Shown piece after piece: positions 1-63,224 of a DNA stretch of 63,224 nucleotides (positions are counted from its first letter, which is position 1; each line of letters begins with the position of its first letter). The notes beneath the pieces were generated by a model. The model ran no database searches. It was given only the letters and a program-made list of their open reading frames with translations, and had not been told where the DNA came from. Source of the stretch: Anaerovibrio sp. (lineage in GTDB: Bacteria > Bacillota > Negativicutes > Selenomonadales > Selenomonadaceae); the NCBI GenBank assembly GCA_052272885.1, contig DAVZJH010000001.1, forward strand, positions 1 to 63,224, written 5' to 3'. The translations under genes and the position numbers were made by a program.

Positions 1-54
1 ATAGTGTATAATAAATAAGTTAAGATTTAATATATCCATTATGGAGGAAGTAAT

Positions 55-1551
55 ATGGCAAAAACATTGGCAGAATTGGCCGCTTTGGTAGAAGGGGCTG
101 TTATTAATGGCGATAAGGATTTGACCATTGAAGATATTGAGCATGATTCCAGAAAAATAACTCAGGGTGCTCTTTTTGTCTGCATGGAGGGAGTTCATGT
201 AGATGGACATAAATTTATTCCTCAGGCCAAGGAAAAAGGCGGGGTGGCTATTATAACCCAGCGGAAGCTGCAGCCAGAGGAGGCTGAGGGTTTAGCTGTG
301 CTGCAGGTGCCAGATTTGAAAAAGGCCTTGCAGGTTGTGGTGCCATTTTTTCATGATTATCCAGCTCGCAGCATGAGAGTTATTGGTATTACCGGTACTA
401 ACGGCAAAACCTCCATCAGCTATATGGTACGAGCTATGCTGCGCCGTATGGGCTGTCGTGTAGGCTTAATAGGTACTATTCAGATTATGATTGAGGATCA
501 GGTATTGCCTATTCATAATACTACTCCTGATGTGGTGGATTTGCAGCGTACGCTGGCTATGATGCGGGAAGCCAATATGGATTATGTGGTTATGGAGGTT
601 TCCAGTCACGCCCTAGACCAGAATCGGGTAGCCGGGATTGAATTTGACACAGCTGTCTTTACCAATCTTACTCAGGATCATTTGGATTATCACAAAACCT
701 TGGAAAATTACAAAAAGGCCAAGACCATTCTCTTTGATCTGGTTTCTCAGCCGGGTATCAAAAATGGCAAAACCGCTGTGGTGAACATTGATGATGGGGC
801 TGGACAGGATATGCTGGCCCACAGCAAATGCCGCCATATTACCTATGCCATTAACAGGGAAGCAACCCTGCAGGCTGAAAACATACAGGTTTTGGCCAGT
901 GGTGCTCAGTTTGATATAAAGATTGGTGAAGGACATTTGCTATTGAAGCTGCAGATTACTGGTATCTTCAATGTTTATAATGTAATGGCAGCAGTAGGTG
1001 CAGCTTTGGCTGAAGGAGTACCTGGCCCTGTTATCAAGAGCTGTATGGAGGAATTTGCTTCTGTACCTGGTCGTTTTGAGCTGGTACGGGGAGGACAGGA
1101 TTTTGCTGTTATTGTGGACTATGCTCATACTCCAGACGGCTTGGAGAACATTCTGGAAACTGCTAGACAGATAGCCAAAAAGCGAATTATTACTGTATTT
1201 GGCTGTGGTGGAGATAGAGACAATACCAAACGGCCTATTATGGGACGGATTGCAGCCAAAATGTCTGATTATGTGGTGGCTACCTCCGATAATCCTCGTA
1301 GTGAGGATCCTCAGAGGATTCTTGATATGGTTAAGGCTGGGGTAGAGGAAGCCATTGGCAGCAAGCCTCATGAATATATTATTGACCGTCGTCAGGCTGT
1401 TTTTAGAGCCGTGGAGCTGGCTGAAAAGGACGATATTGTGATTATTGCCGGCAAGGGCCATGAGAATTATCAGATTCTTCATGACAAGACCATTCATTTT
1501 GATGATAAGGAAGTAGCCCTAGAGGCTATTCAGTCCCGCAAAGGAGAGTAA
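55..1551 (+). CDS. murE: UDP-MurNAc-L-Ala-D-Glu:meso-DAP ligase
   Basis: Mur ligase motifs GITGTNGKTS, NTTPD, MEVSSH, NLTQDHLDYH, VDYAHTPD; DNPR motif indicates meso-DAP specificity; GGAGG RBS. Confidence 0.97.
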   Translation: MAKTLAELAALVEGAVINGDKDLTIEDIEHDSRKITQGALFVCMEGVHVDGHKFIPQAKEKGGVAIITQRKLQPEEAEGLAVLQVPDLKKALQVVVPFFHDYPARSMRVIGITGTNGKTSISYMVRAMLRRMGCRVGLIGTIQIMIEDQVLPIHNTTPDVVDLQRTLAMMREANMDYVVMEVSSHALDQNRVAGIEFDTAVFTNLTQDHLDYHKTLENYKKAKTILFDLVSQPGIKNGKTAVVNIDDGAGQDMLAHSKCRHITYAINREATLQAENIQVLASGAQFDIKIGEGHLLLKLQITGIFNVYNVMAAVGAALAEGVPGPVIKSCMEEFASVPGRFELVRGGQDFAVIVDYAHTPDGLENILETARQIAKKRIITVFGCGGDRDNTKRPIMGRIAAKMSDYVVATSDNPRSEDPQRILDMVKAGVEEAIGSKPHEYIIDRRQAVFRAVELAEKDDIVIIAGKGHENYQILHDKTIHFDDKEVALEAIQSRKGE

Positions 1552-1559
1552 GATATTTT

Positions 1560-2945
1560 ATGGCAGAATTTACTCTGACAGAGGTGCTGCAGGCCTTACC
1601 TCAGGCTAAGGTTCTCAAGCAACAGGGAGATAAATTTTATAATATTACCACCGATACTAGAAAGATTACTCCTGGAGCTCTGTTTGTGGCTCTAAAGGGA
1701 GAACGATTTAACGGTGAGGATTTTGCAGCCAAGGCTGTAGAGGCAGGAGCAGCTGGAGTGCTGGTTAGCTCTGCCTATCAGGGGCCTGTAGATTTGCCTG
1801 CCACAACTATTCAAGCTGTTAGTGATACTCAGCTGGCTTATCAGCAGCTAGCAGGCTTCTGGCGGCAGAAATTTCAGATTCCAGTGATTGCTATTACAGG
1901 CTCTAACGGCAAAACCACCACTAAGGATATGACAGCTTCTGTGCTGTCAGCCAAGTTCCCGGTATTAAAGACACAGGCTAATTTCAATAACGAAATAGGT
2001 TTGCCTTATACCTTGCTGCAGCTTAACGCTCTGCATCAGGCAGCAGTGGTGGAGATAGGCATGCGTGGCTTGAATCAGATTAGCGCTTTGGCTCCCTTTG
2101 CAGCACCTTCCATTGGGATTGTTACCAATGTAGGTGAAACCCATATTGAGCTTTTGGGCTCTATTGAGAATATTGCCAAGGCCAAGGCTGAGCTGGTAGA
2201 GGCTATTCCCTCTGGTGGTACTGTTATTTTGAATAATGACAATCCATATACAGCTGCCATGAGGGATAAGGCTGCCCAGGGAGTAAAAATAATTACCTTT
2301 GGTATTGATAAGGATGCTGATATTAAGGCTGACAATTTGGTAAGCAATGATAACAGCACCACATTTCAGTGTCGCATAGGGAATGATGGTCCTTTGTGTC
2401 AGATGATTATTCCTATGCTAGGCAAGCACAATGTATCCAATGCTTTGGCGGCAGTGGCAGCAGGCTATTGTCTGGGGTTGGAGCCTCAGGAGATAGCTAG
2501 AGGTCTGTCTGAGCTTCATATGACTGGTATGCGCTTTGAGTGCCGCAAGCTGGGAGATTACAATATTATTAATGATGCCTACAATGCTAGTCCTATGTCT
2601 ATGGAGGCTTCCTTGTCCACCCTCCGCGAGTTGACCGTGACCAAGGGAAAGCGGGCCATTGCTGTGCTGGGAGATATGCTGGAACTGGGCCATGTGGCTG
2701 TGGCTGCCCATCGCAAGGTAGGTCAGCAGGCTGCTGAGGCTGGGGTTTCCTGTGTTATTACCCTGGGAGAAATGGGACGAGAGATTGCAGCTGGAGCCAA
2801 GGAAGCAGGCCTGGAGCAGGTATATGCCTGCGATACTCATCAGCAGGCTGCTGATAGGTTGAAGGCTTTGTTGCAGCCAGGAGATACTGTACTCTTTAAG
2901 GGCTCTCGCGGTATGGCTATGGAGAAGATTATTGACCTTATCTGA
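1560..2945 (+). CDS. murF: UDP-MurNAc-tripeptide:D-Ala-D-Ala ligase
   Basis: ITGSNGKTTTK, NFNNEIGLP, INDAYNASP, GDMLELG, KGSRG motifs; follows murE. Confidence 0.97.
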   Translation: MAEFTLTEVLQALPQAKVLKQQGDKFYNITTDTRKITPGALFVALKGERFNGEDFAAKAVEAGAAGVLVSSAYQGPVDLPATTIQAVSDTQLAYQQLAGFWRQKFQIPVIAITGSNGKTTTKDMTASVLSAKFPVLKTQANFNNEIGLPYTLLQLNALHQAAVVEIGMRGLNQISALAPFAAPSIGIVTNVGETHIELLGSIENIAKAKAELVEAIPSGGTVILNNDNPYTAAMRDKAAQGVKIITFGIDKDADIKADNLVSNDNSTTFQCRIGNDGPLCQMIIPMLGKHNVSNALAAVAAGYCLGLEPQEIARGLSELHMTGMRFECRKLGDYNIINDAYNASPMSMEASLSTLRELTVTKGKRAIAVLGDMLELGHVAVAAHRKVGQQAAEAGVSCVITLGEMGREIAAGAKEAGLEQVYACDTHQQAADRLKALLQPGDTVLFKGSRGMAMEKIIDLI

Positions 2946-3004
2946 TTTCGTCAAAATAGGATAATGACGATTTTGGTTATAATGTAGGGAGGATTATAAA
3001 TTTT

Positions 3005-3958
3005 ATGGATACGTTTACCTATCCCTTGGCAGCGGTAATTCTGGCGGCTGGTTTAGTAACAGCAGCAGCACCTCGATTGATACCGGAGCTGCACAAGCTG
3101 AAATTTGGGCAGAGCATTAGAGAGGAAGGCCCTAAGAGCCATCAGGTCAAAAGTGGTACCCCTACTATGGGTGGTATAATGATTATTTTGTCCATAGCCA
3201 TTACGGTGCTGGTTATTTGCCCTCTTACTTTGGAGCTGGGCTTGGCACTGCTGATTATGCTGGGACATTTTGCGCTGGGCTTTTTGGATGATTATATCAA
3301 GGTAGTAAAGAAGCAGAATCTGGGCTTGAAGGCCAAGCAAAAGCTGTTGGGACAGATTATCATTGCCCTTTTGACAGCTTATTTTGCAGGTTTGCCTACA
3401 GATTTGTGGGTTCCCTTTGCTGGCAATATAGATTTGGGTTATGGTTTTTATGCTTTACTGCTATTTGTTCTGGTGGGAACCAGTAATGCAGTAAATCTTA
3501 CAGATGGATTAGATGGTTTGGCTTCTGGTACTGTTATAGCAGCCTCCTTAGCCTATATGATGATTTGTCTTTGGCTGGGCAAGCTGGAGCTGGCTGTATT
3601 CTGTGCTGCTATAGTAGGTGCTTGTTTGGGCTTTTTGAAATATAATTACCATCCAGCTAAGATATTTATGGGTGACACCGGTTCCTTGGCTTTGGGCGGT
3701 GCTTTGGCAGCCATTGGCATTCTTACACATACCGAGGTGCTGCTGGCCATTATTGGCATTATTTTTGTGTGTGAGGCCATGTCAGTTATTATACAGGTTA
3801 TCTCCTTTAAGACAACTGGCAAAAGGGTTTTCCTTATGAGTCCGATACACCATCACTTTGAGCTGAAGGGATGGTCAGAGACTAGAGTGGTAAGAACCTT
3901 TTGGTTGGTAGGCTTTCTAGGTGGTTTGGCAGGATTAATTCTTTTCAAGATAGGATAA
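3005..3958 (+). CDS. mraY: Phospho-MurNAc-pentapeptide transferase
   Basis: [42 protein letters not shown] motifs; multi-TM. Confidence 0.97.
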
Positions 3959-3977
3959 GTAGAAAGGATCTGGCAAA

Positions 3978-5351
3978 ATGATGGATTTTTCTCATAAGAA
4001 TGTATTGGTTGTAGGTGTAGGTATTAGCGGCAACGCTGTAGCCAAGGTGGCAAAAATGCAGGGAGCAGATAAGGTTGTACTTAGCGATGCCAAGGCTGAG
4101 CAGGATTTGAAATGTGATTTAACCGATGTAAGAGCCGCTGGTGTGGAATTGGTTTTTGGACCTCAGGAAAACACTTTGCTGGACAATGTAGATATGGTTA
4201 TTCTGTCACCAGCTGTACCAGTACGGATTCCTTTGGTGCAGGAAGCATACAAAAGAGAGATTCCTGTTGTTAGCGAGGTACAGGTGGCCTATGAGTTGGC
4301 CAAATCTCCGATTCTTGCTGTTACTGGTACTAATGGCAAAACTACAACTGTTACCCTGCTGGGAGAATTGATGAAAACCAGATATCCTGATGCTGGTGTA
4401 GGTGGCAATATTGGTGTGCCTCTTTGTGAGGAGGCCTTGAAGGCTGGAGAGCACAGCTGCGTGGTGGCAGAGATTTCCAGCTATCAGATGGAGGCTACTA
4501 CCAAATTCCGTCCTCATGTGGCTGTGGTTTTGAATGTTACACCAGATCATGTGGTACGTCATGGCAGTCTGGAGGTTTATCAGCAGATGAAGGAGAAGAT
4601 GTTTGCTCAGCAGACATCAGAGGATTATCTGGTTTTGAACTATGATAATGACAAAACCAGAGATATGGCCAAGAGAGCCAAGGGACAGGTATTTTTCTTC
4701 AGCCGTTTGGAAAGGCTGGAGGAGGGCGCTTTCCTGCAGGATGGCTGGCTGACGATTCAATGGCAGGGACAGACCTGCCGTCTTTGCCGTGCAGACGAGC
4801 TGAAAATCAAGGGCGGCCATAATATAGAAAATGCCTTGGCCGCAGCTTCGGCAGCTTTTCTGGGTGGTGCCAGAATACCTAAGATTATTGAAGTCTTGAA
4901 GGAATTTGCCGGCGTAGAGCATCGCATTGAGCCTGTAGCTGTTATTGGCGGCGTAGCCTATTACAACGACTCCAAGGCTACCAACACTGATTCTGCCATT
5001 AAGGCTTTGGAAAGCTTTGATGGACATATTGTGCTGATTGCTGGCGGCGATGACAAAATGACAGATCTTACTGATTTCATGACCTTGGTCAAGGAACGGG
5101 TAGATGAGCTGATTCTGGTAGGTGATGCCTCAGCTCGCTTCAAGGAAAATGCTTTGAAGCTGGGGTATCCTGCAGAGCATATTCATGAGGTAGGCTACTC
5201 TATGGAGGAGGCTGTTAAGAAGGCTCATGCCATTGCAGGACCACCTCAGACCGTGCTTCTTTCTCCAGCCTGTGCCAGCTTCGATATGTATGATGGCTAT
5301 GAGGCCAGAGGACGGGACTTCAAGGCCTTGGTAAGGGCTCTGGAGAATTAA
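3978..5351 (+). CDS. murD: UDP-MurNAc-L-Ala:D-Glu ligase
   Basis: VTGTNGKTT, GGNIG, EISSYQ, YNDSKATN, LSPACASFD motifs. Confidence 0.97.
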   Translation: MMDFSHKNVLVVGVGISGNAVAKVAKMQGADKVVLSDAKAEQDLKCDLTDVRAAGVELVFGPQENTLLDNVDMVILSPAVPVRIPLVQEAYKREIPVVSEVQVAYELAKSPILAVTGTNGKTTTVTLLGELMKTRYPDAGVGGNIGVPLCEEALKAGEHSCVVAEISSYQMEATTKFRPHVAVVLNVTPDHVVRHGSLEVYQQMKEKMFAQQTSEDYLVLNYDNDKTRDMAKRAKGQVFFFSRLERLEEGAFLQDGWLTIQWQGQTCRLCRADELKIKGGHNIENALAAASAAFLGGARIPKIIEVLKEFAGVEHRIEPVAVIGGVAYYNDSKATNTDSAIKALESFDGHIVLIAGGDDKMTDLTDFMTLVKERVDELILVGDASARFKENALKLGYPAEHIHEVGYSMEEAVKKAHAIAGPPQTVLLSPACASFDMYDGYEARGRDFKALVRALEN

Positions 5352-5377
5352 GGTCACAATAAGCAAGAGGTAGGTTA

Positions 5378-6508
5378 TTGAAAGCTATGAAGATAATAGT
5401 TTCAGGTGGGGGAACTGGAGGACATATTTATCCAGCCCTTACCTTGATTCGTACATTACAACAAAAGGTAGATAAGCTGGAGGTGCTTTATGTAGGCACC
5501 CATGCTGGTCTGGAAGCAGATATTATTCCCAAGGAGGGTATCCCCTTTGCTACAGTAGATTTGCAAGGATTTAAGCGCAGCCTTAGTCCTGAAAACCTGC
5601 TTAGGGCGGCCAGGGCTATCAAGGGCGTGGGCAAGGCTATGGGAATTGTAAGGAAATTCCAGCCAGATGTGGTTGTGGGCACTGGAGGCTATGTATGTGG
5701 CCCGGTGTTAATGGCGGCCAGCCTGCTGGGAATACCATCCTTGATACAGGAGCAGAATGTTATTCCCGGCATTACCAATAAAATCCTTTCTAAATTTGTG
5801 AATAAGATAGCCACTGGCTATCAGGAAGCCAATGGAGCTTTTCCTGCTGACAAGGTGGTATTTACTGGCAATCCTATTCGCCAGGAGGTCATGGCACAGC
5901 GGCAGGAGGCTGATTATGAGGCCTTTGCTCTACGTCCAGACACCACAACTATTTTAGTATCTGGTGGCAGTCGTGGTGCTAGAACCATTAATCGTGCTAT
6001 GGTAGAGGTGTTGAAGCATTATGCAGGCCGTAGGGATGTGCAGATACTTCATGCCACTGGCAAGGGGGAATATGAGGATATTATAAGCAGAATCTCCGGG
6101 GCTGGACTAGATTTACAGCAGGCAGATAATATCAAGGTGAAGCCTTATCTCTACAATATGCCTCAGGCTATGGCCATAGCTGATTTAGCTATTTTCCGAG
6201 CAGGGGCTACAGGATTGGCAGAACTAACGGCCAAGGGAATACCAGCTATTCTGGTTCCCTATCCTTATGCAGCTGAAAATCATCAGGAACACAATGCCAG
6301 GGCTGTGGAAAAGGCTGGTGCTGCCAGAGTTATATTGAACAAGGATTTGACAGCCCAGGGAATTATTCAGGCTATTGATGATCTAATTGGCAAGCCTGAG
6401 AAATTACAGGCAATGGCAGAGGCCAGTGCCAAATTAGGCAGACCGGAGGCAGCAGATACCATTAGCGAGCTGATTATTGAACTGGCTCGTGGCAGGCAGA
6501 ACTGCTAG
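5378..6508 (+). CDS. murG: Lipid II GlcNAc transferase
   Basis: SGGGTGGHIYPA, GTGGYV, EQN, TGNPIR, GGSRGA motifs. Confidence 0.97.
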   Translation: MKAMKIIVSGGGTGGHIYPALTLIRTLQQKVDKLEVLYVGTHAGLEADIIPKEGIPFATVDLQGFKRSLSPENLLRAARAIKGVGKAMGIVRKFQPDVVVGTGGYVCGPVLMAASLLGIPSLIQEQNVIPGITNKILSKFVNKIATGYQEANGAFPADKVVFTGNPIRQEVMAQRQEADYEAFALRPDTTTILVSGGSRGARTINRAMVEVLKHYAGRRDVQILHATGKGEYEDIISRISGAGLDLQQADNIKVKPYLYNMPQAMAIADLAIFRAGATGLAELTAKGIPAILVPYPYAAENHQEHNARAVEKAGAARVILNKDLTAQGIIQAIDDLIGKPEKLQAMAEASAKLGRPEAADTISELIIELARGRQNC

Positions 6509-6555
6509 GAATGTTGACAAGCAAATAGTATATAGAGCAGAAGGGAAGATTTCTT

Positions 6556-7926
6556 TTGTTGACAGGACTGAAAAAAATACATTTTGTAGGTATTGGCGGA
6601 GCAGGAATGAGTGCTTTGGCCAAAATTTTGGCAGAGAAGGGCTACGAGGTTTCTGGCTCCGATGTTAAGGAATCAGCCATGACCCAGGTGTTGGCTAAAC
6701 TGGGGGCTAAGATATATATTGGTCAGAAAGCCGAAAATGTACAGGGGGCAGAGGCTATTGTGGTTTCTACTGCTATTCGGGATACCAATCCAGAGGTAGT
6801 AGAGGCAGCTCGTCTGGGATTGAAAAAGCTGCATCGCTCTGATGTAAACGCTTTCTTGATTAATAATTCCAAGGGCATCGCTGTAGCAGGTGCTCATGGC
6901 AAAACCACAACTACCTCCATGCTGGGGGTAGCCTTGGATTACGAGGGGGTATCTCCTAGCATTATCATTGGTGGCGAGGTAGATTATCTGGGCAGCAATG
7001 CTAGATTGGGTAAAAGTGATTATCTGGTATCTGAGGCTGATGAAAGTGACGGCACTTTCCTGAAATATTATCCTTATGTAGGCATTGTAACCAATGTAGA
7101 GGATGATCATTTGGATCATTATGGAACTATGGAGAATATTATCAAGGCCTTTACCCAGTTCTTGAACCAGGTGCATCCAGAGGGCTTTGGCGTAGTCTGC
7201 TTTGACAATGAGAACATTAGAAATATTGTCAAAAATGTAAAGACTAGATGTATTTCCTATGCCATTGACCATGAGGCGGATTATCAGGCTGTTAATATTC
7301 ATACCAATACAGATGGCACTGTTTTTGAGGTAGTTCGCAAGGGCGAGAATTTGGGACAGGTTTGCTTGCATGTGCCTGGCAGACATAATGTTTTGAATGC
7401 TATGGCTGCTATTGTTACCGGTGTGGAGCTGGGGCAGACTGTACCTGCTATGGCAGAGGGACTTTCTATGTTCCACGGAGCCAAGCGCCGTTTCCAGACT
7501 AAGGGGCGTATTAATGGCATTTGGATAGTAGATGATTATGCACATCATCCAACTGAGATTGCTACCACCTTGAAGGCGGCCCGTCAGACCAAGCCAGGTA
7601 GATTAATCTGTGCTTTCCAGCCTCATCGCTATAGCCGTACCCAGTTGTTACAGAAGGAATATGGCAGCTGCTTCAAGGAGGCAGATATTCTGATTTTGAC
7701 AGATGTTTATTCTGCGGGAGAAGATCCTATTCCTGGGATTGACGGTGAGCTGTTGGTAAAAGAGGTTGTGGAGCAGACTGGCAAGAAGCCTGTTTATATT
7801 CAGGATAAAAAGGAAATTGCTGGCTATTTGCAGTCCATTGCTCAGCCAGGGGATTTGATTATGACCATGGGCGCTGGGGATATTGTGAAATCTGGCGAGG
7901 AATTGGTTGAATTATTAAATAAATAA
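6556..7926 (+). CDS. murC: UDP-MurNAc:L-Ala ligase
   Basis: HFVGIGGAGMS, GAHGKTTT, EADESD, DDYAHHPTE, FQPHRYSRT motifs. Confidence 0.97.
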   Translation: MLTGLKKIHFVGIGGAGMSALAKILAEKGYEVSGSDVKESAMTQVLAKLGAKIYIGQKAENVQGAEAIVVSTAIRDTNPEVVEAARLGLKKLHRSDVNAFLINNSKGIAVAGAHGKTTTTSMLGVALDYEGVSPSIIIGGEVDYLGSNARLGKSDYLVSEADESDGTFLKYYPYVGIVTNVEDDHLDHYGTMENIIKAFTQFLNQVHPEGFGVVCFDNENIRNIVKNVKTRCISYAIDHEADYQAVNIHTNTDGTVFEVVRKGENLGQVCLHVPGRHNVLNAMAAIVTGVELGQTVPAMAEGLSMFHGAKRRFQTKGRINGIWIVDDYAHHPTEIATTLKAARQTKPGRLICAFQPHRYSRTQLLQKEYGSCFKEADILILTDVYSAGEDPIPGIDGELLVKEVVEQTGKKPVYIQDKKEIAGYLQSIAQPGDLIMTMGAGDIVKSGEELVELLNK

Positions 7927-7957
7927 TAAATTAGGGCTATATGGCAGGAGATATTTT

Positions 7958-8893
7958 ATGAAGAAGATAGTAGTTGTAATGGGGGGACCATCTACAGAGG
8001 CAGAGGTTTCTCGCCGCAGCGGCAAGGCTATTTTGAATGCCTTGCTGGAGAAGGGATATCAGGCAGAGGGCTTGGAGCTGGATCCACCTAATTTCCCGCA
8101 ACAGATAAAGGCTAGTGGAGCCGATTTTGTCTTTAATGCGCTTCACGGCAAATACGGCGAGGATGGCATCATTCAGGGCACTTTGGATATGATGGGCATT
8201 CCTTATACCAGCTCTGGAGTTATGGCGGCAGCTGTTACTATGGACAAGGTAGCTACCAAGAGATTTTTTATGGCTGAGGGGATTCCAACCCCTAGAGCTC
8301 ACACCTATTTCCGTTTTGAATACAGCAAACGGAATCTGGCTCAGGAGATTATTGAGGAATTTGGTGTACCAGTGGTAGTCAAGGCTTCCTCTCAGGGCTC
8401 CAGCATTGGCGTGGTAATTGTAGAGCAGCCAGAGAAGCTGGAGGCAGCCTTGGAGGAAGCTTTTAAGTATGACCATGAGATTCTGGTAGAGGAATTTATC
8501 AAAGGTCGGGAGCTGACAGTGGCAGTTTGGGGCAATGAAGAGCATCAGGAAGCTTTGCCTATTATTGAGATTACTACTGTTACTGGTCGCTATGATTATG
8601 AGACTAAATATAAGGCAGGAGCTTCTACCCATATTATTCCCGCACCTTTGCCAGCAGAGGTAAGCAAGGCTGTTGAGGATATAGCAATTCGAGCCTTTGC
8701 AGTGTGTGGCTGTGTAGGCATGGCTAGAGTGGACTTTATGCTGGATGAGCTGAATGAGCCTTATGCCATTGAAATCAATACAGTGCCAGGTATGACAGAA
8801 ACCTCTTTGGTGCCAGATGCAGGACGGGCTGCCGGGATTCAGTTCCCAGATTTGTGTGCCAAAATTTTGGCTATGGCAGGCTATCAGGACTAA
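7958..8893 (+). CDS. ddl: D-Ala-D-Ala ligase
   Basis: MGGPSTE, ALHGKYGEDG, GSSIG, EINTVPG; omega-loop YDYETKY is the Tyr type typical of D-Ala-D-Ala ligases. Confidence 0.95.
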   Translation: MKKIVVVMGGPSTEAEVSRRSGKAILNALLEKGYQAEGLELDPPNFPQQIKASGADFVFNALHGKYGEDGIIQGTLDMMGIPYTSSGVMAAAVTMDKVATKRFFMAEGIPTPRAHTYFRFEYSKRNLAQEIIEEFGVPVVVKASSQGSSIGVVIVEQPEKLEAALEEAFKYDHEILVEEFIKGRELTVAVWGNEEHQEALPIIEITTVTGRYDYETKYKAGASTHIIPAPLPAEVSKAVEDIAIRAFAVCGCVGMARVDFMLDELNEPYAIEINTVPGMTETSLVPDAGRAAGIQFPDLCAKILAMAGYQD

Positions 8894-8919
8894 ATCAATA
8901 AATACAAGGATGGATTAGC

Positions 8920-9648
8920 ATGGATGGACGCAAGCATAAGATTATCTCCCAAAGCTCTGTGGCAGTAATTCTCACCGGGCTAGTGGTGGTGCTTGGGGTA
9001 CTGGCCTGTGCCCTTTCGCCTATATTTGTCCTCAGAAATATTAATGTAAGTGGCTGTCGCTACGTGCAGCCTGAGGATGTTATTCGCATTGCCGGTGTTA
9101 GGACTGGCGAGAATCTCTTTCAGCTCCAAACTGACGAAATACGCAGAAATCTGGAGAAGGATTTGAGAATAGATCAGGCTTTGGTGCAAAGATCCTTTCC
9201 TAGTCAGTTGAATATAGAAATCAACGAGCGGGTGCCTTTGGCCTTTATAAAATGCGAATATGGCTATCTGGAGGCAGGGAAGGATGGTATTGTTTTGGAT
9301 GCCCATAGAACTCTGCGGCAGATGCCTGTGCCCATGATTAGTGGTGCCAGTGTGGCAGATTTATTTGTAGGTGATGCTATTGAGGATGAAAATATCAGAA
9401 AGGTTCTGAGCTTTTTATCCATGCTGGAGGATAGCAGTATTCAATCTCTGTCGGAGATAAATATTGCCAATCCTCAGGATGTTTTGCTTTATGCTGGCTC
9501 TGTTCAGATTCGTTTGGGAAGTCTGGAGCAGCTGCCGGACAAGGTAGATGTGACGATTAGTGTTCTTAAGGAATTGCAACAGACCAAGCATCCTATTGAA
9601 TACGTTGATGCCAGATATGATGTATACTCAGTACGCCTGCGCCAATGA
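8920..9648 (+). CDS. ftsQ: Cell division protein FtsQ/DivIB
   Basis: N-terminal TM, POTRA-like segment (V.RSFPSQLNIEINER), C-terminal YVDAR; dcw position. Confidence 0.85.
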   Translation: MDGRKHKIISQSSVAVILTGLVVVLGVLACALSPIFVLRNINVSGCRYVQPEDVIRIAGVRTGENLFQLQTDEIRRNLEKDLRIDQALVQRSFPSQLNIEINERVPLAFIKCEYGYLEAGKDGIVLDAHRTLRQMPVPMISGASVADLFVGDAIEDENIRKVLSFLSMLEDSSIQSLSEINIANPQDVLLYAGSVQIRLGSLEQLPDKVDVTISVLKELQQTKHPIEYVDARYDVYSVRLRQ

Positions 9649-9701
9649 GTATATCTCCTGCCTAGGGTGGGAGAGCTTTTCGTAGAAAGGAGATATGGGA
9701 G

Positions 9702-10397
9702 ATGAGATTTGAGAAGGGCCGACTATCCATAGCCTGTGTCTGTATGGTTTTGGGTTTTATGCTGGCAATACAATTTCGTACTACACAGGACATTAAGGAT
9801 AATAGACCGCTGCAGCGTATAGAGGTTTTGACGGAAAAACTGCAGAAGCTGGAGAGTGAAAATCAATCCCTGCAGGATGAGCTGAATGATATTCGCAATA
9901 GCTCCGGCGAAGAGCATAGCCAGAAAATGGCTCAGGATATTGTGCTGCTTTCTGGCACCACCGCTGTAGAGGGGCCGGGAATTGTGATTATCATTGATGA
10001 CAGCTCCCAGAAAAGCACAGCAGGGGAGGATCTGAATCTTTATCTGGTGCATGATGAGGATTTGCTTAAGGTTATTAATGAGCTGAGGGCAGCAGGGGCA
10101 GAGGCTATTTCCATTAATGGACAAAGACTCATAGCCACCTCAGAAATAAGATGTGCTGGACCTACGGTTTCTGTGAATAATGTGCGGTCAGCACCTCCCT
10201 TTGAAATTCGCGCTATTGGCAGCATTCATGATTTGGAAAATGCCATCAATATGCGAGGAGGCGTGGCAGATAACCTAAAGGTTTGGGGAATCAATATGAC
10301 GCTGCAAAGCTCCAATAATGTCTGGATTCCGGCCTATAAGAATCCAATAAGCTATAAGTATGCAGCCAAATCGGCTAAACAGGAGGAAGGAAAATGA
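9702..10397 (+). CDS. DUF881 family protein (YlxX/YlxW-like)
   Basis: TM plus coiled coil plus GPGI, VHDEDLLKVINELRAAGAEAISINGQR, PPFEIRAIG; typical position between divIB and sbp. Confidence 0.9.
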   Translation: MRFEKGRLSIACVCMVLGFMLAIQFRTTQDIKDNRPLQRIEVLTEKLQKLESENQSLQDELNDIRNSSGEEHSQKMAQDIVLLSGTTAVEGPGIVIIIDDSSQKSTAGEDLNLYLVHDEDLLKVINELRAAGAEAISINGQRLIATSEIRCAGPTVSVNNVRSAPPFEIRAIGSIHDLENAINMRGGVADNLKVWGINMTLQSSNNVWIPAYKNPISYKYAAKSAKQEEGK

Positions 10398-10727
10398 TTC
10401 TGGCAATTGGTGGTCTGGCCTTGGGGCTGGCTCTGGGCTTTTTGGTGCCATGGAGCATTCCAGTGGCCTATTCCAAGCTTTTTTTCCATTGCCCTTTTAG
10501 CCTCCTTGGATTCCGTTTTTGGTGGTCTTAGGGCTGCGGGTGAAGGAAATTTTGATGATAAGATTTTTATCTCTGGTTTTTTTTCTAATGCCTTGTTGGC
10601 AGCATTTCTTGTTTATGTAGGCGATCATCTGGGAATAGATTTGTATTATGTGGCTCTTTTGGCATTGGGATTTAGAATTTTCAATAATTTGGGACGGATT
10701 CGCCAATATCTGTTGAAAAAGCATTAA
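10394..10727 (+). pseudogene. sbp: Small basic protein Sbp (DUF1290), split by a +1 frameshift in a T7 run (real lesion or sequencing error)
   Basis: ATG 10394 overlaps DUF881 stop (ATGA) and reads MILAIGGLALGLALGFLVPWSIPVAYSKLF; family-typical SIALLASLDSVFGG continues in another frame after T7 at 10479-10485; removing one T gives 110 aa. Confidence 0.85.
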
Positions 10728-10735
10728 ATTTTTTA

Positions 10736-10764
10736 TAGCACAATTACAGGAATAATGATATAAT
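10736..10764 (+). promoter_or_regulatory. Putative sigma70 promoter for ftsZ
   Basis: TAGCAC-17-TATAAT with extended -10 TG. Confidence 0.5.
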
Positions 10765-10830
10765 GTTAGAATGTAATAGGTGGAATATAAAATATTGAAA
10801 TAAATGGTGCTGGTATGTGGAGGAATTTTT

Positions 10831-11985
10831 GTGGGAATTGATTTTGCAGAATTTAATGTAGATGATCTGAATACCGTTATTAAGGTAGTAGGTGTTGGCG
10901 GTGGTGGCAATAATGCTGTAAACTGTATGGTATCCTCTGGTATTCAGGGCGTTGAATTTATTGTTATTAATACAGATGCTGAGGTATTGGAAAAGTCCTT
11001 GGCTCCTGTAAGATTGCAGATTGGCCGTAAGGCTACCGAGGGCAAAGGGGCAGGTGCTCGTCCAGAGGTAGGAGCCAAGGCTGCTGAGGAGAATCGTGAT
11101 GAAATCAAGGCTGCTCTGGAGGGAGCAGACATGGTATTTATCGCTGCTGGTATGGGTGGCGGTACTGGTACTGGCGCAGCTCCAGTAGTAGCTGAGTGTG
11201 CTAGAGAAATTGGTGCCCTTACAGTAGCAGTTGTTACCAAGCCATTTGGCTTTGAGGGCCTGATGCGCAGTCGTCGTGCCAAGGAGGGTGTAGCTAAGCT
11301 GTCCCAGCATGTAGACAGTATTATCACTATTCCTAACGAAAAGCTGTTGAACATTATTGACAGAAATACTCCTTTCACCGAGGCATTCCATGCTGTAGAT
11401 GATATTCTGCGTCAGGGTGTTCAGAGTATTGCGGATCTGATTAATGAGTCTGGCTTTATTAATGTAGACTTTGCCGATGTAGAGACTATCATGAGCGATG
11501 CAGGTCCAGCCCTGATGGGTATCGGTGAGGGCACTGGCGATAACGCTTGCCTGGAGGCAGTAAAGGCTGCTGTAGGTTCTCCGCTTTTGGAGGTTTCTGT
11601 ACAGGGTGCAAGAAGCGTTATTATTAACTTCAAGGGTGTGGAATCCCGTCTGAACATGGCTGAAATGACTGAGGCCAGTGAGGCTATTAGAGAGGCTGCT
11701 CATGTAGATGCAGAAATCGTTTGGGGTGTCTCTGTAGATGAAAGCATGGGAGACAAGATTTTGGCTACTGTTGTTGCTACCCGCTTTGATGATAATGCGG
11801 CTCAGCAGCCTAGCCAGTCAACAGATGCTCATCAGTTCTTTGGAACTCAGCCAGCCAATAGCACTCAGCAGGCTGGTAATGGTATGCGCAATTCCACATT
11901 TGGCAGTAATGCAGACAAGGGTATGCCAAATCAGGATTTCTTTACTGTTAACAATATTGATATTCCTGTATGGATGCGTAAGTAA
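10831..11985 (+). CDS. ftsZ: Cell division protein FtsZ
   Basis: IKVVGVGGGGNNAV, GMGGGTGTG, INVDFADV, C-terminal DIPVWMRK; start placed at GTG 10831 after GGAGG (track start 10804). Confidence 0.97.
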   Translation: MGIDFAEFNVDDLNTVIKVVGVGGGGNNAVNCMVSSGIQGVEFIVINTDAEVLEKSLAPVRLQIGRKATEGKGAGARPEVGAKAAEENRDEIKAALEGADMVFIAAGMGGGTGTGAAPVVAECAREIGALTVAVVTKPFGFEGLMRSRRAKEGVAKLSQHVDSIITIPNEKLLNIIDRNTPFTEAFHAVDDILRQGVQSIADLINESGFINVDFADVETIMSDAGPALMGIGEGTGDNACLEAVKAAVGSPLLEVSVQGARSVIINFKGVESRLNMAEMTEASEAIREAAHVDAEIVWGVSVDESMGDKILATVVATRFDDNAAQQPSQSTDAHQFFGTQPANSTQQAGNGMRNSTFGSNADKGMPNQDFFTVNNIDIPVWMRK

Positions 11986-12028
11986 GGAAAATTCATATGC
12001 TGTAGAACTACAGTATAGAAACAAGTTG

Positions 12029-12062
12029 AAATCCTGTAGGGTTGCCTACAGGATTTTCTTTT
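12029..12062 (+). terminator. Intrinsic terminator after ftsZ
   Basis: AAATCCTGTAGG-GTTG-CCTACAGGATTT then T-rich tail. Confidence 0.8.
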
Positions 12063-12081
12063 GAATATGGGAGTGATAAGG

Positions 12082-13107
12082 ATGAGGAGATATACAATAT
12101 TGCTCATAACCTCCTTTGTGATTATGCTGGGAGTTATTACAGGTACCATGTATATATCCGGTACAGGTTCCCATAAGGAAAATAACAGCCTGTTAGGGGA
12201 AATTACAGTATATACCACCTTGCCAACGGAAAATGTCAGCTATTTGGCAGAGGCTTACGAAAAAAACTATCATGTCAGGGTGAATTTTATGCCTATGTCT
12301 GAGGATGATATAGTTAAGCAAATGCAGAAGCCAGGCAGAGGAGATATGGTTTTGACAGATAGCCGTATTCTGCGGCGGGCAGCTGGAGAAGGCTGGCTGG
12401 TGCCCTATGGCTCTCTCCATGGGGATTCCGTCAGCAACAAGCTAAAGGATCCAAATGATTACTGGACCGGCATCTGGTATGATCCTGTGGTGTTCTGTAT
12501 CAACAGGGATTATATGCAGCGGACTGCCAATTTTCCTTTAGGGTGGCAGGATTTGGCGGCGCAACCAGATATCCGCATTGGCATTACAGATTTTCTGGCA
12601 GCAGAAAGTGCAGCTAATTTGTATTTCTTCCTTACAGCCCAATTTGGGGAGGAGAAAACCTTGGCTATGTTGCAGCAGATTCACCCTCATGTGGTGCAAT
12701 ATGCCAAATATTTATCCACACCTGTCCGTATGGCAGGTATGGGAGAGGTGGACATAGCGGTGGCTGTACAGAGCGAAATTTTGCGCTATATAGAGGATGG
12801 CTATCCTTTGAAGATAATTCAGCCTGCGGAGGGAACAGCTTATATGCTAACTGGTACAGGTATCCTCTTGGATGCTCCTCACGGGGAGCAGGCCAAGAAA
12901 TTTGCCGATTGGCTGTTAACAGATGAAGCCATGTTGGTTTTGCAGACCAATAAATTTTATTTTATTCCTTGCAATCCTACTACCTTGGCTTATAAACAGC
13001 TGGCAGTGCGGAATCCATCTCTATTCGATCAATTGGCTGATTTTCCAAGGGAAAAACGGCAGGAATTGCTGGATAAATGGGTTAAGCAGGTAAGAATAAA
13101 TAATTGA
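12082..13107 (+). CDS. ABC transporter substrate-binding protein (Fe3+/AfuA-like family), no permease adjacent
   Basis: N-terminal anchor; GEVDIAV, GYPLKIIQPAEGT, AKKFADWLLT pattern; start moved to ATG 12082 (track 12061). Confidence 0.75.
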   Translation: MRRYTILLITSFVIMLGVITGTMYISGTGSHKENNSLLGEITVYTTLPTENVSYLAEAYEKNYHVRVNFMPMSEDDIVKQMQKPGRGDMVLTDSRILRRAAGEGWLVPYGSLHGDSVSNKLKDPNDYWTGIWYDPVVFCINRDYMQRTANFPLGWQDLAAQPDIRIGITDFLAAESAANLYFFLTAQFGEEKTLAMLQQIHPHVVQYAKYLSTPVRMAGMGEVDIAVAVQSEILRYIEDGYPLKIIQPAEGTAYMLTGTGILLDAPHGEQAKKFADWLLTDEAMLVLQTNKFYFIPCNPTTLAYKQLAVRNPSLFDQLADFPREKRQELLDKWVKQVRINN

Positions 13108-13144
13108 TGAATTTGATAAAGATATATAAGGAGGAATCGTAGAT

Positions 13145-14476
13145 TTGAAAGCAGGATTTATTAGTCTGGGATGCTCGAAAAATCTTGTAGATACAGAGGT
13201 TATGTTGGGCATTATTCAGCAAAACGGTATAGAGCTGGTAAATGATCCAGCAGAGGCAGATATTTTGATTGTGAATACCTGCGCTTTTATAGAATCTGCC
13301 AAGACAGAGTCCATTACCACAGTTTTGAATATGGCAGAATACAAGGAGCCAGGCAAGGGTAAGTGCAAATCCGTTATTATTGCAGGCTGTCTTGGTCAGC
13401 GTTATGGTCAGGAGCTTCTGGATGATCTGCCTGAGGCAGATGGTATTATAGGTACTGGCTCCTGGAATCGTATTATGGAAGCTATAAACGAAACCTTGGC
13501 AGGTAATCGGGTAGTGATTAACAGTCAGAATGAGATTATCTACGATGCCTCTGTACCTCGTATTCCTACTACGCCAGCCTATACAGCCTATGTTAAGATT
13601 GCTGAGGGATGTAATAATCGTTGCGCTTTCTGTGCGATTCCTTTGATTCGTGGTAAATTTAGAAGCCGTACCATTGAGGATATTCATCAGGAGGTACAGC
13701 AGCTGGTGGATAAAGGCGTTCGAGAGATTGTACTTATCGCTCAGGATACCACTAATTACGGCCATGATTTATATGGCAAGCCTAGTTTGGCGGCACTTCT
13801 CAAGGATTTGTGCCAGATTAAGGATATAAAATGGCTGCGGACTCTCTATAGCTATCCAAAATTCTTTACAGATGAGCTGATAGATTTGATTGCCCAGGAG
13901 GAAAAGCTGGTTAAATATGTGGATATTCCTCTCCAGCATGCTAACAATGAAATCCTTCGGGCGATGCATAGACCAGATACCAAGGAAGAAATTTCAACCT
14001 TGCTGGCCAAGCTGAGACAGCGCATTCCTGGTGTAGTTATCCGTTCTACCTTTATAGTGGGCTTCCCTGGAGAAACAGAAGCACAATATCAGGAGCTAAA
14101 GGCCTTTTTGGAGGAACAGCGTTTTGACCATGTAGGTATCTTTACTTATTCCAAGGAGGAGGATACTGCTGCAGCAGAAATGCCAAATCAGGTGCCAGAG
14201 GAAATTATGGAGGATAGATACCATGATTTGAAGGCAACCCAGAGCCTGATTTCTCAGGAGCTGAATCAGCAGCTGGAGGGACAGGTGCTGGAGGTTCTGG
14301 TAGAGGGTCATACAGATGAAGGTATGCCTTATGGCCGCAGCTATCGTCAGGCTGATGATGTGGATGACAATATATATATTGAAGATGATACCACCAGTAA
14401 GGTGGGAGATATGGTAAAGGTTCGCATTCTGCAGGGCTTTACTGAGGATTTAGTAGGAGAGCTGGCTGATGCTTAA
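13145..14476 (+). CDS. rimO: Ribosomal protein S12 methylthiotransferase
   Basis: SLGCSKNLVDTE, NTCAFI, radical SAM CNNRCAFCAIP, STFIVGFPGET, C-terminal TRAM. Confidence 0.95.
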   Translation: MKAGFISLGCSKNLVDTEVMLGIIQQNGIELVNDPAEADILIVNTCAFIESAKTESITTVLNMAEYKEPGKGKCKSVIIAGCLGQRYGQELLDDLPEADGIIGTGSWNRIMEAINETLAGNRVVINSQNEIIYDASVPRIPTTPAYTAYVKIAEGCNNRCAFCAIPLIRGKFRSRTIEDIHQEVQQLVDKGVREIVLIAQDTTNYGHDLYGKPSLAALLKDLCQIKDIKWLRTLYSYPKFFTDELIDLIAQEEKLVKYVDIPLQHANNEILRAMHRPDTKEEISTLLAKLRQRIPGVVIRSTFIVGFPGETEAQYQELKAFLEEQRFDHVGIFTYSKEEDTAAAEMPNQVPEEIMEDRYHDLKATQSLISQELNQQLEGQVLEVLVEGHTDEGMPYGRSYRQADDVDDNIYIEDDTTSKVGDMVKVRILQGFTEDLVGELADA

Positions 14477-14966
14477 ATTGGATGAAGGAGCAGATTCGCT
14501 GGAAATAGTAGTGGGGAAAATGCTTCAAAAGTCAAACAATACTATAGCTTGTGCTGAATCCTGTACGGGAGGCCTGCTTATGAGCAGACTTACTGCCGTG
14601 CCAGGCAGTTCTGCTTATGTTCAGGGAGGCATTGTTTCCTATAGCAATCAGGTGAAAATAGAGCAGCTTGGGGTAGAGTCCAAGGTGTTGGGTACTGTAG
14701 GGGCAGTTAGCTCTCAGGTAGCTATCCAGATGGCCGAGGGAGTGCGAAAGCACCTGCATGTAGATATTGGCACTGGCATTACCGGTATTGCTGGTCCTGG
14801 GGGAGATACTCCAGATAAGCCCCTGGGGTTGGTATATATTGCTGTAGCAGGTCAGGCAGGCACCAGGGTTACTCGCAATGTATTTGCTGGGGATAGACAG
14901 CAGGTACGCTGGGCAGCTACAGAAAAAGCTTTGTCTATGGTGAAGGAGTATCTGGAGGAAGTTTAA
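14469..14966 (+). CDS. cinA: CinA C-terminal domain protein (NMN deamidase PncC)
   Basis: AESCTGG, GSSAY, YSNQVK, GAVS, TGIAGPGG; lacks the N-terminal MoCF domain. Confidence 0.9.
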   Translation: MLKLDEGADSLEIVVGKMLQKSNNTIACAESCTGGLLMSRLTAVPGSSAYVQGGIVSYSNQVKIEQLGVESKVLGTVGAVSSQVAIQMAEGVRKHLHVDIGTGITGIAGPGGDTPDKPLGLVYIAVAGQAGTRVTRNVFAGDRQQVRWAATEKALSMVKEYLEEV

Positions 14967-15072
14967 TGTAATTTAAATTTCCTTTTCAGGTTATTTTTAG
15001 ATACCTCATATATTATAGTGTTCATCTAAGGTACATAATGTATCTATTAATTTTCATATGGAGGGATGAAAA

Positions 15073-15828
15073 ATGAAGTTAAATAAGCTTATTGCCAAGG
15101 CTTTGACCCTGGCTGTGACTATATCAGTGTTGGTTCTGCCTGTGGCTGCCTTTGCAGAGGAGGCAGCAGGGGAACAGCCACCGTCTGTAGCCTCTCAGAA
15201 GGATCAGATTGAATTTACTCACAAGCACACCAGCCAGCGCTATGGTTATAGCATTTTCTGCCCAGTAAAGCCCAAGGTGATTCCAGCCAGTGCCTATAAC
15301 GAGCAGGACAAGGGAGATGTATTGCTCTATAGTGGCAGCTATGACAATATTAAAAAGGCCTGGGTTATTTGCATTAACGGCTATGATGACAAGGTAATAC
15401 CAGAAAATCTTGGCACTATGCAGGAGAATGAAGCAAAGGCCTTTTTAAAGGATTTTGCAGCTAATTATGGCTTGGAATATGCTCAGATTGTAGAGATTGC
15501 TAACCGTAATGAGGATGGCAGTCAGGCAGAGGGCTATCGTTATGGTATTGCTGGTCCTACCGCCAAGGAGGTAGAGGTTGATAGCGATGGAGATGGGGTT
15601 ATGGATTCTGTTGCCGTAGCTGAAAACCAGATGATGAAGCTGTTTATTCCAGGCCAGTATGGCGGACATTTTATGCTGGGACTGATACAGGCTGGTGGCC
15701 TCCAGAAGCGTGATGTGGAGGAGTTTATGAATGCTGGTATTTATACCCTGCAGCAGTGGCCAACCTCTGGCTATACCAAGGCAAAGTCTGAGGCTGACAA
15801 TGGTGACAAAAAAAGCAAAAAGAAATAA
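15073..15828 (+). CDS. Exported hypothetical protein
   Basis: GGAGG RBS, signal peptide ending AFA-E, DSDGDG motif, Lys-rich C-tail. Confidence 0.75.
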   Translation: MKLNKLIAKALTLAVTISVLVLPVAAFAEEAAGEQPPSVASQKDQIEFTHKHTSQRYGYSIFCPVKPKVIPASAYNEQDKGDVLLYSGSYDNIKKAWVICINGYDDKVIPENLGTMQENEAKAFLKDFAANYGLEYAQIVEIANRNEDGSQAEGYRYGIAGPTAKEVEVDSDGDGVMDSVAVAENQMMKLFIPGQYGGHFMLGLIQAGGLQKRDVEEFMNAGIYTLQQWPTSGYTKAKSEADNGDKKSKKK

Positions 15829-15836
15829 CTAGGGAG

Positions 15837-15865
15837 TTGATATTTTTGACTTTTTGATGTATTAT
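15837..15865 (+). promoter_or_regulatory. Putative sigma70 promoter of htpG
   Basis: TTGATA-17-TATTAT immediately upstream of CIRCE. Confidence 0.55.
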
Positions 15866-15876
15866 AAATCATGAAG

Positions 15877-15903
15877 TTAGCACTCATACATATAGAGTGC
15901 TAA
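15877..15903 (+). promoter_or_regulatory. CIRCE element (HrcA operator)
   Basis: Perfect TTAGCACTC-N9-GAGTGCTAA upstream of htpG. Confidence 0.96.
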
Positions 15904-15945
15904 AACTATGTTAAATAATATTTCATATAAAGGAGATAATTCCAA

Positions 15946-17901
15946 ATGGCAAAGACAACCCATGAATTTCAGGCAGAAACTAAGGAACTGCTGAATCTCA
16001 TGATTCACAGCATTTATACCAATCACGAAATATTCCTGCGGGAGTTGATTTCCAATGCTTCCGATGCTATTGACAAACTGCATTTTGCTTCTCTCCAGAA
16101 CAGAGATATTCTGGAGGGCAATGAGGACTATGAGATTTTCCTGGTACCAGATAAGGACAGCCACACTCTGACTATTTCTGATAATGGTCTGGGCATGACC
16201 AAGGATGAGGTAATTGAGAATCTTGGTACTATTGCCAAATCCGGCACCAAGGCATTTTTGGAGCAGCTCCAGAAGGCCAAGGAGGATAATGCAGAGATTA
16301 CCGATAAGGAATTGATTGGTCAGTTTGGTGTAGGCTTCTATTCTGCTTTCATGGTAGCAGAGAAGGTTACTGTTGTTACTCGCAAGGCTGGTGAGATTGC
16401 TGCTGTACGCTGGGAGTCCACTGGTGATGGCTCCTATACTATTGAGGAGTGCGAGAAGGAAGGCCGCGGTACCAATATTACCATTACTCTGGGCAAGGAG
16501 TTCTATGGTGATGAGGCAGAGGAAAACTTCCTTGATACCTGGAATCTCCAGAATTTGGTAAAGAAGTATTCCGATTATGTCCGCTATCCAATTAGGATGA
16601 ATATTGAGACTCAGGAAACTCCTAGAGATGACGAGGGCGAGCCTATTGAGGGGGCGGAGCCTATTACCAAGGTAGAGCTTAAGACTCTTAACTCCATGCA
16701 GCCTTTGTGGACCAAGAACAAGAATGATATTAAGGACGAGGAATACAAGGAATTTATCAAGAATCAGTTCCATGAGTGGGAAGAGCCTATGGAGGTTTTC
16801 CACAACAAGGCTGAGGGTAATGTAGAATATACTTCCTTGCTGTACATCCCAGCTAAGGCACCATTTAACCTGTATCATGCAGATTATGAGCCAGGCCTGC
16901 AGCTTTATTCCCGCCACGTATTCATTATGGATAAGTGCAAGGATCTGCTGCCAAATTATCTGGGCTTTGTAAAGGGCTTGGTAGATTCTCCAGATTTGTC
17001 CCTGAATATTTCTCGTGAGCTTTTGCAGCAGAGCCGTGAGCTAAAAACCATTGGCAAGAATCTGGAAAAGACCATTCTCAAGAGTCTGGAGCGTATGCTA
17101 AAGAATGACCGTGAGAAATACGAGAAGTTCTGGGCAGAATATGGCAAATCCTTGAAGATTGGTATTTACAACAGCATGTATACCGGCAGCAGTGTGGTAG
17201 ACAAGCTGAAGGAGCTGCTGCTCTTTGCTTCTTCCAAGGATGGCAAGGAAATCTCTCTGAAAGAGTATGTAGGCCGTATGGCAGAGGGCCAGAAGAAAAT
17301 CTACTATGCTACTGGTTCTGACAGAAATACTATTGAGAAATTGCCTCAGATGGAGCTGTTGAGAGACAAGGGCCTGGAGGTTCTCTATCTGCTGGATCCT
17401 GTAGATGAATTTGCTATTGAAACTATTCGCAAATATGATGACAAGGAGTTCCAGTCCATTAGCCGTGGTGATTTGGATTTGGATGATGCTGAATCCAAGG
17501 AGGTTAAGAAGGAAGCTGAGGAAATTGCCAAGACCAACGATCAGCTGGTTAAGGATATTAAGGAAGCTTTGGGGGACAAGGTATCCGAGGTTAAAATCAG
17601 CTCCCGCTTGAAATCCAGCGCTGTATGCTTGGTTGCAGATGCCATGGGCCCAAGCCTTTCTATGGAGCATACCTTTGCTAGCATGGACAATCCAATGTTC
17701 AAGGCTAAGAGAATTTTGGAGCTGAATCCAAAGCATGACCTCTTTGCCAAGCTGCAGATTCTCCATTCCAATGGCAAGGACAATGCAGAGTTCAAGGATT
17801 ACTGCGATTTGCTGTACACTCAGGCCTTGATTATTGAAGGAATTATGCCTGAGAACCCAGTAGATTTTGCCGATAAGGTTGCCAAGCTAATGGCTAAATA
17901 A
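15946..17901 (+). CDS. htpG: Hsp90 chaperone HtpG
   Basis: EIFLRELISNASDA, DNGLGM, NLGTIAKSGT, IGQFGVGFYSAF, LNISRE motifs. Confidence 0.97.
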   Translation: MAKTTHEFQAETKELLNLMIHSIYTNHEIFLRELISNASDAIDKLHFASLQNRDILEGNEDYEIFLVPDKDSHTLTISDNGLGMTKDEVIENLGTIAKSGTKAFLEQLQKAKEDNAEITDKELIGQFGVGFYSAFMVAEKVTVVTRKAGEIAAVRWESTGDGSYTIEECEKEGRGTNITITLGKEFYGDEAEENFLDTWNLQNLVKKYSDYVRYPIRMNIETQETPRDDEGEPIEGAEPITKVELKTLNSMQPLWTKNKNDIKDEEYKEFIKNQFHEWEEPMEVFHNKAEGNVEYTSLLYIPAKAPFNLYHADYEPGLQLYSRHVFIMDKCKDLLPNYLGFVKGLVDSPDLSLNISRELLQQSRELKTIGKNLEKTILKSLERMLKNDREKYEKFWAEYGKSLKIGIYNSMYTGSSVVDKLKELLLFASSKDGKEISLKEYVGRMAEGQKKIYYATGSDRNTIEKLPQMELLRDKGLEVLYLLDPVDEFAIETIRKYDDKEFQSISRGDLDLDDAESKEVKKEAEEIAKTNDQLVKDIKEALGDKVSEVKISSRLKSSAVCLVADAMGPSLSMEHTFASMDNPMFKAKRILELNPKHDLFAKLQILHSNGKDNAEFKDYCDLLYTQALIIEGIMPENPVDFADKVAKLMAK

Positions 17902-17939
17902 ATTTTAATATATGGTGTTTGGGTAAAGGACACCATAAG

Positions 17940-17990
17940 AAAAGGGACTATGCCTTTGCTGTGCTAAGCAGGAGGTATAGTCCCTTTTAT
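17940..17990. terminator. Bidirectional terminator between htpG and araC
   Basis: AAAAGGGACTATGCCT...AGGTATAGTCCCTTTT between convergent genes. Confidence 0.8.
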
Positions 17991-17995
17991 ATTTA

Positions 17996-18880
17996 TCAGG
18001 AGTCTAAGTTTACAGCTGAATTACTGCGAAATTCGGTGGGGGTAATGCCAAAGCTGCGCTTAAATTCTCTGGAAAAGGAAGAATAATCCTTGAAACCGCA
18101 TTGGAAGCAAAGCTGGGTAATAGGCAGCTCTGTAGTGGTAAGCAGTCTTTTGGCCAGCAGAAGCCGTTTGCTGTTAATATATTGATGAATGCTGCAGCCT
18201 GTATCAGACTTAAATTTTCGCATCATATAGAAGCGGCTGGTAAAGGATTTTTCTGCCAAAAGGTCGATGGTCAAATCCTCCGCCAGATGCTCATTTATAT
18301 ATTGAAGCAGCTGCTGGATGCGGGGATCATAGGTGATTTCCGCCAGATTCTCCAATTCCTTGTCCAGAATGGCCCGATTAATAAGAATCATTAGCTCCGT
18401 AAATAATACCTGAGTATAGAGCTCATTGGCAAAGTCCTGCTGTTGACTAACCCTTTCCAATTTGTCCATATGAAAAAGCAGGTCGTGACTACGGCCGGCA
18501 GGGGCATGCATAACACTGTTCATATGCAGGGATTTGTCAAAGCATTGCTCCAGAGGATATTTGCCCTGTCCAAGATTTTGCAGGTAAAGGGGAGAAATAT
18601 AGACTACAATACGCTCATAGGGTTTGTCAAGATAGGTTACAGGCTTGTGGATTTCGCCTGCACTGACAAAGAGAATATCTCTGGCGGTGAGAGGATAGGT
18701 TTTGCCCTCAATAATATAGGCAGCCTCTCCCTTGAGAAAAAAGATTATTTTGTGAAAATCATGATAGTGAAAGGGAATATCCTCCATAGAGGAATCCTGC
18801 AATCGAAAAATTCGGAAGCCTTGATGAAGATACCCCTTTTTGTCATATGCTTGTATTTTGTTTTCAGAATCATTAGCCAT
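17996..18880 (-). CDS. AraC-family transcriptional regulator with cupin sensor domain
   Basis: N-terminal HYHDFHKI cupin motif; C-terminal double HTH (CGFKDYSSFSREFKRSFGITP). Confidence 0.93.
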   Translation of the reverse strand: MANDSENKIQAYDKKGYLHQGFRIFRLQDSSMEDIPFHYHDFHKIIFFLKGEAAYIIEGKTYPLTARDILFVSAGEIHKPVTYLDKPYERIVVYISPLYLQNLGQGKYPLEQCFDKSLHMNSVMHAPAGRSHDLLFHMDKLERVSQQQDFANELYTQVLFTELMILINRAILDKELENLAEITYDPRIQQLLQYINEHLAEDLTIDLLAEKSFTSRFYMMRKFKSDTGCSIHQYINSKRLLLAKRLLTTTELPITQLCFQCGFKDYSSFSREFKRSFGITPTEFRSNSAVNLDS

Positions 18881-18944
18881 AATATTGTGCCTTTCCCTTT
18901 CAGAATAGAAAATTTTGTATTTCTTATTTAGATAGATTTATTAT

Positions 18945-19009
18945 ACAGCATTTTTTGCAATACAAACAGCATTATTTTTATATTATGTGTAAAATATGCC
19001 TGCTATAAT
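18945..19009 (+). promoter_or_regulatory. AraC-type tandem operator plus extended -10 promoter
   Basis: ACAGCATT repeated at 18945 and 18966 (21-bp period); TGCTATAAT at 19001-19009 without a consensus -35. Confidence 0.6.
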
Positions 19010-19092
19010 AAAGCCAGAGTTGAGAGATGTGGAGCAAGGAAATAAATCCTGGCCATAATAGATAATATGAGAGATTCAAGGGGGAGAGCACC

Positions 19093-19431
19093 ATGCTGAA
19101 AGCTGATATTTATACTTATAACAAGGTTGAATATATTGTTATTGACACTGCCATGATTACCATTGAAAATAAGGGTTTGGCTACCTTGGCCAGCTATCGT
19201 CATGGTGTAGGTGCTGATCGTATTTTGCTGGTGGATAAGTCCTTGGAGCAGATTATTGCTGCTGTAGATGGTCAGGGCAGCTATCAGCTTCTCTCTGTTG
19301 ATGATTATCAGGTAGCTAATGCGGCTATGGGCAAGTCTACAGCAGAGGGAATGCATTACAAAGAACTCCATGTTACAGAGTATTTTCTCCAGAAGCTTCT
19401 ACCAGTACAGCAGCTGCAGATTGCTGGCTGA
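19093..19431 (+). CDS. Hypothetical protein resembling a degenerate DapF N-terminal domain
   Basis: RBS GGGGAGAG; YIVID...RHGVGADRILLV resembles DapF; no Cys in the protein. Confidence 0.65.
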   Translation: MLKADIYTYNKVEYIVIDTAMITIENKGLATLASYRHGVGADRILLVDKSLEQIIAAVDGQGSYQLLSVDDYQVANAAMGKSTAEGMHYKELHVTEYFLQKLLPVQQLQIAG

Positions 19432-19509
19432 TAGGATTAAATATATCTGCTATATACCTGTCAGTTCCAGCTGGAGCTTAGAACTGACAAAATTGTATAA
19501 CTGACGCAG

Positions 19510-19542
19510 GGGGCTGTCACATTATATGTGGCAGTCCCTTTT
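19510..19542 (+). terminator. Intrinsic terminator
   Basis: GGGGCTGTCACAT-TAT-ATGTGGCAGTCCC-TTTT. Confidence 0.75.
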
Positions 19543-19655
19543 GCCTGTCTGGAAAATGGTAAATTGTAAATGCAGACAGATTGGTGGAGGAGCTTTGTAT
19601 ATTGAATATTTTGGGGTAGTATGATATTATAATCTAGCAGAAGTGGATTCGGAGG

Positions 19656-20711
19656 GTGAAGGGGATGCTGATAAAAAAATTAAGAAATTATCTCGAACCA
19701 TTATTGATTTTGACATTGAGCATTTTGATATTTTCAACTATCTATAATATATATCTATTGCAGGGCACGGCCAGGGTCGTAAATTATACTGGATTGGTAC
19801 GGGGGGCCACTCAGCGGGCGGTTAAGCTGGAGATAGTAGGTACACCCAATGATAGATTGATAGAAAAGCTGGATGATATATTGGCTGGCCTGCAAAATGG
19901 CGGGGGCAAGTATGAGCTAGTCCAATTGGATGATGCAAAATATCGGGACGATTTGACAGAGTTGACAAATTATTGGCAGGAGCTAAAACAGGAAATTGCT
20001 AAAAGTAGGGAAGAGCATTATGCCAACACCCAGCTGCTGCCTATGAGTGAAAACTATTTCATCCTGGCAGATCAGTTGGTAAGTGATGCCGAAGTGTACA
20101 GTCAGAAAATAGCTGATAGACTACAGCTTTTAGAATTTTGTATGATTGTCAATGTGGGAATATTGCTGATTATTTTGGTAATTTATCAGTTGCAGTCCAG
20201 AAGTATGCAAAGAAAATACAAAAAACTTTCGGCTACGGCCTATGTGGATGTTCAAACAGGGCTGGCCAACAAAAGCAGCTGTGAAAAGAAATTGCAGGAT
20301 GATCAATGGCTGGACAAGCATGTGGGATTTCTCATGTTTGATATGAATAATCTAAAGAAGGTTAATGATTCCTTAGGTCATGCTGCCGGAGATAGCATGA
20401 TTTCCAATTTTGCCAGAATGTTGAGATTGTCAGTGCCGGACAATCAATTTATAGGTCGTTTTGGCGGGGATGAATTTATCGTGATTCTATCTGATTCGGA
20501 AGTTTCGGATATGAATAAAATAATTGCTACATTAAATGAAAATATTACAGCCTTTAACCAGGGCAGTAATTCTATTCAAATCAGCTATGCTGTGGGAAAA
20601 GCACATACCTCATGCTATGTGGGAAATGTAACTATGAAGGTGTTGTTTGAAAGAGCTGATTATGATATGTATCAGTATAAATTAGCTTATAAAAACAGGG
20701 GAAGACGTTAG
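19656..20711 (+). CDS. Membrane diguanylate cyclase
   Basis: Two TMs flanking a helical sensor; DMNNLKKVND, GHAAGD, RFGGDEF, RADYDMY. Confidence 0.92.
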   Translation: MKGMLIKKLRNYLEPLLILTLSILIFSTIYNIYLLQGTARVVNYTGLVRGATQRAVKLEIVGTPNDRLIEKLDDILAGLQNGGGKYELVQLDDAKYRDDLTELTNYWQELKQEIAKSREEHYANTQLLPMSENYFILADQLVSDAEVYSQKIADRLQLLEFCMIVNVGILLIILVIYQLQSRSMQRKYKKLSATAYVDVQTGLANKSSCEKKLQDDQWLDKHVGFLMFDMNNLKKVNDSLGHAAGDSMISNFARMLRLSVPDNQFIGRFGGDEFIVILSDSEVSDMNKIIATLNENITAFNQGSNSIQISYAVGKAHTSCYVGNVTMKVLFERADYDMYQYKLAYKNRGRR

Positions 20712-20731
20712 GGGAATAAATAGGAGATATT

Positions 20732-21646
20732 ATGATTCGCAGGAGAAGTCTTGAGCACAAATTTATGCAGTATGCAGGAGTTAGTCTGGGATGCTTAATA
20801 GCCAGCTGCTCCATTAATCTTTTTTTGGTACCATCCCATTTGTTGACTGGTGGTGCTACAGGTATTGCTATTATCTTTTACTATTTGGCTGGTTTGCCAA
20901 TAGGTTTGCAGACCTTTCTTTACAATATACCTTTGCTGATAGCAGCCTGGAAGCTAATGGGGCGGGAATATACCATTGATATTATCATTGGTACCACTAT
21001 TTTTTCTTTCTGTCTGGATGCTACCAGATTTCTTAATGCCTATGCCCCCTTGGATGATGTTATGCTGGCGGCGATTTTTGGCGGTGTATTTAACGGTATA
21101 GGCTATGGCATTGTTTTTCGTATGGATGGCAGTACCGGTGGCTTCGATATTATTGGGGCTATAGTGAAGAAATTCTATGCATTACATATGGGAGGCGTAA
21201 TTTTTGCCTTTAACTGCATGATTATGGTGGTGGCAGGCTTTCTCTTTGGTGTTGCTCCGGCTATGTTTACTTTGATAATGATGTTTATTAATGCTACTGT
21301 AACAGACAAGGTAATAGCAGGCTTTAACAGCCGTAAGGCGGTGCTGATTGTCTCCGAAAAAGCAGAGCAGATTGCTGAGGATATTATTTTGGAGCTGGGA
21401 CGAGGAGTTACCTTTCTCCACGGTCAGGGGGCCTTTACCCATAAGGAGAGGGATGTGGTTTTCGTAGCGGTTACACTAACCCAGGTAGCAAAAATCAAAT
21501 TTATAACCAATGATATAGACCCCAATGCCTTTATGATTATTATGTCAGCCAGCGAGGTTATGGGTAAGGGCTTTAGCAAGCCAAAGGCCCCTGCTGTTAA
21601 GGAAGTTATTCATGAGGCAGATAAGGTTGAATACAAGGTGGTATAG
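20732..21646 (+). CDS. YitT family membrane protein
   Basis: LLTGGATG, NIPL, GSTGGFD, RGVT, IDPNAF motifs. Confidence 0.9.
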   Translation: MIRRRSLEHKFMQYAGVSLGCLIASCSINLFLVPSHLLTGGATGIAIIFYYLAGLPIGLQTFLYNIPLLIAAWKLMGREYTIDIIIGTTIFSFCLDATRFLNAYAPLDDVMLAAIFGGVFNGIGYGIVFRMDGSTGGFDIIGAIVKKFYALHMGGVIFAFNCMIMVVAGFLFGVAPAMFTLIMMFINATVTDKVIAGFNSRKAVLIVSEKAEQIAEDIILELGRGVTFLHGQGAFTHKERDVVFVAVTLTQVAKIKFITNDIDPNAFMIIMSASEVMGKGFSKPKAPAVKEVIHEADKVEYKVV

Positions 21647-21681
21647 GGTTTATAATATACTTAGCTTTAAAGATATAGGAA

Positions 21682-22542
21682 GTGTTGATTATGATAGATT
21701 TACATGTACATTCTACCGTTTCTGACGGAAGTTATACTCCAGCGGGATTGGTAGTATTGGCTAAGGAATCCGGCGTAGAGGCCTTTGCTCTAACCGACCA
21801 TGATTCCATTGCCGGCACCGATGAAGCGGCAGCAGAGGCTGTCAAGCAGGGGGTTGATTTCATTAATGGTATGGAAATGAGTCTTTCTTATCAGGGCCAC
21901 AAGATTCATGTGGTTTGCCTAGGCTTTGATCGTCAGAATACAGAATTTCAGAAGCTGTATAAGAAGGTTCGCTATATCAAGGAGGACTCTATGGCTGATG
22001 TGGTGGAGGCCATACGCCGTAAGGGTATTGATATAGATATGGAAAGGGTACGGCAGCATGCCTCTGTACATTTGGATAGATATGCTATTATGCGCACCAT
22101 TGTGGATATGCATCTTTTTGACAGCATACAGTATATCTGGGATACCTATCTGAACCCTGCGGTGCTGGAAGTAGGAGTAGGAGATGATGTATCAGCTCAG
22201 GAAGCTCTGCCGATTATTCGTCAGGCTGGTGGTGTAACCTCTTTGGCCCATTTCCACAAGCAGATTGGTCTAAAGGGACAGAGCAGGGCTGAGCAGGAGG
22301 CCTCCATTAAGGAATTGTTGGATTTTGGTCTGTGTGGTATGGAGCAGTATTATCCTAATTATACTGAGGAGGATAAGGCTTTTGCTCTCCATATGATTGA
22401 AAAGTACCATATGCTGCCTACGGGGGGAACTGATTTTCATGGCGCCAATAGAGCAGATATTATGTTAGGCACAGGCTATCACAATAATATGAATACCCCT
22501 TATGCATTTTTTGAGCATATCCGTCAGGCCTGTGGCAGATAA
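21682..22542 (+). CDS. PHP-domain phosphoesterase (TrpH/YciV-like)
   Basis: DLHVHSTVSDG, ALTDHD, GMEMS, LAH, TGGTDFHG. Confidence 0.9.
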   Translation: MLIMIDLHVHSTVSDGSYTPAGLVVLAKESGVEAFALTDHDSIAGTDEAAAEAVKQGVDFINGMEMSLSYQGHKIHVVCLGFDRQNTEFQKLYKKVRYIKEDSMADVVEAIRRKGIDIDMERVRQHASVHLDRYAIMRTIVDMHLFDSIQYIWDTYLNPAVLEVGVGDDVSAQEALPIIRQAGGVTSLAHFHKQIGLKGQSRAEQEASIKELLDFGLCGMEQYYPNYTEEDKAFALHMIEKYHMLPTGGTDFHGANRADIMLGTGYHNNMNTPYAFFEHIRQACGR

Positions 22543-22683
22543 TTTGTCTTTTTGTTAAGGCAAAATATGCTGGCACAGATATACAATCGGGGAATTGGCA
22601 ACGGAGATTTTCATATTATTTTCATAAAGAAAGTATAAAATAAATAGTAATTAATAAGTGTTATTGTTTAGGAGGAGAATTTT

Positions 22684-22842
22684 ATGAAAACTTATGTATG
22701 TGACGTATGTGGTTGGGTTTATGATGAGGCAGCTGGTGATCCAGATAACGGTATTGCACCAGGCACCAAGTTTGAGGATTTGCCAGAGGATTTTGTCTGC
22801 CCACTGTGTGGTGTAGGCAAGGATCAGTTCTCTGAGCAGTAA
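22684..22842 (+). CDS. Rubredoxin (52 aa, below the ORF-track cutoff)
   Basis: Translated by hand: [52 protein letters not shown]; two CxxCG motifs; AGGAGG RBS. Confidence 0.97.
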
Positions 22843-22847
22843 AATGA

Positions 22848-22889
22848 GACTTATTCAGTGGGAGCTTTAGACTCCCACTGAATTTAGTC
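22848..22889. repeat. REP-like palindrome
   Basis: ATTCAGTGGGAG-7 nt-CTCCCACTGAAT perfect 12-bp arms plus GACT/AGTC extension, no U-tract. Confidence 0.55.
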
Positions 22890-22895
22890 GAATCC

Positions 22896-22949
22896 AAAAG
22901 AGGCTGTTACATTTGTGATTTGATTGTCACAAGTGGAACAGCCTCTTTT
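22896..22949. terminator. Bidirectional terminator (rubredoxin / RND)
   Basis: AAAAGAGGCTGTT...AACAGCCTCTTTT. Confidence 0.8.
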
Positions 22950-22958
22950 ATTTGTATT

Positions 22959-25900
22959 TTAATGAATTTTGTAGGTTACAGCATACATAACTGGCAGTAC
23001 CAGCAGTGTAAGAATAGTTGCAATCAGCAGACCGCTGGCAATAGCTACCGCCATTGGTCCCCAGAAGCTGCTGGTCATCAAGGGCAGCATGCCTAGAATA
23101 GCTGCGGCCGCTGTCAGCATAATCGGACGAAAACGCAGTACAGCTGAATCTACGATGGCATCTCTAGGAGTTTCTCCAGCTTCTATATGCTTCTGTATCT
23201 GGTCAATTAGAATAACAGAGTTGCGGATAATCATACCGCTAAGAGCCATAACACCAAGAATAGCTACAAAGCCCATAGCCTGATTGAGAAGCAGCATACC
23301 TGCCACCACGCCGATAAGTCCCAAGGGAGCTGTCAATAGGGTAAGTATCATATCCTTGCCGTTGCGGAGCTGGAACATCAGGAGAGTCATGATGATAAAA
23401 ATCATGGCTGGAATAGGTATCAGCAGGTATTTCATAGAATCCTCACTGTCCTCTAAAGAACCACCTACAGTAATTTTGTAGCCAAAGGGCAGTTCATCCC
23501 GAATATCCTTTACTGCATCATAGGCTTTCTGGGTGGCATCGTTGGCGGTGCCCTCCTTGATATTAGCTTGTACTGTAATGGTAGGCTGCATATTTTTGCG
23601 CTTAATTAAGCTGTCCTCAGCCTCATAGGAGATTTTGGCCAGCTGCTCCAAAGGTACATAGCCACCAGCAGAGTAAACAGGCAGATTCTTTATCTGGGAC
23701 AAATCCTGCCTGTCTGTATCTGCCAATCTTAGCTGAATATCAATGGTTCTATCTCCAGAGTAAAGCTGTGCGGCAGAAGCACCAGAAACCTCTGTATAAA
23801 CTGTCTGAGCTACAGTCTGAGGAGAAAGCCCCAGTGCTCTTAGCTTGGCCTGGTCAAATTCCAAATGGAGAACCTTGGATTTTTCATTCCAGTCCAGATT
23901 TGTATCAGTATTATTAGGATCCTGAGCGACTCTATCTGCTACCTGCTCGGCAATATCCCTGACCTTATCCTTATCATAGCCGGAAACCAGCAGCATAATA
24001 GGATAGGGGGCTGGTGGGCCAGTCTGGATTACGGAAATATTGGTTTTTACCTCTGGGATATTTTCAGCTAAATAATCCCTAAGCTTGGTTGTAAGAGCAT
24101 CACGATTGTCTGCATCCTTGGCCACAATGACAAACTGAGACAGATTGTCTGTAGGCAGTTTTGGATCTACAGTTAGTACAAAGCGAGGTGCACCTTCACC
24201 CACATAATAGGTATAGTTTTCTATTTCCTCAGAGTTTTCATCCAGAAATTGGGCAAAACGGCTGGCCGCCTGGCCTGAAGCCTTAAGGGAGGAGCCTTCT
24301 GGCAATTCCATATCAATGATAATCTCTGGTCGGATAGATGGCGGGAAAAATTCCTGCTTTATCATGCCCATCATGGCAATGGATAGGGCAAACAAGCCAG
24401 CTGTAGTGGCCAGCACAATTTTTCTATGCTCCAGGAACCAGTTTAGCAGGCCACGGAAAGCCAGATAGAAACGGCTTTGATACATTTCACCTTCATCTGC
24501 CTTGGCGGTAGGCTTTATGAGATAGTAGCCAAATAAAGGTGCAATCATAACGGAAACAATCCAGGAAATAACCAGAGCCATACCAATAACTGGGAAAAGG
24601 GAGCTGCAGAATTCAGCCGCCATACCCTTGGAGAAGCTAACCGGAATAAAGCCGGCACAGGTAATCAAAGTACCTGTAAGCATAGGCTTGGCTGTGGCTC
24701 GGAAGGCGTGGCAGGCAGCATCAAAGCGGCTATGTCCTCTTTCTAGTTGGACGCTCATCTGCTCCACAGCAATAATGGCATCATCTACCAAAAGGCCTAG
24801 GGAAATAATCAAAGCACCCAAGGAAACCTTGTGCAAATCAATACCGAAAATGTACATACCGCAGAACACGGCTGCTAGCACTAAAGGAATACAGCCAGCT
24901 ACCACCATACCGGTGCGAAGGCCAAGACTTAGGAAGCTAACGGCCAAAACGATAATAACTGCCTCTCGCAGGGTGCTGACGAAATCATCAATAGATTCTT
25001 CTACTACCTTTGGTTGGTCAGATACCTGATGAATTTCCAGACCAGCAGTCATTTCGGACTGAATGCTGGTCATGGCAGTCCTTAGCTCGTTACCTAGAGT
25101 AATAATATTGCCACCGTCCTCCATAGAAACGGCAATACCTACTGCTGGCTGGCCATTGTAGTACATGGCTGTATCTCCAGGCTCTGCATAGCGGCGCTCT
25201 ACAGTGGCAATGTCTCCTAGGTAAAAGGTTTTGCCATTAGCCTGAATAGGAGTGTTTTTGACAGCATTTTCATCATCAAAGATACCGCTGTAACGAAGAT
25301 ATACATTGTCCGTGCTGGTTTCAATCATGCCAGAAGGAGTCATTTCATTTTGACTCTTAAGAGCATTGGCCAGCACAGTAGGGCTGATGCCTAGCTCAGC
25401 CAGTTTGGCACTTTCGATTTCCACATAAACCTTTTCGGTTTGTACCCCCAGCAGTTTAACCTTTTGTACCTTGTCAATGGTAGCTAGCTGACGGCGGATT
25501 TTTTCTGCAGCTTGTCTTAGCTCCTCCATGGAATAGCCATCACCAGTGATGGCATAGACGGAACCAAAAACATCGTCAAATCTATCATTGTAATATGGGC
25601 CATAGACACCAGAGGGCAGTTCAGACTGCACATCATTGCCAAAGCCCCGGACATCACGCCAGGTATCTCGGATAGTGGATCTGTCCACATCGTCCCGCAA
25701 TGTGACATAGACCACACTGGTACCAGCTCTGGTATTGCTGGTGATTTCCTTGACACCGGGAATATCCCGGAATTTGGATTCCAGCTTGTCTGTTACCTGC
25801 TGTTCCATCTGGTCAGCAGAAGCTCCAGGCCAGGCTGCTGTAACTACCATCTGATTGATGGTGAAGTTAGGATCCTCCATGCGGCCTAGCTTAAAGTAGA

Positions 25901-25985
25901 AGAATATGCCGCCAATGGCAGTGACGATAATAAAGTACCAGACTAGAGCCCGGTTTTTGAGGGATATTTCTGTGAGATTTCTCAT
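22959..25985 (-). CDS. RND efflux transporter permease (AcrB/AcrD/AcrF family)
   Basis: 1008 aa; LGRMEDP, WPGAS, GLLVDDAI proton-relay motif, EFFP, RFRPIMLT. Confidence 0.95.
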   Translation of the reverse strand: MRNLTEISLKNRALVWYFIIVTAIGGIFFYFKLGRMEDPNFTINQMVVTAAWPGASADQMEQQVTDKLESKFRDIPGVKEITSNTRAGTSVVYVTLRDDVDRSTIRDTWRDVRGFGNDVQSELPSGVYGPYYNDRFDDVFGSVYAITGDGYSMEELRQAAEKIRRQLATIDKVQKVKLLGVQTEKVYVEIESAKLAELGISPTVLANALKSQNEMTPSGMIETSTDNVYLRYSGIFDDENAVKNTPIQANGKTFYLGDIATVERRYAEPGDTAMYYNGQPAVGIAVSMEDGGNIITLGNELRTAMTSIQSEMTAGLEIHQVSDQPKVVEESIDDFVSTLREAVIIVLAVSFLSLGLRTGMVVAGCIPLVLAAVFCGMYIFGIDLHKVSLGALIISLGLLVDDAIIAVEQMSVQLERGHSRFDAACHAFRATAKPMLTGTLITCAGFIPVSFSKGMAAEFCSSLFPVIGMALVISWIVSVMIAPLFGYYLIKPTAKADEGEMYQSRFYLAFRGLLNWFLEHRKIVLATTAGLFALSIAMMGMIKQEFFPPSIRPEIIIDMELPEGSSLKASGQAASRFAQFLDENSEEIENYTYYVGEGAPRFVLTVDPKLPTDNLSQFVIVAKDADNRDALTTKLRDYLAENIPEVKTNISVIQTGPPAPYPIMLLVSGYDKDKVRDIAEQVADRVAQDPNNTDTNLDWNEKSKVLHLEFDQAKLRALGLSPQTVAQTVYTEVSGASAAQLYSGDRTIDIQLRLADTDRQDLSQIKNLPVYSAGGYVPLEQLAKISYEAEDSLIKRKNMQPTITVQANIKEGTANDATQKAYDAVKDIRDELPFGYKITVGGSLEDSEDSMKYLLIPIPAMIFIIMTLLMFQLRNGKDMILTLLTAPLGLIGVVAGMLLLNQAMGFVAILGVMALSGMIIRNSVILIDQIQKHIEAGETPRDAIVDSAVLRFRPIMLTAAAAILGMLPLMTSSFWGPMAVAIASGLLIATILTLLVLPVMYAVTYKIH

Positions 25986-27091
25986 GGCTGTTCCTCCGCC
26001 AGTCTAACCTTTGTGCCCTCTAGCAGCTTGTGCACACCGGCTATGACCACAATATCTCCTTTGCTAAGACCATGAACCTTTAGCTTGTCCTTGGCGAAAT
26101 CTTCTATCTGTACATCTTTGAGACTTAGGGTTAAATTGTCCTTATCAACAACCCATACCTGTGGTGCATTATTAGTTTGGTAAATAGCAGATATTGGCAG
26201 GATGGCAAAATTATCATCATCCTGTTGCATAGCTGTCTTATCAGTTACAGTGTTCAAGCCGGCTATGGTAATGGTGGCAGTCATGCCCAAATGCAAACCA
26301 GCTGGTGGCTGAGGCAGGGAAATACGCACCTTGTAGGTGCCTGCTACCTTGTCAGCCATAGGAGACACCTCTCGTACAGTACCGGCAACAGTCTGCTTGC
26401 CTAAAGACCAGAAAGAAACCACTACCTGCTTGCCAACAGTAACATCGGCAATACGGCTTTCTGGTACATTGATTTCTACCTCCAGTTCCTGAGATTGAAC
26501 CAGAGTAAGTACCACTTGACCTGCGCCTACCACCTGACCAGCCTCTGCATTGACAGCAGAAATTACCCCGTCAGAGGCGGCTACCAGATTGGCATAGCCC
26601 AGAGCGTTCTGCCCCTGATTGGCTGCCGCCAAAGCCTGATTGTAGGAGGCCTGAGCAGCATCATAGGCAGTCTGATACTGATCCAATACACTGGCTGGTA
26701 CAGCATCCTGAGCATAGAGTGTGCTGTAGCGATTCAGATTGGTACGGCTAAGCTCCAGCTGAGCCTTGGCTGCAGCAACCTGAGCTTCCCCTTGATTGGC
26801 TTGCTGTAGTACATCTCGATTATCAATGGACATAAGCACATCCCCAGCATGAACTCTGTCCCCAGCCTGAACGTAACGCTGGAGAATACGGCCTCCCACC
26901 TGAAAAGACATATTGGTTTCGTAGCGTCCTCGCACTACACCGGGATAGGAGCCGGAGGCTTCCCCATTGCCTAGGGCAACTACCTGAGTCTTGACCAGAG
27001 GATCCTTTTCTGTGGCTGTTTCCTGATTACCGCATCCAGTTAAGGCGAGGGGAATCAGGATACATAATAAAATAGAAATTACTTTATTCAT
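25982..27091 (-). CDS. RND periplasmic adaptor (membrane fusion lipoprotein)
   Basis: Lipobox LTGC, lipoyl/hairpin pattern, overlaps the permease start (ATGA). Confidence 0.93.
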   Translation of the reverse strand: MNKVISILLCILIPLALTGCGNQETATEKDPLVKTQVVALGNGEASGSYPGVVRGRYETNMSFQVGGRILQRYVQAGDRVHAGDVLMSIDNRDVLQQANQGEAQVAAAKAQLELSRTNLNRYSTLYAQDAVPASVLDQYQTAYDAAQASYNQALAAANQGQNALGYANLVAASDGVISAVNAEAGQVVGAGQVVLTLVQSQELEVEINVPESRIADVTVGKQVVVSFWSLGKQTVAGTVREVSPMADKVAGTYKVRISLPQPPAGLHLGMTATITIAGLNTVTDKTAMQQDDDNFAILPISAIYQTNNAPQVWVVDKDNLTLSLKDVQIEDFAKDKLKVHGLSKGDIVVIAGVHKLLEGTKVRLAEEQP

Positions 27092-27271
27092 ACGCTAACC
27101 CCTTCTTTGAGCAAATTCAATAAATTCTATGCCTCAATTGTAACAAAAAATCCGCAGCAACACAATCTAAATTGTCTTTTATAAGGAAGAAAACATAATA
27201 ATATATTTGCAAATCTGGGAGGGGATAAGACAGGAGAATGGGCCTAAAAATTCGGAATCCCACAAAATGTC

Positions 27272-27299
27272 TTGCTCGGGGGGGCAAATGTGTTATAGT
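27272..27299 (+). promoter_or_regulatory. Putative sigma70 promoter with a G7 tract in the spacer
   Basis: TTGCTC-16-TATAGT, extended -10 TG; G7 at 27278-27284. Confidence 0.5.
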
Positions 27300-27408
27300 A
27301 GTGGCATAATCCGGGGAAGTGTCTCTTAATTAAGAGAAATTAGTGCTGCCAATCAGGGACGAAGCAAGGTGGCAGTGACACGGAAATATTAAGGAGGGGG
27401 GCAGAAAC

Positions 27409-27687
27409 ATGACCAATATGCAGATTGGAATCCGGCAAACCATATTTTCCAAGCATGCTCTGCGGAGACTGTCTGACCGGCATATCCAGTTCGACCACCA
27501 GGCCATGGAAAAGCTCAATGAGGCGGTGGACAGGCTATCAGCCAAGGGTGCCAGAGCGTCTCTTATCTATCTAAATGATGTTGCAATGGTGGTTCGCATC
27601 AGGGAAAGAACGGTAGTAACTGCCGTAGATGGCGATAGTGCCAAGGAGAATATTTTTACGAAGATTGACAGTGCAGCAATCCTATAA
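27409..27687 (+). CDS. Flagellar operon protein, TIGR02530-like (short)
   Basis: FSKHALRRL, KGARASLI, RTVVTAVD, ENIFTKIDSAAIL; family normally precedes flgE. Confidence 0.85.
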   Translation: MTNMQIGIRQTIFSKHALRRLSDRHIQFDHQAMEKLNEAVDRLSAKGARASLIYLNDVAMVVRIRERTVVTAVDGDSAKENIFTKIDSAAIL

Positions 27688-27759
27688 GGCTGGACCCACG
27701 GGAGGCTTTGGATTGACAGAGATGAAAACACAGTCATGACCAAAGGAGAATGATTTATT

Positions 27760-29922
27760 ATGATGCGTTCACTTTATTCTGGTGTATCAGGCTTGAAAAA
27801 TCACCAGACTCGTATGGATGTTGTAGGCAACAACATCTCCAATGTAAACACTACAGGTTTCAAATCCAGTCGCGTAACCTTTAGCGATACACTAAGCCAG
27901 ACACTAAGCGGAGCCTCCGCCCCTACTGGTAATACTGGTGGTACAAATCCAAAACAGATAGGTTTGGGTTCTGCTACTTCCTCTATAGATACTTTGTTTA
28001 CAGATGGTTCTGTACAGTCTACTGGTGTAAATACAGATTTGTGTTTATCTGGCAATGGATTATTTATTGTTAATAATGGTAATCAAAGATATTATACACG
28101 TAATGGTAATTTTAAGTTTGATGCTAAAGGTTACTATGTTAATAGCGATGGTCTAAAGGTGCAGGGATGGTGCGCCAAGACTCCTGGAGATACTTATGAT
28201 ACCAAGGCTCAGCCAGGAGAAATACAAATTCAATCCGGAGAAACCATGATGGCATCGGCTACCAAAAAAGCTGATCTGACAAAAAATCTTAATTCTGCTG
28301 AAGCAACTATCACAGGATTAAAAGTTACGGACAAAAAAGGCAATGTAATAACAACAACTGCTAAAAGTACAGGTTCATGGACTGTTGATCCGTATAATTC
28401 CCCAATCAAGAGTTTACAGGTGGCGTTCCAGGGAAAAAATATGTCAACGGTAGGTACAGTTGCAGGTTCCTATGCTATGGGAGCAACTTATCCGTTTAAT
28501 ACTGCCTTATCGGCTACTACTAAGAATGGTGATAGCATAAATATACCACAAACCTCTAATGATACCTACACAGTAGGGACAAATTTATCCTCCTTTGGTG
28601 TTAATAGTGTGAATGGTACAACTTTAACCTTGGATAATGGCTGTACTTTGACCAATAATTCAGCTACAGCATGTAAGATTTCATTGGCAAATCAGACTAA
28701 TGCCGATACAATAAATGTATTGCAAGTACAACCAGCAACTGCAAAATTTACTAAGGGCGGAACTGTTACTTTGACTGTAACTAATGTTAGCGGTAAAACA
28801 GTTTCACTGTCTGATAATCAAGGAAATACATTTACTTTGACAAATAACAGTAATACAAATTATTGGGATGGAACAGGGACACCGCCAGCAACTCCCGTTA
28901 CTACTATCACAACAACTGTGCAGGATATAAAATATAACTCCACTGATGTAATAGACAAAATATCAGGTCAGGTAAATGGTGATAATGTTGAGATGACTCA
29001 TGGCAGTGTTGTGCCTAATAATGGTCTTACAGTTTCTAATTTGACCTTGGACGTTGATAATGCAACCATTGCAATTGACGCCAAGGATACTACTGCTTAC
29101 AAAGCTGGGGATAATTATACCTCAGAGATTTTGTCAATTACTTTGAATATGAGTGACGGCACCACTAGTACAGAAACAAGTGGTACCTATACTTTAGGCA
29201 ATAGCAAGCCATTGACAACTTTAATGACTGTATATGATTCACTAGGAAATAAGCATGATGTAGTATTATATTTGACAAAAACAAAGGTTGATAGCACAAT
29301 AGGCAATCAATGGACAGCCTCAGTAAATCCTGATGGTTCAGGTGTTCAGGAACTGGTAGGAAGTGATGGTAAAATAACTACCGTAGCCATGGAGGACACT
29401 GTTATTCAGTTTAATACAAATGGTGGTTATGCTGCTGGTGCTGGTATTTCCACTCTTACCCTAACAAACGGTGCAGCTGGTACGCAAAATATTACTATGG
29501 ACTTTACAGGTATGACTCAATATTCTGGTAGTAATACTGCATTTGCATCTGCAGATGGTAATGCAGCAGGTACCCTGAAAAGCATATCCATTGATAGTAA
29601 TGGCGTTATCACTGGTACATATACCAATGGCTTGAATGTGGCAAGAGGGCAGGTTGCTATTGCACAGTTCAATAATGCTGCTGGTCTTACCAAAACTGGT
29701 AATTCCTTGTACACTATGTCTAATAACTCCGGTAAACCTAACACCGGTACTATCAGTGATTTGGGATGTACCGTAACTCCATCTTCTTTGGAAATGTCCA
29801 ATGTAGATATGGCCAGCGAGCTGACGGATATGATTGTCACCCAGCGTGGTTATCAGTCCAATTCCAAAATTATTACAGTTTCCGATGAATTGCTGGAAAC
29901 CTTGATTAATATGAAGCGTTAA
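27760..29922 (+). CDS. flgE: Flagellar hook protein FlgE with large inserted domains
   Basis: MMRSLYSGVSGL..HQTRMDVVGNNISNVNTTGFK N-term, YTRNGNF, VYDSLG, LEMSNVDMASELTDMIVTQRGYQSN C-term. Confidence 0.93.
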   Translation: MMRSLYSGVSGLKNHQTRMDVVGNNISNVNTTGFKSSRVTFSDTLSQTLSGASAPTGNTGGTNPKQIGLGSATSSIDTLFTDGSVQSTGVNTDLCLSGNGLFIVNNGNQRYYTRNGNFKFDAKGYYVNSDGLKVQGWCAKTPGDTYDTKAQPGEIQIQSGETMMASATKKADLTKNLNSAEATITGLKVTDKKGNVITTTAKSTGSWTVDPYNSPIKSLQVAFQGKNMSTVGTVAGSYAMGATYPFNTALSATTKNGDSINIPQTSNDTYTVGTNLSSFGVNSVNGTTLTLDNGCTLTNNSATACKISLANQTNADTINVLQVQPATAKFTKGGTVTLTVTNVSGKTVSLSDNQGNTFTLTNNSNTNYWDGTGTPPATPVTTITTTVQDIKYNSTDVIDKISGQVNGDNVEMTHGSVVPNNGLTVSNLTLDVDNATIAIDAKDTTAYKAGDNYTSEILSITLNMSDGTTSTETSGTYTLGNSKPLTTLMTVYDSLGNKHDVVLYLTKTKVDSTIGNQWTASVNPDGSGVQELVGSDGKITTVAMEDTVIQFNTNGGYAAGAGISTLTLTNGAAGTQNITMDFTGMTQYSGSNTAFASADGNAAGTLKSISIDSNGVITGTYTNGLNVARGQVAIAQFNNAAGLTKTGNSLYTMSNNSGKPNTGTISDLGCTVTPSSLEMSNVDMASELTDMIVTQRGYQSNSKIITVSDELLETLINMKR

Positions 29923-29936
29923 TTTCATAACAAATA

Positions 29937-29975
29937 AAAATCCGGGAAGGCCTTGGCCAACCCGGATTTTATTTT
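29937..29975. terminator. Terminator after flgE
   Basis: AAAATCCGGG...CCCGGATTTT. Confidence 0.75.
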
Positions 29976-30020
29976 GAAATTTTTAATGAAATTAGTTTTG
30001 TGCTAATATATCACACAGCT

Positions 30021-30905
30021 TTAGCCCCAGAATAAGGCCTGCATATCGGCTGGCAGGTCGGTGTAGATAGAGAGGTGCTGGGCGGTTAGTGGATTGTCCA
30101 GCTCCAGGTGGTAGGCATGGAGGGCCTGCCTTTGGATATAGTCCATATTCCCGCCGTAGAGATCGTCTCCCAGCAGGGGATGGCCCATAGCTGACAAATG
30201 CACCCTTATTTGATGGGTACGGCCTGTTTCCAGCTGCAGCTCCAGCAGGGACCTGCCCTGCCTTTGGCAGATAGTACGATAATGGGTAATTGCCCTTTGG
30301 CCTTGTCCATCAGTGGGACAGATACGCTGAATAATGCTCTCTGGATGTCTGGCAATGGGCAAATCTATGGTGCCCTGAGGCTGGGGCATTGTCCCCTCAA
30401 TAATGGCCAGATAGCTGCGATGAAAGAATTTGCCTCCATTCTGCTGGGTAAGCATATTCTGCAATTGAGGCAGCTTGGCTACAATTACCAAGCCTGTAGT
30501 ATTTCTATCCAGCCTATGAACAGGATGAAAATCCAGATTCTGACCTGTTTCCAGATAATAATGGAGAATACCATTGCCCAGAGTATTGCTATAATCTCCT
30601 CCTGTAGGATGAACCAATATGCCAGTAGGCTTGTTCAGCACCAGCAGATATTCATTCTCATAGCGGATATCCAGCTTCATAGGAGTAGCCACCAGAGATG
30701 ATTCCTCAGGAATAATACAACGGATTTCATCCCCGGCTTGAGCCATAGCAGTAGTACAGCGGACCTCCTCGCTATTCACCAGGAGACGGCCATTCCACTT
30801 CAATCTGCGCCAAAGACCATGGCTAAAGCCACATTCCTTTCTAAGAAAAGCCCTGACCTCCACAGGGGCCAGAGCTTCCTTAGAAACCTTGTAGGTTATA
30901 TCCAT
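30021..30905 (-). CDS. RluA-family pseudouridine synthase
   Basis: NKPTG..VHP, VHRLDRNTTG, LETGRTHQIRVH, GDDLYG, QALH. Confidence 0.95.
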   Translation of the reverse strand: MDITYKVSKEALAPVEVRAFLRKECGFSHGLWRRLKWNGRLLVNSEEVRCTTAMAQAGDEIRCIIPEESSLVATPMKLDIRYENEYLLVLNKPTGILVHPTGGDYSNTLGNGILHYYLETGQNLDFHPVHRLDRNTTGLVIVAKLPQLQNMLTQQNGGKFFHRSYLAIIEGTMPQPQGTIDLPIARHPESIIQRICPTDGQGQRAITHYRTICQRQGRSLLELQLETGRTHQIRVHLSAMGHPLLGDDLYGGNMDYIQRQALHAYHLELDNPLTAQHLSIYTDLPADMQALFWG

Positions 30906-30908
30906 AAA

Positions 30909-32159
30909 TTATGCTTCGCCTCTGAATTTGCTAATAAGATTGAAGCAGATGCTCAGAACAATAGCTACTACAGTGGCCAGAGACATACCGCTAAGGGTAA
31001 CAGTCCCCAGCGTAATGCTGGCGGTGCTGACACCAATACCCATAACAACTGCGGTTAGCATAAGATTAACAGGCTTGTTGTAATCCACCTTGCTTTCTAC
31101 CAGTACACGAATACCAGAAGCTGCAATTACACCAAAGAGCAGCATGGATACACCGCCCATAACAGGGGCTGGAATACTCTGGATAGCTGCCGCCAGCTTG
31201 CCGAAGCAGGACAGGATGATGGCAAAAATAGCTGCACCGCCAATAACCCAGGTACTGAAAACCTTGGTAATGGCCAGAACACCAATATTCTCGCCATAGG
31301 TGGTATTAGGGGTAGAACCAAAGAAACCGGAAATCATGGTGGATATACCATTACCAATGATGGAGCGATCCAAGCCAGGGTCCTTGGTCAAGTCAGCCCC
31401 TACAATATTACCGGTAACAATAAGATGGCCTACATGCTCCACAATAACTACCAGGGCAGCAGGCAGAATAATCAAAATAGCATTCATATTGAATTCAGGA
31501 GTATAGAAGGTAGGCAGTGCAAACCAAGGAGCCTTTTCAATAATGCTGAAATCCACAATGCCAAAGAAGCAGGCAATGATATAGCCTGATACAATACCGA
31601 TAAGGATAGGAATAATCTGCAAAAATCCTCGGCAGGCAACCTGAGCCAGCAGAGTAATAGCCAGAGTGAGCACAGCTACAATAATGGTAGCTGAATCAGG
31701 CTCCTTGGAGGTCAGTCCTGACATACCAGCAGCTACAGGCATTAGCTCCAAACCGATAACGGCCACAATGGCACCCATAGCAGCTGGTGGGAAGATAAAA
31801 TCTATCCAGCTGGTGCCTACAGCCTTTACCACTAGACCTACAGCCACAAATACTGCACCTACCACAATGAAGCCTCCTAGAGCGGCTTCGTAGCTGTACT
31901 GACTAAGTACAGCAAAAACAGGGGAGATAAAGGCGAAGCTAGAGCCTAGGTAGGCAGGAATCCGTCCCTTGCACAGGAACAGGTACAGCAGGGTGCCAAT
32001 ACCATTAAAAAGCAATACAGTAGCTGGATTTACATTAAAGAGAATAGGAACCAGTACAGTGGAGCCAAACATAGCAAAAAGATGTTGTAGGCTCAGGGGA
32101 ATAGTTTTTTGTAATGGCGGCCTCTGATCCACCTGAATAACACTATTGTTCTCTAACAT
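30909..32159 (-). CDS. uraA: Uracil permease (NCS2 family)
   Basis: LSLQHLFAMFGSTVLVP, YLGSSFAFI, EHVGH, PNTTYGENIG. Confidence 0.95.
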   Translation of the reverse strand: MLENNSVIQVDQRPPLQKTIPLSLQHLFAMFGSTVLVPILFNVNPATVLLFNGIGTLLYLFLCKGRIPAYLGSSFAFISPVFAVLSQYSYEAALGGFIVVGAVFVAVGLVVKAVGTSWIDFIFPPAAMGAIVAVIGLELMPVAAGMSGLTSKEPDSATIIVAVLTLAITLLAQVACRGFLQIIPILIGIVSGYIIACFFGIVDFSIIEKAPWFALPTFYTPEFNMNAILIILPAALVVIVEHVGHLIVTGNIVGADLTKDPGLDRSIIGNGISTMISGFFGSTPNTTYGENIGVLAITKVFSTWVIGGAAIFAIILSCFGKLAAAIQSIPAPVMGGVSMLLFGVIAASGIRVLVESKVDYNKPVNLMLTAVVMGIGVSTASITLGTVTLSGMSLATVVAIVLSICFNLISKFRGEA

Positions 32160-32404
32160 GAAAACACTCCTTTACAATTAGACTTAATAAGAAAATAAAT
32201 TCAAACCTTATAAAATTTATCACATAAAAGGTCAGTTGTCCATTTAAATTTTTACCATTGAAAGATTGTTCATTTCAACATTTACAAACTTCAAAAATTT
32301 CATCAAAATTTGATACATATAATAAAAAATATCTTTCCTAAACACTGTTTTTTTGAAAAAAACTGTGCTATAATGAGTACATAATTTTGATAGGGGGTTT
32401 TTAT

Positions 32405-33373
32405 ATGCCATTAGTAGGAACTAAAGAAATGTTCAAAAAAGCATACGAGGGCGGTTACGCTATCGGTGCATTCAACGTAAACAACATGGAGATTGTACAG
32501 GGTATCACTGATGCCGCTGCAGAGCTTCATGCACCTGTAATCCTCCAGTGCTCTGCTGGTGCTCGCAAGTATGCAAACCATCAGTATCTGGTACATCTGG
32601 TAAAGGCTGCTTTGGAGGTTCATCCTGACCTGCCAGTAGCTCTGCATTTGGATCATGGTGCAGATTTTGAGACTTGTAAGTCCTGCATCGACGGCGGTTT
32701 CACTTCCGTTATGATCGATGGTTCTGCTCGCTCCTTCGAGGAGAACATTGAAGTTACCAAGAAGGTAGTAGAGTACGCTCATGAGCGTGGCGTAGTAGTA
32801 GAGGGCGAGCTGGGCAAGCTGGCCGGCATTGAGGATGATGTACAGGTAGAGGCACATGATGCTGCTTACACCAGTCCTGATGAAGTAGAGGAATTCGTTG
32901 AGCGTACTGGCGTTGATTCCTTGGCTATTGCTATCGGTACCAGCCACGGCGCTTTCAAGTTCACTCCTGCACAGTGCACCCGCAATGCAGAGGGCGTTCT
33001 GGTTCCACCTGAGCTCCGCTTCGATATTCTGGAGGAGATTACCAAGAAGCTGCCTAACTTCCCAATCGTTCTCCACGGTGCATCCTCTGTAGTTCCAGAG
33101 TATGTAAAGATTATCAATGAGAATGGCGGCAACCTGGCTGATGCTATTGGTATTCCAGAGGATCAGCTCCGCAAGGCAGCTCGCAGCGCAGTTTGCAAGA
33201 TTAATGTTGACTCCGATCTGCGTCTGGCTCTCACTGCTGGTATCCGTCAGCACTTCACTCAGCATCCTGAGCATTTCGACCCACGTCAGTATCTGGCTCC
33301 TGCTCGCGATAACATCAAGGCTTTGGTTGAGCACAAGATTAAGAACGTTCTGGGCTGCAACGGTGCTTACTAA
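32405..33373 (+). CDS. fba: Class II fructose-1,6-bisphosphate aldolase
   Basis: GAFNVNNME, LHLDHG, SVMIDGS, EGELG, GTSHG, VLHGAS, KINVD; highly biased codon usage; ATG 32405. Confidence 0.96.
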   Translation: MPLVGTKEMFKKAYEGGYAIGAFNVNNMEIVQGITDAAAELHAPVILQCSAGARKYANHQYLVHLVKAALEVHPDLPVALHLDHGADFETCKSCIDGGFTSVMIDGSARSFEENIEVTKKVVEYAHERGVVVEGELGKLAGIEDDVQVEAHDAAYTSPDEVEEFVERTGVDSLAIAIGTSHGAFKFTPAQCTRNAEGVLVPPELRFDILEEITKKLPNFPIVLHGASSVVPEYVKIINENGGNLADAIGIPEDQLRKAARSAVCKINVDSDLRLALTAGIRQHFTQHPEHFDPRQYLAPARDNIKALVEHKIKNVLGCNGAY

Positions 33374-33399
33374 TATTGGTATAGCAGTATAAACGGTAT

Positions 33400-33436
33400 A
33401 AAAAAGGCTGCAGGATTTCGCTCCTGCAGCTTTTTT
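33400..33436. terminator. Bidirectional terminator after fba
   Basis: AAAAAAGGCTGCAGGA-6-TCCTGCAGCTTTTTT. Confidence 0.85.
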
Positions 33437-33490
33437 GCGCTGTAAAATAAATCTGGTGCGTCTAACAGGGAGAAAAACTTTCTGATGTCT

Positions 33491-34012
33491 TTAGTTTTTA
33501 TCCTTTAGTTGCTCCTTCCAATATTCCAGATCATGCTCATTCAAGGGCAGCTCTATGGCATCTCCATTGTCATAGGTAAATCTGACTCTTACCACCTGAG
33601 CTTGGCGGATAGCCTCAAAGGTTTCCGTAGGAAATTCTGCAAAGAGCTTATTGGTATTCTTGAAGGTGGTTTTGTCATTGTAGAAGGCGACGGAGTAGCT
33701 AGGAGGTGTCTGTCGTACAGAAGCCTTAATATCGTACATATCATTATCGCAAATCAGCAGAATTACAGGCTTTAGCTGGTTTCCTGCAAAGCGGTAATCC
33801 TGCAAGGTTAGATTGGCCGTGGATATTTTGCCATGCTCATCAGTATCCGCTCTAAAATCAATATCACAGTAGGCAGATAGGCTGTCAGCACTGCGGTGAT
33901 CCAGCATGTAGGTATAGCCATAGCCAAAGCCCCCTAGTAAGATTAACAGGCTGCCAAGAAGAAAAAATATTTTTTGTTTCACGCTATCGTTCCTTTCAGG
34001 GTAAAGATACAA
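33491..34012 (-). CDS. Membrane-anchored hypothetical protein
   Basis: Single N-terminal TM then soluble domain; likely start at the GTG about 10 codons downstream. Confidence 0.7.
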   Translation of the reverse strand: MYLYPERNDSVKQKIFFLLGSLLILLGGFGYGYTYMLDHRSADSLSAYCDIDFRADTDEHGKISTANLTLQDYRFAGNQLKPVILLICDNDMYDIKASVRQTPPSYSVAFYNDKTTFKNTNKLFAEFPTETFEAIRQAQVVRVRFTYDNGDAIELPLNEHDLEYWKEQLKDKN

Positions 34013-34056
34013 GTAGAGGTTATCTCACTAAATTCATAGGGGATAACCTCTGCTTT
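34012..34056. terminator. Hairpin/terminator downstream of the recombinase gene
   Basis: AGTAGAGGTTATC...GATAACCTCTGCT inverted repeat. Confidence 0.6.
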
Positions 34057-35043
34057 TTATTTTTTATTAAACATTTTGTCCAAAGCATTTTCCTTGAAAA
34101 GATTGCCTTGCTCTATATAGCGATGAACCATCTTTTCAGATTTATGTCTGGTTTGCCGCATGATTTCTAAAGTATTCAAATCATGCTGGGCTGCACTGGT
34201 GGCAAAGCCTCGTCGTAGGCTGTGGCCAGCAAAATCAGAAGGATCCAGTCCTAATCTGGCCATGTATTTCTTGACAATTTCTGCCACCGCCTTATCGTTT
34301 AGCTGAGTATCTCTAGGCAGTTGATTGCGCTTAAACCCTCGGAAGAGAGGGCCGGAGGTAATGTCTGCTGCCTCCATCCAGTTTCTTACTGCTCGAACAG
34401 CACATATTTCCTTCTGGGGGGCATAGGGAATGGCAATTTCTGAGCCAGCTCCCAGCTGATCTCCTTTGGATTGAGGAATAAAGACGACCATTCCCTGAGT
34501 GGTAAAGGTCAAGTCCTCTATCTGCACCGCCACCAACTCAGAACGGCGGAAAGCTCCGGCAAAGCCTAGAAAAAGCAATGCCTTGTCACGCAGAGTAACT
34601 AAATCACTGCCTGACAGCATATCTGCCAGCAAGGGCAGGGTTTCCATAAGAATAGGAGCCTTGCCATGCTGAAAGGTGCCCTTTTCCCTGCGAATGGCCT
34701 GCATGGCATTGTGCACCATTACATGCTTGGCAGGATTGTTTTCCTGATAGCCTCCGGCAATATGATTCTCGGAAATAGCTGTTACCCGGCGAGAAACTGT
34801 ATTGGCCTTGGCGTTATCCGCCAAATCATTGACGTAGTTGACAATATCCTCTGGCTTGCAAGGGAGGGGGCAAAGCTTGTTGGCTTCGCACCAATCCGTA
34901 AAATCATTCCAGTCTGCCGCATAGGATTTCAGGGTATTATCACTTTTGGATTTGCGCATACGCCGTTTGCTTTTGGCAGAGAGCAGTACATTTTTATTTA
35001 TTTCCTTGTTATTGTATAGCAAAAAATCATCGCGTACATTCAT
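34057..35043 (-). CDS. Tyrosine recombinase, Cre-like clade
   Basis: N-terminal SAM-like domain (NTLKSYAADW..F..WC); catalytic RRSE, SKGDQ, HSLRRG, TRH and RY all intact. Confidence 0.93.
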   Translation of the reverse strand: MNVRDDFLLYNNKEINKNVLLSAKSKRRMRKSKSDNTLKSYAADWNDFTDWCEANKLCPLPCKPEDIVNYVNDLADNAKANTVSRRVTAISENHIAGGYQENNPAKHVMVHNAMQAIRREKGTFQHGKAPILMETLPLLADMLSGSDLVTLRDKALLFLGFAGAFRRSELVAVQIEDLTFTTQGMVVFIPQSKGDQLGAGSEIAIPYAPQKEICAVRAVRNWMEAADITSGPLFRGFKRNQLPRDTQLNDKAVAEIVKKYMARLGLDPSDFAGHSLRRGFATSAAQHDLNTLEIMRQTRHKSEKMVHRYIEQGNLFKENALDKMFNKK

Positions 35044-35098
35044 GAATTTTACCTCGAATTTTTCCTATGTTTCAGATATGACAGCTGGAAATATTTTT

Positions 35099-36925
35099 TT
35101 AGATTTTGAATTTGCTTACAGCATCCTGCAGTAATTCTGCCTGGGCGTTAAGCTCTACAGAGGCGGAAGCAGATTCCTCTGCTGTGGAGGAATTGGTCTG
35201 TACTACATTGGATACCTGCAATACGCCCTGATTCAACATTTGCAGGGCAGAGCTTTGCTTCTGGGAAGCCTGGGCAATATCTGCCACCAGCACCGTTACC
35301 TGATCTATGCTTTCCTTAATGCTGCGGAGAGCCTGAGCCGTACCCTTGGCTAGCTCAGTACCAGCATTTACCTTGTCAATGGAATGCTGAATAATTTCTG
35401 TGGTAGATTTGGCAGCCTCGGCACTACGGGCAGCCAAATTCCGCACCTCCTCAGCCACTACAGCAAAGCCCTTGCCGTGCTGACCGGCTCTAGCGGCCTC
35501 TACAGCAGCGTTAAGAGCCAGAATATTGGTCTGGAAGGCAATTTCGTCAATTACCTTGATAATCTTGGCAATATTGTTGGAGGATTCATTAATATCCACC
35601 ATAGCCTGCAGCATTTCCTCCATGCGCTGATTTCCTATATTGGCCTTGGTATGGGTATCGCTGGCCAGGTTATTGGCTTCCTCGGCATTGCCAGCGTTGT
35701 TCTTGGTCTGCTCGTTAATTTCGGAAATAGAGGCAGACAGCTCCTCTACAGAGGAGGCCTGGGTGGAAGCACCCTTGGCCAGCATATTGCCAGCATCAGC
35801 GATGTTTTTGGAGCCACTGGCCACCTGCTGGGAGGCAATGGAAATCTTGCTCATAACCTCATTCATCTGGCAGGACATTTTGTTAAAGGCATTGGCGGCC
35901 TGACCGATTTCGTCATTGGATTCTACATTGAGACGGACAGTCAAATCTCCATTGGCCATCAGCTCAGATTTCTCTGCTAATTCCTTCATTGGAGCAGCAA
36001 AGGAATTGGCCAGCATTTTGGCAAAAATGGCTATTAAGCCTAGCAGAATTATCATAATAATAGCAATTTGTGTTATGGCATTATAGATAACACTCATAAC
36101 ATCACTGCGGGAGTTTTCCACTACGATACCCCAGCCCAAATTTCCTACAGGGGCGCTGGCTGCCAGGGAGTCTACATTGTCACCATTTACATATTGGCAT
36201 ACCTCGGCTTTGCCAGAGGCAACGGACTTGATAGGCTCCATACCGCTCCAATTGGTAAGAGTCTGCACAAATTTTTCCTCTGGATGTATCATAACATTAC
36301 CTTTGGAATCAGTGAGGAAAACAATCTCCTGTCTATCGGTCAGATTGTTAGTGTCCGCCAGCAAAAGCTTCTGGAGGGTATCCATATTAAAGGTGGAGGC
36401 CATAGCACCGATAACATTGCCAGCTTCGTCCTTGATAGGCACGGCAGCAATAATCATTACCTTATTGGTAACTTTGGACAAAACAGCATCGCTGAAGGCA
36501 TAGGCCTTGCCCTCCTGCATTACAGCTCGAACATAATCTCTATCTGCTACATTGACATAATTGCCAGAATCTCTAGCCACCTGCTGGCCTGTTAAATCAC
36601 AGATAAACATATTGGCAATCAAAGGAGAGTGCCTTACGCCATTTTGCAAAAGCGGTATCATCTGAGCAGGATTCATGCTCTTGGCTTCCAGAGAGGCAGA
36701 TAAAGCCTCCATGAGCTGTATCTGATTCATGAGAATATTATTTATGTTGTCAGATTTCATCCGAGCCACATAAAGATTGTGCTGATTTACTGTTGCCATA
36801 CGCTCATTGTACATATTGTAGGAGGCAATAGCCGTAACAATGACAATAGGTATGAACGCCAGAGCCAAAAAGCTTATGGACAGCTTTTTGGCAAGATTTA
36901 GATTTGCAAAAAATCCTTTTAACAT
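35099..36925 (-). CDS. Methyl-accepting chemotaxis protein (Cache-HAMP-MA)
   Basis: Two TMs, Cache-like sensor (DRDY, SKVT), HAMP (DEIG), [20 protein letters not shown] hairpin. Confidence 0.96.
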
Positions 36926-37132
36926 ATTTCCATCCCCTTGTTATACATTTGGTAATATATACAGATATCTTCTTACAGTTTAACATATTTTTTCGAATTT
37001 GTAGATATAATTTACTGATGAATTAAACAAAATTTACAGAGTAGAAGAATAATTTGCGAAAATGCAGGATATGTAGTAACATTATTGTGTCGTGTTTTGT
37101 AAACACGAGAAATTAAATGCAGGTGATTTATT

Positions 37133-38104
37133 TTGGCAAACAAGATGTTTGATTTGATTAAAAATGATTTGTCTCAGCTAGAGCTGGCATTACAGCAGGC
37201 TGCTACAGCCCCAGAGAAGATTATTACGGAGATTGGCTCCCATTTGGTGGCTTCTGGTGGTAAGAGATTGCGCCCCGCGATTTATTTCCTGGCTGCCCGC
37301 TGTGGACAGGACTTTGATTTGCAGAAGGCCATGCCTTTGGCAGTGGCTTTGGAAATGATGCATATGGCATCATTGGTTCATGATGATGTTATTGACAGTG
37401 CAGATACCCGCCGGGGAGCTGTTACTGCCAATGCTAAGTGGGGCAATCAGATTTCTATTCTGGCAGGAGATTATCTCTTTGCCAAGGCCTTTGCGTTGGT
37501 AGCTGAAAGTAACTATAGCAAGCGAGTGGATAGACAGCTGGCTCGACTTATATGTGATCTTAGCTCTGGCGAGTTGATTCAGAACAAGGAAATCTATAAG
37601 GCATCCTGTGATGTACAGGAGTATTATGAGCGTATCGCCAAGAAAACCGCCAATTTTATTGCTATTGCCTGTCAGCTTGGTGGCGATGTGGCCGGTCTTT
37701 CTGAGGAGTATATTCAGGCATTATACGATTTTGGTTACAATGTAGGCATGGCTTTCCAGCTTACTGATGATTTACTGGATCTTACCAGTGATGATGCTAC
37801 CTTGGGCAAGCCAGCAGGCAATGATATTCGTCAGGGAATTGTTACCCTGCCGGCAATTCGTGCATTGGAGGTAAGCCCTGATAGGGAGGAGCTTCATGCT
37901 ATTGTTACGGACAAGAATATGACTGCTGCCATGCTGCAGAGAGCCTTGGAGATTGTAAGGGCTTCTGATGGTATTGAATTTACCAAGCAGAAGGTAGAGG
38001 AGTTCCTGCAGGCGGCTGTGGATGTACTGCCACAGGAGATGCCAGAGGAGATACGGGATTCCTATCGCATGGTGGTAAGCTTTGTAGGCGGCAGAAAATA
38101 TTGA
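37133..38104 (+). CDS. Polyprenyl (heptaprenyl-type) diphosphate synthase
   Basis: GGKRLRP, LVHDDVID..RRG, AFQLTDD, GKP. Confidence 0.93.
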   Translation: MANKMFDLIKNDLSQLELALQQAATAPEKIITEIGSHLVASGGKRLRPAIYFLAARCGQDFDLQKAMPLAVALEMMHMASLVHDDVIDSADTRRGAVTANAKWGNQISILAGDYLFAKAFALVAESNYSKRVDRQLARLICDLSSGELIQNKEIYKASCDVQEYYERIAKKTANFIAIACQLGGDVAGLSEEYIQALYDFGYNVGMAFQLTDDLLDLTSDDATLGKPAGNDIRQGIVTLPAIRALEVSPDREELHAIVTDKNMTAAMLQRALEIVRASDGIEFTKQKVEEFLQAAVDVLPQEMPEEIRDSYRMVVSFVGGRKY

Positions 38105-38261
38105 GCCTGCACTAGAATAGGATATAGACAGATTGAGAACATTGGCGTTGAAGGGTAGAAGCATTTGTCATGACTCAAAATCTGACAGTATAACGTAAAG
38201 GCATCTGCTTTTTGTGGGCAGGTGCCTTTCTGACAAAAAACATAGGGAGGACAGGGTATTT

Positions 38262-39722
38262 ATGGCCTTTAAGGATTTGCGGGAATATATAGCTGAGCTG
38301 GAAAGCAGAGGACTTTTGAAGCGAATTACCACCGAGGTGGATTGCCAGCTGGAGATTACAGAGATTACGGATAGAGTGTCCAAGATGGAGGGTAACAAGA
38401 ATGTAGCCTTGTTATTTGAGAATGTTAAGGGCTATGATATGCCAGTGCTGATGAATGCCTTTGGCAGTATGGAGCGCATGGCTATTGCCTTTGGAGTGGA
38501 GAAGCTGGACGATGTGGCAGATGAAATGCGGGAAATCCTAAAGCTGCCTTATATTTCCCTGTCTCACAAGACAGATTTACTCTCTATTATCCCTATGGCC
38601 AAAAAAGCCATTAATTTCCCTAAATATGTGAAAAAAGCACCTTGTCAGGAGGTTGTTATAACAGATAATCCATCTCTGGACAAGTTTCCTATTTTGAAAT
38701 GCTGGCCTCAGGATGGAGGTTCCTTTATTACTTTGCCTTTGGTTTTTACCAAAAATCCTAAAACCGGCAAGCGGAATGTAGGTATGTATCGTTTGCAGAA
38801 ATATGATAGCTGCACCACTGGCATGCATTGGCATATTCACAAGAATGGTGCAGATAACTGTCGGGATACCAAGGCTATGGGAGGTCAGAGAATGGAGGTA
38901 GCTGTAGCTATTGGTACAGATCCAGTAGTAACCTACGCTGCTACAGCACCACTGCCAAGGGATATTGACGAAATGGTTTTTGCTGGCTTCCTGCGGCACA
39001 AATCTGTGGAAATGGTAAAATGCAAAACTGTAGATGTGGAGGTACCTGCCGGAGCAGAGATTATTCTGGAGGGTTATGTAGATGTGGATGAACGCCGTTG
39101 GGAGGGGCCGTTTGGTGACCATACCGGCTATTACTCCTTGGCGGATTATTATCCAGTTTTTCATATTACCTGTATTACCCATCGCAAGAATCCAATCTAT
39201 GCTTCTACTATTGTGGGAAAGCCACCTATGGAGGATTGCTTCATAGCCAAGGCTACAGAGCGGTTATTCCTGCCTTTGTTGCAGCAGGCTATTCCAGAGG
39301 TGGTGGATATTAATATGCCTTTGGAGGGTGTATTCCATGATTGCATCTTCGTATCCATCAAGAAAACCTATCCAATGCAGGCTAAAAAGGTTATGACTGC
39401 CCTGTGGGGTATGGGCCAGATGATGTTTATAAAGATGATTATTGTGGTAGATGCCCATGTTAACGTACAGGATGAAAAGGAAGTATGGTGGAGGGTATTT
39501 AACAATATTGATGCCAAGCGGGATTTGATGATGGTAGAGGGGCCTCTGGATGTGCTGGATCACTCCTCTCCAATGGCTAAGTGGGGCACCAAGGTTGGTA
39601 TTGATGCCACCAAGACCTGGCCAGAGGAAGGCCATACCAGAGAATGGCCAGACGAGATTACTATGGACAAATCTATCAAGGATATGGTAGATGCAAAGTG
39701 GGAGGCTTTGGGACTTGACTAA
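38262..39722 (+). CDS. UbiD-family menaquinone biosynthesis decarboxylase (MqnL-like)
   Basis: NVGMYR, EGPFGDHTGYY, GKPPMED, LDHSS; start moved to ATG 38262 after GGGAGG (track 38214). Confidence 0.9.
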   Translation: MAFKDLREYIAELESRGLLKRITTEVDCQLEITEITDRVSKMEGNKNVALLFENVKGYDMPVLMNAFGSMERMAIAFGVEKLDDVADEMREILKLPYISLSHKTDLLSIIPMAKKAINFPKYVKKAPCQEVVITDNPSLDKFPILKCWPQDGGSFITLPLVFTKNPKTGKRNVGMYRLQKYDSCTTGMHWHIHKNGADNCRDTKAMGGQRMEVAVAIGTDPVVTYAATAPLPRDIDEMVFAGFLRHKSVEMVKCKTVDVEVPAGAEIILEGYVDVDERRWEGPFGDHTGYYSLADYYPVFHITCITHRKNPIYASTIVGKPPMEDCFIAKATERLFLPLLQQAIPEVVDINMPLEGVFHDCIFVSIKKTYPMQAKKVMTALWGMGQMMFIKMIIVVDAHVNVQDEKEVWWRVFNNIDAKRDLMMVEGPLDVLDHSSPMAKWGTKVGIDATKTWPEEGHTREWPDEITMDKSIKDMVDAKWEALGLD

Positions 39723-40605
39723 GCATATAGACGGAAAGGCTAGCCTGTGGCAAAGACTGAATGCTCATTTGGACAATATAGCCTTTTATCAGACCATATT
39801 TTCCCTGCCCTTTGCCTATATGGCGGTATTGCTGGCCTCTAAAGGCACAGTGGATTGGTGGATCATGCTGTGGGTAACCATGACCATTGTTTCTGCCCGC
39901 AGTGCAGCTCTGGCCTTGGATAATATGATTGATTTGAAATACGATGTGGATCAGCCAAGATTTCAGCAAAGACCAATGGTGGCAGGTACAGTCAGCCGGC
40001 ATGGTGTTCATGTGTTGATTGGCATTTGCGCAGCTGTGCTGGTATTTTCTGTATTACAGCTGAATCCTATCTGCATCAAGCTGCTGCCTATAGCGGCTCT
40101 GCCCTTTGTGATATATCCCTTTATGAAGCGATATACCTGCTTCTGCCATTATATCTGCGGTGTTGCGGTGGCTATGGCTCCGGCAGGAGGCTGGGTGGCT
40201 GTAACAGGCACTATTGATTATCCTATGGTGGTATTATTCCTGGCCGTTACCTTGTGGATTGGCGGTTTTGATGTAGTATATGGCGCTCAGGATGAGGAGT
40301 TTGACAAGGCTCATGGGCTGCATTCTATGGCCGTAGCTCTGGGGGCAAAAAATGCCCTGTTGCTGGCCAAAATCACCCATGTAATTACCCTGTGTATTTT
40401 CTTTTATCTAGGCCAGTTATTGTCTCTAGGCTATATGTATTATATAGGTGTCGGCATTGCTGGAGGGGTGCTGTATTTTCAGCATCAGATTATTGCCAGA
40501 CAGGGCTTCAAGGCCTTTAATCGGCGTTATTATTTGAGAAATGGTATTGTTTCTGTGGCAATATTCCTGTGTACATTAATGAGTGTGCTATGGGAAGTAA
40601 GATAG
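39715..40605 (+). CDS. UbiA-family prenyltransferase (MqnP-like)
   Basis: TIFSLPFAY, ARSAALALDNMIDLKYD, RP...G, GFDVVYGAQDEEFD; TTG start 39715 inferred (track 39691). Confidence 0.88.
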   Translation: MTKHIDGKASLWQRLNAHLDNIAFYQTIFSLPFAYMAVLLASKGTVDWWIMLWVTMTIVSARSAALALDNMIDLKYDVDQPRFQQRPMVAGTVSRHGVHVLIGICAAVLVFSVLQLNPICIKLLPIAALPFVIYPFMKRYTCFCHYICGVAVAMAPAGGWVAVTGTIDYPMVVLFLAVTLWIGGFDVVYGAQDEEFDKAHGLHSMAVALGAKNALLLAKITHVITLCIFFYLGQLLSLGYMYYIGVGIAGGVLYFQHQIIARQGFKAFNRRYYLRNGIVSVAIFLCTLMSVLWEVR

Positions 40606-40674
40606 GCTGACAGTTGTCAGCTATAATAGGCAGCTGGCTCTGCCAGAGCTGCATGGTGGAAGGAAGCGATAGTT

Positions 40675-41538
40675 ATGACAGCAAGATTGTTGGAGGGCAA
40701 GGTATTTGCCGATAAGTTAAAGGAAGAGGCAGGCAAAAAAGCTCAGGAGCTAAAGGCTAAGTACGGCATTACGCCTGGTCTGGCTGTAATTATAGTTGGA
40801 GAAAATCCAGCCTCTCAGGTGTATGTCCGCAACAAGCACAAGGCTTGCACTGAGCTGGGCTTTTATTCCGAGGGGGTGGAGCTGCCTGCTACCACCACTA
40901 GAGAAGAGCTTTTGGCTGAGATTCAGCGTTTGAATAATGACGAAAAGATTCATGGTATCCTGGTACAGCTGCCTTTGCCAAAGGAATTGCAGCCATATGA
41001 ATCTGAAGTGCTGGAGGCTATAAATCCATTGAAGGATGTGGATGGTTTCCATCCAGTTAATGTAGGCCGTCTGGTAACTGGCCAGAAGGCACTGGTGCCT
41101 TGTACCCCTCATGGCTGTCTCCGTATGCTGGAGCTGGCAGAGATTCCCGTAGAGGGAGCCAATGCCGTGATTATTGGCCGCAGCAATATAGTGGGTAAGC
41201 CTATGCTCCACCTACTGCTGGGGAAAAATGCTACTGTTACCATTTGCCATTCGAGAACAAAGAATTTGGCAGAGATTACCCGTCAGGCAGATATTCTGGT
41301 AGCAGCTGTAGGCAAGGCTGGCTTTGTCACTGCAGATATGGTTAAGCCGGGAGCTGCCGTTATTGATGTAGGTATTAACCGCATTGCTCCTAAGAAGCTG
41401 GTGGGGGATGTGGATTTTGAAGCCGTGAAGGAAGTGGCAGGAGCCATTACTCCTGTACCTGGAGGTGTGGGACTGCTGACCATTGCCATGCTGATGCAGA
41501 ATACTGTAGAGGCAGCCCGCTTACAGCTGGAGGGCTAA
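40675..41538 (+). CDS. folD: Methylene-THF dehydrogenase/cyclohydrolase
   Basis: [46 protein letters not shown]. Confidence 0.97.
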
Positions 41539-41646
41539 GGTTCAATATCTAAGCTAGGGTTTTGCCGGTGAGATTACCTGTCCTGGGGGCGGGAAGCTAC
41601 ACTGGAAACATATATTTCTTGTATTATATAGGGAGGTTGTTGTCGA

Positions 41647-43314
41647 ATGAAAACAGACGTAGAAATTGCCCAGGAAGCCCAGATGCAGCATATTAGGGAA
41701 ATTGCTGGTCAGCTTGGTTTGACAGAGGATGATATTGAATTGTACGGCAAGTACAAGGCAAAGATTTCCTTGGATGCTTGGAACAAGGTAAAGAATGGTC
41801 CAGATGGCAAGCTGGTTCTGGTTACGGCCATTAATCCTACACCTGCTGGTGAGGGTAAAACCACTACCAGTGTAGGCTTGGCTGATGCTTTCCACAAGCT
41901 GGGACATAAGGTTGCTGTAGCTCTTCGTGAGCCATCCCTGGGGCCATGCTTTGGTTTGAAGGGTGGCGCTGCTGGTGGCGGCTATGCTCAGGTAGTTCCT
42001 ATGGAAGATATTAACCTGCATTTTACTGGTGATTTTCATGCTATTACAACAGCCCACAATCTGTTGGCAGCAGTTATAGATAACCATATCCAGCAGGGTA
42101 ATGCGCTGGACATTGATGTACGCCGTGTGGCTTGGAAGCGGGTTCTGGATTTGAACGACAGAGCTCTCCGCAATGTGGTAATTGGTCTTGGCGGCAAGGC
42201 TCATGGTGTACCAAGAGAAACTGGCTTCGATATTACTGTAGCCTCTGAGATGATGGCCATTCTTTGCTTGGCCAGCGATTTGGAGGATATGAAGAAGCGT
42301 CTGGGAGAAATCGTAGTAGCCTACAGCCGTGATGGCCGTGCTATTAGAGCTGAGGAGCTGAATGTAACAGGCGCTCTGACTCTCCTGTTTAAGGATGCTA
42401 TCAAGCCAAATCTGGTACAAACCTTGGAGGGAACTCCTGCCTTGATTCATGGCGGCCCATTTGCTAATATTGCTCATGGCTGCAACTCTGTTATGGCTAC
42501 AAAATTCGCTTTGAAGTTTGCTGATATAGCTATTACTGAGGCCGGTTTTGGTGCTGACCTTGGCGCAGAGAAGTTCCTGGATATTAAGTGTCGCTTCGCT
42601 GGCATTCATCCAGATGCTGTAGTTATTGTAGCTACCGTTAGAGCTTTGAAGATGCATGGTGGTGTACCAAAGACTGAGCTGGGCAAGGTGGATATGGCAG
42701 CTCTGGAGAAGGGGTTGGCTAACCTGACCAAGCACATTGAGAATGTACACAAATTTGGCCTGCCTGCTGTAGTGGCTATTAATGCTTTCCCTACCGATAC
42801 CAAGGAAGAATTGAATTTCGTAGAGGAGAAGTGCAATGCTTTGGGTGCATCTGTAGCCCTGTCCGAGGTATGGGCCAAGGGTGGCGAAGGCGGCGTAGAG
42901 CTGGCAGAAAAGGTATTGGAGGCTATGAAGCAGCCTGCTGATTTCCACTATATGTATGAGGTGGAACAGAGCATTCCTGAGAAGATTGAGGCCATTGCCA
43001 AGGCTATCTACGGTGCTGATGGAGTAGACTTTACTGCTCCAGCCAAGAAGCAGCTGGCAGAGATTGAGGCTTTGGGACTGGACAAGATGCCTGTCTGCAT
43101 GGCCAAGACACAGTATTCCTTGTCTGACGATGCCACCAAGCTGGGACGTCCAGAGGGCTTCCGCATTACTGTTAAGGAGCTGCGGATTTCTGCTGGTGCC
43201 GGCTTTATTGTAGCTCTTACTGGCAATATTCTCACCATGCCAGGCCTGCCAAAGAAGCCAGCAGCCGAGAATATGGATATTGATTTAAACGGCAAGATTA
43301 CTGGCTTGTTCTAA
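41647..43314 (+). CDS. fhs: Formate-tetrahydrofolate ligase
   Basis: [51 protein letters not shown]. Confidence 0.98.
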
Positions 43315-43389
43315 TTTGAGTGAAGAGGGGGAGCAGGTATCTAGGCTGATGTATGCACAGGTACTTGCTCTGACTCCTATTGATATTAA

Positions 43390-44154
43390 ATGTATAATGG
43401 AAGTGATATAGTGGGAAGAATTTCTTTGGAACTGGTGCCACGCACACCAGAAGAACTGCGCAGCAATTTGGAATTGGTTAAGGAAAAAATCAAGGGCATT
43501 GATTTGATTAATATTCCAGATTTGCTACGTTTGGAAACCAGAAGCTGGCAGGGGGCAGCCATTGCCCAGGATTATTATCCAGCTGTTATGCCTCATATCA
43601 GGGCTATTGATGTTAATCTGGCAGAGCCTTTAGCTATGCGGCCGGAGCTGCGGCAAAGCGGTATTACAGAGGTGCTGGTTATTGAGGGAGATCCGCCTCA
43701 GGATATGACACATAAGGTTTATCCTACTATTACCACTGATGTTATACAAAAATTCCATCAGGAAATGCCTGAGGTAAAGGTTTATGCTGGTATTGACCAG
43801 TATCGTGGCAGTATGCGTCAGGAGCTGTACCGTATTCATAGAAAGCTGCAGGCAGGTGCCGTGGGTTTCTTTACCCAGCCATTTTTTGATATGCGTTTGT
43901 TGGAAATGTATGCTGATATGCTGGAGGGACAGAATGTTTACTGGGGTGTTACGCCGGTGGCCTCCGAGCGTTCCCAAAGCTATTGGGAAATGAAGAACAA
44001 TGTTATTTTTCCAAAGGATTTCCAGCCTACCCTTGAATGGAGCATTGAATTTGGCTGTAAGGTAAGGGATTTTGCCAAGCAGCATGGGGATAATCTTTAT
44101 TTGATGCCTATTCGTGGCAACCTCGAAGCCTATCTGGAAGGAATTTTGGGTTAA
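43390..44154 (+). CDS. Short methylenetetrahydrofolate reductase-like flavoprotein
   Basis: ISLELVP, NIPD, PHIRAID, GDPP, KLQAGA..FFTQPFFD pattern of the MetF family; follows fhs. Confidence 0.8.
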   Translation: MYNGSDIVGRISLELVPRTPEELRSNLELVKEKIKGIDLINIPDLLRLETRSWQGAAIAQDYYPAVMPHIRAIDVNLAEPLAMRPELRQSGITEVLVIEGDPPQDMTHKVYPTITTDVIQKFHQEMPEVKVYAGIDQYRGSMRQELYRIHRKLQAGAVGFFTQPFFDMRLLEMYADMLEGQNVYWGVTPVASERSQSYWEMKNNVIFPKDFQPTLEWSIEFGCKVRDFAKQHGDNLYLMPIRGNLEAYLEGILG

Positions 44155-44240
44155 AAGTTTTTTCTGCCTTTGAGGGATATGTTGTGTATGCTTTGAAAAT
44201 TTCCTCAGAGGCTGTAGCTATTATAAAGGAGAGTTGAAAG

Positions 44241-45080
44241 ATGTTCAAGATTTTGAAGAAGCAGGAGCTTTCTCCTGGTATTTTTCATTATGACATTGAG
44301 GCACCAAGAGTGGCCAAGAAGGCTCAGGCAGGACAGTTTATTGTCCTGAGAGTTGATGAGGATGGAGAAAGAATCCCACTGACTATTGCGGATTTTGACC
44401 GTGAAGCAGGCACTATTACCTTGATTTTTCAGGTAGTAGGCGCTTCTACTCAGATGTTGGCTGCCAAGAATGAAGGGGATTCTATTGTGGATTTTGCTGG
44501 CCCTCTGGGACAGCCATCTGAAATTCATGAGAATATGGGCACCATTGTCTGCATTGGCGGCGGTATTGGTGTTGCTCCGGTTTATCCTATTGCTAGGGCT
44601 ATGCACGAGGCAGGCAACAAGGTTATTTCTATTATGGGTGCCAAAACCAAGGATATTCTGATTTTTGAGGACAAAATGCGGGCTATTTCTGATGAGGTTT
44701 TGATTGCCACCGATGATGGTTCCTATGGTGTCAAGGGCTTTGTGACCACTGCTCTCCAGCAACTGGTGGATAGAGGGGAGAAGATTGATCAGGTTACTGC
44801 TATCGGCCCTGGAGTTATGATGCGCAGTGTGGTAGAGGCTACCCGTCCTCTGGGGATTAAGACTATTGTTTCTCTGAACCCAGTTATGGTTGATGGTACT
44901 GGTATGTGCGGTGGCTGCCGTGTGCAGGTAGGGGATGAAATGAAATTTGCTTGTGTAGATGGTCCAGAGTTTGATGGCCATTTGGTAGATTTTGACAGCC
45001 TTATGTCTCGCAGCCGGATGTTCCGTCCACAGGAAGCACAGGCCAAGGATCATGTTTGCAATATCGGACTGGGGAGGTAA
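44241..45080 (+). CDS. nfnA: NfnA-type small subunit of electron-bifurcating transhydrogenase
   Basis: GQF..RV, ERIPLTI, GPLG, GGGIG, TDDGSYG, DGTGMCGGCR..CVDGPEF [2Fe-2S] motif. Confidence 0.88.
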   Translation: MFKILKKQELSPGIFHYDIEAPRVAKKAQAGQFIVLRVDEDGERIPLTIADFDREAGTITLIFQVVGASTQMLAAKNEGDSIVDFAGPLGQPSEIHENMGTIVCIGGGIGVAPVYPIARAMHEAGNKVISIMGAKTKDILIFEDKMRAISDEVLIATDDGSYGVKGFVTTALQQLVDRGEKIDQVTAIGPGVMMRSVVEATRPLGIKTIVSLNPVMVDGTGMCGGCRVQVGDEMKFACVDGPEFDGHLVDFDSLMSRSRMFRPQEAQAKDHVCNIGLGR

Positions 45081-45086
45081 TGAAAA

Positions 45087-46487
45087 ATGGCATTAGTAAT
45101 GGAAAAGCACAAGATGCCGGAGCAGGATCCAAAGGTTCGTGCTCGTAATTTTCAGGAGGTAGCACTAGGCTATGATGAGGATACTGCTGTAGCTGAGGCA
45201 GAGCGCTGCCTTAACTGTAAGGTACCAAAGTGCCGTCAGGGCTGTCCTGTACAGGTAAATATTCCTGCTTTTATTGGCAAAATCAAGGAGCGGGATTTTG
45301 ATGCCGCTATAGATATTATCAAGGAGTCCAACTCCCTGCCAGCAGTATGTGGTCGTGTCTGCCCACAGGAGAATCAGTGTGAGAAGCATTGTATTATGGG
45401 CATCAAGGGTGAGCCAGTAGGTATTGGTCGTCTGGAGCGGTTTGCTGCTGACTATCAGCTGGCTAAGAATGAGGAAATCAAGCCAATTCAGTTTGCTGAG
45501 GATGCTCAGAAGGTAGCTGTTATTGGTGCTGGCCCTTCTGGTTTGTCCTGTGCTGGAGATTTGGCAAAGATGGGCTATAAGGTTACTATTTTTGAGGCCC
45601 TTCATGTAGCTGGTGGTGTACTTTCCTATGGTATTCCGGAGTTCCGTCTGCCAAAGGATAAGATTGTACGCCGTGAGGTAGAGAATCTCCAGAAGTTGGG
45701 AGTTACCATTGAGGTTAATGCGATTGCTGGCCGTCTCTTTACTGTAGATGAGCTGATGGGTGAAATGGGCTTTGATGCAGTATATGTAGGTACCGGTGCT
45801 GGCCTGCCTCATTTTATGCATATTCCTGGTGAGAATCTCAACGGTGTATATTCCTCCAATGAATTCCTGACTCGCTGCAATCTGATGAAGGCTTATGATT
45901 TCCCTAATCATCTGACTCCTATTGCTATCGGTAAGAATGTAGCCGTAGTAGGCGGTGGTAACGTAGCTATGGATGCAGCCCGTACTTCTCTCCGTCTGGG
46001 GGCAGAAAATGTTTATATCGTTTACCGTCGTTCAGAGGCAGAGCTGCCAGCTCGTGCAGAGGAAGTGCATCACGCCAAGGAGGAGGGTATTCAGTTCAAG
46101 CTGCTGAACAACCCTGTGGAGATTCTTGGTGATGAAAACGGTTGGGTTAAAGGTTTGAAATGTATCAAGATGGAGCTGGGAGAGCCTGATGCTTCTGGCC
46201 GCCGTCGTCCAGTAGCTATTGAGGGCTCTGAGTTTGAGTTGGAGGTAGATACAGTGATTATGGCTATTGGTAATGGTCCAAACCCAATTGTGGCTTCCAC
46301 TACTCCTGGTATGGAAACCAACAAGCGGGGCAATATCGTAGCTGATGAAGAAACCTGTGCTACCACTAAGGAAGGCGTATTCGCCGGCGGTGATATTGTA
46401 ACAGGTGCTGCAACTGTTATTCTGGCAATGGGTGCTGGCAAGAAAGCTGCAGCTGCTATTGACGCATATCTAAAAAGTAAGAAATAA
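45087..46487 (+). CDS. nfnB: NfnB-type large subunit (GltD-like)
   Basis: RCLNC..C..GCP, CGRVCPQE.QCE Fe-S motifs, GAGPSG, YGIPEFRL, GGGNVAMD, AGGD; paired with nfnA. Confidence 0.88.
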   Translation: MALVMEKHKMPEQDPKVRARNFQEVALGYDEDTAVAEAERCLNCKVPKCRQGCPVQVNIPAFIGKIKERDFDAAIDIIKESNSLPAVCGRVCPQENQCEKHCIMGIKGEPVGIGRLERFAADYQLAKNEEIKPIQFAEDAQKVAVIGAGPSGLSCAGDLAKMGYKVTIFEALHVAGGVLSYGIPEFRLPKDKIVRREVENLQKLGVTIEVNAIAGRLFTVDELMGEMGFDAVYVGTGAGLPHFMHIPGENLNGVYSSNEFLTRCNLMKAYDFPNHLTPIAIGKNVAVVGGGNVAMDAARTSLRLGAENVYIVYRRSEAELPARAEEVHHAKEEGIQFKLLNNPVEILGDENGWVKGLKCIKMELGEPDASGRRRPVAIEGSEFELEVDTVIMAIGNGPNPIVASTTPGMETNKRGNIVADEETCATTKEGVFAGGDIVTGAATVILAMGAGKKAAAAIDAYLKSKK

Positions 46488-46494
46488 GTAAAAT

Positions 46495-46537
46495 GAGGGG
46501 TTATCCTGCTAAGAAATTAGTGGGATAATCCCTCTTT
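46495..46537 (+). terminator. Terminator after nfnB
   Basis: GAGGGGTTATCCTGCTAA-GAAA-TTAGTGGGATAATCCCTC-TTT. Confidence 0.8.
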
Positions 46538-46662
46538 GATTTTACCAGTATAAATTAATTCCAAAATTTGCTATACAAGTGCATTAATATTTGTTATAAT
46601 ATCATTAGTTAGAGGACAGATATACTGATGTGTATCTGTAGTATAAAAGGAGGAATTTTTAA

Positions 46663-47616
46663 ATGAAAGTAACAGTTGTAGGCGCAGGTAATGTAGGAGC
46701 AACAGCAGCAAATGTAATTGCCAGCGCAGGTTATGCTAGCGAAGTAGTTCTGCTCGATATCAAAGAGGGCGTTTCCGAAGGTAAGGCTATGGATATGATG
46801 CAGACTGCACAGATCCTGAACTTCAACACTACTATTACCGGTGTTACCAACGACTATGCAGCTACTGCAGGTTCTAAGGTTGTTGTTATCACTTCTGGTA
46901 TTCCTCGTAAGCCTGGTATGAGCCGTGAGGATCTGATCGGTGTTAACGCTGGTATCGTTGGCAGCGTTATTGAGCAGGCTGTAAAGTATTCTCCAGATGC
47001 TATCTTTATCGTAATCTCCAACCCAATGGATGCTATGACCTATTTGGCACTGAAGAATTCTGGTCTGCCTAAGAACCATGTAATCGGCATGGGCGGTATG
47101 CTTGACAGCTCCCGTTTCCGTTATTTCTTGTCCAAGGCTCTCCAGAAGGCTGGCTATCCAGCAACTCCTACCGACATTGAGGGCATGGTAATCGGTGGTC
47201 ATAGCGACAAGACCATGGTTCCTCTCGGATCCATTGCTACTTACAAGGGTATTCCTGTATCTCACCTCCTCAGCGAGGCAGAGCTTGAGGATGCTATTGC
47301 ACAGACCAAGGTTGGCGGTGCTACCCTGACTAAGCTGCTGGGCACTTCCGCTTGGTACGCTCCTGGTGCTGCTGCAGGCGAGCTGGTTAAGTCCATCATC
47401 ACTGATGGCAAGAAGCTCATTCCTTGCTGCGTATATCTCGAGGGCGAGTATGGCGAGGATGATCTCTGCATCGGTGTTCCTGTAATTCTGGGCGCTGACG
47501 GCGTTGAGAAGATCGTTGAGCTGAAGCTGGATGGCGTAGAGAAGGATCGTTTTGCTGAGTCCGTAGCTGCTGCACGTAACACTCAGAACAACCTGGGCGA
47601 CGCTCTGAAGAAGTAA
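46663..47616 (+). CDS. mdh: Malate dehydrogenase (LDH-like type)
   Basis: GAGNVG, substrate loop GIPRKPGMSR (Arg indicates malate), SNPMD, LDSSR, GGH. Confidence 0.95.
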   Translation: MKVTVVGAGNVGATAANVIASAGYASEVVLLDIKEGVSEGKAMDMMQTAQILNFNTTITGVTNDYAATAGSKVVVITSGIPRKPGMSREDLIGVNAGIVGSVIEQAVKYSPDAIFIVISNPMDAMTYLALKNSGLPKNHVIGMGGMLDSSRFRYFLSKALQKAGYPATPTDIEGMVIGGHSDKTMVPLGSIATYKGIPVSHLLSEAELEDAIAQTKVGGATLTKLLGTSAWYAPGAAAGELVKSIITDGKKLIPCCVYLEGEYGEDDLCIGVPVILGADGVEKIVELKLDGVEKDRFAESVAAARNTQNNLGDALKK

Positions 47617-47659
47617 TTAACATTGCTTCACAAATTCAATATAGCAAGCTAGCATAACC

Positions 47660-47693
47660 AAAGACCTGCGGAGAAATCTGCAGGTCTTTTTTT
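47660..47693 (+). terminator. Terminator after mdh
   Basis: AAAGACCTGCGGA-GAAA-TCTGCAGGTCTTTTTTT. Confidence 0.9.
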
Positions 47694-47947
47694 CTGTCTG
47701 TATCGACATATGTTAAAAATAATTTAACATAATTTCAATAATGATTAATAATATTTATAAAAGTATTAAATTCTTTTTAGGTATTGTAAAGGCCATATTA
47801 GGAGGGGATAGGAAATAAGGACTGGAAAAATTGGGAAAAATAAAAAATATAGGCAAAAAGTATTAATAAAAGACTTTTTCCAGACGATATATATGTAAAG
47901 GAATTGAAAGTATGTAAGTAGTTTATTGTCCCCTGGTAGCAAATGAG

Positions 47948-48220
47948 GTGATTGTCATGATGAGCAAAATTGATAAAGTAAGCAGAATTACAGGTGTAAA
48001 GCTGGACCCCAACAGCCCTTGGCTCCAAAGGCGGCAGCGGGAGGGGCAAGGCAATGAGGGAGGCTTTCAGGATATGCTGAAGAACCGCAGGCGCAGGCTG
48101 GAGGCCAATGCTCCAGAAACTGAGGCTGCTACCTGGGAGGGCAATGGAGCTACTCAGTCCTTGTTTTATGAAAAGGGCGTGAATTTGGATTTCTTTTATC
48201 ATCAAAGGATTGGAATGTAG
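47948..48220 (+). CDS. Small hypothetical protein
   Basis: GAGGTG RBS-like site before ATG 47957/47960; abuts tadA. Confidence 0.6.
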   Translation: MIVMMSKIDKVSRITGVKLDPNSPWLQRRQREGQGNEGGFQDMLKNRRRRLEANAPETEAATWEGNGATQSLFYEKGVNLDFFYHQRIGM

Positions 48221-48715
48221 TTGTATATGCTAGACCACGATAAATATATGCGCATGGCTCTAAAAGAGGCTGTTAAGGCCTATCAGCAGGGTGAGATTCC
48301 CATTGGGGCAGTTTTGGTAAACAATGAGGATGGTCAGGTGGTGTCCACTGGCTTTAATCTGAGGGAGCAAACTATGGATGCAACAGCTCATGCAGAAATG
48401 GAGGCCATTCGCAAGGGCTGTCTGGCTCTCCACCGCTGGCGCCTTAGTGGCTGTACATTGTATGTAACCATTGAGCCATGTGCTATGTGCGCCGGGGCAT
48501 TGGTAAACAGCAGAATAGACAGGCTGGTATATGGCAGTAATGAATCAAAATTTGGAGCTGTGGAGTCTATTTTCAATGTGGTGAACCACAAATTATTGAA
48601 TCACCGCATGGAGGTAGTGGCTGGGGTTTTGGAAGATGAATGCCGTCAGCTGATGAAAAGCTTCTTCCATATGCGACGTTTGCAGAATAAAGCCCGCAAG
48701 CAAAAGCAGTATTAA
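48221..48715 (+). CDS. tadA: tRNA adenosine(34) deaminase
   Basis: GEIPIGAV, TAHAE, LYVTIEPCAMCAGA, LNH. Confidence 0.95.
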   Translation: MYMLDHDKYMRMALKEAVKAYQQGEIPIGAVLVNNEDGQVVSTGFNLREQTMDATAHAEMEAIRKGCLALHRWRLSGCTLYVTIEPCAMCAGALVNSRIDRLVYGSNESKFGAVESIFNVVNHKLLNHRMEVVAGVLEDECRQLMKSFFHMRRLQNKARKQKQY

Positions 48716-48742
48716 TTAGACTGTTGAATAATTTATCAAAAT

Positions 48743-48781
48743 AAAAATCCCGCTACAATAGGGCAATGTAGCGGGATTTTT
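48743..48781. terminator. Bidirectional terminator
   Basis: AAAAATCCCGCTACA...TGTAGCGGGATTTTT between convergent genes. Confidence 0.85.
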
Positions 48782-48792
48782 GTTGGTTGGGA

Positions 48793-49497
48793 TTAGATAT
48801 CCCAATGAATATTGTCTGGGTTTGGGGTGGCCTTATCGATTTCTGCCATAATCCAGGAAATATTTTCATGCTGAGCCTCAAAGGCGGTTTTTAATTTTTC
48901 CTGATTAATAGGTGGAAGATCCATAGCATGGAGAGCCATATGCATAAAGTCCTTGGCTACCAGTACTACGCCACGCTCTGCGGCTAGCTGAGCTTTGAAG
49001 CGATAGCCATAGTAGAGATAGCTGTTGTGAGCCACAGGAATATCCTTGAAAAATTCAATTCTTTCGTCGGCTTCCGCTTCCGCTTCCTCAGTACGGTTCA
49101 TGAGATGAAGCAGATTCCAGCGGTCAGCCCACAGCTCTCCTCGGAGAATATATTTGTAGAGAAAATCTGATTCCTCAGCAGTTTCCAGAGCGATATTGAT
49201 GTAGTTGAGGGCCTCCTCGTAACGGTTGGCCTCTCGCTCCATCTGGCTGAGATGCTGGAGAGCATAGGTCTTTTCCTCAATGTCCTCAGCGTTTTCAGGA
49301 TCTGGCTCCACATCAATTATGGAGCGGAATAGCTCCTTGGCTGCCTCTGGACGGTTCAGCTCCGGCATGGCCAGAAAATGAGCCAACCTAGCTCGGCAAT
49401 GCCAATCTTCATAGCCACCAGAGAAAAGTTTTTCCGGTGGGCGGGCAGTGGTTTCCAATACGGTATCTACCAGTACATCAAATTGTTCCTTATCCAT
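48793..49497 (-). CDS. Acidic all-helical (TPR-like) hypothetical protein
   Basis: Strong GAAGGAG RBS; ALQHLS...YEEALNYINIAL helical-repeat pattern. Confidence 0.7.
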   Translation of the reverse strand: MDKEQFDVLVDTVLETTARPPEKLFSGGYEDWHCRARLAHFLAMPELNRPEAAKELFRSIIDVEPDPENAEDIEEKTYALQHLSQMEREANRYEEALNYINIALETAEESDFLYKYILRGELWADRWNLLHLMNRTEEAEAEADERIEFFKDIPVAHNSYLYYGYRFKAQLAAERGVVLVAKDFMHMALHAMDLPPINQEKLKTAFEAQHENISWIMAEIDKATPNPDNIHWDI

Positions 49498-49536
49498 AGT
49501 AAATCTCCTTCAAAATTGTATACAATATTTTTGTTA

Positions 49537-50670
49537 TCAATAGCGCAATGGTATCTGATTGGTCAACAAAACAGCAAATCCTACAAGGCTAAGGCCGATT
49601 AATACCAGACCGCCGTAATTGGGCATACTGTCCAGATTGCAGAGGAACAGCAGGGACAAGAGCAGTAGAACATTGACCAGCAGAGCTATAATCCAGCTGG
49701 TGCGTTGGCGTTTTTTTACCATAATAGCAATGTTCTTAGCGGTGGCAATGGTGCCAATACTATTGGTGTGAATCAGCACATCTGCCATATCCTTGACACT
49801 TTGCTGAGCGTATTCCAAGGCAAAGCTAATATCACAGCTGCGAAGAGCCGCCTCAAACTTGCTGGTACGGCCAGCAGCAGCAACTACCTGGCCGGTGGCC
49901 TGCTTCAACAGCATTTCCTTGGCCTTTTCCAGATTACTTAGCTGGCTTCGCAGTACGTCTGCCCCAGAGGCCTTAAGATAGCTTTTGGCAGTGGAGCGAT
50001 TGCTGCCACTCATAATAGTGACCTTGATACCGGTTTCCTGCAAAAAGCTTATGTCCCCAGGAATACTGCGTTTTAGCTTGTCCTGCAAGGTAATAAAGCC
50101 ACGGCAGAATTTGCCGATAGCTACAAAAACTATAATCTGTCCCTTGTAGGCCAGCTGGTCCGCCTTGGTGTAGATTTCTGCCGGAATATCAATGCCTTGC
50201 TCCTGAAAGAAATCAGCAGAGCCAATGCTAAGAGTCTGGCGGTTCATAAGAGCCTCTGCTCCTCGGCCGTTGACAGGATTGGAGGTGGAAATCTCTGGCA
50301 GTTCCAGTCCTCTAACATGGGCTTCCTCCACAATAGCCTCTGCTATAGGATGATGGATGCCTGTTTCAATTGCTGCCGCCAAGGCCAGCAATCTGGCGGA
50401 GGAAATGCCGTTAGGATATATATCCGTAACCTGGGGTACTCCATAGCTGATGGTGCCAGAAAGATTTACCACCAATTCCTGCAGCTGGCTGAGGAGAGGC
50501 AGCTTCTGTCTGTTTTTCAGCACGATTTTCCATTTTCTTAGCAGGCGCCGTACTTGCCAAGGAAAAAGGATTTTTTGCAATCCTAGATTCAACAGGTTGA
50601 AAATAACTAGAATGATGGCGAATATGATATATATTCTGAAGGGTTGTCCCTCCAGCAGAAGATAGTCCAA
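49537..50670 (-). CDS. Degenerate half P1B-type ATPase (P/N domains, three TMs)
   Basis: VNLSGTIS replaces FDKTGTLT; HHPIAEAI, GRG and QDKLK retained; TGD and GDGxND lost. Confidence 0.8.
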   Translation of the reverse strand: MDYLLLEGQPFRIYIIFAIILVIFNLLNLGLQKILFPWQVRRLLRKWKIVLKNRQKLPLLSQLQELVVNLSGTISYGVPQVTDIYPNGISSARLLALAAAIETGIHHPIAEAIVEEAHVRGLELPEISTSNPVNGRGAEALMNRQTLSIGSADFFQEQGIDIPAEIYTKADQLAYKGQIIVFVAIGKFCRGFITLQDKLKRSIPGDISFLQETGIKVTIMSGSNRSTAKSYLKASGADVLRSQLSNLEKAKEMLLKQATGQVVAAAGRTSKFEAALRSCDISFALEYAQQSVKDMADVLIHTNSIGTIATAKNIAIMVKKRQRTSWIIALLVNVLLLLSLLFLCNLDSMPNYGGLVLIGLSLVGFAVLLTNQIPLRY

Positions 50671-50796
50671 AAAATCACCCTCTTAGAAAAGTATATTACT
50701 AAAATATTATCCTTTTCTTGGGAAGAAAAGTCAATAATACTTGCTGAAAAGCTAAAAAATTGGTAGAATTTATAAGTAATAAGTAAATTTCGACTA

Positions 50797-51681
50797 ATGG
50801 GATGTGGGGATACATTGCTAACTTTAAGTGCGAATGCAAAGATTAATCTAACCCTTGATATTCTTGGAACCAGAGAGGATGGATATCATGAGGTGGCTAT
50901 GATCATGCAGGAAATTTCTCTGCATGATACTTTGAGCATGAGGAAAATTAATCAGGGTATTAGTTTGACCATTGCTATTGAGGGCCAGCAGGGAACTCTG
51001 CCAGCAGATGAAAGCAATCTCTGCTGGAAGGCAGCAGCTCTGGTACAAAAGGAATACAATTTGCAGGAGGGTGTGGAGATTCACCTTACTAAGAGGATTC
51101 CTATGGCAGCTGGCTTGGCTGGAGGCTCCACTGATGCTGCCGCTGTGTTGAAGGGCATGAATCATCTTTTCCAGCTGGGAATGACAGAGGCAAGGCTCTG
51201 TGAGTTGGGAGCAAGATTAGGCTCTGATATTCCTTTCTGTATTATGGGAGGCACCATGCTGGCTGCTGGCCGGGGAGAGGTTTTGACCAGATTGCCTAGG
51301 TTCCCAAGGTTTAGTGTGGTTTTGGCCAAGCCACCGGTAGGTGTATCTACGGCTTGGGCTTACAAAACCTATGATGCAGGCTATGATGGTCCTCATCCTG
51401 ATAATGAGGCTATGCTGGCGGCTATTCATGAGGGAGACGCTCACAAGGCAGCTGGTTTGCTGTGTAATGTACTGGAGGGTGTTACAGAGACTGAACATCC
51501 TGTGATAGCAGATTACAAAAGGCTTATGATGGAGCATGGGGCTATGGCTAGTATGATGTCTGGCAGCGGCCCAACAGTATTTGGACTGGTAAGAGAAAAG
51601 CAGCAGGCATGGCATTTGGCAGATGCATTGAAGAAATACGATGGTGAAGCCGGTGTCTTTGTGGCTGAGACTTTGGGATAA
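50797..51681 (+). CDS. ispE: 4-diphosphocytidyl-2-C-methyl-D-erythritol kinase
   Basis: AKINLTL, DGYH, KRIPMAAGLAGGS, GSDIPF, MSGSGPT. Confidence 0.96.
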   Translation: MGCGDTLLTLSANAKINLTLDILGTREDGYHEVAMIMQEISLHDTLSMRKINQGISLTIAIEGQQGTLPADESNLCWKAAALVQKEYNLQEGVEIHLTKRIPMAAGLAGGSTDAAAVLKGMNHLFQLGMTEARLCELGARLGSDIPFCIMGGTMLAAGRGEVLTRLPRFPRFSVVLAKPPVGVSTAWAYKTYDAGYDGPHPDNEAMLAAIHEGDAHKAAGLLCNVLEGVTETEHPVIADYKRLMMEHGAMASMMSGSGPTVFGLVREKQQAWHLADALKKYDGEAGVFVAETLG

Positions 51682-51714
51682 TTTTTTGTTTTAGAATAAA
51701 AGGATTTGAGTTTA

Positions 51715-52419
51715 ATGGAAAAAAAGCTGACACCTATTAAATTGGATAGTTATCAGCCTTTGCGGGAGGTTGTGTGTGAAACCCTTCGGGATGCTATCCG
51801 CAAAGGTGTACTGGCTCCTGGCGAGCGTTTGATGGAAATCCAGCTGGCAGAGGAACTGGGGGTAAGCCGTACTCCTGTTAGAGAGGCGATTCGCAAGCTG
51901 GAGTTAGAAGGATATGTCATTATGATGCCTCGTCGTGGTACTTATGTGGCCAATCTTTCCATTCGTGATGTGAATGAGGTATTTGAGATTCGTACCTCTT
52001 TGGATTCTCTGGCCAGCGGTCTTGCTGCGGAGCGTATTACTGATGAGGAACTGGAGCATTTGCAGCGCTTGCTGGTGTCCATTGGTGAGTACATTGAAGA
52101 AGGCGATATGGATAAAATTGTGGAAACTGATATGGAGTTCCATGATTTACTGTATCAGGCCAGCCGTAATTCTCGCTTAGTAGGCATTATCTTTAATCTG
52201 CGAGAACAGCTGACCAGATTCCGTTCCACCTCTATGTCTTATCCAGGTCGTTTACAGGCAACCCATGAGGAACATTGCCGTATTGTAGAGGCTATTGCCA
52301 AGGGTGATGTAAAGGCAGCCCAAGTGGCAGCTGAATACCATATGGAGCAGGCAGAGCATACTCTCCTGGCCAGCATGGAGGAATTGAAGAAAAAGGCTGG
52401 CGGCAAGGCCGGTAAATAA
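51715..52419 (+). CDS. GntR/FadR (FCD) transcriptional regulator
   Basis: PGERLMEIQLAEELGVSRTPVREA HTH; FH and EH FCD motifs; common ispE neighbour. Confidence 0.93.
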   Translation: MEKKLTPIKLDSYQPLREVVCETLRDAIRKGVLAPGERLMEIQLAEELGVSRTPVREAIRKLELEGYVIMMPRRGTYVANLSIRDVNEVFEIRTSLDSLASGLAAERITDEELEHLQRLLVSIGEYIEEGDMDKIVETDMEFHDLLYQASRNSRLVGIIFNLREQLTRFRSTSMSYPGRLQATHEEHCRIVEAIAKGDVKAAQVAAEYHMEQAEHTLLASMEELKKKAGGKAGK

Positions 52420-52515
52420 AAAGGCTGATACCTGTCACGGGACAGGATTTGCAGGATAGCTGGGGGAAGCCCCGAAATGGCTATTAATATGAATATATTT
52501 TTTGGAGGCAATCAA

Positions 52516-53880
52516 ATGCTGGATTTAGTTACTGTTATTCTGGCAGCAGGCAAAGGAACTCGTATGAAGTCCAAGCTGCCCAAGGTTCTGCACAAGGCAG
52601 CAGGGAAGCCAATGCTGCAGCACGTGTTGGATGCTGCCAAGGGAGCAGGCGCCAAGCGCAATATTGTAGTTGTAGGCTTTGGTGGTGAGATGGTAAAGGA
52701 AGCTATGGGAGACCAGGCTGAGTTTGTGGTACAGGCAGAGCAGCTGGGTACTGGCCATGCAGTGCGTCAGACTGAAGCTCTGTTAAAGGATGAGCAGGGT
52801 ACCGTAGTGGTGCTGTGCGGTGATACCCCTTTGGTAACAGCAGACCTTATTACCAAGCTGTATGAGGGACACAAGGCAGCAGGAGCTAAGGCAACTGTGC
52901 TGACTGCTATTATGCCAGATGCTACCGGCTATGGCCGTATTATTCGTACTGCTGACGGTGATGTGGCTCGCATTGTGGAGCAGAAGGATGCTACTGAGGA
53001 AGAGCGCAAAATCAACGAGGTAAATTCCGGTATTTATTGCTTTGAGTGTCAGGATTTGTTTGCTGCTTTGGCACAGGTTGGCTGTGACAATGCTCAGGGT
53101 GAATATTATCTGCCAGATGTTTTGGGGATTCTCAGGGACAAGGGAGAAAAAATCTGGGCAGTAGCTGCTGATGATTATGAGTCCACTTTGGGTATCAATT
53201 CCCGCTTGCAGTTGTCTGGAGCAGAGAAGATTCTCCGCCGTCGCAAGAATATTGAGTTGATGAACAATGGCGTTACCTTGATGGACCCAGACAGTACATT
53301 TGTGGATGCAGATGTAGAGGTTGGTTCTGATACCATAATTTATCCATTTACCTGGCTGGAGGCTGGCACTGTAGTAGGTGCAGGCTGTGAAATCGGCCCT
53401 AATAGCCGTTTCAGCAATGCCAAGATTGGCAACGATGTTCACGCTCAGTTTGCCTATGGTCATGATTGTATTATTGACGATGGGGTTACTATGGGCCCAT
53501 ATGTGCATATTCGTCCAAATAGCCATATTCATAATCATGTAAAGATTGGCAACTTTGTAGAGGTAAAGAATTCTCAGGTCGGAGAGGGTACTAAGCTGCC
53601 TCATCTCCAGTACATTGGTGATGCTGATGTAGGTGCTAATGTAAATCTGGGTTGTGGTACTGTTACTGTCAACTATGATGGCAAGAACAAATTCCGTACT
53701 ACCATTGGGGATAATGCCTTTGTAGGCTGCAATACCAGCCTGGTAGCTCCTGTAGAGGTAGGGGATGGTGCCTATATTGGTGCTGGCTCTGTTATTACCA
53801 AAAATGTGCCTGGTGGCACACTTGCTATTGGCCGGGCTCGTCAAAAGCTGATTGAGGGCTGGACTGATAAGCGGAAATAG
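52516..53880 (+). CDS. glmU: Bifunctional GlcNAc-1-P uridyltransferase/acetyltransferase
   Basis: LAAGKGTRMKS, QLGTGHA, GEYYL, hexapeptide repeats, NYDG; ATG 52516 after GGAGG. Confidence 0.97.
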   Translation: MLDLVTVILAAGKGTRMKSKLPKVLHKAAGKPMLQHVLDAAKGAGAKRNIVVVGFGGEMVKEAMGDQAEFVVQAEQLGTGHAVRQTEALLKDEQGTVVVLCGDTPLVTADLITKLYEGHKAAGAKATVLTAIMPDATGYGRIIRTADGDVARIVEQKDATEEERKINEVNSGIYCFECQDLFAALAQVGCDNAQGEYYLPDVLGILRDKGEKIWAVAADDYESTLGINSRLQLSGAEKILRRRKNIELMNNGVTLMDPDSTFVDADVEVGSDTIIYPFTWLEAGTVVGAGCEIGPNSRFSNAKIGNDVHAQFAYGHDCIIDDGVTMGPYVHIRPNSHIHNHVKIGNFVEVKNSQVGEGTKLPHLQYIGDADVGANVNLGCGTVTVNYDGKNKFRTTIGDNAFVGCNTSLVAPVEVGDGAYIGAGSVITKNVPGGTLAIGRARQKLIEGWTDKRK

Positions 53881-53923
53881 GCTATAATGGTATTGTAGGG
53901 AGAATTTGGGAAAATTCTCCCTA
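53860..53923 (+). promoter_or_regulatory. Putative internal prs promoter with a 5' hairpin
   Basis: TGGACT-17-TATAAT followed by TAGGGAGAATTT-GGGA-AAATTCTCCCTA hairpin without U-tract. Confidence 0.45.
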
Positions 53924-53998
53924 GAGCATTCTGGTTTCAGGACAAGATATGCTCATAGAGTATGAGGAAAAAAGAAAATATTGGAGGCATTCAAAACA

Positions 53999-54961
53999 AT
54001 GAACGACGCTGCGAAAAATTTACGACTTCTGGCCGGTAACGCAAACCCAGAGTTAGCACAGGAGATTTCCAAGTATCTGGATATTCCTTTGGTTGATGCA
54101 CAGGTTGGCCATTTCAACAATGGTGAGATTCAGGTCATGATTGGTGAAAGTGTTCGTGGAAAAGATATTTTTATTATCCAGCCTACCTGTCAGCCTGTAA
54201 ATGAGAATCTGATGGAGCTGCTGATTATGACTGACGCTTGCAAGCGTGCTTCTGCAAGAAGTGTAACTGCAGTTGTACCTTATTATGCATATGCTCGTCA
54301 GGATCGCAAGACCCGTGGCCGTGAGCCTATTTCTGCTAAGCTGGTAGCTAACCTTATGTCTGCTGCTGGTTTGAACCGTGTAGTAACTGTTGACCTGCAT
54401 GCTGGTCAGATTCAGGGCTTCTTTGATATCCCTGTAGACCATCTGGCTGCTGCTCCAGCACTGGCTGATTATTTCCGTAAGCTGGATTTGGATGATATGA
54501 TTGTTGTTTCTCCTGACCTGGGCGGTGTAACTCGTGCTCGCAACATGGCAGATTTGCTGGGTACTGGCATTGCTATTGTAGAGAAGCGTCGTCCTCGTCC
54601 TGGCTGCGCTGAGGTTATGAACCTGATTGGCGATGTAAAGGGCAAGACCTGTATCATGATTGATGATATGGTTGATACTGCTGGTTCTCTCTGCGAGGGT
54701 GCCAAGGCTCTGAAGAAGCTGGGAGCCAAGGAAGTATATGCTTGCTGCTCTCATGGTATTCTGACAGATCCTGCTGTACAGCGTATTCAGGATTCCTGCA
54801 TCAAGCAGCTGGTTATTACCAACACCATTCCTTTGGATCCTGCCAAGAAGCATGAGAAGATTGTCAGCATCTCTCTGGCTCCAATGTTGGCTGAGTTCAT
54901 CAAATGCATCTATGAGAATGAGCCTGTCAGCAATTTGTTTGACAAGAACTGGGCAAACTAA
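53999..54961 (+). CDS. prs: Ribose-phosphate pyrophosphokinase
   Basis: PYYAYARQDRK, DLHAGQIQGFF, VSPDLGG, DDMVDTAGS; ATG 53999 after GGAGG. Confidence 0.97.
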   Translation: MNDAAKNLRLLAGNANPELAQEISKYLDIPLVDAQVGHFNNGEIQVMIGESVRGKDIFIIQPTCQPVNENLMELLIMTDACKRASARSVTAVVPYYAYARQDRKTRGREPISAKLVANLMSAAGLNRVVTVDLHAGQIQGFFDIPVDHLAAAPALADYFRKLDLDDMIVVSPDLGGVTRARNMADLLGTGIAIVEKRRPRPGCAEVMNLIGDVKGKTCIMIDDMVDTAGSLCEGAKALKKLGAKEVYACCSHGILTDPAVQRIQDSCIKQLVITNTIPLDPAKKHEKIVSISLAPMLAEFIKCIYENEPVSNLFDKNWAN

Positions 54962-54989
54962 GCCACAGGAATATATTCAAATTAAAGCT

Positions 54990-55020
54990 AAAGGGCGATG
55001 TATTTCGCCCTTTTTCTTTT
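54990..55020 (+). terminator. Terminator after prs
   Basis: AAAGGGCGA-TGTATT-TCGCCCTTTTTCTTTT. Confidence 0.8.
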
Positions 55021-55039
55021 GTAAAGAGAGGTTAGTATT

Positions 55040-56209
55040 GTGAAGTTTGCAAATAGAATGAATCAATTTGGGGAGGGTGTATTTTCCCGTCTGGCTGTTA
55101 TGCGGAAAAATAGACTGGCTCAGGGCAAGGAAGTATATGATTTGAGCATTGGTGCTCCTAATATTCCTCCTACCAAGAGAATTATGGAGGTGATGGCAGA
55201 GGCGGTTATGAAGCCTGCTAATTATGTCTATGCCATTAATGATACTCAGCAGCTGCTGGAGGCAGTAGCGCAGTGGTATAAGAGACGGTATGATGTGGAA
55301 TTGAATCCTGAGACAGAAATCTGTTCCCTGCTAGGCTCTCAGGACGGTTTATCCCATATTGCGCTGTCTATTTTGGATCCTGGGGATGTTATGCTGGTGC
55401 CAGATCCTTGCTATCCTATCTTTGCCGATGGACCTCGTATTGCCGGGGCAGAGCTGTATTATATGCCTTTGCAAAAGGAAAATGATTATGTAATTCAGCT
55501 GCAGGATATTCCAGAGGAAATAGCCCGCAAAGCTAAATTCATGCTGGTGTCCTATCCTAATAATCCTACGGCGGCTATGGCCCCAGAGTCCTTCTACCAT
55601 GAGGTGGTGGCCTTTGCCAAAAAGTATGATATTATTGTTCTCCATGACAATGCCTACAGCGAGCTGGTATTTGATGGTCAGAGCTGTGGCAGCTTTTTGA
55701 GCATTCCAGGAGCTATGGAGGTAGGTGTAGAGTTTAATTCCCTGTCCAAGACCTATGGCTTGGCAGGAGCCAGAATAGGCTTCTGTATAGGTAATAAGGA
55801 CGTGGTGGGGATGCTGAAAACCTTGAAGTCTAATATGGACTATGGTATGTTCCTGCCAATTCAGGCAGCAGCAGTGGAAGCTCTGACGGGAGATCAGGCT
55901 GTGGTAGCCGAGACAAGAGCTGCTTATGAGCATCGTCGGGATGTGCTTTGCGATGGCCTTATAGAGGCTGGCTGGCATATGGAGAAGCCAGCAGGCACCA
56001 TGTTTGTGTGGGCACCAATTCCTAGCAGCTATCAGGATTCTGAGGCCTTTGTGGCTGATTTGCTGGACAAGACTGGTGTGCTGGTAACTCCAGGCAGTGC
56101 CTTTGGACCATCTGGAGAGGGCTATGTTCGTATGGCCTTGGTACAAAGTGAGGATACCATGAGAAAAATTGCAGAGACTGTAGCAGCCAGTGGTATCTTC
56201 GGTAAATAA
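55040..56209 (+). CDS. PLP-dependent class I/II aminotransferase (LL-DAP aminotransferase/MtnE-like)
   Basis: YPNNPT, HDNAY, SLSKTYGLAGARIG, PGSAFG..GEGYVR. Confidence 0.88.
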   Translation: MKFANRMNQFGEGVFSRLAVMRKNRLAQGKEVYDLSIGAPNIPPTKRIMEVMAEAVMKPANYVYAINDTQQLLEAVAQWYKRRYDVELNPETEICSLLGSQDGLSHIALSILDPGDVMLVPDPCYPIFADGPRIAGAELYYMPLQKENDYVIQLQDIPEEIARKAKFMLVSYPNNPTAAMAPESFYHEVVAFAKKYDIIVLHDNAYSELVFDGQSCGSFLSIPGAMEVGVEFNSLSKTYGLAGARIGFCIGNKDVVGMLKTLKSNMDYGMFLPIQAAAVEALTGDQAVVAETRAAYEHRRDVLCDGLIEAGWHMEKPAGTMFVWAPIPSSYQDSEAFVADLLDKTGVLVTPGSAFGPSGEGYVRMALVQSEDTMRKIAETVAASGIFGK

Positions 56210-56327
56210 AATAGTAAGTATACATTAAGTATACATGCAAAAATATCACAAATGACTTGTTAAATATGCTTTTTTGCTATACAATACATAAGTCAGTTAT
56301 TATATGCAAGAAAGTAGGGATTTTTTT

Positions 56328-57833
56328 ATGGCGGAAACTGTTTGGTCAGTATTGCCTCCGATTATTACCATCGCTTTGGCCTTGGCAACTAAAGAGGTGT
56401 ACATGTCATTGCTTATCGGTATTTTTTCTGGAGCCTTGCTGTACACAGATTTCAATGTGCTGAATGCAATTATGACCTTGTTTGAGGTTATGGCAGACAA
56501 GGTAGGGGGAAATATCAATATTTTGATTTTCCTGGTTATTCTGGGTATTTTGGTAGCAGCTATTACCCGTTCTGGCGCAACTAGAGCCTATGGTGAATGG
56601 GCAGCTCGTACCATTAGTGGGCGCCGCAGCTCCATGTTGCTGACTGCTTTACTTGGTGTGGTTATCTTCATTGATGATTATTTCAACTGTCTCACAGTTG
56701 GCACTGTTATGCGTCCTATTACTGATAGGTTCAAGATTTCCAGAGCCAAGTTGGCTTATATTATTGATGCCACTGCTGCACCAGTATGTATTTTGGCTCC
56801 GGTGTCCAGTTGGGCGGCAGCGGTAGGCTCATCTTTGCCGGAAGGCAGTGAAATAGATGGCTTTAGCCTGTTTTTGCAGACTATTCCATTTAATCTCTAT
56901 GCCTGGATGACTATTTTGTTTATGCTGTTCATTATTTGGTCCCAGCGTGATGTATTTGCTATGGCTAGATATGTTAAGAAGAATCAGGAACATTTTATTG
57001 TACCTGAGGAATACAGAGACAGTGAGGAAGCCCATGTGGAGGGTAACGGCAAGATTATTGATTTGGTACTGCCTTTGCTAGTGCTGATTGGCGCCTGTGT
57101 TTATGGTATGCTGTACACTGGCGGTATCAATGAGGGCGCTTCTATTCAGCAGGCCTTTGCGGATTGTGATTCCAGTAAGTCTTTGGTATTTGGTTCTTTT
57201 ATCGCCTTTGTTTTTACAGCTCTCCTGTATCTGCCTCGCCGGGTTATTACCTTCAGTTCCTTCTGTGAAACCTTTGCTCAGGGCTTCAAGGCCATGACTC
57301 CTGCTAATTTGATTCTCTGCTTTGCTTGGACCTTGTCCGGCATTTGCAGCGACAAGTATTTGAATCTTGGTGGATATGTAGGCAATCTGGTTAGCGCTAA
57401 TGTGGATGTATTGGTATTCCTGCCAGCTATTTTCTTCCTGGTAGCAATAGTTTTGGCGTTTGCAACAGGCACCTCCTGGGGCACTTTTGGTATTCTTATT
57501 CCTATTGCTATCGCTGTTATTGGTAACGGAGATCCAAGTCTGCTGGTATTGACTGTGGCAGCAGTTCTCTCTGGTGCAGTAGGCGGTGACCATGCTTCAC
57601 CAATTTCTGATACCACTATCTTGGCTTCTGCTGGTGCACAGTGCAGTCATATTGACCATGTCAATACGCAGATACCATATGTGGCTATGGTTTCTACCGC
57701 CAGCTTTGTGGGCTATCTGGTAGATGGCTTCACCAATAATGGCTGGCTGGGGTTGGTTACTGCCTTGGGCATTATGGTAGTCATTATGTTGGTTATTTAT
57801 TTCAAGGTAAAGCCTGTAGATGTAGCACATTAA
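56328..57833 (+). CDS. NhaC-family transporter (probable amino acid/Na+ transporter)
   Basis: FIDDYFN, DATAAP, FATGTSWGTF, GDHASPISDTT motifs; ATG 56328. Confidence 0.9.
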   Translation: MAETVWSVLPPIITIALALATKEVYMSLLIGIFSGALLYTDFNVLNAIMTLFEVMADKVGGNINILIFLVILGILVAAITRSGATRAYGEWAARTISGRRSSMLLTALLGVVIFIDDYFNCLTVGTVMRPITDRFKISRAKLAYIIDATAAPVCILAPVSSWAAAVGSSLPEGSEIDGFSLFLQTIPFNLYAWMTILFMLFIIWSQRDVFAMARYVKKNQEHFIVPEEYRDSEEAHVEGNGKIIDLVLPLLVLIGACVYGMLYTGGINEGASIQQAFADCDSSKSLVFGSFIAFVFTALLYLPRRVITFSSFCETFAQGFKAMTPANLILCFAWTLSGICSDKYLNLGGYVGNLVSANVDVLVFLPAIFFLVAIVLAFATGTSWGTFGILIPIAIAVIGNGDPSLLVLTVAAVLSGAVGGDHASPISDTTILASAGAQCSHIDHVNTQIPYVAMVSTASFVGYLVDGFTNNGWLGLVTALGIMVVIMLVIYFKVKPVDVAH

Positions 57834-57852
57834 TTTTTATATGATTCTGCAA

Positions 57853-57888
57853 CGCCGTAGATTTGATAAGAATCTACGGCGCTTTCTT
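57853..57888 (+). terminator. Terminator after the NhaC gene
   Basis: CGCCGTAGATT-7-AATCTACGGCG then CTTTCTT. Confidence 0.75.
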
Positions 57889-57948
57889 ATTGAAGAATGG
57901 CTTTTTTACGATTTATCTAGGGTTAGGGGGATTAATATCGGTTAATTC

Positions 57949-57977
57949 TTGACTTTTTGCCATAATAGATTTATAGT
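57949..57977 (+). promoter_or_regulatory. Putative sigma70 promoter of the thioesterase operon
   Basis: TTGACT-17-TATAGT. Confidence 0.6.
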
Positions 57978-58026
57978 GTAAAGGTTATTGAAGATATGTA
58001 TTTTTTGAATAGAAGGAGGCTGGAAT

Positions 58027-58434
58027 ATGGTTACAACAGCAATCCACAAGGTTAATTTTTATGATACAGATGCTATGGCTGTAGTGCATCATGCCAACTA
58101 TATCCGTTGGTTTGAAATCGGCAGGGTAGAATTTCTTCGGGCAGCAGGTATTACTCTCACAGAAATGATGGATGATGGCTATGTGTTTCCTATTACAGAG
58201 GTTAGTGCCAAATATATGAATTCTGCTCGTTTTGATGATGAGCTGTTGATAGAAACTACCCCGGAAGCTTTGACTAAGGCTAAGATGGCCTTTACCTATC
58301 GGGTGTTGCGGAAATCTGATAATCTGCTGCTGGTAACAGGGCGTACTCAGAATGTATTTACCAGCATGGAAACTGGACATATTACCAGATTGCCAGCTAA
58401 ATATTATGAAAGATTGCAAAAGGCATTGGGATAA
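58027..58434 (+). CDS. Acyl-CoA thioesterase (YbgC/4HBT family)
   Basis: DTDAMAVVHHANYIRWFEIGR hotdog-fold motif. Confidence 0.92.
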   Translation: MVTTAIHKVNFYDTDAMAVVHHANYIRWFEIGRVEFLRAAGITLTEMMDDGYVFPITEVSAKYMNSARFDDELLIETTPEALTKAKMAFTYRVLRKSDNLLLVTGRTQNVFTSMETGHITRLPAKYYERLQKALG

Positions 58435-58487
58435 AATATGCTGTGTTTTACCAATTTGTATTTATAGATTAATGGGAGGAAATTTTT

Positions 58488-59063
58488 ATGTGTACATTTA
58501 CTTTGGGAAGTTGTCTGCTGTGGCTGGCTGTCATAGTAGTGGTTTTGTGTCTGCTGGTAAAGCTGTATCTCTGCCATGCTGGTACGGAGATTATTATACC
58601 ATTGGTAGATAGCCGTACTGCCTTTAAGGCTGAGGAAGTTACTGATAACAGCATGGTGTTGACCACTGACATTGGCTTTGAAAATCAGGGCAAGCAGTGT
58701 GCTACCATTATGGATGCCTTTGTGCGTCCTCAGCTGCCTTATGAGCAGTATGATGGTTTGGAAACTAAGGGCCATGCTGAGCTGGTAGGTGTACCTCGTG
58801 AGGATGATTATTTCGAGGCTTATATCATTCAGGCCAAGGGCTATAAGGGTGGCTTAGATAAGGCTGCCATTCGTGCTCAGGTTCGTCTTACAGCTAGAAA
58901 GGGCATGAGTCTGAAAGAGGCTGTGGCCCATATGCCAGATTTCAATTTCCAGCTGATTTGGCTGGAGACTGGTCGTATGCCATGCCATTATCGTCAGGTT
59001 CGTATTGAGGTGCCTGCTGTCGAGGTAGCTAATCTGCTTGGCGTAGAGCTGGTAAAGGATTAA
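58488..59063 (+). CDS. Membrane-anchored hypothetical protein
   Basis: GGGAGG RBS, N-terminal TM, beta-rich soluble domain (R.DDYFEAYII). Confidence 0.8.
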   Translation: MCTFTLGSCLLWLAVIVVVLCLLVKLYLCHAGTEIIIPLVDSRTAFKAEEVTDNSMVLTTDIGFENQGKQCATIMDAFVRPQLPYEQYDGLETKGHAELVGVPREDDYFEAYIIQAKGYKGGLDKAAIRAQVRLTARKGMSLKEAVAHMPDFNFQLIWLETGRMPCHYRQVRIEVPAVEVANLLGVELVKD

Positions 59064-59078
59064 TGGGAGGTTGCAGCA

Positions 59079-59741
59079 ATGAGTGAGATAAAGATAGATT
59101 TGATTCCAGTTCCAACCCGTATTCTGACCGATAAGGATGATATTATTGACGAGGTTGAACGTTATACCAAGGGTAAGATTGGCCCGGATGATGTTATTTC
59201 TGTAGCAGAAAGCGTTGTAGCTATTACTCAGGGACGAGCTGTTCGTCCAGAGGATTTGAAGATTACCCGCGTGGCTAGACTGTGCTGTCGTTTTATTCCT
59301 GATTATGGTTCCTTGGCCAGTCCTCATGGCATGCAGTCTCTGATGGATGTAGAGGGCAAATGGCGGGTAGCTGGTGCTTTGGTGCTGGGCTTCCTGGGCA
59401 AGCTGGTTGGCATGAATGGACTTTTCTACAAATGGGGCGGTGAGCAGACTGCTCTGATTGATGATGTTACTGGTACGATGCCTCCATTTGATAAGCATAT
59501 TGTTTATGGACCAAAGAATCCTAATGAGGTTGTGGAGAAGTTGAAGAAGCGTCTGGGCTGTTTTGGCGGTTTGATTGCTGATGTAAACGACCTGAAGCGT
59601 TCCCGTGTAGTAGGTGCTACTGAGGGCTTGGATGGGGAAAGAGCTGCCAGATTGTTGATTGACAATCCATTTGGTAATGCTTCTCAGAAAACTCCTATTG
59701 TTATTATCAAAAACTTCCGTCAGCTGCAGGAGCAGGGCTAA
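59079..59741 (+). CDS. CofE-like (F420-0:gamma-glutamyl ligase family) amide ligase
   Basis: [48 protein letters not shown] match the CofE-fold pattern. Confidence 0.8.
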
Positions 59742-59879
59742 TTTTAGGTTAAATAAAATTTTCATTTTGCATTATTTCTTCAATGCAGGTGTTATAATGG
59801 ACAAGGCCATATTTCTTTGATAGAATATCATTAAAAGGTAATTTGCCTTGACTAGAATGATTAGAAAAGGAAGTTGATT

Positions 59880-61331
59880 ATGAACACAGACAGATATACC
59901 AGTCCTTTATCAGAGCGTTATGCCAGCAAGGAAATGCAGTATATTTTCTCTCAGGATAAGAAATTTACTACCTGGAGAAAATTGTGGATTGCTTTGGCTG
60001 AGACAGAAATGGAATTAGGTCTTTCCGAGAATGGCAAGCCTGTTATTTCTCAGGAACAGATTGATGAGATGAAGGCTCATGTTGATGAAATCAATTACGA
60101 TGTGGCAAAGGCTAGAGAAAAGCTGGTTCGTCATGATGTTATGAGCCATGTTTACGCTTATGGCCAGCTCTGCCCAAAAGCAGCCGGCATTATTCATCTT
60201 GGTGCTACTTCCTGCTATGTTGGTGATAATACTGATATTATCATTATGCGTGAGGCATTGGAGCTGGTTCAGAAGAAATTGGTTAATGTAATTGCTGAAC
60301 TGGCTAAGTTTGCAGATAAATATAAGGATCTGCCTACCTTGGCCTTTACTCATTTCCAGCCAGCCCAGCCTACTACTGTAGGTAAGCGTGCTACTCTGTG
60401 GGCTCAGGAGTTTATCATGGATCTGGAGGATTTGGAGTATGTTAAGGACAGCTTGAAGCTGTTAGGCTCCAAGGGTACTACCGGTACTCAGGCCAGCTTC
60501 CTGGAGCTCTTTGATGGAGATCAGGAAACCATTGACAAGATTGATCCATCTATTGCTGCTAAAATGGGCTTCAAGGAGTGCTATGCTGTTTCTGGCCAGA
60601 CCTATTCCAGAAAGGTAGACACTAGAGTTGCTAATATTCTGGCAGGTATTGCAGCCAGTGCGCACAAATTGTCTAACGATATTCGCCTCCTGCAGCATTT
60701 GAAGGAGGTAGAGGAGCCATTTGAGAAGAATCAGATTGGATCTTCTGCTATGGCATACAAGAGAAATCCAATGCGCAGTGAGCGTATTGCTTCCCTGTCC
60801 AGATATGTGATGATTGATGCTTTGAATCCAGCCATTACCTCTGCTACTCAGTGGTTTGAGAGAACACTGGATGATTCTGCTAACAAGCGTCTGTCCATTC
60901 CAGAGGGCTTCCTGGCTATTGATGGTATTTTGGATTTGTGCCTGAACGTTGTAGACGGCTTGGTAGTTTATGACAAGGTTATTACCAAGCATCTGATGGC
61001 AGAGCTTCCTTTCATGGCTACTGAGAATATTATGATGGATGCTGTTAAGAACGGTGGCAACCGTCAGGAGCTTCATGAGAAGATTCGTACCCTTTCCATG
61101 GAAGCAGGCAAGAATGTTAAGCAGCAGGGCAAGGATAATAACCTGTTAGAGCTTATTGCTGCTGATCCAGAGTTTAATCTTACCTTGGAGGAGTTGCAGA
61201 AAACCATGGAGCCTTCCAGATATGTGGGACGTTCTCCTATTCAGGTAGAAAAGTTCATCAAGAACGTGGTTCAGCCTGTTCTTGATGCCCATAAGGAAGA
61301 GCTTGGCATGACTGCTGAAATTAATGTATAA
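59880..61331 (+). CDS. purB: Adenylosuccinate lyase
   Basis: RHDVMSH, IHLGATS, FTHFQPAQ, GSSAMAYKRNPMRSE. Confidence 0.96.
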   Translation: MNTDRYTSPLSERYASKEMQYIFSQDKKFTTWRKLWIALAETEMELGLSENGKPVISQEQIDEMKAHVDEINYDVAKAREKLVRHDVMSHVYAYGQLCPKAAGIIHLGATSCYVGDNTDIIIMREALELVQKKLVNVIAELAKFADKYKDLPTLAFTHFQPAQPTTVGKRATLWAQEFIMDLEDLEYVKDSLKLLGSKGTTGTQASFLELFDGDQETIDKIDPSIAAKMGFKECYAVSGQTYSRKVDTRVANILAGIAASAHKLSNDIRLLQHLKEVEEPFEKNQIGSSAMAYKRNPMRSERIASLSRYVMIDALNPAITSATQWFERTLDDSANKRLSIPEGFLAIDGILDLCLNVVDGLVVYDKVITKHLMAELPFMATENIMMDAVKNGGNRQELHEKIRTLSMEAGKNVKQQGKDNNLLELIAADPEFNLTLEELQKTMEPSRYVGRSPIQVEKFIKNVVQPVLDAHKEELGMTAEINV

Positions 61332-61375
61332 GCAGGGTGAAAGCTGTAAAATAAAATAATACCGCTATGCGGAAT

Positions 61376-61418
61376 GAGAGTCCTTGTAAGTTGGTAAATC
61401 TAGCTTATGAGGACTTTT
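61376..61418 (+). terminator. Long hairpin terminator after purB
   Basis: AGAGTCCTTGTAAGTTGG...CTAGCTTATGAGGACTTTT. Confidence 0.7.
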
Positions 61419-61543
61419 AATATATATAGATATATATTAAAATAATAAATATACTACAAGGTATAACTTTTAAAATTTCTTTACAATCCCAGATAAAAGC
61501 AATATAATTTTGAATAACAAAAATATTGCTAAGAGGTGATAGT

Positions 61544-63067
61544 ATGTACGCAAGGACATATGGTGCAGCTACTATGGGGGTAGAGGGGCTGTTGATTGAT
61601 GTGGAGGTGGATGCGGCTAATGGTCTGCCGGGGTTTGAAATGGTGGGGATGCCGGATACCCTGGTGCGGGAGGCCAAGGAAAGGGTTAGGACTGCTATTC
61701 GCAATAGCGGTATTATGATGCATCAGGAAAGGGTTACTGTGAATCTGGCTCCAGCGGCTATTCGCAAGGAAAGTGCTGGTTTGGATTTGCCTATTGCTAT
61801 TGCTCTGTTGGCAGCAGATGGCATAATTGGCAGTGAAAGCATTGCTAATTATGCTTTTATTGGGGAGTTATCCCTAGAGGGGCGGTGTCGTCCAGTGCGG
61901 GGCGTTCTGCCTATGGTTATCAAGGCTTTGGATATGGGGCTTAGGGGAGTGTTTATTTCCAGGGAGAATGTACAGGAGGCCTTGCTGGTTAAGGGGCTTA
62001 CTGTTTATGGGGTGGAAAATCTGCGGCAGGTGGTGGAGCATTTGCAAAATCGGCAGGTATTATTGTCTGCTTGTAAGCAGGAACAGACAGACTGTCCTAG
62101 GTCGGAAGCGGATTTTGGTGAGGTGCAGGGGCAGTTTCTGGCCAAACGGGCCTTTGAGGTGGCAGCGGCAGGAGGACATAATATCCTTTTGTCTGGAGCC
62201 CCAGGTTCAGGGAAAACCATGCTGGCAAGGCGCATGGGAAGTATTTTGCCAGAAATGACAGATAGGGAAGCTCTGGAGGTAACCAGAATCTATAGCATTG
62301 CGGGGATGCTAAAGGAGGGGGAGGGATTGATTCGTCAGAGGCCCTTCCGCAGTCCCCATCATACGGTATCGGCAGCAGCTATGATTGGCGGAGGAACGAT
62401 TCCCCGTCCGGGAGAGGTGACTCTAAGCCATAATGGAGTGCTGTTTCTTGATGAATTACCGGAATTTGGTCAGCGGGTGCTGGAGTGTCTCCGTCAGCCA
62501 TTGGAGGACGGCACAGTTACAGTTTCTAGAGCTAATGCCAGCTATCGTTTTCCATCCCGCATTATTCTCATAGGGGCCATGAATCCATGCCCATGCGGCT
62601 ATTACGGAGATAAAGAGCATAGTTGTGAATGTACACCATCTCAGATTCGCCATTATACACAAAAGCTATCAGGTCCCTTGCTGGACAGGTTTGATATTCA
62701 GATACAGGTGCCGCGGGTTTCCTATCAGGAATTAACTGCTGTGAAAAAGGCGGAAACTTCGGCTCAAATCCGCCAAAGAGTCATGGCAGCTAGGGAAAGA
62801 CAGCTGTACCGCTTTCAGAAGATGGATATTGTTTCTAATGGCCAGCTTACTCATAGTATGCTGAGCCAGTATTGTCCTATGACAGCAGAGGCGGAGCAGC
62901 TGCTGGAGGCAGCCTTTCATCAACGGCAGATGTCGGCTCGTTCCTATGATAGATTGGTAAAGGTGGCTAGGACTATTGGGGATTTGGCAGGAAAGGATAC
63001 CATAACAGCAGAATACATAGGAGAAGCGTTGCTGATGCGAAATGATAATATTGCCAAGGCCTTGTAG
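61544..63067 (+). CDS. comM: YifB/ComM Mg-chelatase-like AAA+ ATPase
   Basis: VNLAPA, DLPIA, GELSLEG, GAPGSGKTM, PFRSPHH, LFLDELPEF, NPCPCG, SARSYDR. Confidence 0.93.
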   Translation: MYARTYGAATMGVEGLLIDVEVDAANGLPGFEMVGMPDTLVREAKERVRTAIRNSGIMMHQERVTVNLAPAAIRKESAGLDLPIAIALLAADGIIGSESIANYAFIGELSLEGRCRPVRGVLPMVIKALDMGLRGVFISRENVQEALLVKGLTVYGVENLRQVVEHLQNRQVLLSACKQEQTDCPRSEADFGEVQGQFLAKRAFEVAAAGGHNILLSGAPGSGKTMLARRMGSILPEMTDREALEVTRIYSIAGMLKEGEGLIRQRPFRSPHHTVSAAAMIGGGTIPRPGEVTLSHNGVLFLDELPEFGQRVLECLRQPLEDGTVTVSRANASYRFPSRIILIGAMNPCPCGYYGDKEHSCECTPSQIRHYTQKLSGPLLDRFDIQIQVPRVSYQELTAVKKAETSAQIRQRVMAARERQLYRFQKMDIVSNGQLTHSMLSQYCPMTAEAEQLLEAAFHQRQMSARSYDRLVKVARTIGDLAGKDTITAEYIGEALLMRNDNIAKAL

Positions 63068-63104
63068 GCAAGAGTCTGGCATTGTGGCTGGTTTAAAAAA
63101 ATAT

Positions 63105-63133
63105 TTGACAAAGTTGTTGTATGCTGATATAAT
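63105..63133 (+). promoter_or_regulatory. Consensus sigma70 promoter for the tRNA
   Basis: TTGACA-17-TATAAT, extended -10 TG, A-tract upstream. Confidence 0.9.
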
Positions 63134-63172
63134 ATCAAATTGTTCGGTGCTTGTTTAAGCACTGACCTACAT

Positions 63173-63224
<52 letters not shown>

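Follow-up and report, generated by a model that had tools for sequence, protein, structure and literature searches.

A CofE-fold ligase with a membrane-anchored partner, a candidate for polyamine attachment to peptidoglycan in Negativicutes

Results

Organization of the locus

The window, i.e. the whole stretch of 63,224 nucleotides of Anaerovibrio sp. DNA that was analysed, contains a group of three genes, whose features are reported below.

57853..57881, + strand: terminator-like hairpin, a 12-bp stem followed by a T-run, closing the upstream Na+/H+ antiporter gene
57949..57977, + strand: sigma-70-type promoter-like site, TTGACT-17-TATAGT, matching the consensus at 10 of 12 positions
58027-58434, + strand: gene 1, ORF of 135 aa
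58488-59063, + strand: gene 2, ORF of 191 aa
58503-58559, + strand: predicted transmembrane helix of gene 2 (residues 6-24), with a 19-aa hydropathy maximum of 2.99
59079-59741, + strand: gene 3, ORF of 220 aa

The three genes, described in the first-pass annotation as co-oriented, separated by gaps of 53 and 15 bp and preceded by one promoter, do have this orientation and spacing, and a GGAGG-type ribosome-binding site is located 5' of each of them. The hairpin marks the 5' border of the three-gene unit. The upstream neighbour was identified as a Na+/H+ antiporter by Pfam comparison, and the genes adjacent to the pair formed by genes 2 and 3 are the antiporter gene and purB. The promoter-like site is real, but sites of this kind are not in excess within the region, where 6 were counted against 5.1 in shuffled sequences, so that it is the position alone that argues for it. 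No Rfam families were found within 57700-59950.

Two RNA libraries of close relatives (about 96% identity) contain contigs that reach across all three genes (contig X3, 57989-59742; contig X4, 58163-59742); these contigs are compatible with a single transcript, although they are uninformative on its start and strand and have no power to prove that it is one. The start of X3, located 3' of the promoter-like site, is a weak hint only.

The product of gene 1 is predicted, from its sequence, to be an acyl-CoA thioesterase of the YbgC/FadM family, with a hot-dog fold. It matches PF13279 with 61.8 bits and passes the cut-off of the YbgC/FadM subfamily model TIGR00051 (85 bits, cut-off 68.7), but misses that of the tol-pal YbgC equivalog (84.1, cut-off 141.35). 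A thioesterase gene is found on the same strand, upstream of the pair, in all 13 Negativicutes loci; it plays no part in the ligase chemistry proposed below, and is co-transcribed with the pair or at least conserved next to it.

The membrane-anchored partner

Gene 2 is predicted to encode a protein made up of a single N-terminal transmembrane helix and a cytoplasmic domain of about 160 aa, in which the motifs NxGKQ and REDDYFEA are conserved. A membrane-anchored neighbour of gene 3 had already been proposed at first reading, and the hydropathy maximum at residues 6-24 bears this out. Lysine and arginine residues around the helix number 3 before it against 77 after it, in 35 of the 36 members of the partner family. 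This positive-inside bias indicates an N-out/C-in topology and places the partner domain, and the ligase in the fused proteins described below, in the cytoplasm, at the membrane.

The partner does not resemble characterized families in the collections searched. The protein matched nothing in Pfam and NCBIfam at E<=1, the profile of the family found nothing among PDB sequences (best E 1.7), and comparison to a protein atlas returned only the protein's own unnamed clusters. Prediction of a complex between partner residues 30-191 and the ligase gave a score of 0.00, which speaks neither for nor against binding.

The CofE-fold ligase

Gene 3 encodes a predicted carboxylate-amine ligase of the CofE fold, which belongs to a family separate from the CofE/FbiB proteins of F420 synthesis. 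The protein reaches the gathering score of PF01996 (31.9 bits, threshold 25), with a match limited to residues 13-66, corresponding to positions 4-60 of the 218 in the profile, and fails both CofE equivalog models, scoring 12.6 against 180.65 for TIGR01916 and 18.7 against 274 for NF009809. Database names for it read coenzyme F420-0:L-glutamate ligase.

The fold, assigned at first reading, was recovered by structural comparison. The AF2 model of gene 3 has a pLDDT of 94.1 and was matched by Foldseek to the CofE of A. fulgidus (E 1e-8, probability 1.0, TMq 0.62, 17% identity); all significant matches were CofE structures (2phn, 2g9i and 7uld, E 1e-8 to 1e-6), the next match having an E of 0.86. 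A search of PDB sequences with the single gene 3 sequence missed CofE, which was recovered by profile and fold searches alone. Gene 3 thus has in common with the CofE/FbiB N-terminal domain (PF01996; PDB 2PHN, 2G9I, 7ULD) the fold (probability 1.0, TMq 0.58-0.62) and the N-terminal motif region, but identity is 15-17% and sequence similarity is detectable over the first 70 residues or so only. In the sequence alignment, which is limited to two short stretches, D168 and N170 fall on the Asp and the Asn of the CofE sequence I-T-D-T-N, with a Val in place of the Thr; in CofE the D-T-N motif binds the metal. Two further differences are the membrane-anchored partner or fusion domain, obligatory for gene 3 and lacking in CofE, and the predicted acceptor and amine, which are unlike those of CofE. 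The chemistry of CofE, as described in two reports, depends on NTP and metal and proceeds through an acyl-phosphate intermediate, followed by amine attack (PMC10861534, PMC8498797). By analogy, that of gene 3 is probably the same.

A hydrophobic internal segment of the ligase, also pointed out in the first-pass annotation, is present at residues 95-117, but its role as a membrane anchor was rejected. Its mean hydropathy is 1.16, with one lone 19-aa window at 1.61, and in the model the region forms a buried helix (H94-109, pLDDT about 95); it is a conserved core element and not a convincing membrane segment. It is the partner protein, and not this helix, that supports an association of the pair with the membrane.

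F420 and folate genes

The absence of F420 genes, originally stated for the window, holds for the whole genome in a search limited to cofH and CofC. None of the matches to the cofH model reached its cut-off of 374.1; the three highest-scoring ones (320-342 bits) lie in tandem on a single contig (C35) and are in keeping with the futalosine menaquinone genes observed in the window. The sole CofC match in the genome falls within GlmU.

As for folate, CT611 of Chlamydia, also called FolC2, is a CofE homologue which complements folC (PMC1971073). Like gene 3, it is a CofE-family protein, and it has been recruited outside F420 synthesis. FolC2 is, however, found where folC is missing and is clustered with folate genes; gene 3 coexists with folC and has envelope and polyamine neighbours. 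A comparison of the pair with folC absence had been suggested as a check, and FolC turned out to pass its cut-off in every one of the 41 Negativicutes sampled, this genome included, which does not fit a FolC2-like function. No folate or F420 gene adjoins the pair.

Distribution of the pair

The ligase was detected in 296 of the 301 Negativicutes genomes sampled (255 out of 257 when high-quality genomes are considered) and in 90 of 93 genera, nearly always as a single copy. Identity ranges from 58 to 100% and the ligase tree tracks taxonomy. In all 13 Negativicutes loci examined the ligase gene adjoins that of the membrane partner. The first reading had named absence of the pair from Negativicutes with polyamine-containing peptidoglycan as a finding that would refute its proposal, and these counts come out in favour of the proposal. 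According to PMC5020339, the binding of polyamines to peptidoglycan is well conserved in Negativicutes, and it was with this trait, at the level of the class, that the presence of the ligase was compared.

In other phyla the partner protein is found as the N-terminal domain of fused proteins of about 400 aa. In Cyanobacteria genes 2 and 3 correspond to a single protein of this size (profile match 99.1%), found in 59 of the 201 Cyanobacteriota genomes sampled. The two genes are separate in every one of the 13 Negativicutes loci and joined into one in the loci of Cyanobacteria, and the existence of fusions indicates that genes 2 and 3 form a single unit. A GNAT acetyltransferase gene lies directly downstream of the fused gene in 59 of 67 cyanobacterial loci. 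The conserved thioesterase of Negativicutes and this GNAT gene, taken together, hint at an acyl-CoA chemistry which would be superfluous in a simple ligase scheme.

Links to peptidoglycan genes

Genes for peptidoglycan enzymes recur around the ligase and fused to it. In 9 of the 13 Negativicutes loci a glutamate racemase gene (murI) separates the thioesterase gene from the pair. Among 74 long representatives of the ligase family, fusions to Amidase_3 occur in 6; other fusions involve MurF, a polysaccharide deacetylase and an Asn-synthase domain, and further ones TPR, GNAT, M20 and others, together with one CDP-alcohol phosphatidyltransferase, which belongs to a distant clade of the tree, away from the window protein. 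Close relatives of the ligase (43-49% identical) have an Amidase_3 protein either as fusion partner or as neighbour; no signal peptide was found on the Amidase_3-linked relatives. Neighbours of ligase relatives include MurE, MurB, Amj, a MurJ-like flippase, YkuD, NlpC/P60 and PAP2, the latter occurring at one locus together with DedA/VTT. Within the set of 80 metagenome loci, the link to Amidase_3 is there by construction, because an Amidase_3 fusion served as the query.

One Amidase_3-linked relative carries the source name Thermanaeromonas. Since a polyamine-dependent tether of the outer membrane makes no sense in a single-membrane organism, the function of the family must be wider than tethering.

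Links to polyamine genes

In 28 of the 80 metagenome loci a basic-amino-acid decarboxylase gene lies directly beside the ligase gene. Two unrelated kinds are represented, 20 being of the OKR_DC_1 type and 8 pyruvoyl-dependent arginine decarboxylases, over the equivalog cut-off. At 70% identity the 28 loci reduce to 9 clusters, within which both kinds interleave. A stand-alone relative, 43% identical to the window ligase over its full length, is found beside Amj and arginine decarboxylase genes, and in 5 Veillonellaceae loci a SAM decarboxylase gene is located 1-6 kb downstream. The genome under study contains two alanine-racemase-fold decarboxylases, neither adjacent to the pair, and four SLH proteins of 475-481 aa.

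A gene for an HDAC-like amidohydrolase lies downstream in 8 of the 13 Negativicutes loci. It was considered as an acetylpolyamine amidohydrolase and matches that group (E about 1e-29 to 1e-31), but matches HDAH/HDAC6 better, and is a lead only.

Discussion

Proposed function

In Selenomonas ruminantium a particulate 'lipid intermediate:diamine' activity attaches diamines to the 1-carboxyl of the D-Glu of peptidoglycan. In the Cyanophora cyanelle, N-acetylputrescine is found on the same carboxyl (PMC3334493), and the adding activity was located in envelope membranes, according to Pfanzagl and Loffelhardt (1999). Both activities are membrane-bound and come without a gene; the gene pair, known here from sequence alone, has a matching location, fold and distribution.

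From comparative genomics, genes 2 and 3 are proposed, with moderate confidence, to encode a membrane-tethered, NTP-dependent amide ligase, which would attach a diamine or polyamine to a carboxyl of the peptidoglycan stem peptide. The first-pass annotation had named the pair a plausible candidate for this function, a claim which distribution, fusions and the peptidoglycan and decarboxylase neighbours support to the point of making it fairly probable. The case for the ligase is built wholly on fold, distribution and gene neighbourhood; we infer what the enzyme acts on, at which site and with which nucleotide, and what the partner domain does. Against the proposal stand the occurrence of the family in taxa without known polyamine walls, the thioesterase and GNAT neighbours, the short reach of the sequence similarity to CofE with its Thr-to-Val difference, and the distance between the pair and the decarboxylase genes in this genome.

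According to the proposal, the CofE-fold subunit would activate a carboxylate as acyl phosphate, which would then be attacked by the amine, a diamine or polyamine and, in Selenomonadaceae, cadaverine or putrescine. The acceptor would be a stem-peptide carboxyl of a precursor still on the cytoplasmic side, the likeliest site being the alpha-carboxyl of D-glutamate in lipid I or lipid II. The partner would keep the ligase against the cytoplasmic surface of the membrane, and perhaps takes part in binding of the lipid-linked substrate or of the amine; a cytoplasmic-face location fits its one helix, the charge bias and its fusion to the ligase. The SLH domain of OmpM/Mep45 would finally bind the modified wall, tethering the outer membrane.

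Alternative functions

Among the alternatives, the one that survives best, although unlikely, is that the pair modifies another carboxylate site of the precursor, such as the epsilon-carboxyl of meso-diaminopimelate, or uses another amine, placing for example an amino acid or an amide on D-Glu; in Negativicutes the polyamine would then be attached by a different protein. The peptidoglycan links leave site and amine unspecified, the family is present in taxa without known polyamine walls, and a fusion to an Asn-synthase domain exists; Asn-synthase-like enzymes amidate diaminopimelate. The presence of two unrelated decarboxylase kinds in 28 of 80 loci argues instead for a decarboxylated basic amino acid as the amine, and no other ligase was found to which the polyamine reaction could be assigned: MurT_C (PF08353) was not found in this genome or in any of the 41 sampled Negativicutes, and the Mur-family ligases of this genome are exactly five, MurC, MurD, MurE, MurF and FolC, with no spare.

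MurT/GatD of Gram-positives, the lipid II D-glutamate amidating complex (PMC3266927), is a two-protein unit with a job like the proposed one, the ATP-dependent amidation of the alpha-carboxyl of lipid-linked D-Glu. Its fold, a Mur ligase plus a glutaminase, is unrelated to that of gene 3, and its amine is ammonia from glutamine, in place of the free diamine of the gene pair. The pair is thus not a member of the MurT/GatD system, though it may work similarly.

A membrane lipid, or an envelope polymer other than peptidoglycan, is a rather improbable target for the polyamine or other amine. Membrane tethering, the acyl-CoA thioesterase conserved beside the pair in Negativicutes, the PAP2 and DedA/VTT neighbours at one locus and the single CDP-alcohol phosphatidyltransferase fusion would all suit such a target, but this fusion is remote from the window protein, and peptidoglycan enzymes (Amidase_3, MurF, MurE, MurB, Amj and MurI) are far commoner partners.

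It is very unlikely that the ligase works in soluble polyamine metabolism, making for instance a gamma-glutamyl- or other acyl-polyamine conjugate while parked at the membrane. Such a function would account for the decarboxylase and SAM-decarboxylase neighbours and for the downstream HDAC-like gene, but would leave unexplained the fusion or adjacency to Amidase_3, MurF, MurE, MurB and flippase, the glutamate racemase inside the cluster and the dedicated membrane anchor.

More improbable again is an Mpl-like recycling or editing reaction, in which MurNAc would accept a peptide or amino acid on its lactyl carboxylate. In CofE itself the carboxylate that receives glutamate is likewise a lactyl one, that of the phospholactyl group of F420-0 (PMC10861534), and relatives of gene 3 are fused to Amidase_3 domains, which lack signal peptides and belong to enzymes cutting exactly the bond between MurNAc-lactyl and L-Ala; the decarboxylase neighbours would, however, have no explanation, MurC is present, and a near-universal single copy in one class better fits a class-specific wall feature. 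Finally, a cofactor glutamylase, either a true F420 CofE or a FolC2-like folylpolyglutamate synthase, in spite of the database name, the PF01996 score and the CT611 precedent, is close to refuted by the failed equivalogs, the cofH and CofC results, the presence of FolC, the membrane partner and the lack of adjacent folate or F420 genes.

A wider family

Polyamine attachment by the pair could be one case of an old and widespread family of CofE-fold ligases, joining amines to stem-peptide carboxyls and equipped with swappable targeting partners; this extension is tentative, and we hold it to be possible but doubtful. Negativicutes and Cyanobacteria would use a transmembrane domain as the partner, other Firmicutes-like lineages a cytoplasmic Amidase_3 protein, and further groups TPR domains. 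The cyanobacterial fused enzyme and the downstream GNAT might together produce N-acetylputrescine-D-Glu, as in glaucophyte cyanelles, and the cofactor enzyme CofE, of unclear origin according to the F420 literature, could have branched off from the cell-wall family. To our knowledge, no polyamine-modified wall has been reported in free-living cyanobacteria. The SLH tether of cyanobacteria binds pyruvylated polymers (10.1101/2021.05.31.446380).

Significance

That Selenomonas and Veillonella carry polyamines on the D-glutamate of their peptidoglycan has been known since the 1980s, and in diderm Firmicutes the OmpM/Mep45 tether depends on wall polyamines for its hold on the outer membrane. The gene attaching them is not named in the literature searched, which includes the accessible parts of PMC10628300, PMC12826042, 10.1101/2021.05.31.446380 and PMC5020339. 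The pair is the best candidate so far for this enzyme, and with a two-gene candidate that is class-wide and that Veillonella, a genetically tractable host, also carries, the question can be put to a direct test. If the proposal is true, the CofE fold would gain a second, cell-wall function, and many genes of organisms lacking F420 that are wrongly named 'coenzyme F420-0:L-glutamate ligase' would be accounted for. Cyanobacteria and thermophilic Firmicutes might then also have wall modifications that have so far escaped notice; should the wider family exist as outlined, about three in ten of the sampled cyanobacterial genomes would carry a wall modification that nobody has sought. For Negativicutes, the pair would provide a handle on outer-membrane attachment.

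Organization of the locus

The first-pass annotation described three co-oriented genes 53 and 15 bp apart, which agrees with their coordinates and orientation. They encode a thioesterase (gene 1), a membrane-anchored partner (gene 2) and a CofE-fold ligase (gene 3), each preceded by a GGAGG-type ribosome-binding site.

Features of the locus (position in the window, strand, description)
57853-57881, terminator hairpin with a 12-pair stem, at the end of the Na+/H+ antiporter gene upstream of gene 1
57949-57977, promoter-like TTGACT-17-TATAGT, between the antiporter terminator and gene 1
58027-58434, + strand, gene 1, ORF of 135 aa
58488-59063, + strand, gene 2, ORF of 191 aa, 53 bp after gene 1
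59079-59741, + strand, gene 3, ORF of 220 aa, 15 bp after gene 2
59798, next promoter-like site, ahead of purB

An Rfam search revealed no element in the region of the three genes. In two RNA libraries from close relatives, which are about 96% identical, contigs span all of them; this is compatible with a single transcript without proving it. The closest relatives' contigs resemble the window up to 59742, directly after the ligase stop codon, and then continue with a different sequence; the downstream neighbour of the ligase, here purB, varies between close strains.

At the start of the window lies a cell-wall cluster (55-8893) composed of murE (meso-DAP type), murF, mraY, murD, murG, murC and ddl, with no ftsW/spoVE-type gene between murD and murG, and followed by ftsZ (10804-11985).

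The ligase and its membrane partner

Only residues 13-66 bring gene 3 to the gathering score of PF01996. Its scores lie far below the cut-offs of both CofE equivalog models, and a plain sequence search of the PDB does not retrieve CofE. The AlphaFold2 model of gene 3, which is confident (pLDDT 94.1), has A. fulgidus CofE as sole match (E 1e-8, probability 1.0, TMq 0.62), the next being at E 0.86. In the family profile the CofE N-terminal region is aligned, and the CofE I-T-D-T-N falls on the near-invariant D168-x-N170-D171. In the model, the hydrophobic internal segment previously pointed out in the ligase forms a conserved helix that is buried, and is not a credible membrane span. According to excerpts of a review on F420 (PMC8498797), it is unclear how CofE arose in evolution.

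Compared with Pfam and NCBIfam, gene 2 matches no model at E<=1. It contains one strong N-terminal transmembrane helix (residues 6-24, hydropathy 2.99). Lysine and arginine residues around the helix number 3 before it vs 77 after it (35/36 family members with such a helix); the domain of about 160 residues is therefore cytoplasmic.

An exhaustive search of representatives with gene 3 gave 678 relatives at E<=0.001, 358 of these at E<=1e-10. Many are proteins of about 400 aa, in which a N-terminal helix and a domain of about 170 aa precede the CofE-like domain. This N-terminal domain corresponds to gene 2 (profile-profile comparison: 99.1% probability, E 5.9e-19, 162 columns), and the motif R-x-D-x-Y-(F/W)-x-A is common to both. 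Judged from these sequence comparisons, genes 2 and 3 make up a single unit. Fused forms in named genomes come from Cyanobacteria and Sericytochromatia; separate adjacent genes, 12-18 bp apart, occur in 13/13 Negativicutes loci fetched (Selenomonadaceae, Sporomusaceae, Veillonellaceae). A metagenome protein of 409 aa (P0391), 75% identical to the window ligase, is fused as well and, compared with the cyanobacterial fusions, lies much nearer to Negativicutes; it could be either a real fusion or a read-through call.

Distribution

Phylogenetic profiling against taxa with polyamine-containing peptidoglycan, a check proposed in the first-pass annotation, turned out in favor of its reading. The ligase was detected in 296 of 301 sampled Negativicutes genomes (E<=1e-10), a class for which excerpts of PMC5020339 describe peptidoglycan-bound polyamines and Mep45/OmpM homologues as a conserved feature. 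It is present in 255 of 257 high-quality genomes and in 90 of 93 genera, nearly always in one copy, with 58-100% identity; the five genomes lacking a match are 58-97% complete. Four SLH proteins (475-481 aa) are encoded in this genome. In Cyanobacteriota the distribution is patchy (59/201 sampled genomes). In a quickly built maximum-likelihood tree on 83 CofE-like domains, the 14 Negativicutes rows form one clade (SH-aLRT 99), whose inner order matches taxonomy, and the 17 cyanobacterial rows a second one (SH-aLRT 92).

Peptidoglycan-related neighbours and fusions

The order of genes conserved in Negativicutes is thioesterase, glutamate racemase (9/13 loci), gene 2, gene 3; the racemase exceeds the TIGR00067 cut-off in three of three tested. 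Among 74 long representatives containing a CofE-like domain, fusions to TPR repeats (12) and Amidase_3 (6) were found, along with single fusions to a complete MurF-like ligase, a polysaccharide deacetylase, an Asn-synthase domain, GNAT, a M20 peptidase, a CDP-alcohol phosphatidyltransferase and an adenylate kinase.

Eighty metagenome loci were collected by using the Amidase_3 fusions as query, so that their amidase link is by construction, while their other neighbours are not. Immediately upstream lie a MurE-subfamily ligase (L146, L147) or Amj, an alternative lipid II flippase (L137, L145); MurB is immediately downstream in L166, and a MurJ/Polysacc_synt-type flippase is downstream in 10 of the 80. 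Further neighbours are YkuD, NlpC/P60 and PAP2. In the Amidase_3 partners, the positions which we take to be zinc ligands are intact in the alignment. Several (L096:5926-6834, fusions P0250 and P0255, and others) carry a N-terminal domain of about 120 aa matching no known kind. With no signal peptide or membrane helix detected, the coupled proteins would be cytoplasmic muramoyl-L-alanine amidases, unusual for the family, and such an enzyme does not yet fit the scheme proposed below.

Downstream of the gene in Cyanobacteria come ruvX, a DUF1292 gene and mltG. A GNAT acetyltransferase of about 370-440 aa directly follows the fused ligase gene in 59 of 67 cyanobacterial/Sericytochromatia loci (L007-L086), many of them near kin (for example L075:5163-6422); next come ruvX, a DUF1292/DUF3727 gene and mltG. 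The recognizable GNAT portion of the acetyltransferase covers residues 77-172 approximately, the remainder matching nothing recognized; in one representative GNAT and CofE-like domain share a single protein. We know of no N-acetylputrescine-type wall modification reported for free-living cyanobacteria. The pairing recalls the glaucophyte cyanelle wall, where, in excerpts of PMC3334493, N-acetylputrescine is placed on the D-Glu 1-carboxyl.

Polyamine-related neighbours

A basic-amino-acid decarboxylase directly adjoins the ligase gene, in the same orientation, at 28 of the 80 metagenome loci, many of the others being too short to show it. Of these decarboxylases, 20 belong to the PLP-dependent OKR_DC_1 type (13 located 13-62 bp downstream, 7 just upstream of the amidase) and eight are pyruvoyl-dependent arginine decarboxylases, over the equivalog cut-off in both tested. 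Clustering the 28 loci by their ligase domain gives 22 clusters at 90% identity and 9 at 70%. Within clusters the two unrelated kinds substitute for each other, a pattern expected of functional coupling. These relatives are close: one that stands alone beside Amj and an arginine decarboxylase shares 43% identity with gene 3 along the full length of the latter. In five Veillonellaceae loci a SAM decarboxylase lies 1-6 kb downstream.

A hydantoinase/oxoprolinase-like ATPase (about 550 aa) and a HDAC-like amidohydrolase (about 440 aa) follow the pair in 8/13 Negativicutes loci (L019, L023, L031, L042, L043, L060, L063, L065) and lie upstream, divergent, in four amidase-type loci (L128, L140, L149, L150); they travel with the ligase in two separate clades of its family. 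The best match of the HDAC-like protein is HDAH/HDAC6, and it also matches acetylpolyamine amidohydrolases (E about 1e-29 to 1e-31); it might remove the acetyl group from an acetyl-polyamine. The two genes do not fit the scheme yet.

The same holds for gene 1. It is an acyl-CoA thioesterase with the hot-dog fold and belongs to the YbgC/FadM subfamily (TIGR00051: 85 bits, cut-off 68.7), scoring below the tol-pal YbgC equivalog cut-off. It is kept beside the pair in 13/13 Negativicutes loci and has no place in the proposed ligase chemistry. In four Sporomusaceae loci (L019, L023, L042, L063) a HGD-D (2-hydroxyacyl-CoA-dehydratase-like) gene and its activase (TIGR00241) lie between ligase and hydantoinase-like genes, in L019 beginning one base past the ligase stop codon; together with the thioesterase, they hint at CoA-ester chemistry.

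Alternative and proposed functions

The earlier remark that the window has no F420 genes extends to the whole genome as far as cofH and CofC searches go: the pathway was not found, the CofC match being GlmU and all cofH-like matches lying below cut-off. The best three (320-342 bits vs 374.1) are tandem radical-SAM genes on another contig (G000 contig C35:7613-10794); they fit the futalosine-type menaquinone decarboxylase (TIGR03701) and prenyltransferase MqnP genes of the window (38214-40605), and are probably Mqn enzymes rather than F420 genes. A MurT-type ligase, the obvious alternative for D-Glu modification, was detected neither in this genome, whose Mur-family ligases are exactly five and all accounted for, nor in 41 sampled Negativicutes. 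The chlamydial FolC2-type reading (excerpts of PMC1971073), also raised in the first-pass annotation, is removed by a FolC over cut-off in this genome and in 41/41 sampled Negativicutes.

In the open-access papers and preprints searched, as far as their excerpts go, no gene is assigned to the polyamine-attachment step; an assignment in a subscription journal is possible. The reading favored here, with moderate confidence, is that the pair is a membrane-held ligase coupling a diamine to a stem-peptide carboxylate of a peptidoglycan precursor, the D-Glu alpha-carboxyl in Selenomonadaceae. In Selenomonas, polyamines are attached through an ATP-dependent activity that works on lipid intermediates. 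The analysis establishes fold, topology and unity of the pair as well as its distribution and neighbourhoods, whereas the substrate, the site, the nucleotide and what the partner domain does are inferred as follows: the partner would hold the CofE-fold subunit at the inner face of the membrane, where this would activate the carboxylate with a nucleotide triphosphate and join it to a decarboxylase-derived diamine. In Selenomonadaceae this diamine would be cadaverine or putrescine.
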